Shown here: positions 1-64,000 of the stretch, piece by piece
Position numbering within the stretch: the stretch's first letter is position 1
Layout of the letters: each line of letters begins with the position of its first letter
Assembly (NCBI GenBank): GCA_965198945.1
Contig: CBDAQI010000010.1
Coordinates: forward strand, 64,001-128,000
DNA from: Thermodesulfobacteriota bacterium
Lineage (GTDB): Bacteria; Desulfobacterota_D; UBA1144; Nemesobacterales; Mycalebacteriaceae
Direction of reading: 5' to 3'
Length of the DNA: 64,000 bases
The notes under the pieces: model-generated
Told to the model about the DNA's origin: nothing
Seen by the model: only the letters and a program-made list of their open reading frames with translations
Database searches by the model: none
Translations under genes and position numbers: made by a program

Positions 1-653
1 GAGCCCTGCCCGAAAATGTCGCCTCGGCAGTGAAGGCTAACCCGTCCTTTTCCCCGGACGGGGTTTTTGCGGGCCCGGAGTATTACAAATATGTTGTTAC
101 ACAACAGCTCGGCATGACCGTTTCAAGTTTTGAGGAGACTATCAGGGACGAAGAACTTGTTATGAAGATGGCCGCCCTTGCAAGCGTATCGTCGGCATGG
201 TCGCCGCTGGAATTGGAAATCCTTTTCAGTTTTGCCGGCGAGAAGGTAAAAGCTGATTACATCTCTTTTGACAGCCGCTCTGAGGCGCGGAAAGCTCTCA
301 AAAAACTTCAATCGTCGGGAGACCTCTCCGCCGTTGCTTCAGAGTTCGGAAAAGAAACCGTAACAACACCTTTTTTCACACGTTTTGAAGTTCCGGACAA
401 CCTTGATGTAAGTCTGTTCGCGCTAACCCCTTCAAGCCCCGTTGCGGAAATGGTTTTTTCTTCGGACGGTGTTCACACAGTCGCCGTTCTTTCTGAAAGA
501 CAGGCGGAAAAGCCGCAAACCGTTCAAGATAAAGTCCGCATAGCCACTGAGTATATGCAAGGACGCGGCGCGGACAGGGATGTTATGAACGACTGGATGA
601 TGATTCTTTACTCAAAGGCAGATATCAAAGAAAACAGAGAACTTCTCAGATGA
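1..653 (+). CDS. PpiD/SurA-like periplasmic chaperone, 5'-truncated by the window edge
   Basis: Frame open from position 3. 'F...Y..YV.QQLGMTVSSFEETIRDE' resembles the SurA_N/PpiD segment, followed by a rotamase-like part (LSAVASEFG..TTPFFTR). Confidence 0.55.
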   Translation, partial: ALPENVASAVKANPSFSPDGVFAGPEYYKYVVTQQLGMTVSSFEETIRDEELVMKMAALASVSSAWSPLELEILFSFAGEKVKADYISFDSRSEARKALKKLQSSGDLSAVASEFGKETVTTPFFTRFEVPDNLDVSLFALTPSSPVAEMVFSSDGVHTVAVLSERQAEKPQTVQDKVRIATEYMQGRGADRDVMNDWMMILYSKADIKENRELLR

Positions 654-681
654 CCGGAGCGGCTTCAAAGGGGAAAAGGCT

Positions 682-3600
682 TTGAGAATATCTTCGCTTG
701 AGATTTCAGGCTTCAAATCGTTTCACAGAAAGACCAGGATGGAGTTCCACGGGGGCTCAAACGGTATTGTGGGCCCCAACGGCTGCGGCAAGTCCAATGT
801 TGTGGACGCCGTGCGCTGGGTTATCGGGGAGCAGAATCCGAGAATGCTTCGCGCGGAAACTTCGGAGGACTTAATCTCTGACGGAACGGTTTCTCTCAAA
901 CCGGTCGGCATGGCCGAAGTTACCATGGTTCTGTCGGGTGTGCCGGGGCGCGGTTTTGATGATGTTTCCATAACGCGCAGGGTTTACCGTGACGGCGGCA
1001 GCGAATACTCAATAAACGGGGTTTCATGCAGGCTTAAAGACATTGCCGAGATATTCATGGACACGGGTGCGGGAGCCCGTTCTAATTCAATAATCGGGCA
1101 GGGAGAGGTTGAAGGCTTCATAATGGCCAAGCCCGAGGAAAAACGCAGACTGATAGAGGAAGTTGCGGGAATTGTGAAATACAGAGCCCGGCGGAAGGAG
1201 ACACGGAGCCGCCTCAGACAGACCGAGGAAAATCTTGAAAAAGTAAAGAGCCTGAGCAAGGAAGCTCACAAGCATAAAGAGAACCTCAAGCGGCAGGCGG
1301 AACAGGCGCAAAAACTGAACGAGCTTTCAGAGCGGGCCTCACGTCTTGAATTGCTTATGCTCGGAGCCCAGAAAGAACAAAGCTCCGTAAAACTGGAAGA
1401 GGTGCGGGCGCGCAAGTCGGAGATTGAGAATTCGGCACGGGATATTGAATTGGAAAAAAGCTCCCTGGCGGCCGGTCTCAGAAGTCTTGAACGGGAAGCT
1501 CAGGGTCTTGAATCGGCGGCGGCTTCGGCGGACTCTGAAATACTTGCCGCAAGGGAAAAGATAAGCGGCGCGGTTTCTTCAAAAGATTTGTTTGCGGGCA
1601 GAAAGACCGATATTGAAGGGCTTCTGGACATGTTTGAAAGTGAAAAGCTTTCGCTTGAGCGGCAGACGCGCGAAATCAAAGAGAAAATTTCAAATATCCG
1701 TTCCGAAGATGAAAGTGCGGGCGTCAATATTTCCGAACTCCGCGCCGAGCTTGACGGCGTTGAGTCTGAGCTTGAGTCTGTCAGAGAAGTAACGCGGGTT
1801 GACAAAGACGGCATTGAGGAAGTCAGAAACAGTTTTTTCAGCACGGTTGAGCAGTGCGACTCAACCGAGGCTTCCTACAGGGAGCTTACGGCGGAGATTG
1901 AAAGACTGTCTGCGAGAAGCGGCTATCTGTCGGAGCATAAAGACAGCCTGCTTGAGGAAAAAAATAGTTTGTCGTCCCAGAGGGAAAATTTTCTCTCTCA
2001 GATAAAGAGCATAAGAGGCGCCCAGGAAAATTCCGAAAAAGAGAGAAAGGATTTGGGAAGCGGTCTCGGTTCTTTCAGCGATGAGCATAAAAAACTGCTT
2101 GATAAAATCAGTCTGCTGAAAGACCGGCGGAGCCGGAGCGCTTCGCGTCTTGAGGAGCTTGTCAATATCCGGGAATCGTTTGAATGGCTTCCCGAATCCT
2201 CAAGAAGCCTTCTTTTTGAAGGCGGGGCGGGCGGCGTCCTCGGCGTTTTGTCGGACTACGCGAGCGTTCCGCCCCGGTATGCCAAAGCTTTTGAAGCCGC
2301 ACTCGGAGAAAGGGTCGGCTGGATTCTGGTAGGCACGGGCGGTGACGCATCGGACGCAATCGGCAGGCTGCGCGGGAGCTCGGCGGGAAGGGCGACCTTC
2401 ATGCCGCTTGATTCGGTGAGTGCGCAAAAAGCTTTTTCCGCCCCGGACGGAGCGCGTCCGATTTCAGATGTTGTACGTCTGAAAGGCAGAGGCGCCGAAG
2501 TTTTGCGGAAAATTCTTGAGGGAATTTACGTTGTTGACACCCTTGAAGATGCTTTTGAATGTGCCTCCTCCTGCCCGGAGCTTTCCTTTGCGACCCTTGA
2601 AGGCGATTTTCTTGACAGTTCGGGAGCCGTTTCCGGCGGGGGAACAACCGGAGGGGTTTTTGAAAGACAGTCCGAGATAGAGATGCTTACGGCTGAGGTC
2701 GCGGAACTTGACGAAAAAATAAAATCTTCACTTGAAAAGTCAGGCAATTTTGAGGTTCGCATAGAGGAGTTCAGGTCAAAGATAAGCGCTTTGGACGAGC
2801 TTATACAAACGGACAGAGTAAAACTTGATTCCCTTGAGAGAGATCTTGAAAGTTTCAATTTCTCAATTGAGGGCAAAGAATCAAAACTTGCCGAACTGGA
2901 AGCGGAAATCACACGGGAGTCTCATAGTTTTCAGGAGAAAACCGCGCGGCTCAACGAGTGCCGGGAAAAACTTGAGGCATTGCGTGAACGGAGAGAAAAT
3001 CTTAAAAACAGCCTTGCCGGGCTTGAAGAGAAAAACTCCGAGGTTGATTCGCGTGAAAGTGCGCTTGCGGGCAGGCTCGGTTCTCTGAAAATAGAAATTG
3101 CCTCTCTTGAGCGTGGCAGGGAAAACTCGTCGCACGCTATAGAGGGTCTTGTTGTCAGGGAGAACGAAATCTCCGCGCGCGTTGAGGAAATCTCCGCAGA
3201 GACTGCTGAAAAAATTGAAGAAAAAAGTGAGTTGGAAAACTCATATCAGGAAACTCGGCAGAGCATAGATGCCCTTGAGGCAGATTTGGAGAAAAGACGG
3301 GAAGGTGTGGAAAAAATAAGAGAGGGGCGTACGGCCGTTCTATTGAAAATCCGTGATCTGCGCGAGCAGATTGAAGGACTGGACGAACGGATTGAGGAGA
3401 CGAGGTCGAAGCGCGGGGAATTTGAGATAAGTCTCGGAACGATTGAGAACAACATGGAATATGTGTCTGAGAAAATAAACGAGGTTCTTGAGAAAAGCGG
3501 TGCGGAGATGCCTCCGGCGGAGGAAATCAGTATTGTTAATATTGAGGATACAAAGGCGGCTTTTACGGATTTAAGGGCGAAGATTGACAGGTTTGGTCTT

Positions 3601-4194
3601 GTAAACCTTTTTGCGCCCGAGGAATACGAGAGGGAGGAGAAGGAGCACGATTTTCTGGAGACTCAGATAGAAGATCTTGAAAAATCCGCCGCGTCTTTGA
3701 AAAAATCCATTTCCCGGCTTGACGGTGAGAGCGCCGAGAAATTCACCGAGGCTTTTGAGGAGGTGGATTTGAAATTCCGCGAATTGCTTCCCACTCTTTT
3801 CAAGGGCGGTGAAGGACGGCTTGTTATGACAAATCCCGATGATCCGGTTGAGACGGGCATAGATATTTTTGTAAAGCCCGGCGGCAAGAAATCTCAAAAC
3901 ATGAGTTTGCTCTCAGGCGGCGAGAAGGCGCTTTCTGCGATTGCTTTCATAATTTCCGCCTGTCTTGTGCGCCCGCTTCCGTTCATAATTCTTGACGAGA
4001 TAGACGCCCCGCTTGACGATTCAAACACGGGAAGGTTTGCTTCGCTTATCAAAGAGATTTCCCGCAATTCCCAGACGCTTGTCGTTACGCATAACAAAAC
4101 CACCATATCCGGGATGGATGCATTGATAGGGATAACCGCGAGTAAAGCCGCAAATTCGGCGGTTGTATCGGTTGATTTGGCGAAAGCGGTTTGA
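682..4194 (+). CDS. smc: chromosome segregation protein SMC
   Basis: 1170 aa. Walker A GPNGCGKSN, long coiled coils, hinge (GRATFMPL, GAVSGG), signature LSGGEK, Walker B ILDEIDAPLD. Confidence 0.97.
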   Translation: MRISSLEISGFKSFHRKTRMEFHGGSNGIVGPNGCGKSNVVDAVRWVIGEQNPRMLRAETSEDLISDGTVSLKPVGMAEVTMVLSGVPGRGFDDVSITRRVYRDGGSEYSINGVSCRLKDIAEIFMDTGAGARSNSIIGQGEVEGFIMAKPEEKRRLIEEVAGIVKYRARRKETRSRLRQTEENLEKVKSLSKEAHKHKENLKRQAEQAQKLNELSERASRLELLMLGAQKEQSSVKLEEVRARKSEIENSARDIELEKSSLAAGLRSLEREAQGLESAAASADSEILAAREKISGAVSSKDLFAGRKTDIEGLLDMFESEKLSLERQTREIKEKISNIRSEDESAGVNISELRAELDGVESELESVREVTRVDKDGIEEVRNSFFSTVEQCDSTEASYRELTAEIERLSARSGYLSEHKDSLLEEKNSLSSQRENFLSQIKSIRGAQENSEKERKDLGSGLGSFSDEHKKLLDKISLLKDRRSRSASRLEELVNIRESFEWLPESSRSLLFEGGAGGVLGVLSDYASVPPRYAKAFEAALGERVGWILVGTGGDASDAIGRLRGSSAGRATFMPLDSVSAQKAFSAPDGARPISDVVRLKGRGAEVLRKILEGIYVVDTLEDAFECASSCPELSFATLEGDFLDSSGAVSGGGTTGGVFERQSEIEMLTAEVAELDEKIKSSLEKSGNFEVRIEEFRSKISALDELIQTDRVKLDSLERDLESFNFSIEGKESKLAELEAEITRESHSFQEKTARLNECREKLEALRERRENLKNSLAGLEEKNSEVDSRESALAGRLGSLKIEIASLERGRENSSHAIEGLVVRENEISARVEEISAETAEKIEEKSELENSYQETRQSIDALEADLEKRREGVEKIREGRTAVLLKIRDLREQIEGLDERIEETRSKRGEFEISLGTIENNMEYVSEKINEVLEKSGAEMPPAEEISIVNIEDTKAAFTDLRAKIDRFGLVNLFAPEEYEREEKEHDFLETQIEDLEKSAASLKKSISRLDGESAEKFTEAFEEVDLKFRELLPTLFKGGEGRLVMTNPDDPVETGIDIFVKPGGKKSQNMSLLSGGEKALSAIAFIISACLVRPLPFIILDEIDAPLDDSNTGRFASLIKEISRNSQTLVVTHNKTTISGMDALIGITASKAANSAVVSVDLAKAV

Positions 4195-4315
4195 GGGATA
4201 ATAGATTCCTAGTTTTGCTGTTAGGTTTAGCTTTCAATAGAATCAGTGGCGTTGAGGTGTTGTTATTCAGCATCCATTTGTTACTTCTTTTCAATCTATT
4301 TATATTCCAAGCCGA

Positions 4316-5292
4316 ATGAAGACGATAAAAATATTTAAAAGACTTCAAAGGTTTGTAGACAAGACTTTCAAAACCACATTAGAAGTTTTTCTTGAGGCTT
4401 TAAAGCTTAGTCCAAACGCTCAAGGATATGTAAGTGGTTCTATAACAGAATTGCTTCTAAAAAATGAGTTGGAATCTCTAGGTTTTCAAGTAAAGAGAAT
4501 TAGAGAAAAGTGGGAGGGTACAAAACACCCGAACCATCATGGAGATTTTATTTCAGAGAGGATGGCCAGAGTCCTTGGTATGTACTTGAGTCCAAGGGTG
4601 TCAAGTCCAATGCGGAACGATGGCACAAACTGTACAATCTCAAAAAATTGAAAAAGGTCTTTTACGACCATCACGAAGTTATTCACTGGATTGATCCTAA
4701 TCAGCAGATTGAACCCCAAATTGAAAGGTGGATTGAAGAGAATCTTCCGGAAATGGTTAGTGGCAAATATTCATGCGACCTGTACTCATACGACGAGATT
4801 CGTGATTATTTAAGTAATCCTCCTGCAAGAGAAACAGACAAACTTAGAGCCATGAGGAGGCTTGAAATCTATAGCCGTGATGAAGTTGGCAATATGTTTC
4901 AGGAAAGACTCCAATATCTCATGAGCAAGGTTATGTTACTTGATACGCACTTCGTGTCAGGAAAATCGGGAGCAAATGCCAGGACACAAGCTACCCCACT
5001 CAAAAATGAATTCAATCTGGTTTCGGTTGACATAGTTCTGCGATACAGTGAGCATAAATTTCTTTTTGTTAATCCAAAACATTTGGAATCTTCTGGAAAA
5101 GACACTAATCACCTTCAGCAGAATTATGTGATGGGTTTTGTTTTTCCTCAGAATGATGGGTCAATGAAAATTGACCTTGCGGATGAATGGCAGGAAGATT
5201 TTGGACGTGCCTATAAAACTCTCAGTGCGAAAGACTCGGTCATTGAAAATGACATGCAGATAGACAACAGGATGGTGATACTTGAAGACTAA
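4316..5292 (+). pseudogene. PD-(D/E)xK type II-like restriction endonuclease, frameshifted
   Basis: ORFs 4316..4651 and 4510..5292 join by adding one T to the T4 run at 4546-4549, giving HHGDFYFREDGQSPWYVLESKG (D...ExK motif). Adjacent to a methyltransferase. Confidence 0.7.
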
Positions 5293-7316
5293 ATTCGCAA
5301 ATGAAAGGGTGGAAGTTTCACCCTTCCAATCAGAATTATTCAAGGATGATAATCTGCTGAGGCGGTTTGAAAAAATACATGACTATATCTATGCCAATGA
5401 TGGGTTATCTTCCCAACAAACTCTTGAGGCAATAGTAAAAATTCTTTTTGTTAAAATTTATGATGAAAAAAACAGCCATACAAAATTTAATATTTCATCG
5501 GGAGAAATAAAAGCGCTTGAGCAGTCCTGTTCATCTTTGAGTTTACAAAGACGATTTTCTTCTTTACTTGAGAAAACAAAAAAAGAGTTTGGAGAAGTTT
5601 TTGATGTGGATGACAAAATAAAGCTCTCTGACCTTTCTCTAGGTTTCACTGTCTCTAATCTCCAGTCCGTTTCTCTATCTGGTTCTTCTTTAGATGCTAA
5701 AGGATTGGCATTTCAGAAATTTCTCTCTCACCAAGAAAAAGATGGCAGGGGTCAATTTTTTACTCCAGAACCTGTTGTTGACTTTTGTGTCAATATTATT
5801 CAGCCTAATTCTTCTGAGTTAATATCCGACCCTGCTTGCGGAAGTGGTGGCTTTTTAATTTCTTCATTGAAATATATTGCAGCAAACTGCAAAAATGTGA
5901 ATTTGAAAAATATAATCTCTGAAAATCTGTTCGGATTTGATGTCAATAAGAGCATTGCGCGGATTGCTAAAATGAAAATGTTGCTTGAATCCAACACCAG
6001 AGTTAATATCGCGTGTGTTAATTCACTTAGTTCGTTTGATGAAAAAATTGCAAGTCTATGTTTTTCAAATGGAAATTCTTTTGATGGCTTTGATGTCATA
6101 CTGACCAATCCTCCTTTTGGAGGAAAAATAACAAACAAGGATGTCCTTGTTCAGTATGGCCTTGGACACAAGTGGTTAGGTTCAGACAGTGATTATTACA
6201 AAATTAAAGAAATAAGAAATTCGCAATCTACAGAGGCTCTTTTCATAGAAAAATGTCTGCGACTACTGAAAAAGGGCGGACGAATGGCAATTGTATTGCC
6301 CAATGGATATTTTGAAAACCCTTCATTGCAGTATTTACGTTCTTACATTAAAAAAAAGGCTAATATTCTGGCTATTATAAAACTGCCTCAGGGAACTTTT
6401 ATTACATATGGAACAGGGGTTAAGACATCTCTTTTATTCTTGCAAAAAAAGATTATGAATCAAATAAAAAACTATCCGTTTTTTTTAGCAAGATAAGTAA
6501 ACTCGGCTATCAGGCCAATAAAAATGGAACGCCCTTATATAAAAAAGACAAATTCGGTTCGGATCTCACAAATAAAAATGGGTATCCTTTATTGGACGAA
6601 GACTTATCTCTTGTAGTTGAGGATTACAGTTTTTTCAAAAGCGGAATCGTATTAAAACCAATTGTTCTTTTTCTGTCAATATTGAAAATCTGAATGGGCG
6701 ATTTGATTATGATTTTTACTCTCCTGAAACCCGCAATGTGATAAAGTTTTTGGAAAAGAACAAAAGCGTTAAGTTTGGGGATGTAGCTGAAATAGTAAAG
6801 TTGGGGAGCAAAAAATTGAATGGTTCCGAAGGGAATGTTAAATATGTTGAATTGTCGGATGTAGACACAAATTTATTTGCGATTGTCAACTCAACATTTT
6901 ACAAGAAGCACGAACTGCCAAGCAGGGCCTCATATGAATTAAAAAAAGACAATATAATTACCGCAGTTGCGGGCAATTCTGTCGGTACAAGAAAGCATGC
7001 GACGGCTTTGATAACGGAAGAACATGAAGGTTGTATTTGCACAAATGGCTTCAGGGTATTGGGCGACTTCAGAATAGACTTATATTACTTGCTTTATTTT
7101 ATGAAAAGCGAAATGTTTCTCAAGCAGATGCACATCTACAGAACTGGTGCTGCTATTCCCAATGTTTCCGATAGCGATTTGTCAAATGTTCTTGTAGCTT
7201 TGCCGGAAGACGGTATCATTGAGCAGATCAGTCAAAAGGTCCGCAAATCTCTTGAATTAGGAAAAGAATCAAAAAGAGTATTTGAAAGTATTGAGTTCCA
7301 ATTCGAAAGTTTGTAA
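5282..7316 (+). pseudogene. type I-like N6-adenine DNA methyltransferase fused to one target-recognition (half-HsdS) domain, two frameshifts
   Basis: Motifs GQFFTP, DPACGSGGFL and NPPF. One -1 shift in 6444-6486 and a second in 6621-6693 give ...SKLGYQANKNG...DEDL...RFDYDFYSPE, running into the TRD ORF 6738..7316 (LPSRASYEL, CTNGFRVL, TGAAIPNV). Confidence 0.8.
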
Positions 7317-7602
7317 ATATTTTTGAAAACCTGAATTTTACTTAAAAATTTTTGGAAACAATAAGATATTGCTCTAAAGTCATTTTTTGATTATTTAGTT
7401 TTTTCAAACAAGATGTCTAACCTTATTGCTTTTCTTGGTTGTTTGAAAATTAAATGTCTATTAGAAAGTTTATATTAATGCGTATTGGTTTTATCAATTA
7501 TAATAATGAACTAATATCTAAAAATGCTCTGCAAGGCACTTAAAAAGATATTATAAGCCCAAAATGATGGTCGTATCATCAGTCTTTGTCCCGTTACAGG
7601 AT

Positions 7603-8602
7603 TTAGCAATTTCCGCCTTTAATCCTCCCGCTCTCCGTCAACCTGTATTTCTGTGTCGGGCTCCTCGGCGAATCCGGTTGTGTCATCTCAATCAACCCTT
7701 TCTCCAATGCGGGTTTCAAATATCTGTCGCTGAAAGAACGGCGATGTTTTAATCCCAGTTTTTTCATTATCTCGCCCGCCCTGAGCGGCTTTGTTTTGAG
7801 TGTTTTCAAAAGCATTTTTACTTGGTCGGTTACTTGGTCGCTCGCGGCTTCTGAAACGGCGCTTTCAATCATCTTTAGCGCAAACTCAATAAACTCAGTT
7901 GAGCTGCCCGCTTTGTTGCAGTTGTTTAGCGCTTTGTAATAGTCGGCGCGATGGTTGCGAACCATGCTCTCAAGCGGCAGAAAATTGAAAAGAGAGTTCC
8001 ATTTTCCCAGAATGAGAGTTTGCCAAAGGCGTCCCATTCTGCCATTGCCGTCTTGAAACGGATGAATCGCTTCAAACTCATAGTGAAAAACTGAACTGGC
8101 AATCAGAGGGTGTTCGTCCGTCCGTTCAAGCCATCCCAGCAGTCTTGTCATCAAAACGGGAATCCGCTTTGCTTGCGGGGCTATATGAATAATGCCGCCG
8201 GCACCGCCCACTCCCACAACGCCGGAACGGAAACATCCAAGTTCTTCCACAAGTCCAAGCATCAAAACTTTGTGCGCGGCAAGCAGGTTTTTTTGAGAGT
8301 GCGGGGTCAATTCCGGTATTTTTTCATACGCCGCAAAAGCGTTTCGCACCTCCCGTATTTCCTGCGGAGGAGCCAGCACGGTTCTGCCTTCAAGGACGGC
8401 GGCTACCTGCCCCACGGTCAGAGTGTTTCCCTCTATTTCCAAACTTCCCTGTATCGTTTTGATACGGTTAATCCTGTTAAGACGGAGCTTTCCCGAACCG
8501 GTTTTGCGGGCTTTAGAGATTTCCCAGAAATTCACCGATTTTTTCCACCAGCCCACCAGCCGACGAAGTTATTTCATAAGGCGGATACGTTTCCCTCTCC
8601 AT
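7603..8602 (-). pseudogene. Fic-domain protein with C-terminal winged HTH, frameshifted near the N-terminus
   Basis: Canonical motif HPFQDGNGRMGR, SLEIEGN, and C-terminal PRSPTQKYRLT. The typical N-terminus MERETYPPYEITS..VEKIGEFLGNL starts at ATG 8602 in another frame and hits TAA at ~8513-8515. Confidence 0.8.
7819..7842. repeat. 2 x 12-bp tandem repeat TACTTGGTCG(G/C)T, encoding the SDQVTDQV linker of Fic
   Basis: tacttggtcggt tacttggtcgct read directly. Confidence 0.8.
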
Positions 8603-8613
8603 AAACTTAATTC

Positions 8614-8648
8614 TACTTGGTCGCTTACTTGTTCGCCACTTGGTCGCT
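8614..8648. repeat. 3 copies of the same ~12-bp unit upstream of the fic start
   Basis: tacttggtcgct / tacttgttcgc / cacttggtcgct. The first unit is identical to 7831-7842. Confidence 0.8.
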
Positions 8649-8709
8649 TGCCTTCCATTTTTTCTTGCCTTAGTCCGCCGGAAGCCAGACTAACCCACTC
8701 CCGCCGATG

Positions 8710-8718
8710 TGATAAACT
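8710..8718 (+). promoter_or_regulatory. putative extended -10 promoter for secA
   Basis: TG-A-TAAACT, 9 nt before the ATG, with no SD in between. Confidence 0.4.
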
Positions 8719-8727
8719 ACCCCCGAA

Positions 8728-11469
8728 ATGCTCGGCAAAGTATTCAAAAAAATAGTCGGAACCAGCAATGACAGACGAGTTCGGAAAATGTATTCCGTTG
8801 TGGAAAAGGTGAACGCGCTTGAGGCTGATGTTTCGGTTCTTTCAAACTCTCAGATTGCGGAAAAAACCTCCGAACTTCGCGCCCGTGTTTCGGGTTCCGC
8901 TTCAAAAGGCGATTTGAGCGCGGCGTTTGACGAAACGCTTCCCGAAGCGTTTGCGCTTGTGCGCGAGGCGTCAAAACGGGCGGTGGGTATGAGGCACTTT
9001 GATGTGCAGATTATCGGGGCGCTTGTTCTTCACAGAGGCGAGGTGGCTGAGATGAAAACGGGTGAGGGAAAAACCCTTGTCGCCGTTCCGGCTTTGTATC
9101 TGAACGCGCTTGCGGAAAAAGGCGCGCATCTGGTGACCGTTAATGACTACCTCGCGGGCAGAGACGCGCTTTGGATGGGAGCGGCTTATAAACTGCTCGG
9201 CCTGCAGGTGGGCGTTATAAACTCAGGGCGGTCATACCGCGTTGAGTGGGAAAACCCTGAAAGCGCACAGACTGCGGTTCGTGAAAATATGTCCGTATGG
9301 ATGGGAGGGGCAGACCCGGAACAGCCCGAAGGAAAAAATCACGAAGCGGTTTCGGCTTTTAAGACCAAACTTGCCGAATGCTCAAAAAGCGAAGCATATG
9401 CCTGCGATATTACCTACGGCACAAATAACGAGTTTGGTTTTGACTACCTGCGCGACAATATGGGTTTCTCGCTTGAAGACTATGTTCAGCGCGGACATTT
9501 CTTTGCGATAGTGGATGAGGTTGACAGCATACTGATAGACGAGGCGCGCACACCGCTGATTATTTCGGGGCCTTCGGGCGGTTCAACTGATATCTATTAC
9601 AAAATAGACCATTTGGTGGAAAAGCTTTCAAAAGAGGAAGACTTTTCAGTTGATGAGAAAAATCGCCGCGCGGAACTTTTTGAATCGGGAATTTCAAAGG
9701 TGGAGTCCGCGCTTGGAATTGCAAACCTTTATGACCCCTCAAACCTTGAGACGCTTCACTGTGTAAATCAGGCCCTGCGGGCGCGACATCTGTTTCACAG
9801 GGATGTGGACTATATGGTCAGAGACGGCAAGGTTGTGATTGTTGACGAATTCACCGGGCGTCTCATGGAGGGGCGGCGGTGGAGCGACGGTCTTCATCAG
9901 GCGGTGGAGGCGAAAGAGAAAGCGGATATAGAGCAGGAAAACCAGACCCTTGCCACGATAACGCTTCAAAACTATTTCAGAATGTATGAAAAACTTTCGG
10001 GAATGACCGGAACGGCAGACACCGAAGCATTTGAATTTCAGAAAATATACGAGCTTGAAGTTACCATTGTGCCCACTCACAGGGATATGGTGAGAAATGA
10101 TTTTGACGATGTGATTTACCGCACCGAGAAAGAGAAAAACTCCGCCATCTGTGACGAGATAAAAGAATTGAACAAACTCGGCAGACCCGTTCTTGTGGGC
10201 ACAACTTCAATAGAGCAGTCGGAGAAAATATCCGCCGTTCTTAAAAAAGAGGGCATCGGGCATCAGGTTTTGAACGCTAAAAATCATGCCAGAGAAGCGG
10301 AAATAGTGGCTCAGGCCGGCAAAGAGGGGGCGGTTACCATTGCGACCAACATGGCGGGCAGGGGAACCGACATAGTTCTTGGCGGAAACCCGGAATTTGT
10401 TCCCGAAGGTGAGAAAAAGTCGTTTGCGCAATCGCAGGCGGATTCCGAAGCCGGAAGGAAAAAGGTTCTGGAACTTGGCGGGCTTCATATAATCGGTTCC
10501 GAAAGGCACGAATCCCGACGCATAGACAACCAGCTGCGCGGTCGCTCGGGGCGTCAGGGAGATCCGGGCTCGTCCCGTTTTTACATATCTTTTGAAGACC
10601 CGCTTATGAGAATTTTTGCGTCCGAAAGGGTCGCTTCAATCATGGACATGGTGGGCTGGGAAGAGGGTGTTCCTATGGAGCACGGGATGATGACAAAGGT
10701 CATAGAGTCTGCCCAGAAAAAGGTGGAAAGCCGTAACTTTGATATAAGAAAACACCTTCTTGACTATGACGATGTGCTGAACACTCAGAGAGAGGTGGTT
10801 TACAAACTGCGCCGCGGGATACTTGAGGGCGGTGGCGCTCTCAAACAGAATTTTCTTGAGATAGTGAAGAAACTTTCCGAAGACCTTTCAGAGGAAATAT
10901 CCGCCGCCTCCGGTGAAGACGCTCAAGCTGTTACAAAAGAGGCGCGGAGCATCTTCAATCTCGGTGACAGAAAAATTGACGATCGCGCCCTCGGCAAAGC
11001 GGTGACGGACAGATACGCGGAAAAAGAGTCGGAAATCGGTGATGACGAAATCGTTTTTGACATTCAGAGGTTCATAATGCTTCAGACCCTTGACGGTTTA
11101 TGGAAAGACCATCTGCTTGCGATGGACCATCTGAGGGAGGGAATAGGTTTGCGCGGCTACGCTCAGAAAAACCCGCTTTACGAATACAAAAACGAGGGTT
11201 TTGAGATGTTTTCAGATCTGATTGCGACATATGAAGAGGAGGTTTGTTCCAAATTTTTCAGTGTTCAGCTGGCGCGCAACGAGGATATACCGTCTTTGGA
11301 GCGGGAGCCCGAAACGCAGGATGTGTTTTTGTCATCCGGCGGCGAACCGGCCGAAGCCCCCGCTCCGCAGGTTGCGGCTCCCGTGCGCAGGGCGGGCGAA
11401 AAAGTCGGCAGAAACGACCCGTGCCCGTGCGGGAGTGGGAAAAAGTTTAAGAAATGTTGCGGGAAGTGA
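8728..11469 (+). CDS. secA: preprotein translocase ATPase SecA
   Basis: [40 protein letters not shown]-terminal SEC-C motif [18 protein letters not shown]. Confidence 0.99.
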
Positions 11470-11607
11470 GCGGGGAACCACTTCAGTAAATTAATAGTTA
11501 ATAAGCTATCTGTATAAATTAAGTTAGTTGACTAAATTTGTATGACTTTATAAAACTGGTTTTTCTTGCATAGCCCACATGAATCACGGTTACAACTTAA
11601 GCCCCTG

Positions 11608-12189
11608 TCAGAGGCTGCCGTGCCGCCCGCAGTGTTCAATGAGTGACTTGCAGGCCTTCTTAAGCATTCCGTCAGTGCGTTCGTCAAGTATCCGGCCGTT
11701 CTCGTCAAAAGCACTTGATGCGCCTCTGACGGAACATTGTTCGGTGATTATCTGTGCGCCGACATTCATCATCACCGAACGCAGGTGGTAAAGGCCGCGA
11801 ATACCGCCCAGGCTGCCGTCCGAAGCCGAGCCCAGAGCGATGTATCGCCCGTGCCACGGGTTGGTCCGGTCGGCGTTCGGTGATGACATCAGGCTGACCC
11901 AGTCAACCATGTTCTTCAAAAGCGGTGGGATGGATGAATTGTATTCGGGGCTGGCGATAAAGACGCCGCTGTGTTCGGCAACAATTTTGCCCAGCCGCAT
12001 GGCGCTTTCGGGAATTCCCTCGCTATCCTTCGAGTCTTCATTGACCAGAGGCATCGGATAGTCAAGCAGTGAGATGTGTGTAACATCAGCGCCAAACTGC
12101 GTCAGCTTCAGCCGTGCCGCATTTACAAGTTTTTCATTGATTGATGCTGATTTGACCGAACCCGCAAAGACAAGAATGCGCGGTTTCAT
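11608..12189 (-). CDS. NADPH-dependent FMN reductase family flavoprotein
   Basis: FAGS..S.S.N, ASPEYNSSIPPLLKN.VDW.S, GGIRG motifs; SD GAGGAGG upstream. Confidence 0.9.
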   Translation of the reverse strand: MKPRILVFAGSVKSASINEKLVNAARLKLTQFGADVTHISLLDYPMPLVNEDSKDSEGIPESAMRLGKIVAEHSGVFIASPEYNSSIPPLLKNMVDWVSLMSSPNADRTNPWHGRYIALGSASDGSLGGIRGLYHLRSVMMNVGAQIITEQCSVRGASSAFDENGRILDERTDGMLKKACKSLIEHCGRHGSL

Positions 12190-12233
12190 AATTTATCCTC
12201 CTCCTAATTAAAGACGGTCATTTCCTGTTTTAT

Positions 12234-12638
12234 TCAAGCCTTTCTCCACAAACACGCAAACAGGGAGAAAATTAAAACGCTCAAATAAGCGTAACCCAAA
12301 TCAACAGCGGTTGCGGCTTTTGGGATCCCGCCCCAGTGGTGCTGGCTGAATATTACCGCTCCGACAATTCCCATTCCGATGAGGACACTCAGTTTGAAGG
12401 CGTCTCCGGCGGTTTGAAGACCAAGACCGGCGGCGATTGCCGCCACACTCAGGCAAACAAGAAACTGTTTTCCAAACTCAACCGCCAGTTTGGAAGGGGT
12501 GTCATCGGGTTCGCTAATTCCGACCGCTTCCATAAAAATTACGCCGAACACCGCCTCGTTATACCAGACGGCGCCCACCACAAAAGCCACCAAAGTCGCA
12601 ACGGTTACCGATATGAAGTTAACCCGCGAGAGGTTCAT
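12234..12638 (-). CDS. DUF1761-like membrane protein
   Basis: VNF..V.VA.LVAFVVGAVWY..VFG at the N-terminus, four hydrophobic segments, and DLGY near the C-terminus. Confidence 0.7.
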   Translation of the reverse strand: MNLSRVNFISVTVATLVAFVVGAVWYNEAVFGVIFMEAVGISEPDDTPSKLAVEFGKQFLVCLSVAAIAAGLGLQTAGDAFKLSVLIGMGIVGAVIFSQHHWGGIPKAATAVDLGYAYLSVLIFSLFACLWRKA

Positions 12639-12930
12639 TGCCGCTTTCCGCGAGTTTTGAGATTTTTGCCGCGAGCGCAAAGTCTTTTTTGGTTATTCCG
12701 CCTTCGCTGTGAGTTGAAAGCGTGATTTTCACCTTCTTCCAGCCGTGCATCAGGATGTCGGGGTGATGGTCTGCTTTTTCCGCTTCAATTCCGACTCTCA
12801 CTACAAAAGCAAGGGCTTCCGAGAAGTTCCGTAAGGTAAAGTTTCTGTAAATGGCTTTTTTACCGGCTCTCCACCCACCGGACAGATTTTTCAGCCTTTT
12901 CTGGACTTCCTGAGCGCTTAAAATGGCCAT
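12619..12930 (-). CDS. pterin-4-alpha-carbinolamine dehydratase
   Basis: AEKADHHPDI, LSTHSEGGIT.KDF.LA.KI motifs. Confidence 0.92.
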   Translation of the reverse strand: MAILSAQEVQKRLKNLSGGWRAGKKAIYRNFTLRNFSEALAFVVRVGIEAEKADHHPDILMHGWKKVKITLSTHSEGGITKKDFALAAKISKLAESGNEPLAG

Positions 12931-12953
12931 TTACGGGGTCACTGCGCGACTGT

Positions 12954-12983
12954 TTGACAACTACCGCGCCCACCTTGTATTAT
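12954..12983 (+). promoter_or_regulatory. sigma70-like promoter of the thiolase operon
   Basis: TTGACA-18 nt-TATTAT upstream of SD GGGGGAG and ATG 13025. Confidence 0.55.
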
Positions 12984-13024
12984 ACAAACCCTGTTTATTC
13001 AAGACAAGGGGGGAGTTGATTCCA

Positions 13025-14233
13025 ATGAGTTGTGAACTCGGTATGAAAGAAGCCCGCGAGCTTCTGAAAAAACACAAAATTGTAATCGCCGGAGTCGGCG
13101 AGACTGAACAGGGAAAGATTCCCGACAAAAGTTCTTTCCACTTTCTTTCCGAAGCGTCAAAACTTGCGATAGAAGACGCCGGCATCAAAAAAACCGATGT
13201 TGACGGTCTTGTAACCGCATTTTCGCTTGTGGAGCAGACATTTATGCACTGCACCACTTTTGCGGACTATTTCGGTATGAATCCCAGATTTTTCTCATCA
13301 ATAGCGGTCGGCGGTTCAACGGCCGTGTGGATGGCGGCCGAAGCGGCCATGGCCGTTGCGTCAGGTCAGGCCGAAGTCGTTTTGTGTGTCAGGGGAGACA
13401 ACACGCTTTCCGGAATTTCTTCTTCGGGAATGGTCGCGCTTATAAGAGAGATGTGCCACGCGGAGTTTGAATTCCCTTACGGGCTTACCACTCCCGGAGG
13501 CTATGCGCTTGCGGCACAGAGGTATCTGCACGAATACGGCAACAGCAGGGAGCACCTCGCCGCAGTTGCCACAACAATGAGAAAACACGCGGCGGACAAA
13601 GAAAATGCAATGAATAAAGATCCTCTTTCCATTGAGGATGTGCTCGGCTCCCGCGTAATCGCCGAGCCGCTTACAAAATATGACTGCTCAATAATTTCCG
13701 ACGGCGGCTGCGCTTTCATAATAACCACTGAGGAAAAGGCAAAAGAGCTGGGCATAGAAAACAATCTTGCCTACCTGTGGGGAATGGGTCAGGGATATTC
13801 GCATCAGTATCTGACCACACTCAACGATCTCGGGCAGATATACGGGGCGGTTGAAGCCTCCGGCAAAAAGGCGTTCGGCACTGCGGGCATAGGCACCGAC
13901 GATGTTGATGTCGCTTTCCTCTATGACTGCTTTACGATAACGGTTCTGCTTGAACTTGAGGGGCTCGGCTTTGTCAAACCGGGAGAGGGCGGACCTTTCG
14001 CGCTTGAAGGCAGAATGGAGAACGGGAAAGACCTTCCGGTCAATACGCACGGAGGTCTTCTCTCTCAGGCGCATCTCGGTGCGATGCACCATGTTGTTGA
14101 AGCGACCCTTCAGCTCCGCGGTTCCGCCGGCAAAAGGCAGGTAGACGGCGCCGAAGTTGCGCTTGTGCATGGAAACGGCGGCATAGTCAGCGCCCACAGC
14201 ACAATACTGCTCGGCAATCAGCCGCTCAATTGA
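13025..14233 (+). CDS. SCP-x/Ltp-type thiolase-fold protein (possible aldolase)
   Basis: IAGVGET, DCSIISDGGCA, LYDCFT, PVNTHGGLLS. No nucleophilic Cys at the usual site (GGST). Start placed at 13025 by SD and promoter. Confidence 0.85.
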   Translation: MSCELGMKEARELLKKHKIVIAGVGETEQGKIPDKSSFHFLSEASKLAIEDAGIKKTDVDGLVTAFSLVEQTFMHCTTFADYFGMNPRFFSSIAVGGSTAVWMAAEAAMAVASGQAEVVLCVRGDNTLSGISSSGMVALIREMCHAEFEFPYGLTTPGGYALAAQRYLHEYGNSREHLAAVATTMRKHAADKENAMNKDPLSIEDVLGSRVIAEPLTKYDCSIISDGGCAFIITTEEKAKELGIENNLAYLWGMGQGYSHQYLTTLNDLGQIYGAVEASGKKAFGTAGIGTDDVDVAFLYDCFTITVLLELEGLGFVKPGEGGPFALEGRMENGKDLPVNTHGGLLSQAHLGAMHHVVEATLQLRGSAGKRQVDGAEVALVHGNGGIVSAHSTILLGNQPLN

Positions 14234-14275
14234 CAGGGCGGAGCGGGTTTTTACTAATCAGGAGGAATTACAGAT

Positions 14276-14695
14276 ATGTCTGAAAACAAATATGCAAAAC
14301 CTCTTCCGGAGTTCCGTCCGGAAACAAAACCGTTTTGGGACGGGTGTAAGAGTCACAGTCTTATGCTTCCGCGCTCAAAACAGACCGGAAAGTTTTTCTT
14401 TTATCCGAGGGCTTTTTCTCCGGGAGATGACATGAGCTCTGACATTGAGTGGGTTAAATCTCCGGGCAGGGGAAAAGTCTGGACCTTCTCCATTCATCAT
14501 ATGGGGCCCACAAAGGCCTATAAGGCAGACGGCGCATATGTGGTTGCGCTCATAGAGCTTGAAGAAGGCGTAAAGATGATGTCCAATGTTGTGGACTGTG
14601 ATGTGAATGAAGTCAAAATCGGAATGGAAGTTGAGGTAGTTTTTGACGATGTTACCGACGAGGTGACGCTTCCGAAGTTCCGTCCCGTCAAATAG
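14276..14695 (+). CDS. DUF35 (OB-fold) acyl-CoA-binding partner
   Basis: PFWDGC, G.GKVWTFSI, ALIELEEG.KMMSNVV, IGMEVEVVF..LPKFRP. Confidence 0.88.
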   Translation: MSENKYAKPLPEFRPETKPFWDGCKSHSLMLPRSKQTGKFFFYPRAFSPGDDMSSDIEWVKSPGRGKVWTFSIHHMGPTKAYKADGAYVVALIELEEGVKMMSNVVDCDVNEVKIGMEVEVVFDDVTDEVTLPKFRPVK

Positions 14696-14715
14696 GAACC
14701 CGGAGGAAATCAGTT

Positions 14716-15171
14716 ATGTCAAAAATTTTCTACGAAGACATTGAAGTGGGTGAAGAGCACGAAAGCACCGGCAGAACCGTTACCGAAGCTGATGTTGTGA
14801 ATTTTGCCGGTCTTTCGGCGGACTTCAACAATATGCACATAGACGAGGAGTTTGCGAAAAAAACGGTTTTTACAACGCGCGTCGCGCACGGCTTGTGTGT
14901 TCTTTCAATATCTTCAGGTCTCTGGTTTACCATGCCCAGACTTGCCACAATCGCCTTCATGGGGCTTGAGGACTGGCGCTTTTCCGGTGCGGTAAAGTTT
15001 GGCGACACGATAAGAATTAAACGCCGCCTTGCGGAAAAACGCGAACACAAAAGGCCGAATATGGGTTTTCTCATATGGGAACTTGATGTTCTGAATCAGA
15101 AGGACGAGGTTGTGCAGAAGGGCAAATGGGTTATTCTTGTTCAGAGAAGGGAAACGGAGGGGAAGAGCTGA
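14716..15171 (+). CDS. MaoC-like (R)-enoyl-CoA hydratase
   Basis: YEDIEVG, RTVTEADV.NFAGLSADFNNMH (D-x4-H dyad), RVAHG, V.FGDTI. Confidence 0.9.
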   Translation: MSKIFYEDIEVGEEHESTGRTVTEADVVNFAGLSADFNNMHIDEEFAKKTVFTTRVAHGLCVLSISSGLWFTMPRLATIAFMGLEDWRFSGAVKFGDTIRIKRRLAEKREHKRPNMGFLIWELDVLNQKDEVVQKGKWVILVQRRETEGKS

Positions 15172-15197
15172 CCGCTCTCCGCAAAGTGAATTTTCCC

Positions 15198-15227
15198 TTG
15201 TTTAATTGGTGTCTGTTACATTATAAT
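15198..15227 (+). promoter_or_regulatory. sigma70-like promoter
   Basis: TTGTTT-18 nt-TATAAT upstream of the outer-membrane protein gene. Confidence 0.45.
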
Positions 15228-15280
15228 GAGTGTTCAGTTTCGGGTTATTGTTTTTTAATCCTTAACGGGAGATTATCAGG

Positions 15281-15928
15281 ATGAGGAAATTTATCTTATT
15301 ACTGGTTCCGGTTTTTACGGCCGTCCTTGCATTTACCGCACCCTCCGTTGCACAGACGGATCCCGGCTACGGGTCTTTGGGTGCGAGCTCTGTGACGGCA
15401 AAGTTTATTTCAAAAGAGTTCGGGGGTGAAATCGTACGGAAAGCTGCGGTGTCCGGAGCCCAAAGGTTTCAGGGATTTCAAATTGACACGGATTTGTTCC
15501 ACACAGAGCATGTTGATTTTATTACCGAGACTTCATACTCTCAGGTATCTTCAAACGGTTTGAAATCGTGGGTCTTTGACGCTTCCCTGAAGCCCGTTGC
15601 ATATAAACGGATAACACCGAACATCAAATTATTCGGAGCGGGTTCTCTCGGTCTTGCAAGAGCCAATGTAAAGACTTCCCACACGAATCAATACAAGGAA
15701 ACCGAGCTTATATGGAGCCTTGCCACCGGCGCCGAACTTAACCAGGGGCGTTTGTCTTTGCTTATTTCGGTCGGATATGAGTGGATGGATGAATTTGGAA
15801 AAGGCGCCGAGGTTGAAACCGAAGCCAAAATAACAATGACAGACCGGTTGTTTCTGAACACCGGATTGGGCTATAACTGGAATCCTCAGGCTTTTTCGTT
15901 CAATATCGGAATGGGTCTCCGTTTCTGA
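15281..15928 (+). CDS. outer-membrane beta-barrel protein
   Basis: Signal peptide (MRKFILLL..SVA-Q), alternating beta-strand pattern, C-terminal BAM signal ...GMGLRF. Confidence 0.7.
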   Translation: MRKFILLLVPVFTAVLAFTAPSVAQTDPGYGSLGASSVTAKFISKEFGGEIVRKAAVSGAQRFQGFQIDTDLFHTEHVDFITETSYSQVSSNGLKSWVFDASLKPVAYKRITPNIKLFGAGSLGLARANVKTSHTNQYKETELIWSLATGAELNQGRLSLLISVGYEWMDEFGKGAEVETEAKITMTDRLFLNTGLGYNWNPQAFSFNIGMGLRF

Positions 15929-15951
15929 TTCAAAACGGATTTTACTTTTTA

Positions 15952-16707
15952 TCAGTTATCGCAGCTTTTGAGAATTTTTGCCACTTCTCCGGAAAAACCG
16001 GCTATTTTCTCTCTTATGATAAGGTCTGCATATTCGTCATAGGGAGTTTCCATAAGGTTCAGAATTATAAGTTTTGCGCCTTTTCTCAGAGCCATTTGAG
16101 GCAGAGTGCTCGCCGGTGTTACAACAAGTGAAGAACCGGCCACTATAAGAACATCCGATTTCTCAACCAGCTCAACCGCATTGTTCCACGGTTCGCGCGG
16201 AAGCGGCTCTCCGAAAAAAACCGCGTTCGGTTTCAGAATTCCGCCACACTCGCAGACGGGGGCTTTTTCTCCATTCTTCACCCTCTCCATCACTTCTTCC
16301 ATCGGTCTGTGCTCTCCGCATTCAACACAAACCGTCTCCCGTATTGAGCCGTGAAGCTCATGCACGGTTTGTGAGCCGGCCTCTGTGTGAAGCCCGTCCA
16401 CGTTCTGGGTTATGATTCCCCCTATCACTCCCCGACTTTCAAGTTCGGAAAACAAAAAATGTCCGGCATTGGGTTTTGCCGCACTGCGGGTCGGGTAGAG
16501 CTCCAGCGCATATGAGTAGTAGGCTGCGGGATTGCGAAGAAATCCGTCAAGACTGACCACCGATTGGTCCATTTTTTCCCAGATGCCCTCTCCGGGTGAC
16601 CTGTAGTCGGGAATTCCGGACTCGGTGCTTATTCCCGCTCCGGTGAGAACCGCGCCGTTTCCGGCAAGCGAGAGTATTTCAACAAATTTTTCCGCCCCGG
16701 CGTGCAA
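15952..16707 (-). CDS. cobB: NAD-dependent protein deacylase (sirtuin)
   Basis: TGAGISTESGIPDYRS, TQNVDGLH, ELHGS, CxxC...CxC, GSSL.V.PA. Confidence 0.93.
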   Translation of the reverse strand: MHAGAEKFVEILSLAGNGAVLTGAGISTESGIPDYRSPGEGIWEKMDQSVVSLDGFLRNPAAYYSYALELYPTRSAAKPNAGHFLFSELESRGVIGGIITQNVDGLHTEAGSQTVHELHGSIRETVCVECGEHRPMEEVMERVKNGEKAPVCECGGILKPNAVFFGEPLPREPWNNAVELVEKSDVLIVAGSSLVVTPASTLPQMALRKGAKLIILNLMETPYDEYADLIIREKIAGFSGEVAKILKSCDN

Positions 16708-16727
16708 ACCGTCAACCGTCCGGGTTT

Positions 16728-17401
16728 TTACCGTGAGTCCGGCAGAAAGGTGATTTTTTTTGCATTACCGTCTTCTTTTGTCTCAAATTTTATGCCTTTC
16801 ATTTCTTTTACCGCGGTATAGACCACTTTTCTTTCATATGCCTGCATTTTATGGAAAGTGAACGGCCTTCCCGATTCTATTACCTTTTTTGCGGCTTCCA
16901 CAGCTTTTCTTTCAATCTCTTTTTCTCTTTCCCTTTTGTAGTTGTTGATGTCTATTGAAATTCTTTTGCCTTTGCCCGGCTGCTTGCCCGTTTTTGCCGA
17001 CACTATTCTCGCGACAATGTATTCCAGATTTCTGAGGGTTTCCCCGTATTTACCTATTAAAAGGCCTTGGGACTCTTCAACATTCAAGTCAACCTCTATG
17101 GCAGAATCGGTTTCCGAAACTTTGAGGGAGTGTTGGATTCCCATAATGTCCAGAATTTTTGCGGTTGCCTCGCGGGTTTCTTCCGGCACTTTTTCAGGGA
17201 AGTAAGCCGTTGTTCCGCCGCCGTTTTCACCGCCTTTCGCCATGACTCTGATCTTTGCCTTTTTGCCGCCTATCCCAGGATGCCTCTTGTTGGTTTCTGT
17301 AAAACCTCAACTTGAACTTCGTCCCTGCGGACACTCAATTCCAGAAGAGCTTCTTCAATCGCTTCTTCAACCGTGTCAGCCTCTTTTTCAATCATTTTCA
17401 T
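16728..17401 (-). pseudogene. jag: Jag/EloR (KhpB) RNA-binding protein, frameshifted between Jag_N and KH-R3H-like domains
   Basis: Jag_N reads MKMIEKEADTVEEAIEEALLEL...KPTRGILG from 17401. Adding one base at the C3 run 17274-17276 gives GILGIGGKKAKIRV, joining ORF 16728..17243 (LLIGKYGETL, IDINNYK). Confidence 0.85.
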
Positions 17402-17441
17402 TTTCCCGTTCCTCCAGTTTTGTTACTTGTTTTCCCCCTTT

Positions 17442-19094
17442 TTAAGCGGGACTGCTCCTGTTTATGTATATCTGTTGTGCAACACTCAGCACATTGCTTG
17501 CCGTCCAGTACAGCACAAGACCCGAAGGAAAGTCCCACATGACAACCGTAAAAACCACCGGCATGAACTGCATTATTTTCGCCTGCATCGCGGCAGTGTC
17601 GCCCGTGGCGGTCATGGGAGTGAGCTTTGTTGAAAACCACCATGAAACCCCCATTGCAAGAGGGAGAATTCTAAACGGCACGGAAGTCCAGGGTATGGTG
17701 AAAAGCCCCTTCTCAGGAGCCGAAAGGTCTGTTATCCAGAGAAAATCACTGTGACGCAAGTCTATTGAATACAGAAGACCGTAGTAAAGGGCTATGAAAA
17801 CCGGCACCTGAGCGAGCATCGGCAGACATCCTCCCAGACTGCTGAGCGGATTGACTCCGTGGCTTGAGTAGAGCTTCATCATTTCCTCGTTCTGGCGCTT
17901 TTTATCGTCCTTGAACTTTTCCTTCAGAGCATCTATTTTCGGTTTTATGATTTCCATTTTCTTCTGCATCTTCTTCATTGATCTCATTCCCCTTATGGAG
18001 AGAGGTAGAAACATCAATCTGAACACAATTGTTATTACTATTATTGACACTCCGTAGTTGTTGAAAATCCTGTTTGTGTAGTTCAGGATTTTTACGGCGA
18101 GTTTTGAAAGACCTCCGAACCATCCGTAATCAATGGCATTTTCAAACCCGTAGCCGGCAGCTTTAAGCATGCTCTCCTCTTTGGGGCCGATGTAGGATTT
18201 CCATTTGCGAACCGAGATCGCGCCTGCGGGAACCGAAAACCTTCCATATGAAAAGGCGGTCTCAATGTTTTCCGCCTTGTCGTTTTTTGCGCGAACCTCT
18301 GTTGTTTCACCCGATTCGGGCAGTGAAGCGAGAATGAAGTATTTTTTTGAAAAACCAAGCCAGTCCACTCTTCCGGAAAGTGAACGTCCGCTTTTGTCTC
18401 CGGCATCGTTGAACTGTTTCTTTTCACCGTTCAGCGAGACGACAAGAGCGTCCGCAGGCCCGTATCGCGCCTCCTCTATTTCTCCTCTCTGAAGAAAATG
18501 GATTGCATATTCGGCGGTTTCTCCGGATTTGTTTTCTATCTCGTATCTGCCTCCGATAACATATGTGTCCGGTGCAAAAGAAAGTTTTTTGGTAATTTTA
18601 ACGCCGTCTTTTTCATACAGGAGGGCTATCTCTCTTGCGAGCCCCTCAACATTGACAACTTCTGCTCCCTCATATTTGAAAGGTATTGCGGGCGCAAGTT
18701 TTATTTTTTCAACGGACAAAGCCGTTTCGGGAGCCGTTGACGAGACCTCAAGAAGATTCAGCCGGGTTTCGGCACCGGGGTTTTCAAAGTAGTTGTGAAG
18801 AAGAAACTTCTTGACGGTTCCGCCCGCAGTGTCAACAAATGCGGTGTATAGAGGTGTCCGGATCTCCAGCGTTTTGCCGGTTTGCACGGAGTCCCAGGGA
18901 TTTTGCTCTCCCCAGACGCCTGCCGGAACCGCCGCCGTTGCGGCCTGCTTTCGTTCCGTCCGTTTTTCAGTTTTCTCCACGGCAGCCTGTTCGGCCTGCG
19001 GTCTGGGAGGAAACAGTTTGGAATATCCGAAGATAATTCCCAGGGCGAGAACGGCAAAGACTATGTAATTAAAGGTGAGTTTTTCATCTTTCAT
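17442..19094 (-). CDS. yidC: membrane protein insertase YidC
   Basis: IDYGWF, NYGVSII..TI..R, GGCLPML.Q.PVF..LY, WI.DLS.P, PSGLVLYW; syntenic with rnpA/yidD. Confidence 0.97.
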   Translation of the reverse strand: MKDEKLTFNYIVFAVLALGIIFGYSKLFPPRPQAEQAAVEKTEKRTERKQAATAAVPAGVWGEQNPWDSVQTGKTLEIRTPLYTAFVDTAGGTVKKFLLHNYFENPGAETRLNLLEVSSTAPETALSVEKIKLAPAIPFKYEGAEVVNVEGLAREIALLYEKDGVKITKKLSFAPDTYVIGGRYEIENKSGETAEYAIHFLQRGEIEEARYGPADALVVSLNGEKKQFNDAGDKSGRSLSGRVDWLGFSKKYFILASLPESGETTEVRAKNDKAENIETAFSYGRFSVPAGAISVRKWKSYIGPKEESMLKAAGYGFENAIDYGWFGGLSKLAVKILNYTNRIFNNYGVSIIVITIVFRLMFLPLSIRGMRSMKKMQKKMEIIKPKIDALKEKFKDDKKRQNEEMMKLYSSHGVNPLSSLGGCLPMLAQVPVFIALYYGLLYSIDLRHSDFLWITDLSAPEKGLFTIPWTSVPFRILPLAMGVSWWFSTKLTPMTATGDTAAMQAKIMQFMPVVFTVVMWDFPSGLVLYWTASNVLSVAQQIYINRSSPA

Positions 19095-19108
19095 GTTTTT
19101 TCACCGGT

Positions 19109-19351
19109 TCATTTTGTTCCGCTTGTCCCTCCCACCGGGTCATAACCGCCCGGATGGAAGGGGTGGCATTTTGCAATTCTGCGCAGAGCCATTGCTCCGC
19201 CCTTTCCCATACCATGCATTTTGATTGCTTGTGCCGAGTATTCGGAACAGCTCGGATGGAAGCGGCATCGTTTTCCCAGTATGGGGGAGACGGCTTTGCG
19301 GTATATCTCTATCAGTAAAACGGCCAGTTTCCCGGCCGCACGGGCGGCCAT
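19109..19351 (-). CDS. yidD: membrane protein insertion efficiency factor
   Basis: [25 protein letters not shown]. Confidence 0.95.
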
Positions 19352-19701
19352 TATTTATCCCCGCCCATCATATCAATTATTTCTCCGCTTACTGCGGGAA
19401 AAGAAAGGTGAGACACATCCTTTTTTGCTATGAAAACCACATCGTTTGAGTCAAATCTGTGTTTGTTCAGTCTGAAAGTCTCCCTGAAATAACGTTTGAT
19501 TTTGTTTCTTGAAACGGCTTGCGAAACCGCTTTTTTAGCAACGGTGTGGCCCATGCGCGGAAAGCCCAGACCGTTTTTTAACATTGCGAGAGAGAAGTTT
19601 TGAGATGAGATCCTTTTTCCCTTTTTCAGAACGCGCTCATACTCATTTTTTTCCATAAGTTTTTCTCGTTTTCGCAGCCTTGCATCGCGGACTCCATTCA
19701 T
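19351..19701 (-). CDS. rnpA: ribonuclease P protein component
   Basis: R.G.TVAKK...[15 protein letters not shown] (RNR motif); synteny. Confidence 0.93.
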
Positions 19702-19847
19702 TTTGACCGGAACTGGACGGTCAGAACATACCTGCCTTTCTGCACCCTTCTTTTAAGAGTGCGGCGACCGCCCACCGTGCTCATCCTCGCGCGGAATCCG
19801 TGGGTTCTTATCGCTTTTTTTCTGTGCGGCTGAAAAGTTCTCTTCAT
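19698..19847 (-). CDS. rpmH: 50S ribosomal protein L34 (missed by the ORF track)
   Basis: Manual translation [53 protein letters not shown] overlap with rnpA. Confidence 0.96.
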
Positions 19848-19860
19848 GGCGAATCGCTCT

Positions 19861-19888
19861 AAACTACCACAATGGGGGAGTCGGTCAA
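19861..19888 (-). promoter_or_regulatory. putative rpmH promoter
   Basis: Minus strand TTGACC-16 nt-TAGTTT with a TGn extension, back-to-back with a plus-strand TTGACA at 19891. Confidence 0.45.
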
Positions 19889-19955
19889 GTTTGACAACGA
19901 TTCGCTATTGCTGTTAAATGTTGACAGTATTCCACTTTCCGGACAACCGCCACCG

Positions 19956-20171
19956 ATGGTATTTGAAGGGCTGAAATTGATGTTTGCGGGGATGTTTGTC
20001 GTCTATGTATTCCTCTCCGTTCTTCTTGTCATGATAAAAGTATCGGCTCGTTTTTTTGCCGGGTTACCCGAAAATCCTGTCGGACCGCCGGTTTCTTCCA
20101 CAAAGAATGAGAACGGTAGAATAGCCGCGGTCATTGCGGCGGCCGTGGCGGCTTACAGGTCGGGCAGGTGA
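19956..20171 (+). CDS. oadG: Na+-transporting oxaloacetate decarboxylase gamma subunit
   Basis: EGL.LMFAGM..V.VFL.VL transmembrane segment, Pro-rich linker, IAAVIAAAVAAYR. Confidence 0.85.
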   Translation: MVFEGLKLMFAGMFVVYVFLSVLLVMIKVSARFFAGLPENPVGPPVSSTKNENGRIAAVIAAAVAAYRSGR

Positions 20172-20199
20172 TAATGTTTTCCGTTAAGGGTATTTGCAT

Positions 20200-22020
20200 A
20201 TGAAAAAAATACTTTTCCAAGACACGTCTTTCAGAGACGGTTTTCAGTCATTTTTCGGCGCGCGTGTGCTGACAAAAGATTTTATTCCGGCGGTTGAGGC
20301 CGCTTCTCATGCCGGAATAACACATTTTGAAGCCGGTGGCGGGGCAAGGTTTCAAAGCCTTTTTCTCTATTGCGGGGAGTCCGCGTTTGAAATGATGGAC
20401 AGCTTCAGAAAAGCCGCGGGTCCCGATGCCAATCTTCAGACCCTTGCAAGGGGGATTAACGTGGTTGCGCTCTCGGCTCAACCCAAAGACATGATTGACC
20501 TTCATGCGAAAATGTTCAAAAAACACGGCATAACGCATATAAGAAATTTTGACGCCCTCAACGATGTCAGGAACCTTGAGTATTCCGCACAGTGCATAAA
20601 AAACGCGGGAATTCACCATCAGGTTGTCGTAACAATGATGGAACTTCCGCCCGGATGTGAAGGCGCCCACGACTCTGATTTCTATGTTTCCAAAGTCCGT
20701 GAAATACTTGACTCCGGTCTTCCCTTTGACTCAATCTGCTTCAAAGACGCTTCGGGAACATCAAATCCCCGGAAGGTTTATGACACGGTCAAACGCGCGA
20801 GGGAACTTGTCGGGGAAAACACAGTCCTGTGGGTGCATACTCATGAGACGGCCGCCCAGGGCGTTCTCCAATACACGGCCGCAATAGAGGCCGGGTGTGA
20901 CGGCATTTGTGTCGCAAGATCCCCCGTTTCGGGCGGGACTGCTCAGCCGGACATGATTTCCATGTGCGGCGCCCTCAAGGGAACCGAATTCACCCTTGAT
21001 GTGGATTTGAAAAAAATCCTTGAGGCAAACGCGATTTTCAAGGAATGCATGGCGGATTACTATTTTCCTCCGGAAGCGCTGGGAATTTCGCCCGAGGTTC
21101 TGCTTTCTCCGATGCCGGGCGGAGCGCTTACCGCAAACACAATGATGATGCGCGACACCAATACACTTGACCTCTACCCGAAAGTGATAGAAGAGATGTC
21201 CGAGTGTGTCGCAAGAGGCGGGTTCGGCACTTCGGTGACGCCGGTTTCACAGTTCTATTTTCAGCAGGCCTTTGCAAATGTTACACAAGGCAGGTGGAAG
21301 AAAATATCGGACGGATACGGTAACATGGTGCTTGGTTACTTCGGACGCACGCCCGTTGCGCCCGACCCCGAAGTTGTAAAAATCGCCGAAGAGCAGATGG
21401 GCAAACCCCGTTTTGAAGGAGACCCTCTTGAGGTGATTGAACCGGGAATTCCGGTTGCAAAAACAGTTCTTGAAAAAGAAGGCCTTCCCATTACAGACGA
21501 AAACATTTTTATAGTCGGAGCTCTTGCGACCCCGAGCGGCAACAAAGGGCTTGATTTTCTGAAGGGCGATTTCTCGGTAAATGTCAGAAAAGGCGAGGCA
21601 TCAAAACCGCAGGTGTCCGGTGATGCGGATAAACTCTCTGATTCCTTCACCGCCACTGTTGACGGCAAAAAATACGCCGTTCGCGTTAAAGAAAAAGACG
21701 GCGGTTTCACGGTCGCGGTTGATGGCAGAGACTACTCCGTGGGGATTGGCGAAGGGGGGGATGTCCCCGCTCAGGCTTCCGCCGCGCCGGCGGGAGGCGA
21801 TGTCATGCCGATTATCGCGGCGGTTCCCGGAAATATCTGTAAACTGTCGGTTTCCGTTGGAGACAGTGTTGAGGAAAACCAGACTCTCCTTGTTCTTGAA
21901 GCGATGAAGATGGAAACTCCGGTCTCTTCTCCCTGTTCGGGAGTTGTGGCCTCAATAGAGGTTGTTGTGGGTGATGTTGTTGAATCGGGTCAGGCTTTGA
22001 TGACCATAGCCCCGAATTGA
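20200..22020 (+). CDS. oadA: oxaloacetate decarboxylase alpha subunit (carboxyltransferase + biotinyl domain)
   Basis: DTSFRDGFQS, FKDASG, HTH, PGG, VTPVSQ, biotin site EAMKME. Confidence 0.9.
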   Translation: MKKILFQDTSFRDGFQSFFGARVLTKDFIPAVEAASHAGITHFEAGGGARFQSLFLYCGESAFEMMDSFRKAAGPDANLQTLARGINVVALSAQPKDMIDLHAKMFKKHGITHIRNFDALNDVRNLEYSAQCIKNAGIHHQVVVTMMELPPGCEGAHDSDFYVSKVREILDSGLPFDSICFKDASGTSNPRKVYDTVKRARELVGENTVLWVHTHETAAQGVLQYTAAIEAGCDGICVARSPVSGGTAQPDMISMCGALKGTEFTLDVDLKKILEANAIFKECMADYYFPPEALGISPEVLLSPMPGGALTANTMMMRDTNTLDLYPKVIEEMSECVARGGFGTSVTPVSQFYFQQAFANVTQGRWKKISDGYGNMVLGYFGRTPVAPDPEVVKIAEEQMGKPRFEGDPLEVIEPGIPVAKTVLEKEGLPITDENIFIVGALATPSGNKGLDFLKGDFSVNVRKGEASKPQVSGDADKLSDSFTATVDGKKYAVRVKEKDGGFTVAVDGRDYSVGIGEGGDVPAQASAAPAGGDVMPIIAAVPGNICKLSVSVGDSVEENQTLLVLEAMKMETPVSSPCSGVVASIEVVVGDVVESGQALMTIAPN

Positions 22021-22042
22021 CGATTAATCCGCGCCGTTTGAT

Positions 22043-23317
22043 ATGAGAAAGACACATTTATTTGCCGTTTCAGCAGTCTTGATGGCGGCGGCTTTTGCGC
22101 TTTTTGTTTCCCCGGCTTTTGCGGCTCTCGGCGAGGGCTCTCAGCTTCCGGGTCTTATGGACATTTTCCGCAATCTTGCGAAGGAAACCGGGGTTAACGG
22201 CTTTTTCTCTTCAGGCGATTCCTGGATTGACGGCCCCGGACGGCTGATCATGGTTTGCGTCGGTTTTGCGCTTCTTTATCTCGGAATTGCAAAGCAGTTT
22301 GAGCCTCTGTTGCTTGTTACAATAGGTTTCGGGTGTGTGCTTTCCAACATACCTCTCGCGGGAATAAGTGAACCGGGGGGAATACTGAACTACGTTTACA
22401 ACGCGGGTATAAAAACCGGAATTTTTCCGCTGATAATTTTCATGGGAGTCGGCGCGCTTACTGATTTCGGTCCCCTTCTCGCCAATCCCAGAACCATACT
22501 TCTCGGAGTTGCCGCGCAGTTCGGCATATTTGCCACGCTGATAGGAGCGCTGGCACTCACGCGATTTGTTGACGGCATAGATTTTTCCTTTGCGGATGCG
22601 GCCTCCATAGGCATAATAGGAGGTGCGGACGGGCCCACAGCCATTTATGTTTCCTCTCAGTTGTCGCCGCGTCTTCTCGGGGCGATTTCAGTTTCCGCAT
22701 ATTCTTATATGGCCCTTGTTCCCCTGATACAGCCACCGATAATGAAGGCTCTTACGACAAAAGAGGAAAGGATGATAAGGATGGAGCAGCTAAGGCCTGT
22801 CGGGAAAGTTGAGAAAATCATGTTCCCTCTCATCTCGGTCACTCTTTGCGCTCTCTTTCTGCCGTCCGCCGCCCCGCTTATCGGTTTTTTTATGTTCGGC
22901 AATCTTATGAAAGAGTGCGGCGTGGTAGATCGTCTTTCGGACACGGTGCAGAACTCCCTTATCAACATAACCACAATATTTCTCGGTCTCGGGGTCGGTT
23001 CAAAGCTTTCCGCCACGGAGTTTCTCAGTATTGAGACAATCGGAATTCTTCTGCTCGGTGTTGTCGCTTTCTGCATAGGGACCGCCGCCGGGGTTCTGAA
23101 GGCGAAGTTTCTGAATCTTTTTTCCAAAAACAAAATAAACCCGCTTATTGGTTCCGCGGGCGTTTCTGCCGTTCCGATGGCGGCGCGTGTTTCGCAGGAT
23201 GTCGGCGCGAAGGAAGATCCTCAAAACTTTTTGCTTATGCATGCGATGGGTCCAAATGTGGCCGGAGTTCTCGGTTCCGCGGTCGCGGCGGGAATTTTGC
23301 TTGCGGTGTTTTCTTGA
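22043..23317 (+). CDS. oadB: Na+-transporting decarboxylase beta subunit
   Basis: [53 protein letters not shown]. Confidence 0.96.
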
Positions 23318-23730
23318 AAAACGTTTTTATGGAGTTTGGAAAGCCCGTTATTTTTTTTGACGGCGTCTGCGGTTTATGCAACGGGTTTGTTGATTTTATT
23401 ATAAAGCGCGACCGCAAAGACGGATTTCTTTTTTCACCGCTTCAGGGTGAGACCGCAGCGAAATTTCTTCCGGCTCTTTCCGACAGTTTTCAGCAGTGGG
23501 ACATTGTCTATGCGGACGAAGACGGGTTTCACAGAGCTTCTGACGCCACGATAAAAATTGTTTCAAAACTGGGGGGTATATGGGCTGCGACCGGTATTTT
23601 TATTTTTGTTCCCAAATTCATAAGAGACGCTCTCTACCGCCATGTGGCCGCAAACCGTTACAAATGGTTTGGCAGGTGGGATTTCTGCCGGATTCCCTCG
23701 GAAGACGAAAAAAGCAAGTTTCTTCCCTGA
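23314..23730 (+). CDS. DCC1-like (DUF393) thiol-disulfide oxidoreductase
   Basis: [10 protein letters not shown] (DxxCxxC), FSPLQ, P.FIRD.LY..VA.NRY.WFG...CRIP. Confidence 0.9.
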
Positions 23731-23745
23731 TATGTTAAAACGCTT

Positions 23746-24336
23746 ATGAATGGAAGAAAAAAATCCGTAAAAAGGTTTATATCCGCCATTTTGATACTGC
23801 AGGGGCTTTATGTGGTGTTTCCCCTTCCAGACATCTGGCCCGTGTCCAACTACCCGATGTTCAGCCGTGCGTCCGGCGCCTCCGTTGTCTATTCAAAACA
23901 AATAGTCGCTGTTACCAAAGACGGTGAGCGTGAGCTGAGAGCCACTGATATAGCCCCTTTTGACATTGTGCGTCTTTCAAAAGGGATAGACAGAATTACC
24001 CATGGGGACAGGTTTGCGGAGAAGGATGACAGAAGAATAAACCGCATAATTGACGCCCTTCAACTAAGTCTCTCAGACGGCGAGTCTGTGAGGCGTTTTA
24101 TAAAAACGAAACTTCTTTACCAAAAAAACGCCGGAAGCGTGGAAGATGAATTGAAAACGGTTTTTCAATATCTGTCAGAGCAGTATAAGCGCAATGGCGG
24201 TCCGGATGATTTTTCTGAAATTAGACTTTACAACATAAGGCATGATTGGACGGATGTTCCGCCGCTGTCGGCCGAGACGGAAAAAATTCTGATCTATTCA
24301 ACAAAAACCGGAATGGGAGAGAAATGGAGCAAATAG
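23746..24336 (+). CDS. membrane-anchored protein of an HTTM-associated type
   Basis: N-terminal TM followed by WPVSNYPMFS, a motif I associate with the soluble C-terminal parts of HTTM proteins; overlaps the next gene. Confidence 0.55.
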   Translation: MNGRKKSVKRFISAILILQGLYVVFPLPDIWPVSNYPMFSRASGASVVYSKQIVAVTKDGERELRATDIAPFDIVRLSKGIDRITHGDRFAEKDDRRINRIIDALQLSLSDGESVRRFIKTKLLYQKNAGSVEDELKTVFQYLSEQYKRNGGPDDFSEIRLYNIRHDWTDVPPLSAETEKILIYSTKTGMGEKWSK

Positions 24337-25226
24337 CGGGAAAATTAAAAGACCGTTTTTTCGGTTTTTTCTTTGCCGAATCGGAAGCTTCGGCGCTTGG
24401 GGTTTGCAGGTTTTTATTCTGCGGATTTATTTTTGTTTATTACCTCGGCGCAAATTTTGCAGACTGGGGTCTGGTTCCCGATGAGCTCTGGCATCCGATT
24501 TTTCTGTTTGATATTTTCAACCTGCCGGTTTTTTCCCCGGCTGTCCTCAAGGTTCTGGGACTGGTCTGGCTTGCCTGTGTTTTTTTGAGCGCGGTCGGAT
24601 TTTTCTCCCGTCCAGCCACATTTCTGTCATTTGTCATTGGTTTCTATCTCATCGGAATGACCAACAGTTTTTCCAAAACCCATCACATGGAAACCATCGT
24701 GCTTTTTGTTTTCGCAATTCTGGCTTTTTCCCGTTGCGGAGACGGTTTTTCGGTGGACCGGCTGATAAAATCTCGTCGCGGCGAGCGCATTTCTCCTTCG
24801 TGGGAATACGGGTGGCCCGTCAAATTAATTCAGGTGCTTATGATTTTCTTTTTCTGCGCCGCGGGACTTTCAAAATTGAGAAATTCTGGGCTTGAATGGG
24901 TTTTTTCAGAAAACTTGTCCGGCCTTTTTATTTCCGGACTGCTTGGAAATCAGAGGCACGAGCCGCTTTTTGACTGGCTCACTTTGATGCTTGCGCAGAA
25001 ACATATCTCAATTTTTCTTGCAGGAATCACCTTACTTCTTGAACTGTTGGCACCGCTCGCATTTTTTGGACGACGTTTGAAAGTTGTTATCGGCATGGGG
25101 CTGTTTTTTATGATGGCGGGTTTCTGGGTGGTGATGGGGCTTGCTTTTCCGCAGTGGATTGCGGCTTTTGTATTCTGGTTGCCGTGGGATGAGGTGGTTC
25201 GCAGAACGAATATCAGGAGCGGATAA
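24324..25226 (+). CDS. HTTM-domain (vitamin K-dependent carboxylase-like) membrane protein
   Basis: ALG.CR.L, L..VG.F.R, KTHH, C.D.FSVD, WPV.LIQ...AGLSKL..SG.EW, LLLEL..P. Confidence 0.8.
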   Translation: MEQIAGKLKDRFFGFFFAESEASALGVCRFLFCGFIFVYYLGANFADWGLVPDELWHPIFLFDIFNLPVFSPAVLKVLGLVWLACVFLSAVGFFSRPATFLSFVIGFYLIGMTNSFSKTHHMETIVLFVFAILAFSRCGDGFSVDRLIKSRRGERISPSWEYGWPVKLIQVLMIFFFCAAGLSKLRNSGLEWVFSENLSGLFISGLLGNQRHEPLFDWLTLMLAQKHISIFLAGITLLLELLAPLAFFGRRLKVVIGMGLFFMMAGFWVVMGLAFPQWIAAFVFWLPWDEVVRRTNIRSG

Positions 25227-25766
25227 ATTAAAAACGGAACAGTTTTTCTTCTTTGTATTGCGCTGGTTTTTGCGGGTTTTCCTCTACTGTCCGCGGAAGC
25301 GGTTGATAATGGCAGGGCGCTGCCGGAATTCACATCAAAAAACCCGCAGGACTGGATTAACTCAAAGCCGCTGAAAAAATCAGATCTTAAGGGCGGGGTA
25401 ACTCTCATATATTTCTGGGCTTTTGACTGCTGGAATTCATACCGTTCTTTCCCGTGGCTGCGCGGAATTGAAAAGCGTTTCGCGGACAGGCGGTTTAAGG
25501 TGGTCGGCATACACACGCCTGAGTTTGAGCGCGAAAAAAGCAGAAAAAATCTTGAGGCGAAAGTGAAAGAGTTCAAACTTGCTCATCCAGTTATGATGGA
25601 CAATAATTTCAGATACTGGCGAAAAATGAACAACCGCTACTGGCCCGCTTTTTATCTCGTGGACGGAGAGGGCGATGTCGTCTATAAAATGATAGGGGAA
25701 ACGCACAAAGGACAGAAAAAAGCGGAAGAGTTTGAAAGGGCTTTGGAGGGTTTGGTTAACCAGTGA
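25227..25766 (+). CDS. exported DipZ/TlpA-like redoxin with CxxS motif, probable ATT start
   Basis: Frame open from 25227: (M)KNGTVFLLCIALVFAGFPLLSAEA-...WINSKPL..DL.G.V...FWAFDCWNS...VGIHTPEF...NRYWPAFYLVD. SD AGGAG at 25215-25219. Confidence 0.8.
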   Translation: MKNGTVFLLCIALVFAGFPLLSAEAVDNGRALPEFTSKNPQDWINSKPLKKSDLKGGVTLIYFWAFDCWNSYRSFPWLRGIEKRFADRRFKVVGIHTPEFEREKSRKNLEAKVKEFKLAHPVMMDNNFRYWRKMNNRYWPAFYLVDGEGDVVYKMIGETHKGQKKAEEFERALEGLVNQ

Positions 25767-25813
25767 ATCTGGTAGACTTTTCTTGAAAAAAATTATATCG
25801 TGGGCTTGAATGT

Positions 25814-26971
25814 ATGAACAGAATTGAAAGTACATTAAGAAAGGAAGTTAAGAAGGTTCTTGTTGGTCAGGGGTATAGGATTAGCAAAGGGCAGTTTTGC
25901 TTTGACACAGATAATATAGAAAAAAAGCGATATTTGCATCAATTTTCCCGGGCGGAAAGAATTAGAGAAAATTTTGATTTTATAAGATCATTTTTGCCTG
26001 AAGCCAGAAAACATCTTCTTGATAGTTCAAGTTTAGAAGTCTCAAAAATTCAACCCAGATTATTAGAAATAAAGTCAGGAACAAGAGAAGGAAGTTTATT
26101 CCGTTGGTGGAACCTTGTTTGGTGGAGCCTCCCATATGAAAAATCATATGGAAGACAGATGAGGTTTATTGTATGGGATGAATATCACGACGCTCCGATT
26201 GGTCTGATAGGTTTACAAAGTCCTCTTCTTTCTTGGAGTGTTAGAGACAAATACCTTTCAATAGGAGTCAAACAAAGAGATTACTGGGTAAATCAATCTC
26301 TTTCTGCTCAAAGATTGGGTTCACTTCCTCCTTACAATGGGTTTTTAGGTGGAAAACTGGTTGCTTCACTGATGACGTCGGATTTGGTTAGGGAATCTTT
26401 TAATAAAAAATATAATGAAAGTCAAACATTGCTTTTGAGAAGGAGATTGCCGGCAAATCTGCTTTTTATAACTACTACGGGTGCATATGGGAAGAGCAGT
26501 GTTTACAATCGGCTCAAGTTTAATGAGGAAAAAATCTGTGATTTTATCGGCTACACAAGAGGAAGTGGTTCATTTCATATATCTAATACTCTTTACGAAA
26601 GTTTTGTCAGTTATCTGAGAGACCAGGGCTATAAGGCAGGAAGGTCTTTTGGGAACGGTCCTTCTGTTAAAATGAGAAATATAAGGAAAGCAATGAACTT
26701 GTTAGGTTTCAAAAACGGCTGTGAGCATGGAATGAAAAGAGCTGTATACCTTTTTCCATTTGTTTCAAATTTGAAACCTGTAATACAGAAAGAGCAAAAG
26801 CCTGTTTGGTATCAAAGAAGTATAGAAGATTTGACAAACTACTGGAAAGAAAGGTGGGCTTGTAAAAGAGTCGACAATCATGAGAAAAGTTTTTTTTCCG
26901 GTGAAGATTATATTGATGAATTGTTAAAAGATTTGGCAAATTGCGAGAAACTTGCGAGTAAGAATATTTAG
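25814..26971 (+). CDS. DruA-like (DUF4338) protein
   Basis: WSLPY..SYGR.MRF.VWD......IGLIGL.SP......RD..., LGS.PPYN..LGGKLVA....S, L..ITTT.A.G.SS.YNRL, G.T.GSG.FH. These match my recollection of Druantia DruA/DUF4338; 385 aa. Confidence 0.8.
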   Translation: MNRIESTLRKEVKKVLVGQGYRISKGQFCFDTDNIEKKRYLHQFSRAERIRENFDFIRSFLPEARKHLLDSSSLEVSKIQPRLLEIKSGTREGSLFRWWNLVWWSLPYEKSYGRQMRFIVWDEYHDAPIGLIGLQSPLLSWSVRDKYLSIGVKQRDYWVNQSLSAQRLGSLPPYNGFLGGKLVASLMTSDLVRESFNKKYNESQTLLLRRRLPANLLFITTTGAYGKSSVYNRLKFNEEKICDFIGYTRGSGSFHISNTLYESFVSYLRDQGYKAGRSFGNGPSVKMRNIRKAMNLLGFKNGCEHGMKRAVYLFPFVSNLKPVIQKEQKPVWYQRSIEDLTNYWKERWACKRVDNHEKSFFSGEDYIDELLKDLANCEKLASKNI

Positions 26972-26973
26972 TT

Positions 26974-28155
26974 ATGGACAAAAAACCTTACGCATATTTG
27001 CCAGAAGATCTTTTGTTGCAAATGCTTGAAAAAGCGCCTCAAACTGCAAAACAATTGGCAAATGCAATTGAAGTCAATGAATCTCAAGTAGAAAAAGCAA
27101 GGAGTTTATTAAAAGATAAAGACTTTATTATATCTTGTTCTGGAGGCGATGTTACAGAATCAATTATGGCTACTGATGGTGCCAATATTATTGAACATAA
27201 GGCAAGTGCTGACATTGTTTTGGCAATTGCAGTTGGAGTAGATGGTCTTTCAAAAGAATCTTCAACTCATTGGCCTGAAGGCTCGCGACAGTATCAGCAA
27301 TGGCAAGATGCGTTACCTCACCACGTTGCTAATTCAAGATTGGCACAAGGTGTGATGTTCCTTATGGAATTAAGCATTCTGGCTGAGACAGACAGAAAAA
27401 TCAGAATAATGGATGGTTCTCATATAACTGCTATTCTCAAGCTCAATAGTTTGTTAAGTGCTAATGATGAAGATAGAGCTGATAAGCCATACGTGAAAGC
27501 CCTCTCAAGATTCCTGTCTGAAAACTATGACAAAGTCATTCCCGATATACCGGATATTATCGCTTCTGCTTTTTCCGACAAATCTATAATAAGTCTTACC
27601 AAATATTCTTCTTCAAGGGAGATTATAGACTCTCAATTGCAAACACTTGAAATAGTTGCCGATGACAAGGTTTTTATGTCTACGCTTCTTGAGGAAAATG
27701 AGTATACAAAACCTGTTTCTGTGGGACAATCAGCAAAAGATAAAAAAATGTGGGAAGATTTTCATATAAAGTGCAATTTGCCAGTTGACGGAGTAAATAA
27801 TTCGGAACTTGAAAATCGTCTTGAAGATGCAATTGCTCCATTCAAAATTACGGAAGATCACGAATCGAATTTGTTTTTTTGTTATTATAAACCTTTGAAA
27901 CATACTATGGCTCATCGAGTTGAATTAAAGAAGAGTCTTGCGGAAAGTAAAAAAGATCTTGAGTTTTTTCTTAGAAGTTTGAAAAAACAAATAATCTTTC
28001 CAGAAATACGAGAGCCATACCCACAGTTTTTAGCAGATATTATTGCCAAAAATATTTATTTTGGAATGGAAGCGGTTAATCAGGCTATTTTCAATAATAA
28101 ACTGCTACATAGCCAGAAAAATTTTGATTTTGTTCTTCCATATAGGACAAGTTAA
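26974..28155 (+). CDS. NurA-family 5'-3' nuclease
   Basis: Acidic motifs IMATDGA and IMDGSH, C-terminal EPYPQFLAD..AK; directly upstream of herA. Confidence 0.8.
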   Translation: MDKKPYAYLPEDLLLQMLEKAPQTAKQLANAIEVNESQVEKARSLLKDKDFIISCSGGDVTESIMATDGANIIEHKASADIVLAIAVGVDGLSKESSTHWPEGSRQYQQWQDALPHHVANSRLAQGVMFLMELSILAETDRKIRIMDGSHITAILKLNSLLSANDEDRADKPYVKALSRFLSENYDKVIPDIPDIIASAFSDKSIISLTKYSSSREIIDSQLQTLEIVADDKVFMSTLLEENEYTKPVSVGQSAKDKKMWEDFHIKCNLPVDGVNNSELENRLEDAIAPFKITEDHESNLFFCYYKPLKHTMAHRVELKKSLAESKKDLEFFLRSLKKQIIFPEIREPYPQFLADIIAKNIYFGMEAVNQAIFNNKLLHSQKNFDFVLPYRTS

Positions 28156-28167
28156 GTAGTAAGTATT

Positions 28168-29913
28168 GTGCCTGTGCCCGAATCTATTATTGACTTACTG
28201 AATTCTGATCAGAAACCCCTTGGAGCAGTCGGTTCTCCAAGTGACACTTTTGAAGCAACTGTTGATGTTCTTGAGGTTAGCGAGAAGGAAAAACTTTTGG
28301 GTGAATTGGCTTGTTTTTGTGTAAAAGAAGGCAGTGGTGATGTGTTTGTACTGGGTCAAATAACTGAAATTACAACAGAAAACAGATGGCACCAATAGCC
28401 ATCCTTTAAAGGTATTATAAAAAGACATGGCAATCTTCCCAATTTAAGTGGTGTAGCAGATAATCGTATCGCTAGGATAAATGTCCAATCCAGTTTTATG
28501 CTGACAAGTAATCAATCAGAAGCAGAAGCACATAAATTAGCAAATTCTCCTTCAACGGGTGTGCCTGTGAAAAGAGTAAGTAATGAGATCATGCAAAAAC
28601 TCGTGAGGCAATATGAAGAACTTGTTTCTCTTGGAAACTCTTACGATACCGATGTCAGTGTGCCATTTTGGTTCAAACACTTTGGCAAGCCAACTGAAGG
28701 GGGAGATGGTGATGCATATCATATTGGAGTTTTTGGCCGTACGGGTTCTGGAAAAACTACAACAGCTGCTAACATGATTTTAGGTTATGCTCGCAATAGT
28801 TCTCATATGAATATTTTGATTCTTGATCCGCAAGAGCAGTTTTACGAAGACAATAATGTGTTGCCAAACGAAGTGAGTTTTAAAGAGCAAATATTAAAAA
28901 CTGGAATGACTTATGAAAAATATAGAGTTCCTGAAGAAGTTGCATTGCCTGATGATGCAAAACTCTTTAGTGAACTTCTATTGAATTATAATTTTATCAA
29001 AATTGCTTTCGATATTTTAACTGAGCAAAAACTTGAAGAAATGAGAGAAGCTATAGAGAGATATGTTAGCATTCGTATAGATAACGGAAGATTAAAAATC
29101 TCTACGAATCCTGAAAAATTATACGAGGATTTGCTTAATTATTTTCTTAATGAGAATGAAAATAAAGAAAGAGAACCCTTGAAGCAGGTCTATAGTACAA
29201 AACCCAAAATAAATGAGATTAAAGAAAATATAAGAAATACAATCTCTTCTAATAAAGGAAAGGAAATCTGGAAAGTGATATGCAGTCTTTTTTCAGAATC
29301 CGGGAAAAAACCTCTCAGAGAGATAGTAAATGAAGTTGTTAGGCAAAATAATTCTCAAAATGGAGAAAATGGCAAGACAATTGTTTTAAACATTTCTGCG
29401 AGAGGGGCTCAAAGGGGAATGGATGATTTGCATGCATTGTATGTAAAAATCATTGAAGATTCTATTAAAGAAAAGGGAGCGAAACTTTATGCAGATGGGA
29501 AAAAAGCAAATTGTCTCGTTGTATTGGACGAAGCTCATCGCTTTATAAATACGTACAATTATGATCAACAAATCAAAGAATTGACTGCCAGCATTATTGA
29601 TGCCGTTCGCACAACCAGAAAGTATGGAATTGGCTATATGTTTATTACTCAAACTATTGAATCACTTCACAGGGAAATTAGAGATCAAATTAGAATATTT
29701 GCTTTTGGTTATGGTCTTACAAGTGGTACAGAATTCGCGCAAATTAAGAATATAATCAACGACGAATCAGGAGCAAAGTTTTATCGTTCTTTTATAGATC
29801 CATCAAGTAATAAAAAGTTTCCGTTCATGTTTTATGGACCTATTTCTCCTCTTTCATTTACAGGTGCGCCTCTTTTCTTAGAAATGAATGGCCAAATTAT
29901 TGATTTTCCATAA
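28168..29913 (+). pseudogene. HerA/FtsK-superfamily ATPase with HAS barrel, in-frame TAG at 28396-28398
   Basis: ORFs 28168..28398 and 28498..29913 are in the same frame (RWHQ*PSFKGIIKRHG...). HAS barrel G.VGSPS, Walker A HIGVFGRTGSGKT, Walker B VVLDEAHRF, RKYGIG..FITQ. Confidence 0.85.
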
Positions 29914-30138
29914 ATTTTTCCTGCATGTCATGTTATTGTCCAGTTTTCTCAATTGCACCTTTTGATTTTCTCCATCTTTTGTTTATAGTCCTTAAATCTC
30001 GAAGTGATCTGATAATTTTCGTATTAGGCAATCGTTCTTTTGTCTCAAACTGCGTTTCTTTATTACCTCAACTATAAAGTGAATTGAGAAAATATTTTCT
30101 GAAAGTTTTTTACTTGTGAAATTAAAATTTCTTCAATC

Positions 30139-30940
30139 TCACAAAATAACCGTCTTTTCCCCGTCAATAAATATGCGGTGCTCAATGTGATATTTGACGG
30201 CTTTGGCAAGCGCCTCGCATTCATTTTCCATTCCGGTTTGCTTGAGGTCTTCGGGGGTCTGGTTATGATCAACGCGGGTTGTTTTTTGTTCAATGATCGG
30301 GCCTTCGTCCAGATTTTTTGTCACATAGTGCGCCGTTGCGCCGATAAGTTTCACTCCGTGTTTGTGCGCCTGATGGTAGGGTCTTGCGCCTTTGAACGCG
30401 GGCAGAAATGAGTGGTGGATATTTATGCACCTGCCCTGCAACTCACCGGCGAGTTCGGGAGACAAGACCTGCATGTAACGGGCAAGCACAACAAGCTCCG
30501 TTCCGGTTTCCCCGATAATTTCCAACAATTCTTTCTCCCGTTTTTTTCGTGTCGCCGGGCTGACGGGCAGATGAATAAAACGGACGCCTTCGTTTTCGGC
30601 ATCCGGTTTTTCTGCGGTAAAACAGGTCTTGCAGGCAGTGCCCGTCTTTTGAGACCATAATTAAAACCCTGAACGGTTTTTGCGGGTCATGAATCTCCCA
30701 TTTCATTCCGAATTTGTCCGCGACCCGGGGAAATTTCCGGCGGATTTCACCAATTTTTTGTTTTTCAGGATGAGTCCGGAACTCGGTTCTCATAAAAAAT
30801 TTGCGGTTTGACTCGTCATCAAACTGCTGCAGTGACAGAAGATAGCAGCCGTTTTCAGAAAGAAACGAGGTTATTGCGGCGACTATACCGCTTCCCGCCG
30901 GGCAGACAACGGTCAGGATAAAATTTCCTTCTTCCTTCAA
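30139..30940 (-). pseudogene. purU: formyltetrahydrofolate deformylase with internal deletion and frameshift
   Basis: ACT domain (LTV.CP...GIVA.I, FFMR.EF) and VSK.GHCL.DL.YR in one frame; LARYMQVLS, INIHHSFLPAFKGA.PY.QA, GATAHYVT..LDEGPII.Q in another. The segment with the conserved V.SNH motif is missing at ~30602. Confidence 0.85.
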
Positions 30941-31692
30941 GTTTGCACGCTTCTCTGTATCGCCCCTCTTATCTCCGCCCATTTTGCGTTTAGAAATCTC
31001 AAGTCAGATTCCGCTTTTTCAAAATCGCCTTTTTCAATGCCGCTTATAATTCTTTTCAAATCGCCCACTGAATTTTCGTTTTTCATTGAATCCTGAGTTA
31101 TGAAAGAGCATATTTCACCGTAGTTGAGAACAATTTCCCCGTCCGAGTCAAAACCGCGCAGCCAGCTGTTCATTTCGCTCAGTTTCCTGGGAAGATCTTT
31201 CAGTTTGGCAAATTCGGGATATTTGGAAACTATGTCCCCCGTTTTTTCCAGAACTTTTTCCGCTGTCCTGATTCTCTCCATGGCGGTTCCTATGTTTTCC
31301 GGATAGAAAATTGAATCATGGTGAACGGCACCGAAACCCGCGTGTGTATAGAAAAAGTCGCGTTTTTCCTCATCAAATGCAATCAGCCACTCAAACGGAA
31401 TGAAATCTTCGGAGGAAACTATGTTGAAACTTGACCGGTCTCTCAGCCTGCAGACAAAATAACGCCCGTCCTTTTTTGAAAAAAAACAGTCTCTTATTTC
31501 ATTTGCTCCGATATCAAGATAGTTTGCAAGGGAGTTTCTGAATTCATCATATTCGGCTCCGCCCCATGTTGATTTGGGAGAGGCCGGTCTGTCCCAGAAT
31601 TTTTCGTAAAATCTTATGTATTCCCTCCAGTATTCATTGCCTCCCGGCACCGAATCAATCGTTTCATAAACCATCAGAGCGCACTGTGCCAT
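30937..31692 (-). CDS. hypothetical protein
   Basis: 251-aa ORF in the aroE operon with backbone-like composition; no motif recognised. Confidence 0.7.
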   Translation of the reverse strand: MAQCALMVYETIDSVPGGNEYWREYIRFYEKFWDRPASPKSTWGGAEYDEFRNSLANYLDIGANEIRDCFFSKKDGRYFVCRLRDRSSFNIVSSEDFIPFEWLIAFDEEKRDFFYTHAGFGAVHHDSIFYPENIGTAMERIRTAEKVLEKTGDIVSKYPEFAKLKDLPRKLSEMNSWLRGFDSDGEIVLNYGEICSFITQDSMKNENSVGDLKRIISGIEKGDFEKAESDLRFLNAKWAEIRGAIQRSVQT

Positions 31693-31694
31693 TT

Positions 31695-32540
31695 CTAAAA
31701 TTCCTCCAGGGCTTTTTTCATCACTTCAATCGGCGCTTCCCTGTCCGTCCAAATCTCAAAAGATTTTACACCCTGATAAAGAAGCATGCCGATTCCCGAA
31801 TCAGCGTTTATTCCAAGCTCCCGCGCCTTTCTCACAAGCGGTGTCAGAGCGGGTTTGTAGACAAGGTCATAAACGCCGAATTTTCCGCCGAATTTTTCAA
31901 GCGGCAGGTCAAGCGGCGGATTCTCTCCCATTCCGGCCGATGAACAGTTTATGATTATATCAACCCCTCCCGTAAATTCTTCAATTTTACCGCCGCCCAG
32001 TCCGCAACTCTCAATTTCAATTTTAGGAAATTTTTCAGAAAATTCCCACACGAGTTTTTGCGCTTTCCCGGGCGTTCTGTTAGCGATAAAAATTCCCTTC
32101 GCTTTTCTCATGCAAAGTCCCGAAACAAGAGCCCTCGCCGAGCCGCCCGCGCCCGTGATGAGAGCGGATTTGCCCTGCGGCGTAAACCCCATTGCCACTT
32201 CAAGCGCTTTGAGGGCGCCTTCAATGTCGGTGTTGTATCCTGACAGATGTCCGTCATCATTTTTTACCGTGTTCACCGCACCCGCGAGTTCGGCCTCCGG
32301 AGAAAGAAAATCCATCTCAGGCATAATCGCCCGCTTGTGCGGAACGGTTACATTTACTCCGCGCAGGGGCAGAGAGCGCACCGCTTCAACCGCCTCCGCG
32401 ATCTCATCGGGAGCAATGTCATATGGGTCATAGCGGCAGTTCATTCCAAGAGAGGCAAACGCCGCGTTGTGCATGTCGGGCGAGCGGCTCTGGCTCACCG
32501 GATGGCCGAATATGCCGAACAGTGTGGTCTCCTCGCTCAC
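31695..32540 (-). CDS. aroE: shikimate dehydrogenase
   Basis: GHPVSQSRSP.MHN, G.NVTVPHK, GAVNT, GYNTD, GAGGSA, NRT, DLVYKP..T, GMLLYQG. Confidence 0.96.
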   Translation of the reverse strand: MSEETTLFGIFGHPVSQSRSPDMHNAAFASLGMNCRYDPYDIAPDEIAEAVEAVRSLPLRGVNVTVPHKRAIMPEMDFLSPEAELAGAVNTVKNDDGHLSGYNTDIEGALKALEVAMGFTPQGKSALITGAGGSARALVSGLCMRKAKGIFIANRTPGKAQKLVWEFSEKFPKIEIESCGLGGGKIEEFTGGVDIIINCSSAGMGENPPLDLPLEKFGGKFGVYDLVYKPALTPLVRKARELGINADSGIGMLLYQGVKSFEIWTDREAPIEVMKKALEEF

Positions 32541-33475
32541 GGTTGTTGCTCCGCGCCGTTTTTCTCAATAATTGAGCGGACACGCCCTATGTCTTTTCCT
32601 ATCTGCTCTGAAAGCTCAGCCGCGGAGGCGAATTTTTTTTCATCCCTGACCCTTTCCACAAACTCAATGTTCGTTTCCCGTCCGTAGAAATCACCCTTTA
32701 TATCAATCAAATGGCTTTCAATCACCGTTTTATCCCCCCCGAAAGTGGGCCTGATTCCGATGTTGGTTATGCTCCCGCACCGTCCCTCGCCGCTGACCTC
32801 CGTAAAGGTTGCGTAAACGCCGGGTTTGGGCAGAATTTCCCACTGTGTTTTGAGGTTTAGGGTCGGAAACCCTATTTCCCTGCCTCGTTTTTCACCCTCT
32901 TCCACAACACCCCTTATGTGGTAGCGGTATCCGAGAAATTCAGACGCCTCCGCCACCCGGCCTTCAAGAACCAATTCCCTTATCCGGCTGCTGCTGACCC
33001 TTTCGTATCCGACTCGCGCGGGCTCAAGAACAACCGTCTCAAAACCGTATTTTACGCCCAGTTTTTTCAGCATATCAACATTGCCGCTTCTGTTTCTGCC
33101 AAACCCGAACCTCGGTCCCACAACCATGCTTTTCACTCCGGCTTTTTCCACCATGATTTCCCTTATGAAGCTTTCCGGAGACATGAGCGACAAACTTTTA
33201 CAAAACTCAAGGCGCACCGCGATTTCAATGCCGCTTTTTTCAAGCAGTTTCAACCTTTCCTCAAAAGGCACGAGCAAATGGGCGGTTTTGCTCCTGAGAA
33301 ATTTCTGCGGATGAGGGTCAAAAGTTATCACGCATGACTTTACCCCATATTGCCGCGCCTTGTCTTTGAGTGTGGCAATGATTTTCCCGTGTCCCAGGTG
33401 GACTCCGTCAAAATTGCCGAGCGCACAGGCGGTTCTCAACTCCGGTGTTGCGGAAAAGCCGTTAAAAAAATCCAA
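32537..33475 (-). CDS. ribF: bifunctional riboflavin kinase/FAD synthetase
   Basis: GNFDGVHLGH, TFDPHP, VSSSRIR, GREIGFPTLN, NIG.RPTF, IESHL. Confidence 0.96.
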   Translation of the reverse strand: MDFFNGFSATPELRTACALGNFDGVHLGHGKIIATLKDKARQYGVKSCVITFDPHPQKFLRSKTAHLLVPFEERLKLLEKSGIEIAVRLEFCKSLSLMSPESFIREIMVEKAGVKSMVVGPRFGFGRNRSGNVDMLKKLGVKYGFETVVLEPARVGYERVSSSRIRELVLEGRVAEASEFLGYRYHIRGVVEEGEKRGREIGFPTLNLKTQWEILPKPGVYATFTEVSGEGRCGSITNIGIRPTFGGDKTVIESHLIDIKGDFYGRETNIEFVERVRDEKKFASAAELSEQIGKDIGRVRSIIEKNGAEQQP

Positions 33476-33477
33476 TT

Positions 33478-34935
33478 CTATTTTCTCCAGAAATCGGGAA
33501 TGAAAAGCACAAGTATGGTATAAAGCTCAAGTCTGCCGGTTATCATCAGTAAAGACAGAACCCCTTTCGTGGGATATGAAAGAGCGGCGTAGTTTTCCGC
33601 CGGGCCCACGGAGTCAAACCCCGGGCCCACATTCCCTATTGTGGCGACCGATGCCGAAAAGGCGGTTAGCAGACTGGTATCTTCAAAAACGGTGATAAGA
33701 GCGGCTCCGGCGGCGGCTATGGCCGCATAGAGAATCAGAAAGCCCGTTATGTTTGAAACCACGGAGTGGTCAATTTTTTTGCCGTCAAAGCGCACGGGAG
33801 AGACAATGTTGGGATAGACCAGTTTTCTCAGATCCTGATAGCATTTGCCCGCCGTTACGATAATTCTTGACTGCTTTACGGCCCCTGAAGTGGAGCCCGA
33901 ACACCCTCCGGCTATCATGAGAACCATAAGCACAATGATTGACAGCGCGGGCCATGAATTGAAGTCGGTTGAGCTATAGCCGGTCGTCGTTGACAGTGAA
34001 ACAACCTGAAAAGCCGCGTATCTGAAAGATTCGGAAAAACTTCCGAATGTGCCCGAACCCGCGAGATTGAATGACACTATCAGGATTGTCGCAACCGTGA
34101 CAAAAAAATAAAACTTGAGCTCGCCTCCTTTTATGGAGTCCCGGAATCTTCCCTTCATAAGCGAATAGTGGATGACAAAGTTTATTCCGGCAAGAAACAT
34201 GAAAAGTGTAATGACACCCTCAATAAGAGGACTTCCGTAATGTCCTATGCTTGCGTTGTGGGTTGAGAAACCGCCGGTTGACATTGTGCTGAAAGAGTGG
34301 GCGATTGCGTCAAAAACGGTCATTCCCGAAAAAACCAGCAGAAACGCAAGCAAAACCGAAAGAGCCACGTATACAAGCCAGATGTTTTTTGCCGTCTCCG
34401 CTATTCTCGGTGTGAGGCGCTCGGTGGAAGGCCCGGGCGCCTCAAGCGCCATAAGACGGCCGCCTCCGATTGAGAGTCTCGGCAGAACGGCAATTGCCAG
34501 AACCACGATTCCCATTCCTCCGAGCCACTGGCTGAAATTTCTCCACAGAAGTATTCCGTGCGGCAGGGCTTCAATGTTGGTGATAACGCTTGCTCCCGTT
34601 GTTGTAAATCCCGCCGTTGCTTCAAACAGCGCGTCAACCGGATTTGTAAAGACGCCGTAGAACATATACGGAAGACTTCCGAGCAGGCTTGCGGAGATCC
34701 AGAAAAAAGACGCGATGAGGAAACCGTCTCTCCTTTCTATTTCGTCGGTTTTTTCGGCTCCGCGAGTCACTCTTGCAAGCACAAAACCCAGAACAATGCT
34801 GATTGCGGCCGAGACGCCGAGCGCGGTTATGTCATCTTCTCCGTAAATTGCCGAGCAGGCGGTGGGAATAAGCATCAGCAGTCCCAGAATTTTAATAAAA
34901 CTGCCGAGTATGTTGAGGCAGAATCTTAAATTCAC
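33478..34935 (-). CDS. trkH: Trk potassium uptake membrane subunit
   Basis: FEATAGFTTTGA, QWLGGMG, STGGFS, TTTGY, GGCSGSTSG, NVGPG, GRLE. Confidence 0.95.
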   Translation of the reverse strand: MNLRFCLNILGSFIKILGLLMLIPTACSAIYGEDDITALGVSAAISIVLGFVLARVTRGAEKTDEIERRDGFLIASFFWISASLLGSLPYMFYGVFTNPVDALFEATAGFTTTGASVITNIEALPHGILLWRNFSQWLGGMGIVVLAIAVLPRLSIGGGRLMALEAPGPSTERLTPRIAETAKNIWLVYVALSVLLAFLLVFSGMTVFDAIAHSFSTMSTGGFSTHNASIGHYGSPLIEGVITLFMFLAGINFVIHYSLMKGRFRDSIKGGELKFYFFVTVATILIVSFNLAGSGTFGSFSESFRYAAFQVVSLSTTTGYSSTDFNSWPALSIIVLMVLMIAGGCSGSTSGAVKQSRIIVTAGKCYQDLRKLVYPNIVSPVRFDGKKIDHSVVSNITGFLILYAAIAAAGAALITVFEDTSLLTAFSASVATIGNVGPGFDSVGPAENYAALSYPTKGVLSLLMITGRLELYTILVLFIPDFWRK

Positions 34936-36270
34936 TTATGAAATCGCCTTCTCAACTTTTTTTATCGCTTCGGGAAGGGTGAAAACTATTATTCTGTCGT
35001 TTATCTGCGGGGTAAAATTGCCCTGCGGTATTATTGTCTCGTTGTTTCGTATGCACGCCCCCACTATGCAGCCTTCGGGAAGTTTCGCGTTTTTAAGCGC
35101 GGTTCCGAGTATCTGTGAATCCTTCTCCACGACAAACTCCATTATCTCTCCGCGTCCTTCTTCAAGAAGCATGGTTTTTGCGGCTCCCCCGCCGAGGTCA
35201 AGCATTGACAGAATTTCATTCACAACCGATATGCGCACACTCACTGCCGTGTCAATCCCTATGGTTTCAAGAACGTCCACATAATCCGGTTTTGTATACA
35301 AAACTATGGTTCTTTTGACTCCCAGTCTGCGTGCGAGGAGAGAGCCCAGAATATTTTCCCCGTCATCGCCGGTGAGCGCTATGAGATAGTCCGCCGCCTC
35401 CACTCCGGCTTCCTTCTGAATTACGGCGTCCGTTGCGTCTCCGCCGAGCACCATGATTCCCGGCACCTCGTCCGCGAGTTCCGCGGCGATTTGCGGGCTG
35501 CTCTCTATGACTTTCACACCCACTCCGTGTTTGTGGAGCATTGAGGCGGTCAGCCGGCCGAGCCTTCCCGCGCCTATGATTATTACGCTCTTTGTATGTT
35601 TTTCCTCCTCAAGCTCCATAGCCTCGGTCAGATTTTCAATCATGGAAATATCTCCCAGAGCGTAAACACTGTCTCCCGGCATAAGAACCGTCTCCCCCGA
35701 AGGGATGAGCATTTCTCCCTCGCGCGCCACTCCCACAAATATCCATGGAGAGATTTCAAGTCTTTTCAGAGGCGTTTCAACAATCGCGCCTTTTTCCCCG
35801 ACTCTGAACTTGAACAGGTCTATTTTCCCGTCCGCAATTTTCCGGTTGCTCCACGAGAAATGAGACTCGGTTACGGCCGCGAGGATGTTTTTTGATATGA
35901 TTTCCCCGGGATTGACTATGAAGACTCCTTCCTGTTTAAGCATTTCAGAGTATCTTATGTATTCGGGTTTTCTGACTTTTGCGACAGTCGTTTCAACGCC
36001 AAGCAGGTTTGCCGCCACAGCGCACATTATGTTTGTTTTGTCATCGCCGGAAACGGCAAGAACAATGTCAGACTCGCCCATTGCGGCCTGTTCAATAACG
36101 GCCGGCTCACTTGCGTCTCCCTCAACGCACATAATGTCCATCCGGTCTTTAATGTGTTTGACTTTTTCGTGATCGCATTCAATAAGAACGATGTCATGCC
36201 CCTGCTGGGAGAGATCCTCGGCAATCAGCGTTCCCACCTGTCCCGCTCCGATTATGGTTATTTTTTTCAT
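34936..36270 (-). CDS. trkA: Trk potassium uptake NAD-binding subunit
   Basis: Two RCK_N (GAGQVG, GAGRLG) and RCK_C repeats. Confidence 0.95.
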   Translation of the reverse strand: MKKITIIGAGQVGTLIAEDLSQQGHDIVLIECDHEKVKHIKDRMDIMCVEGDASEPAVIEQAAMGESDIVLAVSGDDKTNIMCAVAANLLGVETTVAKVRKPEYIRYSEMLKQEGVFIVNPGEIISKNILAAVTESHFSWSNRKIADGKIDLFKFRVGEKGAIVETPLKRLEISPWIFVGVAREGEMLIPSGETVLMPGDSVYALGDISMIENLTEAMELEEEKHTKSVIIIGAGRLGRLTASMLHKHGVGVKVIESSPQIAAELADEVPGIMVLGGDATDAVIQKEAGVEAADYLIALTGDDGENILGSLLARRLGVKRTIVLYTKPDYVDVLETIGIDTAVSVRISVVNEILSMLDLGGGAAKTMLLEEGRGEIMEFVVEKDSQILGTALKNAKLPEGCIVGACIRNNETIIPQGNFTPQINDRIIVFTLPEAIKKVEKAIS

Positions 36271-36297
36271 CTCCGCCCCTTGCGCGCACGAACAGTA

Positions 36298-38025
36298 TTA
36301 TATCCGCCTGATGTCTATCATCCTGAGCGTAAAAGTTTCTCTGTTATTCCACATTCCAATCTCCGGTGTGAAAACTATGTCCGCCTCACCGACGGGGTCG
36401 CGCGCCTCATCCTTGCCGGCGGCGTTCCACCACATCGCCTCAAGCGGGGCCTCTCCGTCTCCCGCGTCCACAAAAAGTTTGATATGAGCGTCTTTTATGA
36501 CGCTGTATGAAACTATTCTGGCGCGTTCAAGCAGCAGAACCGGTCTGGGGTTTTGGCTTCCGAACGGCTCAAGGATTTCCATCTGCTTTGTCGTCTCTAT
36601 TGTCAAATCTTCAAGGGCTATGCGTGTGTCTATGTGAAAGTTTTTCCGGGACTTTTCGCTTTCCGGTATTGGCAAAGTTTTTATGTGGCGGTTGGCGGCT
36701 TCGCGGAACTCTCCTATCTGTGGTTTCATAACGGTTATTCCCGCGGCCATTGCGTGTCCGCCGTAACGTTCAAGCGTGTTTCCGCAGTTTTTCAGCACTT
36801 CATGAAGGTTGATTTCCGGAACGGTTCTGCCGGAGCCTTTTCCGGTTCCGTTTTCATCCAGAGCTATTGCAAACGCGGGTTTTGAGTATCTTTCAACAAG
36901 CCGCGAGGCAAGAGGCCCTATGATTCCCGGATGCCAGTTTTCAGAAGACACCACCACGCATTCCGCTCCGGCGCCGTCCGGATTTTGCTCTATCATTGAG
37001 ATAGCTTCTTCGGTGGCTTTACGCTCGAGACGCTGCCGGTTTCTATTCTGTTCGTCCAGCCTGCCCGCCATGTCACGCGCCTGTTCAGGGTTTTCCGACA
37101 GAAGAAGCTCCACGGCCTCTTCCGGTCCGCCGATTCTTCCCGCCGCGTTTATCCGTGGGCCGATTCTGTATCCGATGTCGTCCGAATTGAGCCCGCCGTT
37201 TATTCTGCTCACTTTCTTGAGAGCTTCTATTCCGGGCCTTTTTGAAGACTTCATTCTCTTAATTCCCTCTTTGACCATAATCCTGTTTGTCCCCGAAAGC
37301 GGGACTCTGTCGGTAATCGTGCCGATTGCGACCAGATCAAGATATTGGGCCATGTTCGGTTCTTCTCTCCTGTCAAAGAAGCCGTTTTCTCTCAGGCGCG
37401 CTCTCACCGCGAGCGCAAGATTGAAAGCCACTCCAACGCCCGCGATGTTTTTTTCCGGATAGCCGCATTGAGGCAGTTTCGGGTTCACCACCGCGAACGC
37501 ATCCGGGATTTTTTCTCCGGGCAGGTGATGGTCGGTGACTATAAAATCTATTCCCAGCCCTTTCGCGGCCTCCACTTCAGAGTCCGCCGTTATACCGCAG
37601 TCGGTTGATATGATAAGGGTCGCGCCGCGCCGCCCAAGCTCCTCAACGGCGCGGCCGTTTATTCCGTATCCGTCTCTGACTCTGTGCGGGGCGAAATAGA
37701 TGGTGTCAATGTCAAGCGATCTTAAAAACCCGCACAAAAGCGATGTGGAAGTTATTCCGTCCGCGTCATAGTCTCCGTAGACCGCTATTGTTTCAGCTTC
37801 CCGGGCGGCTTTTTCTATTCTTGAGACCGCGTTTTCCATTCCCGCCATAAGAAACGGGTTCGGCAGCTTTCTGATGTCGCTTTCAAAAAATTTCGCCGCC
37901 TCTTCGCGGGTTTCTATCCCCCGGTTTATGAGCAGCTGCGCCACAAGCGGAGAAACTCCGGCCTCAAGCGCGAGTTCGGTGCTGCGTTCGGGAAACTGAT
38001 CTTTTATCAGCCAGTTTGGTTTCAT
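36298..38025 (-). CDS. recJ: single-stranded DNA exonuclease RecJ
   Basis: GDYDADG, DGYG, TDCG, TDHH, PRINAAGR, GSGR, GGH.MAAG, LEPFG..NP.P. Confidence 0.96.
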   Translation of the reverse strand: MKPNWLIKDQFPERSTELALEAGVSPLVAQLLINRGIETREEAAKFFESDIRKLPNPFLMAGMENAVSRIEKAAREAETIAVYGDYDADGITSTSLLCGFLRSLDIDTIYFAPHRVRDGYGINGRAVEELGRRGATLIISTDCGITADSEVEAAKGLGIDFIVTDHHLPGEKIPDAFAVVNPKLPQCGYPEKNIAGVGVAFNLALAVRARLRENGFFDRREEPNMAQYLDLVAIGTITDRVPLSGTNRIMVKEGIKRMKSSKRPGIEALKKVSRINGGLNSDDIGYRIGPRINAAGRIGGPEEAVELLLSENPEQARDMAGRLDEQNRNRQRLERKATEEAISMIEQNPDGAGAECVVVSSENWHPGIIGPLASRLVERYSKPAFAIALDENGTGKGSGRTVPEINLHEVLKNCGNTLERYGGHAMAAGITVMKPQIGEFREAANRHIKTLPIPESEKSRKNFHIDTRIALEDLTIETTKQMEILEPFGSQNPRPVLLLERARIVSYSVIKDAHIKLFVDAGDGEAPLEAMWWNAAGKDEARDPVGEADIVFTPEIGMWNNRETFTLRMIDIRRI

Positions 38026-38041
38026 TTTGAATCTCCTGAAA

Positions 38042-38272
38042 TCATCGGGCAAAGGTAATGATTATGGTTTCGCGCGTCCAGAACAGAAAGAGGCGCTTTT
38101 TCTCAATCACTTGAAACACAACTTGCCAACCCCCGCCCGCATGTCTGTTCAACTCTTCCTCAACCCTTTTAATCGGCAAGCCCGATGAGCCAAGCACAAC
38201 CGTTCCCAGTATTCCTTCCGATATGGAGATGACTTTGTATTCCGAGTATGAGGTTTTTTCATTTGGCGGCAT
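38042..38272 (-). CDS. DUF4177-like small protein
   Basis: EYKV...EG.LGT..LGSS.LP...E..LN..A..GWQVV..V.E.KR. Confidence 0.7.
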   Translation of the reverse strand: MPPNEKTSYSEYKVISISEGILGTVVLGSSGLPIKRVEEELNRHAGGGWQVVFQVIEKKRLFLFWTRETIIITFAR

Positions 38273-38276
38273 TTTC

Positions 38277-38726
38277 TCAATTCTCAAGATTTTTCAGATG
38301 TGCAACAAGCCCGCGCAAACCCAGAGAGTAGCTTGTGCCGCCGAATCCCGACACGACCCCGACCGCCACGGGTGAGACAAAAGACTTGTGTCTGAATTCC
38401 TCTCTTTTATGGATGTTTGAGATATGGACCTCAACGGTTGGGATGCCGACCGACAGTATGGCGTCGCGCACGGCGACGCTTGTGTGTGTGTATGCGGCGG
38501 GGTTGATTAAAATTCCGTCAATTTTGCCGAGTGCGTCTTGTATCGCGCCCACAATTTCGCCTTCTGAGTCATTCTGAAAAAAACGCAGTTCCGCCTCGGG
38601 GTCAATCTCCCTTGCGAGAGCCGAGAGCGCGGCGTTGATGTCATCAAGCGTTTCTTTACCGTAAATTTCCGGTTCTCTCTTACCGAGAAGACCCAGATTG
38701 GGCCCGTGAATTACAAGTATTTTCAT
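38277..38726 (-). CDS. aroQ: type II 3-dehydroquinate dehydratase
   Basis: [37 protein letters not shown]. Confidence 0.97.
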
Positions 38727-38736
38727 TGGTTTTGCG

Positions 38737-38763
38737 GCCGTCCCGCAGAAAAGGCGGGACGGC
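38737..38763. other. perfect 10-bp GC-rich hairpin upstream of aroQ
   Basis: GCCGTCCCGC-agaaaag-GCGGGACGGC. Confidence 0.7.
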
Positions 38764-38922
38764 GAAATCCTTTCTCTTTTGCCTCAATTGTCCTTTATTT
38801 GGATGTTGATTTCAAGACAAAAACCGTTTTCGCTTGCATAGTTTCCGCCATATTGTAGATTTAGCACCTGCTTCGGGCTCCGGAGCAAATCCAACCGAGT
38901 ATCGCGAGGGAGAAAGGGAACA

Positions 38923-39492
38923 ATGAAAGTCGTAAAGAGAACCACAAAACATATTATTTATAAACGCGGAGACGGGCGTTACGCCGTAAAGACCGCAAGA
39001 CGCAAAAAACCCTTCAACGGTAGGGACAAGATAGAAATTCTTGTTGAACAGGGGTTGCTTGATGTGCCGGTTCCGCCCGACCCCAACAAAAACAAAGAAC
39101 AGTCTGTGAAAGAAGCTCCGGCCGCCGAGGCCAAGGCGGAAGTAAAAGAGAGCGAAGCGCCAAAGCAGGAGAAAGCCGCGGAGCCCGCAAAAGAGGAAAA
39201 ACCGGAAGCGAAAACCGAGTCCGGTGAACAGGCTGAGAAAAAGAAAGAGGAAACCGCTCCCGCCGAAGAGGTGAAAAAAGAGCCGGAGGAAAAGCCTGCC
39301 GCTGCGGCGAATGAGTCAAAAGAGGAGAAACCCGAAGCTCCGGCCGCGGAAACAAAGGCGGAAGAAACCGTAGCTCAGAAAGAAGAAAATGCGGCTCCCG
39401 CAGAGGAAACAAAGCCGCAAGCGGCCGCTGAAACCGGAGAGGTGGATAAAACGGAAGAAAAAGACGCTTCACCGGAAGCGGATAAACAGTAG
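38923..39492 (+). CDS. hypothetical protein: basic ~50-aa N-domain plus long E/A/K/P-rich disordered tail
   Basis: SD GGGA; composition read directly from the translation. Confidence 0.75.
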   Translation: MKVVKRTTKHIIYKRGDGRYAVKTARRKKPFNGRDKIEILVEQGLLDVPVPPDPNKNKEQSVKEAPAAEAKAEVKESEAPKQEKAAEPAKEEKPEAKTESGEQAEKKKEETAPAEEVKKEPEEKPAAAANESKEEKPEAPAAETKAEETVAQKEENAAPAEETKPQAAAETGEVDKTEEKDASPEADKQ

Positions 39493-39508
39493 ATTTTTCA
39501 AATAACAA

Positions 39509-39907
39509 CTAATAATCGTTGATGATTTTATCAATGGAGAATTTTATGAATGTTCTCCATTTTTTCTCCAAGTCTTTTGAGAATTCTGGGTCGTGTATGG
39601 CTATGGTTTCGCACAAACTCTCAAGCCAAAGTTTGTAAAGCTCCGGTTCTATGTTGTAGCCGTGTCTGTTATGGGTTCTTCCAATATCATTCAGCACGCG
39701 TAATTTCTTTTTATCGTCATTGCTTCTTGTCGCCATAATTTTAACAGTTGCTCTCAGCAATTTTTTCTGTTTGGCGAAATCTGTGTTTTTGAATTTCTCT
39801 TTAACCTCATCGGATTTGGAAAGAAAAATATCATAAAAGGTTTCAGAAAATGCGCCGGACTTGTCGCATCGCTCAAAACTTTCTTTGACGGATGTAAAAT
39901 CGTTCAT
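39509..39907 (-). CDS. single-domain globin
   Basis: V..SF.R, FY..FL.....V...F..TD...Q...L, proximal His in IG.TH......I.P.LY..W...L. Confidence 0.85.
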   Translation of the reverse strand: MNDFTSVKESFERCDKSGAFSETFYDIFLSKSDEVKEKFKNTDFAKQKKLLRATVKIMATRSNDDKKKLRVLNDIGRTHNRHGYNIEPELYKLWLESLCETIAIHDPEFSKDLEKKWRTFIKFSIDKIINDY

Positions 39908-40203
39908 TTTATTGTTTGGATAATACCAAATTTTGACGTTTTATTTCATTATAAAGATAAAGTTGAGGGGCTATTTCTTCAGTCTTGGATTTTTTGAGTT
40001 TTGAAAAGAGAAAATTTCCGTTTGCGGTCTTTCAGTTTTTCTTGGGCTATGCTTTTTTAGTGTAGCGAATAATGACTTCCATTCTACGCATATAAACCCA
40101 ATTAGTAATTCTTCAATTTGAAAAAAAATCCAAGGCACTAAAATAGAATGGCATAAGGGGCGATTTTCTAACAATATCAGTCAATGAACTTAAAGCGGCC
40201 GAG

Positions 40204-40731
40204 ATGGCGGCTTATTTCCTTCTAAAAACTGAAGGAAGGGCAATGCCTCACTTGAAATTGATGAAACTCCTCTACCTGTCCGACAGGGAGTGTTTCCGCC
40301 AAAACGGATTTTCAATGTCAGGCGACCTAATGGTTTCAATGAAACATGGCCCGGTTCTTTCAGACACTTTAAACCTGATTAACGGATTTGAGCAGTCCGA
40401 ACCCGGTGGATGGGACAGTATGATTTCCACAAAGAAAAATCATCAGGTCGCCGTCAAGCCGGAAGTTAGTCTTGAGTGTTTGTTTGAGCTTAGCAGGGCG
40501 GACAGAGAGATTATGGATTCAGTTTGGGAGCAGTTCGGCAATATGAACCAATGGGATCTGGTTAAATACACTCACGAAAACTGTCCCGAATGGCAAGACC
40601 CCGGAGATTCTTCTTCTCCCATAGAACTTGATACTCTTTTCAAAGCTCTCGGATTCTCCGAAGTTGAGGCGAAAGAGTTAAAAAAAGAGATACAAGTTCA
40701 GGATTCAATAGACAGGTTTTTCTCTAATTAG
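40204..40731 (+). CDS. Panacea/SocA (DUF4065) antitoxin
   Basis: LKLMKLLYL.DR......G.SM.GD..VSM.HGPV.S, FG.M....L..YTH...PEW. The frame extends upstream (NELKAAE) without a canonical start. Confidence 0.85.
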   Translation: MAAYFLLKTEGRAMPHLKLMKLLYLSDRECFRQNGFSMSGDLMVSMKHGPVLSDTLNLINGFEQSEPGGWDSMISTKKNHQVAVKPEVSLECLFELSRADREIMDSVWEQFGNMNQWDLVKYTHENCPEWQDPGDSSSPIELDTLFKALGFSEVEAKELKKEIQVQDSIDRFFSN

Positions 40732-40743
40732 GTAAGCGGAAAA

Positions 40744-41154
40744 TTGTTTATATCAATGCGCGGAGCAACTTTTCTGCTATCTACGCCTACAGACGATGAT
40801 CCAAACTTGAAACATCTTTTCGTTTTACTTACAAATCCCGTATTTGTTGAGAAAGATAGTTGTGAAAAGATCCTCTTGGCGGGCTTCTCCTCTGCTCGTA
40901 GCGGAAACTACGATAAAACTTGTATCATCAATAAAGGTGAACACCCGTTCTTGAGACAAAAAATTTATGTGGCTTACTGACATGCAAGGATTGAAACTGT
41001 TGAAGATATGGAAGGTTTAATCAATAGCGGGGAAGCAAAGCCTATGGGGTCTATGGAAAAAGAGCTTGTTGACTTAATATGCGAGGGTCTTGAAAAATCA
41101 AAATATACTGCGGGGAAAATTTTGGAGTTTTATAAAATGGCAGTTTTCAAATAA
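40744..41154 (+). pseudogene. putative PemK/MazF-like toxin partner with in-frame TGA at 40978-40980
   Basis: KHLFV.LT.P...LL..FSS.....YD.TC.I..GEHPF....YV.Y*HARI..., continuing in frame to TAA 41154; directly after the Panacea gene. Confidence 0.65.
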
Positions 41155-42711
41155 TTACCTTCCCCTCACCATTCCAATCAATTTTCCCGCTTCTTCAATT
41201 TTTAAAAATTTCGCCGCAAGCATAAAAACCGTTGCCGAAGCTGCTATTGCAATTCCCAGAGCGGCCGTCTGCGGCGCGTAACCTTCGGCAATTTCATAAA
41301 TCACTTTTGCGCAAATCGCAGAGGCAACCGAAATCACAGCCACCTTCAGCCACCAAAGCGTAAAATCCCGTCCCGTGATCTGCCCGACTCTTTTTTTCAA
41401 AAGATAAAGCAGAATGAAAAAATTGACCGCTCCCGAAACCGAGCTTGCAAGCGCGAGCCCGGTGTGTTTCAGCCCGAATACGAAACCGAGCAGGTAGCCA
41501 AACGCCAGGTTTGCCACCAGAGCAACCGCCGCCGCGCGGACGGGAGTTTTTGTGTCCTGAAGAGCGAAAAACGCCGGCGCCATGATTCTTATTCCCGCCA
41601 CCGCCCACAGCCCGACCGAGTATCCGATGAGCGCCTGTGATGAAAAAACCGCGTCCGCGCCGGTGAATTCCCCCCTCTCAAAAAGCACGGAACATATTGG
41701 CAGCGAAAGCGCGATGAGCCCCGCTATTGCGGGCAGTGTTATGAAAAGAGTCATTTTCAAAAGCCCGCCGAAGGTTTCCCTGAAACCCTCCATGTTATCT
41801 TCCGCCGCGCACAGGGAAAGACGCGGCAGAAGAACCGTCGCTATGGCTATTGCCCCGACGCCGAGAGGAAATTCGGTCAGCCGCTCCGCAAAGTAGAGAT
41901 ACGAAACCGTTCCGCTTTCCATATACGAGGCGTATTGCGTGTTCACTATTATGTTCAGGTTGTATACCGCGACTCCGAACAGTTGAGGAACTATTAACAA
42001 CCCCATTTTCTTCAGCAGTGCGGAGTGCCTGACTATGCTGCCGAGCCCCGGGGCGAGTCCGCGCGATTTCAAAAACGGTATGTTTACAACGCTTTTGAGC
42101 ATGCCGCCCGCAAGAACTCCGAGCGCGGCCGCAACCGTGGGCTCATTCCACCTGTCGTGAAAAAGAACAATGGCGGCTATGAACCCCAGATTAAAAGCTA
42201 CCGGAGCAACTGCGGGAGCAAAAAAATGACCGACGGAATTCAGAGCCCCCATTGAGACCGCGGCGAATGACACAAGGATAATATACGGAAACATTATCCG
42301 GAGAAGCGAAACCGCAAGCTCAAAAGTTTCTCCGCCAAAACCCGATGCGAACAGACGCACTATCTCCGGTGCAAACACAATGCACACCGAGGTTATTATC
42401 CCGAGGACGATTAGCAGCGCGGTCATCACCGCCGAAAGCACATCACGCGCGTCAGCGCCGCCACTTTTCTTTATGTGTTCGTTGAAAACCGGAATGAAGG
42501 AAGCAGACAGCATTCCTTCACCGAAAAGCCGTCTGAGGAGGTTCGGTATTCTGAAAGCCACATAGAATGCGTCGCTCTGAGGCCCGGCTCCGACAAAATA
42601 AGCTATTGCAACATCTCTTACATAACCCGCAATCCGGCTTGCAAGCGTCAGCCCGCCAACCATTCCCCAGTTGCGCAGCATGGTCTTTTCCGTGTCGGCG
42701 GAATTTTTCAT
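41155..42711 (-). CDS. murJ: lipid II flippase MurJ
   Basis: T..SRI.GY.RD, DAF.VAFRIPNL.RRLFGEG, YFAERL.EFPLG, F.A.QDTKTP. Confidence 0.96.
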   Translation of the reverse strand: MKNSADTEKTMLRNWGMVGGLTLASRIAGYVRDVAIAYFVGAGPQSDAFYVAFRIPNLLRRLFGEGMLSASFIPVFNEHIKKSGGADARDVLSAVMTALLIVLGIITSVCIVFAPEIVRLFASGFGGETFELAVSLLRIMFPYIILVSFAAVSMGALNSVGHFFAPAVAPVAFNLGFIAAIVLFHDRWNEPTVAAALGVLAGGMLKSVVNIPFLKSRGLAPGLGSIVRHSALLKKMGLLIVPQLFGVAVYNLNIIVNTQYASYMESGTVSYLYFAERLTEFPLGVGAIAIATVLLPRLSLCAAEDNMEGFRETFGGLLKMTLFITLPAIAGLIALSLPICSVLFERGEFTGADAVFSSQALIGYSVGLWAVAGIRIMAPAFFALQDTKTPVRAAAVALVANLAFGYLLGFVFGLKHTGLALASSVSGAVNFFILLYLLKKRVGQITGRDFTLWWLKVAVISVASAICAKVIYEIAEGYAPQTAALGIAIAASATVFMLAAKFLKIEEAGKLIGMVRGR

Positions 42712-42932
42712 TTTCCCGGTTCCGTGCCGACAAATTCAAAATCAACCTCTTCGGATATGGCGGCCAATATGTCGCGGGTCTCAAGCTCAAAATCCGGCGT
42801 TGTGAAAACTCTGATGACCGGGTCTTCGGGGTTTTCCGTCCTGACCCAGATGATATGGGAATATCCTCCGGCGATTGAGTTGAAAACAACATTATCGCTT
42901 TTGTTTTTCAGTTTCAGTGTAAAAACGCTCAA
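42708..42932 (-). CDS. DUF4911-like small protein (start uncertain)
   Basis: D.V.FN.I..GY.....VRT........I....TPD...E...IL.AI pattern; ATGA overlap with murJ. Confidence 0.55.
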   Translation of the reverse strand: MSVFTLKLKNKSDNVVFNSIAGGYSHIIWVRTENPEDPVIRVFTTPDFELETRDILAAISEEVDFEFVGTEPGK

Positions 42933-42971
42933 AAAATTTTCCGTTTTTTTCAGTATGTGGGCATAAGAATG

Positions 42972-43001
42972 TTGCCTTGCGCAAACAGCACGCATTATAC
43001 T
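42972..43001 (+). promoter_or_regulatory. putative dcw-cluster promoter
   Basis: TTGCCT-18 nt-TATACT, then SD GAGGA before rsmH. Confidence 0.5.
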
Positions 43002-43016
43002 AACCGAAGAGGACAG

Positions 43017-43979
43017 ATGAAAACCGCGCCCGTTTCTCAAACAGACGAGACTCCGCACAGTCCCGTAATGGTTGAGGAGGCGGTTTTTCATATCGCTCCC
43101 CGCCCCGGCGGAGTCTATGTTGACGCCACGCTCGGAATGGGCGGGCATGCGAGTGCAATAGTCTCTTCCGCGGGGGAAGGCGCCCGGCTGATAGGGATTG
43201 ACGCGGACGGTGATTCGGCGCGTGTCGCGGAGCGGCGTCTAGGGCATCTCGGCGACCGTGTTTCGGTCTTTAACACAAACTTTACCGGGATAAAGGATGC
43301 GGTCAGTGCTTGCGGAGAGAGCGGAGTGGACGGCATAATTGCCGACCTCGGCATATCAAGCCGCCAGATAGCGCGAAGCGGAAGGGGGTTCAGTTTCAAC
43401 GCGGACGAGCCTCTTGATATGAGAATGGACACGGATCTTGAGATTACGGCCTCGGATATTGTGAACACAATGAGCACACGGGAAATAGCCACAATTATAA
43501 AAAAATACGGCGAAGACAGGTTCGCCCGCAGGATAGCCTCGGAGATTGTAAAAAGCAGGGAAAAAGAACCGATTTCAACTTCGCTGCAGCTTGCCCGCAT
43601 AGTTTCCGGCGCGGTTCCGGCAAAGTTTCACCGGCCGTCACTTCATCCGGCGACAAAAACTTTTCAGGCTCTCAGAATCAAAGTGAACGGCGAAATTGAT
43701 AATCTTGAGATTTTTCTGCACAAAGCCGTTCCTCTTCTGAATAAGGGGGCGAGAATTGTGGTGATATGTTTTCATTCGCTTGAAGACCGGGTCGTGAAAA
43801 GGTTTTTTAATTTTATGAGCGCGGGTTGCGTTTGCCCCCCGGATCTTCCGCAGTGCGGGTGCGGAAAGGAAAAAACCCTTAAAGTGATTACGCGCAGACC
43901 CGTTCTGCCGTCTCCCTCGGAGATTTCAAGAAACCCGCGCGCCCGGAGTTCAAAAATGAGGGTCGGGGAAAGGGTTTAG
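43017..43979 (+). CDS. rsmH: 16S rRNA m4C1402 methyltransferase
   Basis: H.PVM, VDATLG.GGH, DLG.SS.Q, PLDMRMD, FQALRI.VN.E, FHSLEDR.VK, NPRARS.KMR. Confidence 0.97.
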   Translation: MKTAPVSQTDETPHSPVMVEEAVFHIAPRPGGVYVDATLGMGGHASAIVSSAGEGARLIGIDADGDSARVAERRLGHLGDRVSVFNTNFTGIKDAVSACGESGVDGIIADLGISSRQIARSGRGFSFNADEPLDMRMDTDLEITASDIVNTMSTREIATIIKKYGEDRFARRIASEIVKSREKEPISTSLQLARIVSGAVPAKFHRPSLHPATKTFQALRIKVNGEIDNLEIFLHKAVPLLNKGARIVVICFHSLEDRVVKRFFNFMSAGCVCPPDLPQCGCGKEKTLKVITRRPVLPSPSEISRNPRARSSKMRVGERV

Positions 43980-43989
43980 AGGCGCGGCT

Positions 43990-44328
43990 GTGGAGCGGCA
44001 AAAAGCGAAAACAAGACGGCGGGGGCTTCTGTTTGACAGGATTTCCTTTTTTTTCAAGGCCCTTTTAGCCTGTGTCGCATTTGTCGCCGCTCTTGCCGGT
44101 TACATGCGTTTCAGGGTTGAGAAAGTGGCTCTTGCATATGAAATTTCGGAAAACGTGCGTGCGGAAAACCTTCTTATTGATGAAGTCGCGGCGGCGGAGC
44201 TGCGCTACAACAGGGTTTTTTCAAGCAGAAAACTCAGCGAAGCCGCAAAACAAAGAGGATTCAGAGAGCCGCGTCACTCTGATTTTATTTACGAGTCGGA
44301 ACCGGGCGGTGTCGGGGGATTAAAATGA
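43990..44328 (+). CDS. ftsL: cell division protein FtsL-like
   Basis: Basic N-terminus, one TM, coiled coil, A...GF..P; lies between rsmH and ftsI. Confidence 0.7.
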   Translation: MERQKAKTRRRGLLFDRISFFFKALLACVAFVAALAGYMRFRVEKVALAYEISENVRAENLLIDEVAAAELRYNRVFSSRKLSEAAKQRGFREPRHSDFIYESEPGGVGGLK

Positions 44329-46241
44329 GGCCGCCGGTCAGGTTCAGAAACAAAAAGGCTTTTTCACCCCCAAGGCTTTTTTTCTGCGTGGGACTTTTCT
44401 GCATTTTTTTTCTGGCAATCGCCTACAGGGCTCTTGACCTTCAGTTTCTCAATACCGAAAAGGCTTTCAACCACGCAAAAAAACAGCAGGTCGGATATAT
44501 GACCTTAAAGTCAAAAAGAGGCGGAATTTTTGACTCCGCCGGTTCCCTGATAGCGTCAAGCACACAGTCGCATTCCGCATATCTGATACCGAAAGACATA
44601 GAAGATCCCGAAAGTTTTTCGGATGCCGTTGCCGAGATTTCAGGGCTTGATTACGAATTTATTCTTTCCCGCGCTCTCAAAAAGAACAGGTCTTTTGTGT
44701 GGCTGCAAAGAAAAATTTCCCCGGAGGTCTTTGAAAAACTGCAAAGAGCAAGTCTGAAAGGCCTGGCCTTTATAGATGAGCAGAAAAGAGTTTATCCGCA
44801 GGGCTATCTGTTCGGTCCCGTGGTGGGTTTTACAGACACGGATTTGAAGGGAATTGAGGGTCTTGAGTATGCGCTTGACAATTACCTGACCGGAAAGGAC
44901 ATGAGAATAAGAGTGAAAAGAGACGGCAGGGGAGGCTCAATGATTTTCCACACGCCGAATTTTCTTGAGCAGACCAGCGGCGCGAATGTTTATCTGACGA
45001 TTGATTCAAATATTCAGTATGTGGTTGAGGAGGAGCTTGCAAAGGGCGTTGAAAAAACCGGCGCCGAAGGCGGCAGTGCGGTGCTTATGGACCCTCAGAC
45101 CGGACGCATACTTGCGATGGCGTCTTATCCGTTTTTTGACCCCAACAGTTTCTCCGACTATTCGCAGATTCTGAAAAGAAACCTTTCGGTCTGGCAGGCT
45201 TTTGAGCCGGGCTCAATAATGAAGCCGTTTCTCGCGGCTGCGGCGATTGAAGAAGGAGTTGTGGAAGAGAACACGGTTTTTGACTGTGAAAACGGCAAGC
45301 GCAAAATCGGAAGTGTGGAAATCCATGACACTTCACCCCACGGCGAGCTTACGGTTGTTGATACCATTGTTTTTTCAAGCAACATCTGTTCTTCAAAAAT
45401 AGCCGAACTGCTCGGCGCCGGTGTTTATCACAAATATTTGAAAAATTTCGGCTTCGGTTCAAGAAGCGGAACCATGCTTCCCGGAGAGCACAGGGGAATA
45501 ATTCCGTCTCCGAAACGGTGGGGCAGGGTCGGGCTGGCCACAATATCTTTCGGACAGGGCCTTACCGTGAACGCGCTCCAAATGGCGGTCGCGGCCTCTG
45601 TCATAGCAAACGGGGGATACCTGATGGTTCCCCATATAGTTGACAGCGTGGTTGATGTGTCCGGAAACCGGATTGTGAAAAAAACTCCGAAGGTTAAGAG
45701 AAAAGTGATTTCCTACGATGTCGCCCGCACAGTTGCGGAAATAATGGAACAGACCGTTGAGAGGGGGACGGGGAAAAGGGCCGCCGTGAGCGGATACGCG
45801 GTCGCAGGCAAGACCGGAACCGCGCAGGTGGCAAAAGCCGGGGAGCCCGGATATCTGGAAAACACCTACATAGCCTCTTTTCTGGGCTTTGCGCCGGTTG
45901 AGAATCCGCGCATGGCTCTTGTTGTTGTTGTCAACAAACCAAAGAGGTTGAAATACGGCTCTCAGGCGGCCGCTCCGATTTTCGGCGCCATAGCAAAAAG
46001 AACGCTCGGAATTTTTGAAATGCAGACGGCTTCGGAAGATTCTCAACTGCAAAACCGTTCTTTTCCCATGCCGGATCTGCTCGGCAAAAGCGTCCGCGAT
46101 GTGGCACAGTGGGCCGAAACCGCCGGACTTGACCTCAGAATCACCGGCCACGGATTTGCCGTCAAGCAGGAGCCCGAGGCGGACAAACTCATAAAAAGAG
46201 GGCAAAAGTTCTCAGTCTCTTTCACCGGAGACCCGATTTGA
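44325..46241 (+). CDS. ftsI: class B penicillin-binding protein with C-terminal PASTA domain
   Basis: RG.I.D, R.YP.G, G.EG.E, EPGSIMK (SxxK), SSN, GKTGTAQ, MPDL.G.S.R. Confidence 0.93.
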   Translation: MRPPVRFRNKKAFSPPRLFFCVGLFCIFFLAIAYRALDLQFLNTEKAFNHAKKQQVGYMTLKSKRGGIFDSAGSLIASSTQSHSAYLIPKDIEDPESFSDAVAEISGLDYEFILSRALKKNRSFVWLQRKISPEVFEKLQRASLKGLAFIDEQKRVYPQGYLFGPVVGFTDTDLKGIEGLEYALDNYLTGKDMRIRVKRDGRGGSMIFHTPNFLEQTSGANVYLTIDSNIQYVVEEELAKGVEKTGAEGGSAVLMDPQTGRILAMASYPFFDPNSFSDYSQILKRNLSVWQAFEPGSIMKPFLAAAAIEEGVVEENTVFDCENGKRKIGSVEIHDTSPHGELTVVDTIVFSSNICSSKIAELLGAGVYHKYLKNFGFGSRSGTMLPGEHRGIIPSPKRWGRVGLATISFGQGLTVNALQMAVAASVIANGGYLMVPHIVDSVVDVSGNRIVKKTPKVKRKVISYDVARTVAEIMEQTVERGTGKRAAVSGYAVAGKTGTAQVAKAGEPGYLENTYIASFLGFAPVENPRMALVVVVNKPKRLKYGSQAAAPIFGAIAKRTLGIFEMQTASEDSQLQNRSFPMPDLLGKSVRDVAQWAETAGLDLRITGHGFAVKQEPEADKLIKRGQKFSVSFTGDPI

Positions 46242-47729
46242 AATCGGCCGCTTTTAAAGAAATTGCAGCCGCCGTGAATTGCCGAATCTACTCCGGAGAC
46301 CCGCGTGTTCCAATAACGGGGGTCTGCGACCGTTCATCGGAAGTGTCTCCCGGAGATGTTTTTGTCGCCGTCAAGGGTTTGGTCTCAGACGGCCATGACT
46401 ATATTCCCGAAGCTGTTTTAAGGGGCGCCCGCGCGGTTATAACGCAGAGGCGTCTGCCCGGTCTTGATGTTGCGGCCGCGCTTGCGCAAGACTCAAAAGC
46501 GGCGGCCGGGGCGGCGTGCTTTTTTCACGATTACCCCTCACGGTCTTTTGCGCTTGCCGGGGTAACCGGCACGAACGGAAAGACAACCGTCTGCCACCTC
46601 CTGAGCTCGGTCTGGGAGCATTGCGGATACAAACCGGGAATGATCGGCACCGTGGAAATCAAGTGCGGCTCTTTCTCAAAAGAGGCGGTGATGACAACTC
46701 CCGGGGCCGCCAGTCTTCAAAAAATTCTTTCATATATGCGCGACGAAGCTGCGGATAGAGTCTGCATGGAGGTTTCATCCCATTCCATAAATCAACAAAG
46801 GGTTGCCGGCTGCGAATTTGACGCGGCCGTTTTTACGAACATAACACCGGAACATCTGGACTATCACGGAGACATGAAACAATACGCGGAGACAAAAAAG
46901 AGACTTTTTACCGAACTGCTTGAGCAAAGCGGCAAAAAAAAACAAGTTTGCGGTCATCAATATTGATGACCCGTTCGGTGTTCAGATAGCGGACTGTGCT
47001 GCGGGCGATGTGATTTCTTATTCCTCGGCAAGGCGCTCGGCGGATGTTTTTGCGGAAAAATTTTCAATTGACGAAAAGGGAATCAGAGCCTTGGTGCAAA
47101 CCCCGTGGGGAAAACTGCATATCAATTCAAATCTGATAGGCGATTACAACCTTTCCAACATTCTCGCCTCCGTCTCGGTGGCCCTGTGTCTCGGCTCGCC
47201 GGCCGAAGGTGTCGCCTCAGCGCTTTGCTCTCCCGTGTTCGTTCCGGGAAGGCTTGAAAGGGTGGAAAATCAGAGCGCCGCGGTTGATGTTTTTGTTGAT
47301 TACGCCCATACGGCGGACGCTCTTGAGAGGGCTCTCAGGGCGGTTCGTCCGCTGTGCCGTGGCAGGATGTTTGTTGTATTCGGATGTGGCGGTGACAGAG
47401 ACAGAGGTAAACGCCCCGATATGGGGCGTGTTGCGAGCAAGGGCGCTGATGTTGTTGTTTTGACCTCGGACAATCCCCGAAGCGAAAACCCCGCTTCCAT
47501 CATTGAGGAAATTGAGTCGGGAATAAGCGGCGGCATTTGTGAGACGGTGAAAATTACGGACAGACGAGAGGCCATATCTTATGCGGTTTTTTCGGCGGCT
47601 CCCGGAGACTTTGTTCTGATAGCGGGCAAGGGGCATGAAAAGTATCAGGATATAGGCGGTGAGAATTTTGCTTTTGACGACCGGAAGTGTGCGGCTGATT
47701 TTTTGCGGAGGAGGGAAGGCCCGGGTTGA
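46238..47729 (+). CDS. murE: UDP-MurNAc-tripeptide synthetase, frameshifted at the A9 run 46934-46942
   Basis: GVTGTNGKTT, TTP, MEVSSH, EHLDYH in ORF 1; GRLE, VDYAHT.DAL, FGCGGDRD..KR, DNPR, AGKGHE in ORF 2. Removing one A joins them. Confidence 0.93.
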
Positions 47730-49114
47730 TAGAACACGATTTTGTTTTGAAGGCAACGCGCGGACGCGCGGAGGGAGTTTTCCCGGCCGCCTACACGGGG
47801 GTTTCAATTGACTCGCGGGACCTGCCGCGCGGAGGTCTTTTTTTCGCCGTGCGGGGGGAAAGAGACGGGCATGATTACGTCCGCACAGCATTTGAAGCCG
47901 GAGCTTCTGCGGCGGTTGTTGAGAACCGGAGCAAGGGGCTTTTTCAGGGCGCCCGCCCCGGAGAAAATCTGATATTTGTTCCCTCAACCGCCCGTGCTCT
48001 GGCGGATATGGCTCTTGCGTGGAGAAAGAATTTCAAAGATCTGAAAGTTGTCTGCATAACCGGCTCAAGCGGCAAGACGACAACCAAACAGGCGCTTTCA
48101 TGCATTCTTAAATCCGCCGGTCGGCGCGCGGTCGCAAGCAGAAAAAGCTTCAACAACCATCTGGGTCTGCCTCTCACTCTGCTTGAGATGCGCGAGGGGT
48201 GTGAGGTTTGCGTCGCCGAAGTCGGCATCAACCGCCCCGGTGAGATGGACGGGCTTGCGCGCATCGCAGTCCCCGATATGGGGGCGGTTACCAACATAGG
48301 GACCGCTCACATTGGCGGGTTTGGAAGCAGGGAGAGAATTTCTGAGGAAAAAGCGCGGCTTTTCCGTTTTTTCAGTGAGGAAAACCATCTGGCGGTCAAC
48401 CTGGACGACCCTCTTGTGAGCAAAATCTCATCGGATGTCAGTTGTATGAAAACGGGTTTCGGAATCAATTCGCCCGGGGCTGAGGTTTCCGCTTCCGCCG
48501 TCAAAGGCTCCGAGCGTTCGGTGAGTTTCACAATGAAAATAAAGGGGCGGAATTTCCCCGTAACCGCTCCCACGGCGGGCGCGCACAATGTTATGAACTT
48601 TCTGTGCGCAGCTTCTCTCGCGCTTGCACTCGGTTTGTCCGGAGATGAAATCGCGCGCGGAATAGAACGGTTTGAGCCCGCGGAGATGAGGATGCAGGTT
48701 TCACGGATTGCCTGCGGAGCCGCTTTGATAAACGACTTTTATAATTCCAACCCCGATTCGCTGAACGCCGCGCTGGAAGAACTCTTTCAGATGAAAAAAT
48801 CCGGACAAAAAGGAGCGAAGGCGATAGCCGTTCTGGGAGACATGCTGGAACTCGGGGAGTTCAGCCGCAAGTATCACCGTATGGCCGGCGAGAAAGCATC
48901 TCTGTGCGGAGTTGATGTTCTTATAGGTTTTGGAGAAATGGCCGAAGATATGCGCGCGGGCGCGGGCTCAAAAGTTTATTTTGAAAAAACTCTGTCTCAC
49001 GCGGAGGCGGCTGATATAATCAAGGCAATGGCAAAACCCGGCGACTTTATTCTCATTAAAGGCTCGCGCGCAATGGCAATGGAGAAAATAGTGCGGAGGA
49101 TTTCCGGCTCTTAA
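47726..49114 (+). CDS. murF: UDP-MurNAc-pentapeptide synthetase
   Basis: IDSR, ITGSSGKTTTK, FNN.LGLP.TL, ND.YNSNP.S, LGDMLELG, KGSR. Confidence 0.95.
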   Translation: MIEHDFVLKATRGRAEGVFPAAYTGVSIDSRDLPRGGLFFAVRGERDGHDYVRTAFEAGASAAVVENRSKGLFQGARPGENLIFVPSTARALADMALAWRKNFKDLKVVCITGSSGKTTTKQALSCILKSAGRRAVASRKSFNNHLGLPLTLLEMREGCEVCVAEVGINRPGEMDGLARIAVPDMGAVTNIGTAHIGGFGSRERISEEKARLFRFFSEENHLAVNLDDPLVSKISSDVSCMKTGFGINSPGAEVSASAVKGSERSVSFTMKIKGRNFPVTAPTAGAHNVMNFLCAASLALALGLSGDEIARGIERFEPAEMRMQVSRIACGAALINDFYNSNPDSLNAALEELFQMKKSGQKGAKAIAVLGDMLELGEFSRKYHRMAGEKASLCGVDVLIGFGEMAEDMRAGAGSKVYFEKTLSHAEAADIIKAMAKPGDFILIKGSRAMAMEKIVRRISGS

Positions 49115-49134
49115 AACCCGGGCGCACACACCGG

Positions 49135-50250
49135 ATGTTCCATCTTTTTTATCTTCTCAAAGACGACTTGGTTTTGCTGAACATATTCAAGTATGTGACT
49201 TTCCGCTCTTTCGGAGCGGGAGTGTTCGCTTTTTTTCTGAGTGTGCTTCTGGGGGGCAGAGTGATTGCGCTTCTTGAGCGCATAAAGATAAAGGAGAGAA
49301 TACGCCCCGACGGGCCCCGCAACCACATTGTCAAATCCGGCACTCCCACAATGGGGGGTCTTTTCATAGTTTTGTCCGTCATGCTTTCCACCTTTTTATG
49401 GGGGAATCTGACCGAACCGGTTGTCATATTCTCAATTTGTTTTGCCGCCGTGTTCGGGTGTATAGGGTTTGTTGACGATTGGATGAAACTTTCCCGTTCG
49501 CGCGGAATGAGCGCCGGTGTGAAATTCCTTGTTCAAAGCGCGGCCGCGGTGTTTCTGGTTTTAATTTTTCTTGGTATTCAGGATGGGGGCTTCACAATGA
49601 ACATCAGGGCCGGTGAGGCGGTGAGGGAGTATTCGTTCACTTCGGTCGCTTTACCGTTTTTCAAAACCGCGGTTTTTGAATTCGGCTGGATGTATTTCGT
49701 TCTCGCAATTTTTGTTACCATAGGGACTTCAAATGCGGTCAATTTGACTGACGGTCTTGACGGTCTGGCCATAGGTTCCATTATCGTTACAATCGGCGCC
49801 TACTACATTCTCGCTTTTGTGGCCGGCAATGTGACTCTTGCAGACTACCTCCACATTCCATATGTGCGCAACGCCGGTGAATTTGCGGTTTTTCTCGCGG
49901 CCGTGGGGGGGGCGTGTCTGGGATTTTTGTGGCATAACGCATATCCGGCGCGTATTTTTATGGGAGACACCGGCTCGCTTGCGCTCGGGGCGTCCATAGG
50001 GCTTGCCGCTCTTGTTACCAAACAGGAAATGCTTCTTGTTTTAATCGGCGGCATCTTTGTCGCCGAAACGGTTTCGGTTCTGTTGCAGGTTCTGTTTTTT
50101 CGTCTCAAAGGGAAAAGACTTTTCAAAATGGCGCCTCTGCACCACCATTTTGAAAATACGGGATGGCACGAGTCGCAAATAGTCATCCGTTTCTGGATAG
50201 TTTCTTTTGTGCTCGCGCTTATGGCTCTCGCCTCTTTGAAAGTCAGGTGA
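49135..50250 (+). CDS. mraY: phospho-N-acetylmuramoyl-pentapeptide transferase
   Basis: K.GTPTMGG, GF.DD, SNAVNLTDGLDGLA, FMGDTGSL, MAPLHHHFE. Confidence 0.97.
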   Translation: MFHLFYLLKDDLVLLNIFKYVTFRSFGAGVFAFFLSVLLGGRVIALLERIKIKERIRPDGPRNHIVKSGTPTMGGLFIVLSVMLSTFLWGNLTEPVVIFSICFAAVFGCIGFVDDWMKLSRSRGMSAGVKFLVQSAAAVFLVLIFLGIQDGGFTMNIRAGEAVREYSFTSVALPFFKTAVFEFGWMYFVLAIFVTIGTSNAVNLTDGLDGLAIGSIIVTIGAYYILAFVAGNVTLADYLHIPYVRNAGEFAVFLAAVGGACLGFLWHNAYPARIFMGDTGSLALGASIGLAALVTKQEMLLVLIGGIFVAETVSVLLQVLFFRLKGKRLFKMAPLHHHFENTGWHESQIVIRFWIVSFVLALMALASLKVR

Positions 50251-50257
50251 TTCCGGA

Positions 50258-51616
50258 TTGATCAGTATAAAAGGTGGAAAATTTCTCGTGGTCGGGCTCG
50301 GAAAGACCGGAGTTTCCGTCGCATCCTTTCTCGCCCGCAGGGGCGCGGTCGTTACGGCGACTGACATAAGGCCGCAATCGGAGATTCCGGCCGTGTGTGA
50401 GCTCCGCAGCCTCGGTGTTCAAATTGAGGCGGGAGGTCACTGTGAGAGCAGTTTTAAGCAAACCGGCACCGTTGTTCTGAGTCCCGGAGTTTCGCCGGAC
50501 ACCGGGCCCGTCCGTGCGGCCGCGGTGGCCGGAGTGCCGGTCATGGGAGAAGTTGAACTCTCTTTCAGGCTCTGCAAACTTCCTGTTGTCGCCATTACCG
50601 GCTCAAACGGCAAGACAACCACGACCGGGCTTATTGCGCACATTCTAAAGTCCTGCGGGAAAAGGCCTTTTGTTGGCGGAAACTTCGGTTCGCCTTTTAT
50701 GGAAGCGGTCGGCAAAGAACATCTTTACGATATGGCGCTGCTTGAGGTCAGCAGTTTTCAGTTGAAAACCACTTCGGAATTCAAGCCATCCATAGCGGTC
50801 GCGCTCAACATATCTCCCAACCACCTTGATGTTCATCCCAACTACAGTGATTATTTTGAATCCAAAAAAAAAATATTTGCCAACCAGACCGGCGATGACT
50901 GGGCGGTTGCAAACGGTTCGGATGCCGGGGTGTGTGAAATGGTTGAAACGGCACGCGCAAAGAAGATTTTTTTCAATCCCGCCCCCGGTCAATCAAAAGA
51001 AGGCTGCGTTACGGCCGAAGGCCCGGTGGTTTCTTTTGTGGGAAGGGCCTACGACCTCTCCGGTTCAAAAATGAAGGGAAAACACAACATTGAAAACGCT
51101 ATGGCGGCCATAGCGGTTACGGCGATACTCGGATGCGACCCGGAAAAGACCGTCTCCGCAGCAAGAGATTTCTCCCCTCCGTCTCACAGAATGGAGTTCG
51201 TCTGCGAAATTCTGGGCGCACGGGTTTACGATGATTCAAAAGCGACCAATCCCACGGCAACCGCGGCCGCTCTTGCCGCGCTTTCTCCGCCCGTTGTTTT
51301 GATATCAGGCGGAAAAGACAAACGGACCGGCTATTCCGTTCTGCGCAGTCCCGTGGAAAAAAAGGTCTCCTCGCTTGTGCTTTTCGGTGAGTCGCGCGCC
51401 GCGATGTTTGCGGAGCTTGGAACGGTTGCGAAAACCGTTGTCACAGACTCTCTTGAAGAGGCGGTGCAATCGGCCGTGTCGCAATCCCGTCCGGGCGGCT
51501 CAATACTTTTTTCGCCGGCGTGTTCAAGTTTTGATATGTTTTCCTCTTTTGAGGAAAGAGGCAGGGAGTTTAAAAAAATTGTTAAGAAGTTCAGGCGGCC
51601 GTTCTCCGGGTTTTGA
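50258..51616 (+). CDS. murD: UDP-MurNAc-L-Ala-D-Glu ligase
   Basis: GLGKTG, SPG, ITGSNGKTTT, LEVSSFQL, DDSKATN, GG.DK, SPACSSFD.F..FEERG. Confidence 0.96.
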   Translation: MISIKGGKFLVVGLGKTGVSVASFLARRGAVVTATDIRPQSEIPAVCELRSLGVQIEAGGHCESSFKQTGTVVLSPGVSPDTGPVRAAAVAGVPVMGEVELSFRLCKLPVVAITGSNGKTTTTGLIAHILKSCGKRPFVGGNFGSPFMEAVGKEHLYDMALLEVSSFQLKTTSEFKPSIAVALNISPNHLDVHPNYSDYFESKKKIFANQTGDDWAVANGSDAGVCEMVETARAKKIFFNPAPGQSKEGCVTAEGPVVSFVGRAYDLSGSKMKGKHNIENAMAAIAVTAILGCDPEKTVSAARDFSPPSHRMEFVCEILGARVYDDSKATNPTATAAALAALSPPVVLISGGKDKRTGYSVLRSPVEKKVSSLVLFGESRAAMFAELGTVAKTVVTDSLEEAVQSAVSQSRPGGSILFSPACSSFDMFSSFEERGREFKKIVKKFRRPFSGF

Positions 51617-52697
51617 TTATACGCTTATGTTTGTGGTGGTCGGGCTTTCAATCGCCGGACTGCTCATGGTTTACAGCACAAGCTCAATTTACGCTCTTGA
51701 AGAGCGGGGGGACTCCTGGCGGTTTTTCAAACTTCATGCGGCCTACCTGATTCTCGGTCTTGCCGTTATGGCGGTGATTGCGATGACGGATTACAGGCGA
51801 CTCAAAAAAATCGCCATACCCGCTTATTTTATGGGTCTGGTTTTTCTTATTGCGGTTCTGTTTGAAAGTGTGGGCAGAGAGGTTTTCGGAGCACGAAGAT
51901 GGATATCGCTCGGCGGCTTTAATTTTCAGCCCTCGGAGTTTGCCAAGTTTATATTCTTCCTTTATATGGCGGACGCTCTGTCGCGCAAAAGCGGCATGAT
52001 GTCAAATTTCACCAGAGGAGTTATCCCTCCTCTGCTGCTCGGCGGCGTTTACGCCACTTTGATACTTGCGGAGCCGGACTTCGGAACGGCGTTCATAATC
52101 CTCACCGTTATGGGAGTTATGCTTTTTCTCGGCGGCGCAAGAATACTCCATATGCTTGGTCTTGTCGGCGGCGTGTTGTGCTTCGTGGTTTTTTCGGTCT
52201 GGATTGAGCCTTACAGAAAAACAAGGCTTCTGTCTTTTCTTGACCCCTGGGCAAACTACTTTGATTCCGGTTATCAGGCGGTTCAGTCAATGATGGCGTT
52301 CAGCCTCGGCGGACTGTTCGGACAGGGGCTCGGAGCAAGCAATCAGAAACTGTTTTTTCTTCCCCAGGCGCATACGGATTTTATTCTCTCCATAATAGGT
52401 GAGGAGCTCGGGTTTGCAGGCGTCATGCTTATTATCGCCGCTTTTGTGGTGTTTCTGTTCAGAAGCGTGAAAATCGCCGTTACCGCTCCCGACGGTTTCG
52501 GGTCCAACCTTGTTATGAGCTACGCGCTTCTGATAGTTTTTCAGGCGGTGCTGAACATGGGGGTGGCCATGTCTCTTCTTCCCACAAAGGGGCTGACTCT
52601 GCCGTTTGTCAGTTACGGGGGCACTTCCCTTCTTGTGAGTCTCGGCGCGGTCGGCGTCATACTTTCCGTGTCAAGGGCGCGGTCCCACCCGAAATGA
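51579..52697 (+). CDS. ftsW: SEDS peptidoglycan polymerase FtsW
   Basis: GARRW, QPSEFAK, EPDFGT, GYQ..QS, LP.AHTDFI..IIGEE.G, G.TLPFVSYGG.S. Start taken as TTG 51579 after SD GGGAG. Confidence 0.95.
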   Translation: MLRSSGGRSPGFDYTLMFVVVGLSIAGLLMVYSTSSIYALEERGDSWRFFKLHAAYLILGLAVMAVIAMTDYRRLKKIAIPAYFMGLVFLIAVLFESVGREVFGARRWISLGGFNFQPSEFAKFIFFLYMADALSRKSGMMSNFTRGVIPPLLLGGVYATLILAEPDFGTAFIILTVMGVMLFLGGARILHMLGLVGGVLCFVVFSVWIEPYRKTRLLSFLDPWANYFDSGYQAVQSMMAFSLGGLFGQGLGASNQKLFFLPQAHTDFILSIIGEELGFAGVMLIIAAFVVFLFRSVKIAVTAPDGFGSNLVMSYALLIVFQAVLNMGVAMSLLPTKGLTLPFVSYGGTSLLVSLGAVGVILSVSRARSHPK

Positions 52698-53803
52698 AAG
52701 TCCTCATCTCAGGCGGCGGCACGGGCGGCCATGTTTTTCCCTCTCTGGCAATTGCCGATGAAATCAAGAAAAGAGATTGTTCAAATGAAGTTCTTTTTAT
52801 AGGAACTCTAAAGGGTCTTGAGAGCCGCATAGTGCCTTCCCGGGGTTACCGTTTTGAGGCGGTCGGCGGCGCCCCGGTTTCCGGCGGCGGTGTCACAAAA
52901 GCGGTTTCAGGAGCATTTTCCACACTTTCCGGCGTCGTCAAATCGTTTTTTATTCTGAAAAAATTCCGTCCGGATGTGGCGGTGGGCATGGGAGGGTATG
53001 CGTCTTTTCCGGCGATTGCGGCCGCACGCGCTCTGGGAGTTCCGGTCGCCATTTGCGAACAGAACAGCGTTTCAGGTCTTGCAAACAGGGTTCTCGGCAG
53101 AATTGCGCGCAGAGTTTTTCTGTCTTTTTCGCCCCCGCGGGGGCTTTCCGCCGCGCCTTTCGCCCCCGGTAAAGTCCGGGTTGTCGGCAACCCCGTCCGT
53201 CCGGCAATGGTTGCGGCCGCGCGCGCCCGCAAGCCGGGGTGTTTTCCGCAGTCCGCAGTCCGCACGATTTTTGTTCTGGGAGGAAGCCTGGGAGCCCGCG
53301 CCCTGAACCGTTTTATTCCCGACGGGATTGCGGAATTCAAAAGACAAACAGGGCGAGATGTCCGTGTTATACACCAGACGGGTTCGCACGGAGCCCGTGA
53401 GGTCGCCGCCGCTTATAAATCAGCGGGTGTGGGAGCTCAGGTGTTTGATTTCAACCCTGAAATAGCTGACTTGTATGCCGTTTCGGATTTGGTAATATCA
53501 AGGGCCGGAGCCGGGGCGGTTGCGGAAATTGCGCTTTTTTCCAGACCGTCAATTCTTGTTCCCTATCCGTTTGCCGCAGACGGGCATCAGAGCGCAAATG
53601 CCGCGATGATGGGGGAGGCCGGAGCCGCGGCCGTTATTGAGGAGAAAAATTTATCTCAAAAAACGGTTGCCGAAACTCTGGAAAGGTTGCTTAACTGGGA
53701 TACGCTCAGAACAATGTCGCGCGCGGCGGCGAAAATCGCCGCCGCGAATGCGGCGGCGAGGATAGTGGACGAGATGGAAATTATCGCCTCTGAAAGTAAG
53801 TAG
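52694..53803 (+). CDS. murG: lipid I N-acetylglucosaminyltransferase
   Basis: GGGTGGH.FP, GGY.S.P, EQN..GLANR, GNPVR, GGSLGA, SRAGA, HQ..NA. Confidence 0.96.
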   Translation: MKVLISGGGTGGHVFPSLAIADEIKKRDCSNEVLFIGTLKGLESRIVPSRGYRFEAVGGAPVSGGGVTKAVSGAFSTLSGVVKSFFILKKFRPDVAVGMGGYASFPAIAAARALGVPVAICEQNSVSGLANRVLGRIARRVFLSFSPPRGLSAAPFAPGKVRVVGNPVRPAMVAAARARKPGCFPQSAVRTIFVLGGSLGARALNRFIPDGIAEFKRQTGRDVRVIHQTGSHGAREVAAAYKSAGVGAQVFDFNPEIADLYAVSDLVISRAGAGAVAEIALFSRPSILVPYPFAADGHQSANAAMMGEAGAAAVIEEKNLSQKTVAETLERLLNWDTLRTMSRAAAKIAAANAAARIVDEMEIIASESK

Positions 53804-53805
53804 CC

Positions 53806-55176
53806 ATGCACGGTAAATTCAAAAAGATACATATGGTTGGAATTGCGGGTTCCGGAATGAGGGGTCTTGCCGAGGTTCTTATCAGCATGGGATACGAAGT
53901 TTCCGGCTCCGATGAGGGCGGAGCTTCTTCGGGCCTTGCCTCGCTTGAGAGCGCGGGAGCAAAAGTCAGCGGGCGGCACAGGGAGGAAAATGTCGGCGCC
54001 TCGGACGTTGTTGTTGTTTCCTCGGCAATACCCGAATCAAATCCCGAACTTGTCGCGGCAAAGGCTCTGGGTATCCCCGTCGCCAGGAGGGCGGAAATGC
54101 TTGCCGAGCTTATGAGAATGAAGTTCGGGGTCTCGGTAATGGGCAGCCACGGAAAGACCATGACAACATCCATGATAGCTTCCGTTCTCACCGCGGGCGG
54201 TCTTGATCCCACGGTTGTGGTCGGCGGCAGGGTAGCCGCTCTGGGAAGCAGCGGCTGGCACGGCGGCGGTGACATAATGGTTGCCGAGGCGGACGAAAGC
54301 GACGGTTCGTTCAGCATGCTTTCTCCGGCAATTTCTGTTCTCACCAATGTTGATTGTGAGCACCTGGACTACTACGGCACGGTGGAAAACCTGCGTGAAA
54401 GGTTTATGGAATTTATTGAAAGAACGCCTTTCTACGGACTCTCAGTGCTGTGTCTTGACTGTCCTCATATCCGGATGATGGCAAAGCGGGTTTCCAAAAG
54501 AGCCGTAACTTACGGTGAAAATCCCGATGCGGACTTCCGGATGAAAAATTTTCAAACACGGGGTTTCGGCGCGGAGTTTGATGTTTTTTCGGGCAAAAAG
54601 AAACTCGGCCGCGCCGCGCTTGCGGTTCCGGGAAGGCATAACGCGGTCAACTCTCTGGCGGCGGTCGCCGTCGGTATGGAGATGGGGATGAGTTTTGATT
54701 CCGTGAGACTCGGCCTCTGTGATTTCGGCGGCATTGAAAGGCGAATGCAGCTGAGAGATGAGGTCGGGGGAATAAAATTTATTGATGATTACGGGCATCA
54801 TCCCGAAGAAATAAAGGTTACGGTGGATTCCGTCAAAGAGGCGTTTTCATCGCAGCCCGTTGTGGTTTTCCAGCCGCACAGATTCACGCGCACGCATCTT
54901 CTTTTTGACGGCTTTGTTGAGGTGCTCAGCAAGCTCTCAAAACTGTATGTTCTTGATGTTTACTCCGCCGGTGAACAGCCCATAGAAGGCGCGACTTCGG
55001 AGGAAATTGTAAAAAGGGTGAGGGCCGCCGGGGGTTCGGGGGCGGTTTACGCCCCGTGTGAAAAGGATCTGGTAAGACGCCTCAAGGCGGATTTGACCGA
55101 AGGGGACGTGGTTCTCACCCTCGGCGCCGGCAATGTCTGGCGGTGCGCACAGGCTCTCGCCGATGAATTAAGATGA
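53806..55176 (+). CDS. murC: UDP-MurNAc-L-Ala ligase
   Basis: GI.GSGM, RAEMLAE, G.HGKT.TT, EADESDGSF, DDYGHHP.E, FQPHRFTRT. Confidence 0.96.
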   Translation: MHGKFKKIHMVGIAGSGMRGLAEVLISMGYEVSGSDEGGASSGLASLESAGAKVSGRHREENVGASDVVVVSSAIPESNPELVAAKALGIPVARRAEMLAELMRMKFGVSVMGSHGKTMTTSMIASVLTAGGLDPTVVVGGRVAALGSSGWHGGGDIMVAEADESDGSFSMLSPAISVLTNVDCEHLDYYGTVENLRERFMEFIERTPFYGLSVLCLDCPHIRMMAKRVSKRAVTYGENPDADFRMKNFQTRGFGAEFDVFSGKKKLGRAALAVPGRHNAVNSLAAVAVGMEMGMSFDSVRLGLCDFGGIERRMQLRDEVGGIKFIDDYGHHPEEIKVTVDSVKEAFSSQPVVVFQPHRFTRTHLLFDGFVEVLSKLSKLYVLDVYSAGEQPIEGATSEEIVKRVRAAGGSGAVYAPCEKDLVRRLKADLTEGDVVLTLGAGNVWRCAQALADELR

Positions 55177-56057
55177 CCGGTTTAATAAAAGCGTTGAAAA
55201 ATCTGGGCTGTGAAACCAGTGAAGACTTTCCGATGTCTTCCTACACCACGATGAGGGTCGGAGGCAGAGCGCGCCTGATGGCATTTCCTCAAAACCGCTC
55301 CGCCCTTTCGGGAGCTCTCAACATGCTGTTTTTGGAAAAAATTCCCTTTACGGTTCTCGGCGCGGGTTCCAACACAATAGTGAAAGACAACTGCGCGGAA
55401 AAAGTGATTGTGAGCACACGGCGCCTTAAAGATTTTAAGATTGAACGCGAGACGGTTTGTGCCGAATGCGGCGCGCCGCTTTCCGCGGTAATGAACACGA
55501 CCGTGAAAGCGGCTCTTTCCGGGCTTGAATTTGCGGCGGGAATTCCGGGCACCGTAGGCGGCGCGGTCTTTATGAATTCGGGGGCAAACGGCGGAGAGAC
55601 CGCAGAAGTGATTGAAAGCGTCCGGATATGGCAGGACGGCGCGGAGCGGAACATTACGGCGGACGAAATCAGCCCCGCCTACAGGCACGGAGGGCTTCCG
55701 CCCGGCTCGGTTTTGCTGAGTGCGCGGCTGCGGCTTTATCCCGGAAATTCACTGCAAAGCCGCGCCATCGTCAGAGAGAGTCTTGAGCGTAGAAAAATGT
55801 CTCAGCCCGTGAGTCGGTTCAGCACGGGTTCAATTTTCAAAAATCCCCCCGACATCCCCGCCGGACGGCTTCTTGAAGATCTGGGCATGAAACTTGTTTC
55901 CGTGGGAGCCGCCGAGTTTTCAGGGGTTCACGCAAATTTTATCGTTAATAGAGGCGGCGCGAAGGCGTCCGATGTTCTCAGTCTCATAAGTATTGCCAGA
56001 GACAGGGCTCTTGCGGAAAAGGGAATAAATCTTGAGACAGAGGTCTGTGTAATCTGA
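55173..56057 (+). CDS. murB: UDP-N-acetylenolpyruvoylglucosamine reductase
   Basis: T.RVGG.A, LG.GSN, GLEF..GIPGTVGGA..MN.GA, GS.FKNP, HANFIVN.G.A. Confidence 0.95.
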   Translation: MTGLIKALKNLGCETSEDFPMSSYTTMRVGGRARLMAFPQNRSALSGALNMLFLEKIPFTVLGAGSNTIVKDNCAEKVIVSTRRLKDFKIERETVCAECGAPLSAVMNTTVKAALSGLEFAAGIPGTVGGAVFMNSGANGGETAEVIESVRIWQDGAERNITADEISPAYRHGGLPPGSVLLSARLRLYPGNSLQSRAIVRESLERRKMSQPVSRFSTGSIFKNPPDIPAGRLLEDLGMKLVSVGAAEFSGVHANFIVNRGGAKASDVLSLISIARDRALAEKGINLETEVCVI

Positions 56058-56773
56058 GGGGCAAAAGAAAAATTTTTCTTCTGACCGGGCGGGCGGTTAA
56101 AACGGTTTGCGCCCTGGCGCTTTGCGGGGCTGCGCTTTTTTTCGCGCACGGGGCGCTTTTTATTGACAGGGTTTCAATTGAGGGCGCGGTTGCGGTTTCC
56201 GGGGAAAGCATTTTAAGAAGAACCGGTATGCTTTCAGTTTCCAAAAAAGAGGTTTTTCTTTTTCCCGGAGCCGTGAGCGGGTCTCTTGAAAAAGACCCCT
56301 GGATAAGTGAAGTCTCAGTGGAAAGGGATTTCAAGGGCGGAGTTTCAATAAAAATTGATGAGAAAAAACCTTTCTGTCTTTTTGCAAAGCGGAACGGAAA
56401 ATTTTTTTATGTTAATGATTCGGGAGAAATTCTCGGGCCCGCGCCGGTTGCGCCTTACGGAATGAATTTTCCGGTTTTGAGCGCGTCGCCGGGGTTTGTC
56501 CGCGAGGGTGTGCTTGCGCTTAATTCCTCACGCTCCGCGCTTTCCGCTCCGGGCTGGGAGGATATATCCGAAATAGTTGTCCGTGACGGGGAGGGTTTTG
56601 AGATTTTTACGCGCACGGGTGAAAAAATAGAGTTGGGGGCGGAGCTGGAGGCGCAGTGGGAGAAACTTGAAAGAATAATGCGCGCCCTCAGTGCGAGAGG
56701 TCTTGAGGCAAAGTATATTAATCTGCGCAAAGACGGTGTCGGAATAATCAATTTGAGGAAAACTGGCGGGTGA
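56054..56773 (+). CDS. ftsQ: cell division protein FtsQ/DivIB, probable CTG start
   Basis: The frame of ORF 56228 is open upstream and encodes a basic N-tail, a TM and POTRA (I..V.I.G, L...PWI..V.V.R). CTGA overlaps the murB stop; position before ftsA. Confidence 0.8.
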   Translation: MRGKRKIFLLTGRAVKTVCALALCGAALFFAHGALFIDRVSIEGAVAVSGESILRRTGMLSVSKKEVFLFPGAVSGSLEKDPWISEVSVERDFKGGVSIKIDEKKPFCLFAKRNGKFFYVNDSGEILGPAPVAPYGMNFPVLSASPGFVREGVLALNSSRSALSAPGWEDISEIVVRDGEGFEIFTRTGEKIELGAELEAQWEKLERIMRALSARGLEAKYINLRKDGVGIINLRKTGG

Positions 56774-57999
56774 GCAGCGGAAAATCGGAGACCCTTGTCG
56801 GGCTTGATCTGGGGACAACCAAAATTTGCGCGATTGTCGCGCAGGTAAACGGAGACGGTATAAATATAGTGGGTGTCGGAACCCATCCTTCAACGGGTCT
56901 CCGCAGGGGAATTGTGGTTGATATGGAGGAAACCACGGACTGTATCGTTTCCGCCGTGGAAAAAGCGGAAAAGATGTCGGGTGTGGAGATAAGATCTGTT
57001 TTTGTCGGAATCGCGGGCGGACATGTCAACAGCCAGAATGCCCATGCCGTTGTAAATCTGGCCGAAGGCAGGGTTGCCGATGAAGACATCAAGCGCCTTG
57101 CCGAGTCTTCCAGAGCGAGAATACCCGCCGACAGAGAGTTGATTCACGTTGTTCCGGGCAGATATTCAATAGACGGTCAGGAGCCTGTGGCCAATCCGCT
57201 TGGTATGCACGGCGGCAGGATGGAAACTGATTTTCATATAGTCACCGGGCAGGTGACGGAAACAAACAACCTTGTCAAATGTGTGCGCGAAGCGGGAATG
57301 GATGTGAACGGCATCGTTCTTGAACAGATTGCCTCAAGCGCCGCTGTTCTGGGTGAGGCGGAAAAGGATTTGGGCGTTGTGCTTGTTGATTGCGGCGGCG
57401 GAACAACCGACATTGCGGTTTTCAGCAACGGCTCTCTCAATTACACTCAGAATATAACACTCGGAGGAGACCATATTGACAGAGATATCTCTCATCGCTT
57501 CAGTTCCGTCACCGATCTTGAGTCGCGCAGAATAAAAGAGTCTTACGGAGTCGCAACAACCGATTTGGCTTCGGATGACAAGAATATAGAAATTCATTGC
57601 TCGGACAATACCAAACAGTTTGTTTCTCAGTGTGAAGTAGCCGAAATCATAGAGCCGAGGATGGTGGAAATACTAACTTTGGCGCGGGATGAGATTCCCG
57701 ACACGGTGCGGGTCTGCAACCCGACCTCCAAGGTTATACTGACCGGCGGAAGCCTTATTATGAAGGGAGCCGTTGAACTGGCGTCTGAGATTTTTGACAT
57801 GCCGGCCCGGCTCGGGGTTCCGGTCGGGATTGACAGCAACAGCGATATGGTCTTCAGTCCCGCATACTCAACGGGTGTGGGATTGATACATTACGGAATA
57901 AAATATCATGGAAATTCTGATAAGATAAGGGTAAGAGGGGATAAAACATTCAACAAAATACGCAGATGGATGGAACAATGGTTCAACGAACATCTTTAG
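56770..57999 (+). CDS. ftsA: cell division protein FtsA
   Basis: GLDLGTTKI, S.GLRRG.VVD, D.GGGTTD, GG..ID.DI, LTGG, C-terminal amphipathic helix. Confidence 0.96.
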   Translation: MSSGKSETLVGLDLGTTKICAIVAQVNGDGINIVGVGTHPSTGLRRGIVVDMEETTDCIVSAVEKAEKMSGVEIRSVFVGIAGGHVNSQNAHAVVNLAEGRVADEDIKRLAESSRARIPADRELIHVVPGRYSIDGQEPVANPLGMHGGRMETDFHIVTGQVTETNNLVKCVREAGMDVNGIVLEQIASSAAVLGEAEKDLGVVLVDCGGGTTDIAVFSNGSLNYTQNITLGGDHIDRDISHRFSSVTDLESRRIKESYGVATTDLASDDKNIEIHCSDNTKQFVSQCEVAEIIEPRMVEILTLARDEIPDTVRVCNPTSKVILTGGSLIMKGAVELASEIFDMPARLGVPVGIDSNSDMVFSPAYSTGVGLIHYGIKYHGNSDKIRVRGDKTFNKIRRWMEQWFNEHL

Positions 58000-58029
58000 T
58001 CACAGCCCCTTCAAATCCGGAGCCGAAAC

Positions 58030-59241
58030 ATGCCGACTTTCACAATTATTCCGCCTGACGCGTACTTAAAAGCCAAAATAAAAATTGTCGGCGTGGGCGG
58101 CGGCGGATGCAACGCGCTGGATTCCATGGCGGACAAAGGTTTGCAGGGTGTTGACTTTGTAGCCATCAACACGGATTCACAGCACCTTAAGAAATCAAAG
58201 GCATATGTAAAACTGCAGGTGGGCAGCCGCTCAACCCGGGGGCTCGGCGCGGGCGGCATTCCGGGGGTCGGTGAGGACGCCGCGCTGGAAGACAAGGCGA
58301 GAATAGCCGAAGCTCTTGACGGTTCGGACATGGTTTTTATCACTGCGGGACTGGGCGGCGGCACCGGCACTGGCGCGTCCCCGGTGGTTTCCAAAGTGTC
58401 AAGAGAGGTTGGCGCCCTGACGGTGGGAATAGTCACAATGCCCTTCAGTTTTGAGGGCGCATGGAAAACAAGGCAGGCCGGTGAAGGGCTTGTCAAACTT
58501 GAACGCGAGGTTGACACCCTCATAGTGGTTCCCAATGATAAGCTGTGTGACGGCGAAGCTCCCGCGCCGCTTTCTGAAGCGTTTGACAGCGCAAACGATG
58601 TTCTGTTTCGAGCCGTCAGCGGAATAACGGAGATTATAAACACACCGGGACTGATCAACACGGATTTTGCCGATGTCAGAACGATAATGAGCCAGGACGG
58701 CTCCAAGGCAATAATGGGAACGGGTTCCGCCGGGGGCTCGGACAGGGCGGTAAAAGCGGCCGAATCCGCGGTTGAAAGTCCGCTTCTCGGGGAACTTTCC
58801 ATTGAGGGCTGCAGGGGGGTTTTGCTTCACATAGTCGCTCCGCCGGATTTCGGCACGGACGAGCTTAAAAAAGCGTGCGATTACATAACGCAGAAAGCCA
58901 GTAATGACCTGAACTTTATATTCGGCTGGACAAAAGACGACAGTATAGGAGATCAGGTCAGAGTTACAATAATCGCCACCGGAGCACAAGAACCCTCACC
59001 TGATAATTCCAAGCCCGCCCCGCCCGAACAAGCCAACGGCTCCGCCGAGGGCGACCTTTTCAAGGAAAAGGAAGAAAAGAAAACCGAAAAAGTTCCCGAC
59101 CTGGAAACTCCCGCCTATCTTCGCAACAGCAAAAACGATAAGAATGGTACAAATGACAAAGACGATGAAGATAAAAGCGATAAGGATAAAAATGATGACA
59201 AAAAAGGCGGCATCAAGGGCATATTCCGCCGCAGAGACTGA
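58030..59241 (+). CDS. ftsZ: cell division GTPase FtsZ
   Basis: GVGGGG.NA, NTD.Q.L, GLGAG, GLGGGTGTG, PF.FEG, N.DFADV, core peptide DLETPAYLR. Confidence 0.98.
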   Translation: MPTFTIIPPDAYLKAKIKIVGVGGGGCNALDSMADKGLQGVDFVAINTDSQHLKKSKAYVKLQVGSRSTRGLGAGGIPGVGEDAALEDKARIAEALDGSDMVFITAGLGGGTGTGASPVVSKVSREVGALTVGIVTMPFSFEGAWKTRQAGEGLVKLEREVDTLIVVPNDKLCDGEAPAPLSEAFDSANDVLFRAVSGITEIINTPGLINTDFADVRTIMSQDGSKAIMGTGSAGGSDRAVKAAESAVESPLLGELSIEGCRGVLLHIVAPPDFGTDELKKACDYITQKASNDLNFIFGWTKDDSIGDQVRVTIIATGAQEPSPDNSKPAPPEQANGSAEGDLFKEKEEKKTEKVPDLETPAYLRNSKNDKNGTNDKDDEDKSDKDKNDDKKGGIKGIFRRRD

Positions 59242-59274
59242 TATGGCGGCCTGACCGCTTGTTCAATTCCGGTT

Positions 59275-59303
59275 TTCACATCCTTTGCAATACCGTATAA
59301 AAT
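59275..59303 (+). promoter_or_regulatory. putative tRNA promoter
   Basis: TTCACA-17 nt-TAAAAT. Confidence 0.4.
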
Positions 59304-59321
59304 ACCGCTTCTGTTTGCGAG

Positions 59322-59398
59322 GGCCCCTTCGTCTAGACGGCCCAGGACGCCACCCTCTCAAGGTGGAAACACGGGTTCGAATCCCGTAGGGGCTGCCA
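59322..59398 (+). tRNA. tRNA-Glu (anticodon CTC)
   Basis: Acceptor GGCCCCT/AGGGGCT, anticodon arm CCACC-ctCTCaa-GGTGG, T arm ACGGG-TTCGAAT-CCCGT, encoded CCA. Confidence 0.97.
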
Positions 59399-59407
59399 AA
59401 CCCGAAA

Positions 59408-60361
59408 ATGGGCTTTACATCCGACTCCGCTCAGCTTGTTTCTCTTTGCCTGATAATCGGCTGTGTTGCGGATTTTCTTTTTTCAGATCCCCGCATTCCT
59501 CCCAATCCCGTCCGTTTTTTCGGCGCCGTTATTTCACGCGCGGAGAAATTTCTCAACCGTGGAGGCGCAAGAGCTGCCAAAGGCGGGATTTTCGCGGTTG
59601 CTTTTGCCACGGGTGTTTTCTGGTTTTTCACGCAGTTTCAAAACGCGGCTCTTTCCGCGGGTGTTTTTGCATATATTGTGTTTGCGTCATTGTTCGTTTT
59701 TTTCGGTCTTGCCGGCTCAGGTCTCATAGCGGAGTGCGCGGCGGTTTTTTCAGCGGTTGAAAAAGGTGATATTTCCCTCTCGCGCCTCCGGCTTTCCATG
59801 ATTGTCGGGCGCGACACGGACACACTTTGTGCCGCACGGATTAAGACCGCGACCCTTGAAACCATGTCTGAGAATCTTTCTGACGGTGTTGTGGCTCCGA
59901 TTTTTTTCTATCTGCTGGGAGGAGTTCCGGCTATGATGGCATACAAGGCGGTTAACACCCTGGACTCAATGATAGGGCATAAAAACAGCCGCTACGGGGA
60001 GTTTGGAAAAGTCGCCGCAAGAATTGATGATGCGGCAAACTTTATTCCCGCCCGCCTGACGGCTTTTGCGATGGCGCTTTGCGCATTGAGCCGCCGTTCC
60101 TTTGTTTTTCTGTTCAGGTTTGGACGGAGCCACCCCAGCCCCAATGCGGGTTTCCCGCAGGCCGCGCTTGCGGGAATTCTGGATTGCCGTTTTGGCGGAG
60201 TCTCATCATATGGCGGACAAACTGTTCGCAAACCGTTTATCGGGGAGAACCCGAGGGAAATAACCCCCCGTGATTTTGCGGCGGCGCGGCGGATAAACAA
60301 TGTTATCATGGTTGTTTCAGTGGTCGCGGCTTCTCTTTTGAAAGCGGTGTTTTGGAATTGA
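59408..60361 (+). CDS. cbiB: adenosylcobinamide-phosphate synthase (CbiB/CobD)
   Basis: DP...P.PV, IVGRDT, E...ENLSDGVVAP.F, YKAVNTLDSMIG, AR.DD.ANF.PARL, SPNAG.P.AA.AG. Confidence 0.95.
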   Translation: MGFTSDSAQLVSLCLIIGCVADFLFSDPRIPPNPVRFFGAVISRAEKFLNRGGARAAKGGIFAVAFATGVFWFFTQFQNAALSAGVFAYIVFASLFVFFGLAGSGLIAECAAVFSAVEKGDISLSRLRLSMIVGRDTDTLCAARIKTATLETMSENLSDGVVAPIFFYLLGGVPAMMAYKAVNTLDSMIGHKNSRYGEFGKVAARIDDAANFIPARLTAFAMALCALSRRSFVFLFRFGRSHPSPNAGFPQAALAGILDCRFGGVSSYGGQTVRKPFIGENPREITPRDFAAARRINNVIMVVSVVAASLLKAVFWN

Positions 60362-60395
60362 AAGCCCCAATCAAGTATCTTCTGCTGAGGAAATT

Positions 60396-61322
60396 TTGAG
60401 CTCTGAAAATAACAAGCTGAATCGCCCGGGCGGCAAAGGCATATTGATATGCGGACACGGAAGCCGGGACTCCGAAGGGGTGGAGGGGTTCAAGGATCTT
60501 GTTCGCGGGATGAGACTCAGACATCCCGACACGGCGGTTGATTACGGGTTTCTTGAGTTTGCGCACCCGACTTTTGATGTTGCGGTGAATTCAATGAGAG
60601 AAAAGGGGGTCTCCGACATAGTTTCGCTTCCCGCAATTCTTTTTGCCGGCGGACACGCAAAAAACGATATGCCGTTTGAAATGAACTCCATTCAGGCGGC
60701 GCATAATGACCTCAGAATACGTTTCGGCAGTTTTCTGGGCGTGTCTGCGCAACTTCTCAAACTGTGCCGTCTGCTGATAGAGGAGTGTGAGAGATCAGCC
60801 CCCCCGCATCCCAGGGAAGACTCGTGTCTTCTTCTCGTGGGCAGGGGGACCTCAGACCCGGATGGAAACTCCGATGTTGCAAAAATGGCCAGGATGCTTG
60901 AGGAGGGGATGGGTTTCGGTTTTTCCCGCACGGCTTACATAGGAGTTACAAAACCCGGTCTTGAGGAAACCCTTGAACTTCTTGAATTGCTCCCCCACTC
61001 AAGGATAGTGGCGCTTCCCGTTTTTCTTTTCACGGGCGTGCTTTTGAAAAGAATTTACTCGCTTATTGAGAAACACCGCGAGAGTTCCGGCAAGGAAATT
61101 CTGTTCACCGGGCCGTTCGGCGCGCACAGCCTGATTCTTGACATACTTGATGAGAGAATTGAAGAGGTTGAGTCCGGGAGTGCGAACATGAATTGCCAGC
61201 TTTGTAAATACAGAACGCAGATAGTCGGTTTTGAACAGGAGGAGGGCAGGGAGCAGGTCGGGCACCATTTCCATGTCAGGGGAAGTCTTTCGGAAGGCGG
61301 TTTGAATGGGAGCGACAAATGA
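60396..61322 (+). CDS. cbiX: sirohydrochlorin cobaltochelatase (long-form CbiX)
   Basis: CGHGSRD, GFLEFA.P, LFAGGH.KND.P, VGRG.SD.D.N, MNCQLCKYR, GHH.HV.G. Confidence 0.9.
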   Translation: MSSENNKLNRPGGKGILICGHGSRDSEGVEGFKDLVRGMRLRHPDTAVDYGFLEFAHPTFDVAVNSMREKGVSDIVSLPAILFAGGHAKNDMPFEMNSIQAAHNDLRIRFGSFLGVSAQLLKLCRLLIEECERSAPPHPREDSCLLLVGRGTSDPDGNSDVAKMARMLEEGMGFGFSRTAYIGVTKPGLEETLELLELLPHSRIVALPVFLFTGVLLKRIYSLIEKHRESSGKEILFTGPFGAHSLILDILDERIEEVESGSANMNCQLCKYRTQIVGFEQEEGREQVGHHFHVRGSLSEGGLNGSDK

Positions 61323-62040
61323 ACAAAAACCTTCGGGCCGGCTTCGCGGAGTTTCACTGGGACCGGGCTCTCCGGATTTAATAACCGTAAGGGCGCTTGA
61401 TGTGCTGCGCCGCTCGCACAGGATTTACTACCCGGCGGCTTCGCAGGCGGGAGCCGCCGGGCAAAGCCGCTGTTTTGCTATTATCAGACATTACGGGCTT
61501 GAGGGCACGGCAAAACCTTTTGAGGTGAATATGAAAAGCACAAGCACGGCGGATTATTCATACCGGCTCGTGAGGGAAGTTTTACTTGGAGATTTGAATA
61601 AGGGTCTTGATGTTGCGATTGTGTGTGAGGGATGTCTTTCACTTTACAGCACGGCGTTTCAGATTTTATGTGATGATGTTTTCAGCGGGCGTTTTGAGTT
61701 GATACCGGGCGTTTCCTCTCTGTCCGCCGCATCGGTGTCTTCGGATGTTTGCCTTGGTATCGGAAGCGATAAGATAGCGGTGATTCCGGGTTTGTCTTCC
61801 CGCCGTGAGATAGAGAGCGCGGTTGACAGCTTTGAAACCGTTGTCGTTGTCAAGCCGTCACGCTCAGGGGGGATTGCGGATATTATAAAAGAAAAGAATC
61901 TGGAGTTTGTTTATTGCCGCGACATCGGAGGCGCCGGGCACTTTATAACAGGCGATCCGGCGGATATTGAGAACGGGGAATTTCCTTATTTTTCCCTGTT
62001 TATAATCTCAAAAAAACTGAACAGATGCCCGGCAGCGTAA
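61306..62040 (+). CDS. cbiL: precorrin-2 C20-methyltransferase (CbiL/CobI)
   Basis: L.GVSLGPG.PDLIT.RA, EG..S.YST, IPGVSS, V..K, PYFSL.I. Confidence 0.88.
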   Translation: MGATNEQKPSGRLRGVSLGPGSPDLITVRALDVLRRSHRIYYPAASQAGAAGQSRCFAIIRHYGLEGTAKPFEVNMKSTSTADYSYRLVREVLLGDLNKGLDVAIVCEGCLSLYSTAFQILCDDVFSGRFELIPGVSSLSAASVSSDVCLGIGSDKIAVIPGLSSRREIESAVDSFETVVVVKPSRSGGIADIIKEKNLEFVYCRDIGGAGHFITGDPADIENGEFPYFSLFIISKKLNRCPAA

Positions 62041-63398
62041 CAGTCATAGGGATAGGTCCCGGAGCCGGGGGTCACATAACCCCGCTTGCCAGAGAGGCGC
62101 TTGCCCGCGCCGAAGCCGTGGTCGGCTACGGTTATTACTTCCGTTTTGTGGAAGAATTAATTTCTGAAAACTGCGAACGAATTGAAAAAGATCTTTCCGA
62201 GGAAGAGGAAAGGGCTGAGATTGCCATCTCTCTTGCGCGCGACGGGAAAAATGTCGCCATTATAAGCTCCGGAGACAGCGGCGTCTACGGAATGGCGTCA
62301 ATTATTCATCAGGCAGATTTGAAAGCGCAGTGCCGCATGGAGGTGTCGGTGATTCCGGGCGTAAGCGCATTCATAGCGGCGGCGGCCAGGCTTGGCGCTC
62401 CGCTCGGACATGATTTTTGCTCAATTTCATTGTCAGACCTGCTGACCCCGTGGAGGAAGATAGAAAAACGCATATTCTCCGCAGCGGAGGGAGACTTTGT
62501 TACGGTTGTGCACAACCCGAGAAGCGCAAAAAGATACTGGCAGCTGCCGCGTCTCAGGGAGATATTTCTTGCGTCAAAATCTCCCCTGACCCCGGTCGGA
62601 ATCGTCCGCAATGTTTCGCGGCGTGACGAAAGCGCTTGCATTACAACACTTGCGCGTCTCAATCCGGAAGAGATTGATATGTTCTCGGTTTTGATAATAG
62701 GCAATTCGGAAACATTTGCGGTCGGAGACAGGATGATAACTCCGAGGGGCGAAAAAGGGGTGGACGGCGGAGACCCCGCGCGTGTTATTTATGATGAGAG
62801 TTTCCGCACCGTGGAGGGTTTGCTGAGGCATTCTTCCTCAAAAAGCCCGGGAGCGCTCAGGGCGATAAGGCGGTGCGTCCACACCACGGCGGACTTTGAG
62901 TATGAGACTCTTTTTCATTGCTCGGAGGGGGCGATGGAAAAGTGGAATGAGGGTCTTTGCGGCGGCGAAATAGTGACCGATGTAAGAATGGTTTTCGCCG
63001 GTGTTTCAAAACGGCTTCTTGAGAGAAAGGGCGCAAAGGTTTTTTGCCATCTTGACGACCCCGAATCAGAGCCAATTCGTAAAAAAGAGAAAATTACCAG
63101 AAGTCAGGCGGCTATGAGGGTTGCCATAAAGAAACATCCGGACGCTCTTTTCGCCATTGGCAACGCTCCGACCGCTCTTATTGAGATTGCCGACACCCTG
63201 GTGGAATCAAAGGCGTTCAGTCCGCTCGGCGTCATCGGGGCGCCGGTGGGTTTTGTCAATGTTGAGCAGTCCAAGACGCGCCTTGAAGCGGCTGCGGGAG
63301 AGACCCCTTTTGCCGTCATAAGAGGAAAAAAGGGCGGCAGCGCCGTTGCGGCCGCCATAGTGAATGCGGCTCTGGGTCTTGATGAAGATGAGTTTTAG
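62025..63398 (+). CDS. fused precorrin-3B C17-methyltransferase / precorrin-8X methylmutase (CbiH-CbiC)
   Basis: N-half: GIGPG, SSGD.GVYGMA, GAPLGHDF..ISLSDLLTPW, ITPRG. C-half: R..HTTADF, TDV.MV, TRS, IGNAPTAL, PVGFV, G.KGGS..AAA..NA. Confidence 0.92.
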   Translation: MPGSVTVIGIGPGAGGHITPLAREALARAEAVVGYGYYFRFVEELISENCERIEKDLSEEEERAEIAISLARDGKNVAIISSGDSGVYGMASIIHQADLKAQCRMEVSVIPGVSAFIAAAARLGAPLGHDFCSISLSDLLTPWRKIEKRIFSAAEGDFVTVVHNPRSAKRYWQLPRLREIFLASKSPLTPVGIVRNVSRRDESACITTLARLNPEEIDMFSVLIIGNSETFAVGDRMITPRGEKGVDGGDPARVIYDESFRTVEGLLRHSSSKSPGALRAIRRCVHTTADFEYETLFHCSEGAMEKWNEGLCGGEIVTDVRMVFAGVSKRLLERKGAKVFCHLDDPESEPIRKKEKITRSQAAMRVAIKKHPDALFAIGNAPTALIEIADTLVESKAFSPLGVIGAPVGFVNVEQSKTRLEAAAGETPFAVIRGKKGGSAVAAAIVNAALGLDEDEF

Positions 63399-63407
63399 TT
63401 TCCCGGC

Positions 63408-63797
63408 TCACAAATCGGGTCTTATGTCTATTATGTTCATTTTTTTCTCAATACGTTTTTGAATAAAAAGTTTAATTATTCTGCGGGTCTGTGGAATAAT
63501 GAGGAGAAAGCCCGCAATATCCGTCAGCAGACCTGGGGTCAGCAGCACTACCGCGCCGACCAGTATCATAATTCCGTCCATGACTGAGTTTGACGGCATC
63601 CTTCCGCCGCTCAGATCGTTGCGGATTGACATTACAACGGAGGTTCCCTGCCAGCGGGCAAGAGACGCGCCGAGCACGGCGGTCGCCACTACCAGCCAGA
63701 CCGTTTCCCATATTCCCATTACGCTTCCCAGTTTGATGAGAATTGCCAGCTCAATTATGGGCACTGCAATAAAAACGGTGACAATTAATGGAAACAT
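63408..63797 (-). CDS. fxsA: FxsA family membrane protein
   Basis: VP.IEL..LI..G...G...T..LV..TA..G..L.R.QG, LL.PG..TD..G..L..P..R. Confidence 0.9.
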   Translation of the reverse strand: MFPLIVTVFIAVPIIELAILIKLGSVMGIWETVWLVVATAVLGASLARWQGTSVVMSIRNDLSGGRMPSNSVMDGIMILVGAVVLLTPGLLTDIAGFLLIIPQTRRIIKLFIQKRIEKKMNIIDIRPDL

Positions 63798-63836
63798 TGG
63801 ACTTAGCCGTCTGGTCGCAACATAATAACACAGGAT

Positions 63837-64000
63837 ATGCAAGAGCTCACAATCCTTTCTCCCGCGAAAATCAATCTTAACCTACGCGTTACAGGAGTCC
63901 GGGATGACGGTTTTCACAACACAGATTCACTTGTTCAGCCGGTCGGCATCTTTGATGAGGTTCATATCAGTATTTCAAATCACGGCAGTGTTGTTCTTAA
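63837..64000 (+). CDS. ispE: 4-diphosphocytidyl-2-C-methyl-D-erythritol kinase, N-terminal part (truncated by the window edge)
   Basis: Manual translation MQELTILSPAKINLNLRVTGVRDDGFHNTDSLVQPVGIFDEV (PAKINL..V.G.R.DG.H). Confidence 0.9.
   Translation, partial: MQELTILSPAKINLNLRVTGVRDDGFHNTDSLVQPVGIFDEVHISISNHGSVVL

Follow-up and report, generated by a model that had tools for sequence, protein, structure and literature searches.

The locus described here is read, with somewhat better than even confidence, as a recently inactivated copy of a mobile druA-nurA-herA cassette that defends its host against invading DNA and in which DruA marks self. The cassette is probably an unnamed anti-phage system. 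Type I Druantia has DruA as its signature gene, and the cassette, which couples DruA to a well-understood motor and nuclease, is a far smaller system in which to find the role of DruA. It is also widespread in uncultured lineages, CPR bacteria included.

The locus and its interrupted motor gene

In the window (the whole 64,000-nucleotide stretch that was analysed), druA, nurA and herA are co-oriented and separated by spacers of 2 nt and then 12 nt. The features are as follows.

25814..26971, plus strand: druA-like gene, 385 aa, frame intact, TAG terminator (Pfam, PADLOC, AlphaFold2 model)
26974..28155, plus strand: nurA-family nuclease gene, 393 aa, frame intact (Pfam matches of homologues, invariant columns, Foldseek)
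28168..29913, plus strand: herA, an FtsK/HerA-type ATPase gene of 581 codons with one in-frame stop (DUF87, Walker motifs, profile matches)
28396..28398, plus strand: TAG nonsense codon, herA codon 77 (codon comparison across loci, contigs of 3 runs)
25836..30138, no strand: the whole low-GC insert, bounded by purU and by a conserved ORF of the minus strand (25437-25835)

The GC fraction of the trio is 0.353 versus 0.495 for the remaining window. Its flanks are core genes of metabolic type, oadAB and a DCC1-like gene upstream and purU, aroE, ribF and trkH downstream. The sequence-only reading had described an AT-rich three-gene island between core genes and had assigned its members to DUF4338/DruA, NurA and HerA; all of this stands. 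Gene 1 matches Pfam PF14236 DruA (E=1.2e-59) and, over nearly the full length of the profile (positions 13-374 of 407), PADLOC DruA1 (E=7.7e-88). Gene 2 itself has no Pfam NurA match at E<=0.1. Its identity comes from its homologues, since 12 of the 15 that were aligned match PF09376 NurA (best E=2.4e-9), and from the motifs quoted in the sequence-only reading (ATDG, residues 66-69; MDGS, 146-149; YPQFLAD..AK, 349-359), which are invariant in 31 sequences. Acidic residues D68, E132, D147 and D355, presumably catalytic by analogy, are invariant in the same 31 sequences. The structural model of gene 2 is poor (pLDDT 63.5); the top Foldseek PDB matches are nevertheless NurA chains 9x1m_G (E=3e-4) and 2ygk_A (E=9e-4), with TM scores of 0.26-0.34, while TdpB appears at rank 26 (E 1.1), a weak match to a poor model. 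At the N-terminus, residues ~11-67 may form a winged helix, and this region gives weak HTH-type Pfam matches, all under the curated cut-offs.

Gene 3 matches DUF87/HerA (PF01935; E=1.1e-9), and its profile matches in the PDB are a HerA-domain protein (8wiv), TdpA (8wet) and Sulfolobus HerA (4d2i), each at E ~2e-7. An intact HerA orthologue, compared with the PDB by phmmer, matches TdpA only (E=5e-7, in the C-terminal third, 586 versus 588 aa). Matches of gene 3 to the PADLOC and NCBIfam anti-phage HerA models are weak and partial. The GxxGSGKT and DEAH motifs are invariant in 25 HerA orthologues, and both are found in the window copy, where Walker A (GRTGSGKT) and Walker B (LDEAH) are encoded downstream of the stop.

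The TAG at codon 77 falls within a conserved HerA motif, RWHE[E/D]PSFK, which in the window is RWHQ*PSFK. In 27 of 27 regularly aligned loci this codon is GAA, GAG, GAC or GAT, and the orthologue in congener G003 is an open frame of 582 aa. From 25700 to 31100, the contigs of 3 runs (2 samples, 1 study) agree with the window at every position, the TAG included. A change of GAG or GAA to TAG cuts the motor short upstream of its ATPase domain. Because of this truncation, and because the stop recurs in all three runs, the window cassette is probably non-functional in its own genome. The mention of a "stop-repaired locus" in the sequence-only reading had been only a hint; the nonsense codon itself was found here.

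A mobile unit in defence-rich surroundings

With a NurA profile, 36 related loci were collected. All three genes are present in 29, in the order druA-nurA-herA in 28 of those; 3 further loci end with the contig after druA-nurA, and druA is linked in 32 of the 36 by tblastn. The trio thus recurs elsewhere as a conserved unit, which the sequence-only reading had required of a genuine system. Median spacers over 27 units are 2 and 9 nt, and the three proteins co-vary in their identity to the window copies (Spearman 0.63, 0.90 and 0.61). Beyond these three, the 36 loci share no conserved gene; the next commonest cluster occurs in just 5. By descent and by transfer alike, druA, nurA and herA pass together as a single compact unit. 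Hosts carry at least 8 phylum-level labels and include Gammaproteobacteria, CPR bacteria with tiny genomes, Omnitrophota, Ignavibacteriota, Bacillota and Planctomycetota, and the cassette is horizontally mobile between many bacterial phyla. Within the genus the insertion site is a hotspot: it is empty in congener G001, carries other, restriction-type genes (Vsr-like and REase-like) in G002 and holds an intact cassette in G003.

NurA-HerA is an end-resection machine in thermophilic archaea and Deinococcus, and the classical view of the pair would make the locus a housekeeping apparatus for double-strand-break repair with druA as an unrelated neighbour. That explanation is scarcely credible here. 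NurA is patchy, occurring in 1 of 5 congeners and in 0 of 35 other genomes of the same order; the island is low in GC and its transfer crosses phyla; no mre11 or rad50 linkage is conserved in the 36 loci, whereas druA linkage is; and the window copy tolerates a nonsense mutation.

A second use of such genes is DNA transfer. According to the available part of one report (PMC5365140), T. thermophilus encodes TdtA, which is HerA-like, and a NurA-like protein in a single operon, together with a methylase and a type IIG enzyme. TdtA and the NurA-like protein are needed for DNA donation, and this operon of the Thermus element ICETh1 pushes donor DNA out in "transjugation". That the cassette likewise mobilises or maintains a mobile element is improbable: integrase, relaxase and transfer genes are not conserved with it across the 36 loci, a search of IMG/VR viral contigs with the NurA profile did not find it, and 72,556 plasmids hold only 3 matches to NurA, all distant. 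Its occurrence in tiny CPR genomes also speaks against such a role, although a divergent cassette in G075 does adjoin a tyrosine integrase.

The window copy has a broken counterpart in locus L010, where druA and herA are both frameshifted, and broken copies have turned up repeatedly, which suggests that the cassette is costly to keep. The decay at L010 is at odds with a strict addiction of the restriction-modification kind.

Defence neighbours were scanned at 18 of the 36 loci, counting PADLOC matches at E<=1e-10. Such matches occur in the flanks of 14 loci and are absent from those of 4, and they involve 26 of 120 flank ORFs, among them type I and III R-M, OLD/AriA/Gabija-like, DISARM-like and RT plus MzaA; some of these, such as UvrD-like "GajB" and SMC-like "mad3", may be housekeeping paralogues. 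For comparison, PADLOC matches 4 of the 54 ORFs that lie in the window but outside the island, all clustered at 682-8556, and none of the other 50; within 7 kb of the cassette on either side there is no match. The cassette therefore sits in variable, defence-rich neighbourhoods, and the defence-island association raised in the sequence-only reading is borne out by these counts and by the restriction-type genes at the G002 site.

DruA: marking, sensing or toxicity

DruA is modelled by AlphaFold2 (pLDDT 94.7) as a GNAT fold, with a core at ~residues 76-335 and helical extensions at the N- and C-terminus. Foldseek with this model returns no PDB match at E<=0.001, and its top matches, at E 5e-3 and weaker, are all GNATs. 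A comparison with 48,161 chains, independent of Foldseek, ranks phage Mu Mom first (8bv8_B; Z 10.8, rmsd 3.5, 167/202 residues aligned), a nominal rank, since generic GNATs trail it at Z 9-10 and those within 1 Z unit are counted as tied. There are 104 chains at Z>=8, and nearly all of those listed are acetyltransferases. The link between DUF4338 and GNAT or Mom-like proteins, put forward in the sequence-only reading, is thus supported by the model, and DUF4338 is named a GNAT in the accessible text of one paper (PMC10853773). In the literature searched, no paper assigning a function to DruA was found.

DruA domains also occur fused to ParB_N with a piece of a DNA methylase, and to a transposase HTH. 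IS66-type elements carry short, multi-copy DruA-like ORFs as passengers, which hints at DNA recognition rather than marking. Different motors accompany DruA: DruE in G070 and in a Nitrosococcus plasmid, NurA-HerA in two divergent clades, and, in G014, HerA together with an unrelated protein of 383 aa.

In the favoured reading, modification-linked restriction, a HerA hexamer would pump double-stranded DNA into a NurA dimer and both strands would be digested, by analogy with archaeal HerA-NurA and TdpAB; NurA and HerA retain their catalytic motifs. DruA would provide self/non-self discrimination through a covalent mark on host DNA, the least certain step, and the mark would probably be an acyl- or aminoacyl-derived adduct on adenine N6, as made by Mom. 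Incoming DNA without the mark would be destroyed and marked DNA left alone, so that restriction and modification would work with no methyltransferase. The sequence-only reading had proposed NurA-HerA as a substitute for DruE, with DruA marking self DNA or sensing or modifying the invader. The excerpts available on Mom describe the transfer of glycine from Gly-tRNA onto adenine N6 of dsDNA and catalytic residues R111, S124, D149 and R151 (PMC13219725).

A less probable alternative, though one to be taken seriously, keeps the defence role and makes DruA a sensor or activator of infection that licenses HerA-NurA instead of marking self. In SIR2-HerA and DUF4297-HerA, accessory subunits license the HerA complex. 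DruA might recognise a feature of phage DNA or a protein, or might acylate a partner; its fusions to DNA-binding HTH domains and its IS66-type carriage fit recognition of sequence or structure, and the 2-nt druA-nurA spacer suggests that partners are co-translated. Type III Druantia, in the part available of one source, senses through DruH without DNA modification (10.64898/2026.05.12.722862). Against a sensor stands the invariance of D122, G130, P173 and Y200 across 77 DruA family members, since invariant residues in the GNAT core argue for catalysis over mere binding. The nominally first fold match is, moreover, a DNA base modifier, and a new DNA modification signal has been described in a type I Druantia host: E. 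coli carrying this system has a unique "m6A" signal without a methylase domain, according to the accessible portion of a preprint (bioRxiv 10.1101/2024.04.14.589459), which leaves the activity not assigned to DruA. The signal is cited also in the available text of 10.64898/2026.05.12.722862.

Another use of a GNAT is as a toxin. DruA could act in abortive infection by TacT/AtaT-like acetylation of aminoacyl-tRNA, released or activated when HerA-NurA senses phage DNA ends. The fold matches include GNAT toxin 7byy_A (Z 9.0), and, according to the accessible text of PMC12977600, toxic effectors assemble on HerA in SIR2-HerA and DUF4297-HerA. Such a role is improbable: no small antitoxin-like gene is conserved in the 36 loci, the fusion partners of DruA are DNA-acting domains, and NurA keeps its full predicted nuclease active site, so that a second effector is not needed.

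Within modification-linked restriction, a more specific proposal can be put forward only tentatively. DruA may be a Mom-type enzyme whose adenine-N6 adduct, and not a methyl group, is the "m6A-like" signal of type I Druantia; the cassette would then be the minimal R-M system based on such chemistry, in which the mark stalls or excludes HerA-NurA, and phage Mom would be a counter-defence cousin of a self-marking host enzyme.

Comparison with known systems

The trio has no named counterpart in PADLOC 2.0.0 (which is without a NurA model) or in the literature searched, in agreement with the sequence-only reading. DruE is required in all Druantia types, I to IV, and type IV consists of DruE, DruF and DruL, according to the part available of PMC8565338. 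The cassette is ruled out as Druantia of any of these types, for it is without DruE, the large SF2 helicase whose C-terminus carries an MZB/DUF1998 domain. The absence of DruE from the locus, asserted in the sequence-only reading, extends to the genome (95% complete), which has no match to MZB (PF09369), whereas the positive control matched in 8 of 14 genomes, and none to the 1846-aa DruE of G070; among the genes shared by the 36 loci, too, none is of DruE type. Like type I Druantia, which the available preprint text places among the broadest-acting E. coli defence systems in one screen (bioRxiv 10.1101/2024.04.14.589459), the cassette begins with a full-length DruA homologue and is a large DNA-motor-based system of defence islands. 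Unlike it, the cassette uses HerA and NurA as motor and nuclease and is missing DruB, C and D as well as DruE; genes 2 and 3 have no DruB, DruC or DruD match in PADLOC. Cassette DruAs form a clade separate from three sampled DruE-linked DruAs (FastTree, midpoint root).

TdpABC is similar in plan, with three genes encoding one putative modification function, a HerA-type hexameric motor and a nuclease. In that system tdpC is a phosphorothioate-synthesis gene, TdpA a HerA-like translocase and TdpB a nuclease (PDB 8wet, 8wfd). The joining of a one-gene modification function to TdpAB is described in the accessible text of PMC12914056. The modification candidate of the cassette is the GNAT/Mom-like DruA instead of tdpC, and by profile its HerA is equally far from TdpA, 8wiv and Sulfolobus HerA. 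TdpABC was rejected as an identity for the cassette: tdpC is not among the conserved genes, and the sole third gene is the GNAT-fold DruA.

The NurA-HerA pairs of archaea and Deinococcus-Thermus (9x1m, 2ygk, 4d2i) share both families, the position of nurA directly upstream and the catalytic motifs. The HerA-NurA of T. kodakarensis digests dsDNA on both strands (PMC12977600, available part). The cassette differs in its linkage to druA rather than to mre11-rad50 and in being patchy, low in GC and horizontally spread. With SIR2-HerA and DUF4297-HerA it shares a HerA-family ATPase plus an effector in a compact defence operon; its effector, however, is NurA, it has druA as a third gene, and genes 1 and 2 have no SIR2 or DUF4297 match in Pfam or PADLOC.

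Phage Mu Mom (8bv8) resembles DruA in having a GNAT core with additional helices. The two differ in sequence (~10% identity), and DruA, at 385 aa, has extra N- and C-terminal helical parts. If Mom-like marking is true, bacterial immunity would include a non-methyl, possibly tRNA-dependent self-marking chemistry, and the modification signal of type I Druantia would be explained. Mom is a counter-defence enzyme of a phage, whereas DruA belongs to host defence operons; such marking would mean that an anti-restriction enzyme of a phage and an enzyme of host defence are evolutionarily linked.

The three genes of the window cassette

The sequence-only reading had described a compact operon for a DruA-like protein, a NurA nuclease and a HerA ATPase, and this description holds for the ORFs, the gene identities and the spacing alike. 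The genes are arranged as follows:

25814-26971, + strand: druA (gene 1), 385 aa, full length
26974-28155, + strand: nurA (gene 2), 393 aa, full length
28168-29913, + strand: herA (gene 3), HerA-type ATPase, frame broken by a TAG

All three are co-oriented, with gaps of 2 nt (druA-nurA) and 12 nt (nurA-herA), and the trio has a GC content of 35.3%, compared with 49.5% in the remainder of the window. Oxaloacetate decarboxylase subunits and a DCC1-like gene lie upstream of this island and purU, aroE, ribF and trkH downstream (ordinary metabolic genes). No direct repeats or att-like sites flanking the island stood out, and the best inverted pair around it (28 nt, 71%) is treated as chance. A promoter and terminator scan, itself uninformative, gave no convincing + strand σ70 site 5' of druA and no terminator 3' of herA.

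Gene 1 matches Pfam PF14236 (DUF4338; E=1.2e-59) and the PADLOC profile DruA1 (E=7.7e-88, covering 362 of 407 profile positions). Gene 2 on its own falls short of a match to the Pfam NurA model; 12 of 15 homologues (50-82% identity) do match it, with a best E of 2.4e-9, and the NurA motifs quoted from the sequence at the outset (TDG, MDGS, YPQFLAD..AK) are invariant across 31 sequences. The AlphaFold2 model of gene 2, built on an alignment of 15 sequences, is poor (pLDDT 63.5), and its best PDB matches are the NurA structures 9x1m_G (E=3e-4) and 2ygk_A (E=9e-4), with low TM; the NurA profile found no NurA among PDB sequences. Gene 3 matches DUF87 (E=1.1e-9) with invariant Walker A and B motifs, and the HerA profile matches the solved proteins 8wiv, TdpA (8wet) and Sulfolobus 4d2i at E of about 2e-7 each. 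Every invariant residue is retained in the window druA and nurA.

The window herA is interrupted by an in-frame TAG (28396-28398) at codon 77, a position at which each of the 27 related loci that align regularly encodes E or D; the surrounding motif, conserved as RWHE[E/D]PSFK, reads RWHQ*PSFK in the window. Reassignment of TAG was rejected, both on this conserved E or D and because druA itself ends with TAG, which makes it a normal stop here. An assembly error is made unlikely by per-run contigs from three public runs (two samples, one study), which cover 25700-31100 with no differing letters and no gaps; these runs may be the assembly's source data, and minority variants are hidden in contigs. 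Since the three contig sets are identical, the stop is not a one-off assembly slip. At the same site, herA of G003, a congener, is an open frame of 582 aa. Thus, the window copy of the cassette is probably dead, and the inactivation of its herA looks recent.

Conservation and genomic setting of the trio

A NurA profile scan, with one genome per species, yielded 36 loci. All three genes are present in 29 of these by tblastn, and druA-nurA-herA is the order in 28 of the 29, the exception being L027, where druA lies downstream in inverted orientation. L009, L013 and L034 are cut off by a contig edge after druA-nurA, L032, L033, L035 and L036 are fragments or unclear, and at L010 druA and herA are both frameshifted. 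Across 27 units, the genes are separated by a median of 2 and 9 nt, and the three proteins co-vary in their identity to the window proteins (Spearman 0.63, 0.90 and 0.61). Clustering of flank ORFs gave three recurrent clusters (37, 33 and 30 sources), and because the next-commonest occurs in just 5, there is no conserved fourth gene among the clustered flank ORFs. The record titles label the hosts as Gammaproteobacteria, 'Bdellovibrionales', several CPR/Patescibacteria lineages, Omnitrophota, Ignavibacteriota, Bacillota, Planctomycetota and others; among IMG/VR viral contigs, no relative of the NurA profile was found. A second cassette of the same architecture, much more divergent and adjoining an integrase, is present in G075, a genome of the same order (NurA 26% identical to that of the window, hhalign probability 99.7%).

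The closest known relatives of the window DruA and NurA are those of L040, in G003 (79% and 82% identical). The C-terminal part of the L040 HerA is only 66% identical to that of the window, below the corresponding values for L001 and L002 (73% and 76%); this suggests either recombination or fast divergence within herA.

The cassette is an accessory element. A NurA protein query matched one of five congeners and none of 35 other genomes of the order. At the orthologous site, G001 is empty, with purU abutting a conserved minus-strand ORF; in G003 the cassette is intact and purU has been lost; and G002 has another insert, of 4.2 kb, that encodes Vsr-like, type II REase-like and PD-Lambda-3_B-like proteins. 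When flank ORFs of at least 130 aa were scanned at L001-L018 of the 36 loci, 26 of 120 had PADLOC matches at E<=1e-10, spread over 14 of the 18 loci, although some may be housekeeping paralogues. These include type I and III R-M, OLD/AriA/Gabija-like ATPases, UG29 reverse transcriptase, MzaA, a DISARM-like helicase and a IIG enzyme. In the same scan, 4 of 54 window ORFs outside the island match, all in one cluster (682-8556), and the other 50 give none; the immediate flanks of the window island contain no defence genes.

This separate defence-type cluster of the window extends over 682-11466:

5282-6493: type I methyltransferase
6738-7313: short specificity subunit
7606-8556, - strand: Fic/SoFic-like gene
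within 682-11466: SMC-like ATPase, 1170 aa, with PADLOC 'mad3'/LmuB matches (possibly just SMC)
within 682-11466: 913-aa ORF without a PADLOC match

Several oddities were observed around the insertion site. Beside the island, purU (formyltetrahydrofolate deformylase; 30139-30982, - strand) is broken into two ORFs that overlap and are read in different frames:

30443-30982, - strand: purU ACT part
30139-30528, - strand: purU formyltransferase part

The break is reproduced in the contigs of the three runs. Both G001 and G002 have an intact purU; G003, where the cassette is present, lacks the gene. A segment of about 1.6 kb (23731-25312), which separates the DCC1-like gene from the conserved minus-strand ORF, is without counterpart in G001-G003; neither of its overlapping ORFs (23746-24336 and 24246-25226) has a Pfam or PADLOC match, and the segment may represent a further insertion or a gene that has been frameshifted. 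On the minus strand, 24950-25835 holds two overlapping ORFs (208 and 132 aa), arranged in the same way in all three congeners. In its long form, the 132-aa ORF overlaps the start of druA by 22 nt, and its true start is probably internal.

Fold and partners of DruA

An AlphaFold2 model of DruA, built on an alignment of 77 diverse family members, has a pLDDT of 94.7 and a pTM of 0.92 and places a GNAT fold at residues about 76-335, with two extra helices (258-296) between the last core strands. DUF4338 had already been called GNAT by the Aravind group (PMC10853773). A search of 48,161 PDB representatives, independent of Foldseek, gave as first-ranked structural match 8bv8_B, the inactive S124A Mom of phage Mu (Z 10.8, rmsd 3.5, 167 of 202 residues); generic acetyltransferases follow at Z 9-10, which are ties by the search's own rule. 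Because Mom and generic GNATs are tied, the model indicates a GNAT that is Mom-like at best, and 'Mom orthologue' is not claimed. Foldseek gave nothing at E<=0.001 for the model against the PDB, with weak GNAT matches only, and the DruA profile gave chance-level matches among PDB sequences. In the Mom reaction, Gly-tRNA(Gly) donates glycine to adenine N6 of dsDNA, and this activity requires an HTH-like insertion within the GNAT core (PMC13219725). The two extra helices of DruA (258-296) are a candidate counterpart of that insertion. A GNAT fold could also belong to a toxin; abortive infection with DruA in that role is a lesser rival.

Three lines of evidence are indications that DruA acts on DNA. 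First, a preprint reports a unique 'm6A' signal that E. coli acquires with type I Druantia, although none of the Druantia genes encodes a methylase domain (10.1101/2024.04.14.589459); the signal is echoed in 10.64898/2026.05.12.722862. Second, DruA domains are fused to ParB_N with a DNA-methylase piece, to DUF488 and to a transposase-type HTH. Third, the Pelagibacter myophages Mosig and HTVC008M (MT647606.1, KC465899.1) have weak DUF4338 matches (E 2e-5 to 1e-4, 25% identity), one of them annotated as a DUF4338 protein, and these may be phage-borne DruA relatives.

Among the genomes sampled, the partners of DruA vary. In G070 and a Nitrosococcus plasmid, it lies beside a 955-aa protein, a 360-aa protein and the DruE helicase, and NurA-HerA partners occur in two divergent clades. 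L076 (G014:C1:1752000-1771900; 14643-19061, - strand) encodes a 383-aa protein that belongs to no known family, followed by a HerA of 684 aa (DUF87, E=4e-24) and a DruA of 410 aa; kinship of the 383-aa protein with the cassette NurA was ruled out (hhalign probability 0.8%). In a FastTree phylogeny (midpoint root, 118 rows, with 9 of 25 rows from cassette loci left out), the DruAs of window-type cassettes group in a single clade (17 rows, SH-like support 100) with phyla mixed within. Three DruE-linked DruAs form a separate clade, and the DruAs of the G075-type cassette and G014 are nearer to this group. Either the NurA-HerA partnership is old or motors have been swapped.

DruA/DUF4338-like domains are also multi-copy in one genus of the same order (L078, G026:C1:91000-95000; L077, G022:C1:1176000-1180500). 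ORFs of about 300 aa directly adjoin IS66-family transposases, beside which the GNAT-like domain is an insertion-sequence passenger (17 near-identical copies scored in one genome), and ORFs of about 755 aa are present in many copies in other genomes of that genus.

Proposed function and comparison with named systems

In solved relatives, a HerA hexamer drives dsDNA into a NurA dimer, where both strands are digested (PMC12977600). Judging from these solved relatives, the effector of the cassette would likewise be a HerA hexamer that feeds dsDNA to a NurA dimer for degradation of both strands. In a restriction-modification logic, DruA would mark self DNA and HerA-NurA would destroy unmarked DNA. 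The marking step specifically is put forward tentatively, at somewhat below even chances; the chief alternative casts DruA as a sensor or activator. Lesser rivals for the whole cassette are a transjugation-like role in DNA donation, as for the NurA-like/TdtA operon of Thermus (PMC5365140), and housekeeping repair. That the cassette is a defence system of some kind is considered likely: this candidate reading passes all computational checks made, and the mechanism set out above is hypothetical.

In the literature, bioRxiv supplements being outside the search, no paper was found that names or tests a DruA-NurA-HerA system, and the YprA/ARMADA preprint and one Druantia preprint mention none of DruA, HerA, NurA or GNAT. 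PADLOC 2.0.0 recognises only DruA, plus HerA weakly (best partial match 'mad8'), and returns nothing for the cassette NurA. DruE is obligatory in each of Druantia types I-IV, and no DruE was found in the window's genome; a check of 'Druantia type IV' showed it to be unrelated. When an intact HerA orthologue is compared with the PDB by phmmer, TdpA is the sole match. TdpA is the motor of tdpABC, which combines one modification gene with this motor and the TdpB nuclease (PMC12914056) and is thus the closest architectural precedent for the cassette. It is because of this precedent, together with the HerA-NurA relatives, that the restriction-modification reading is favoured.
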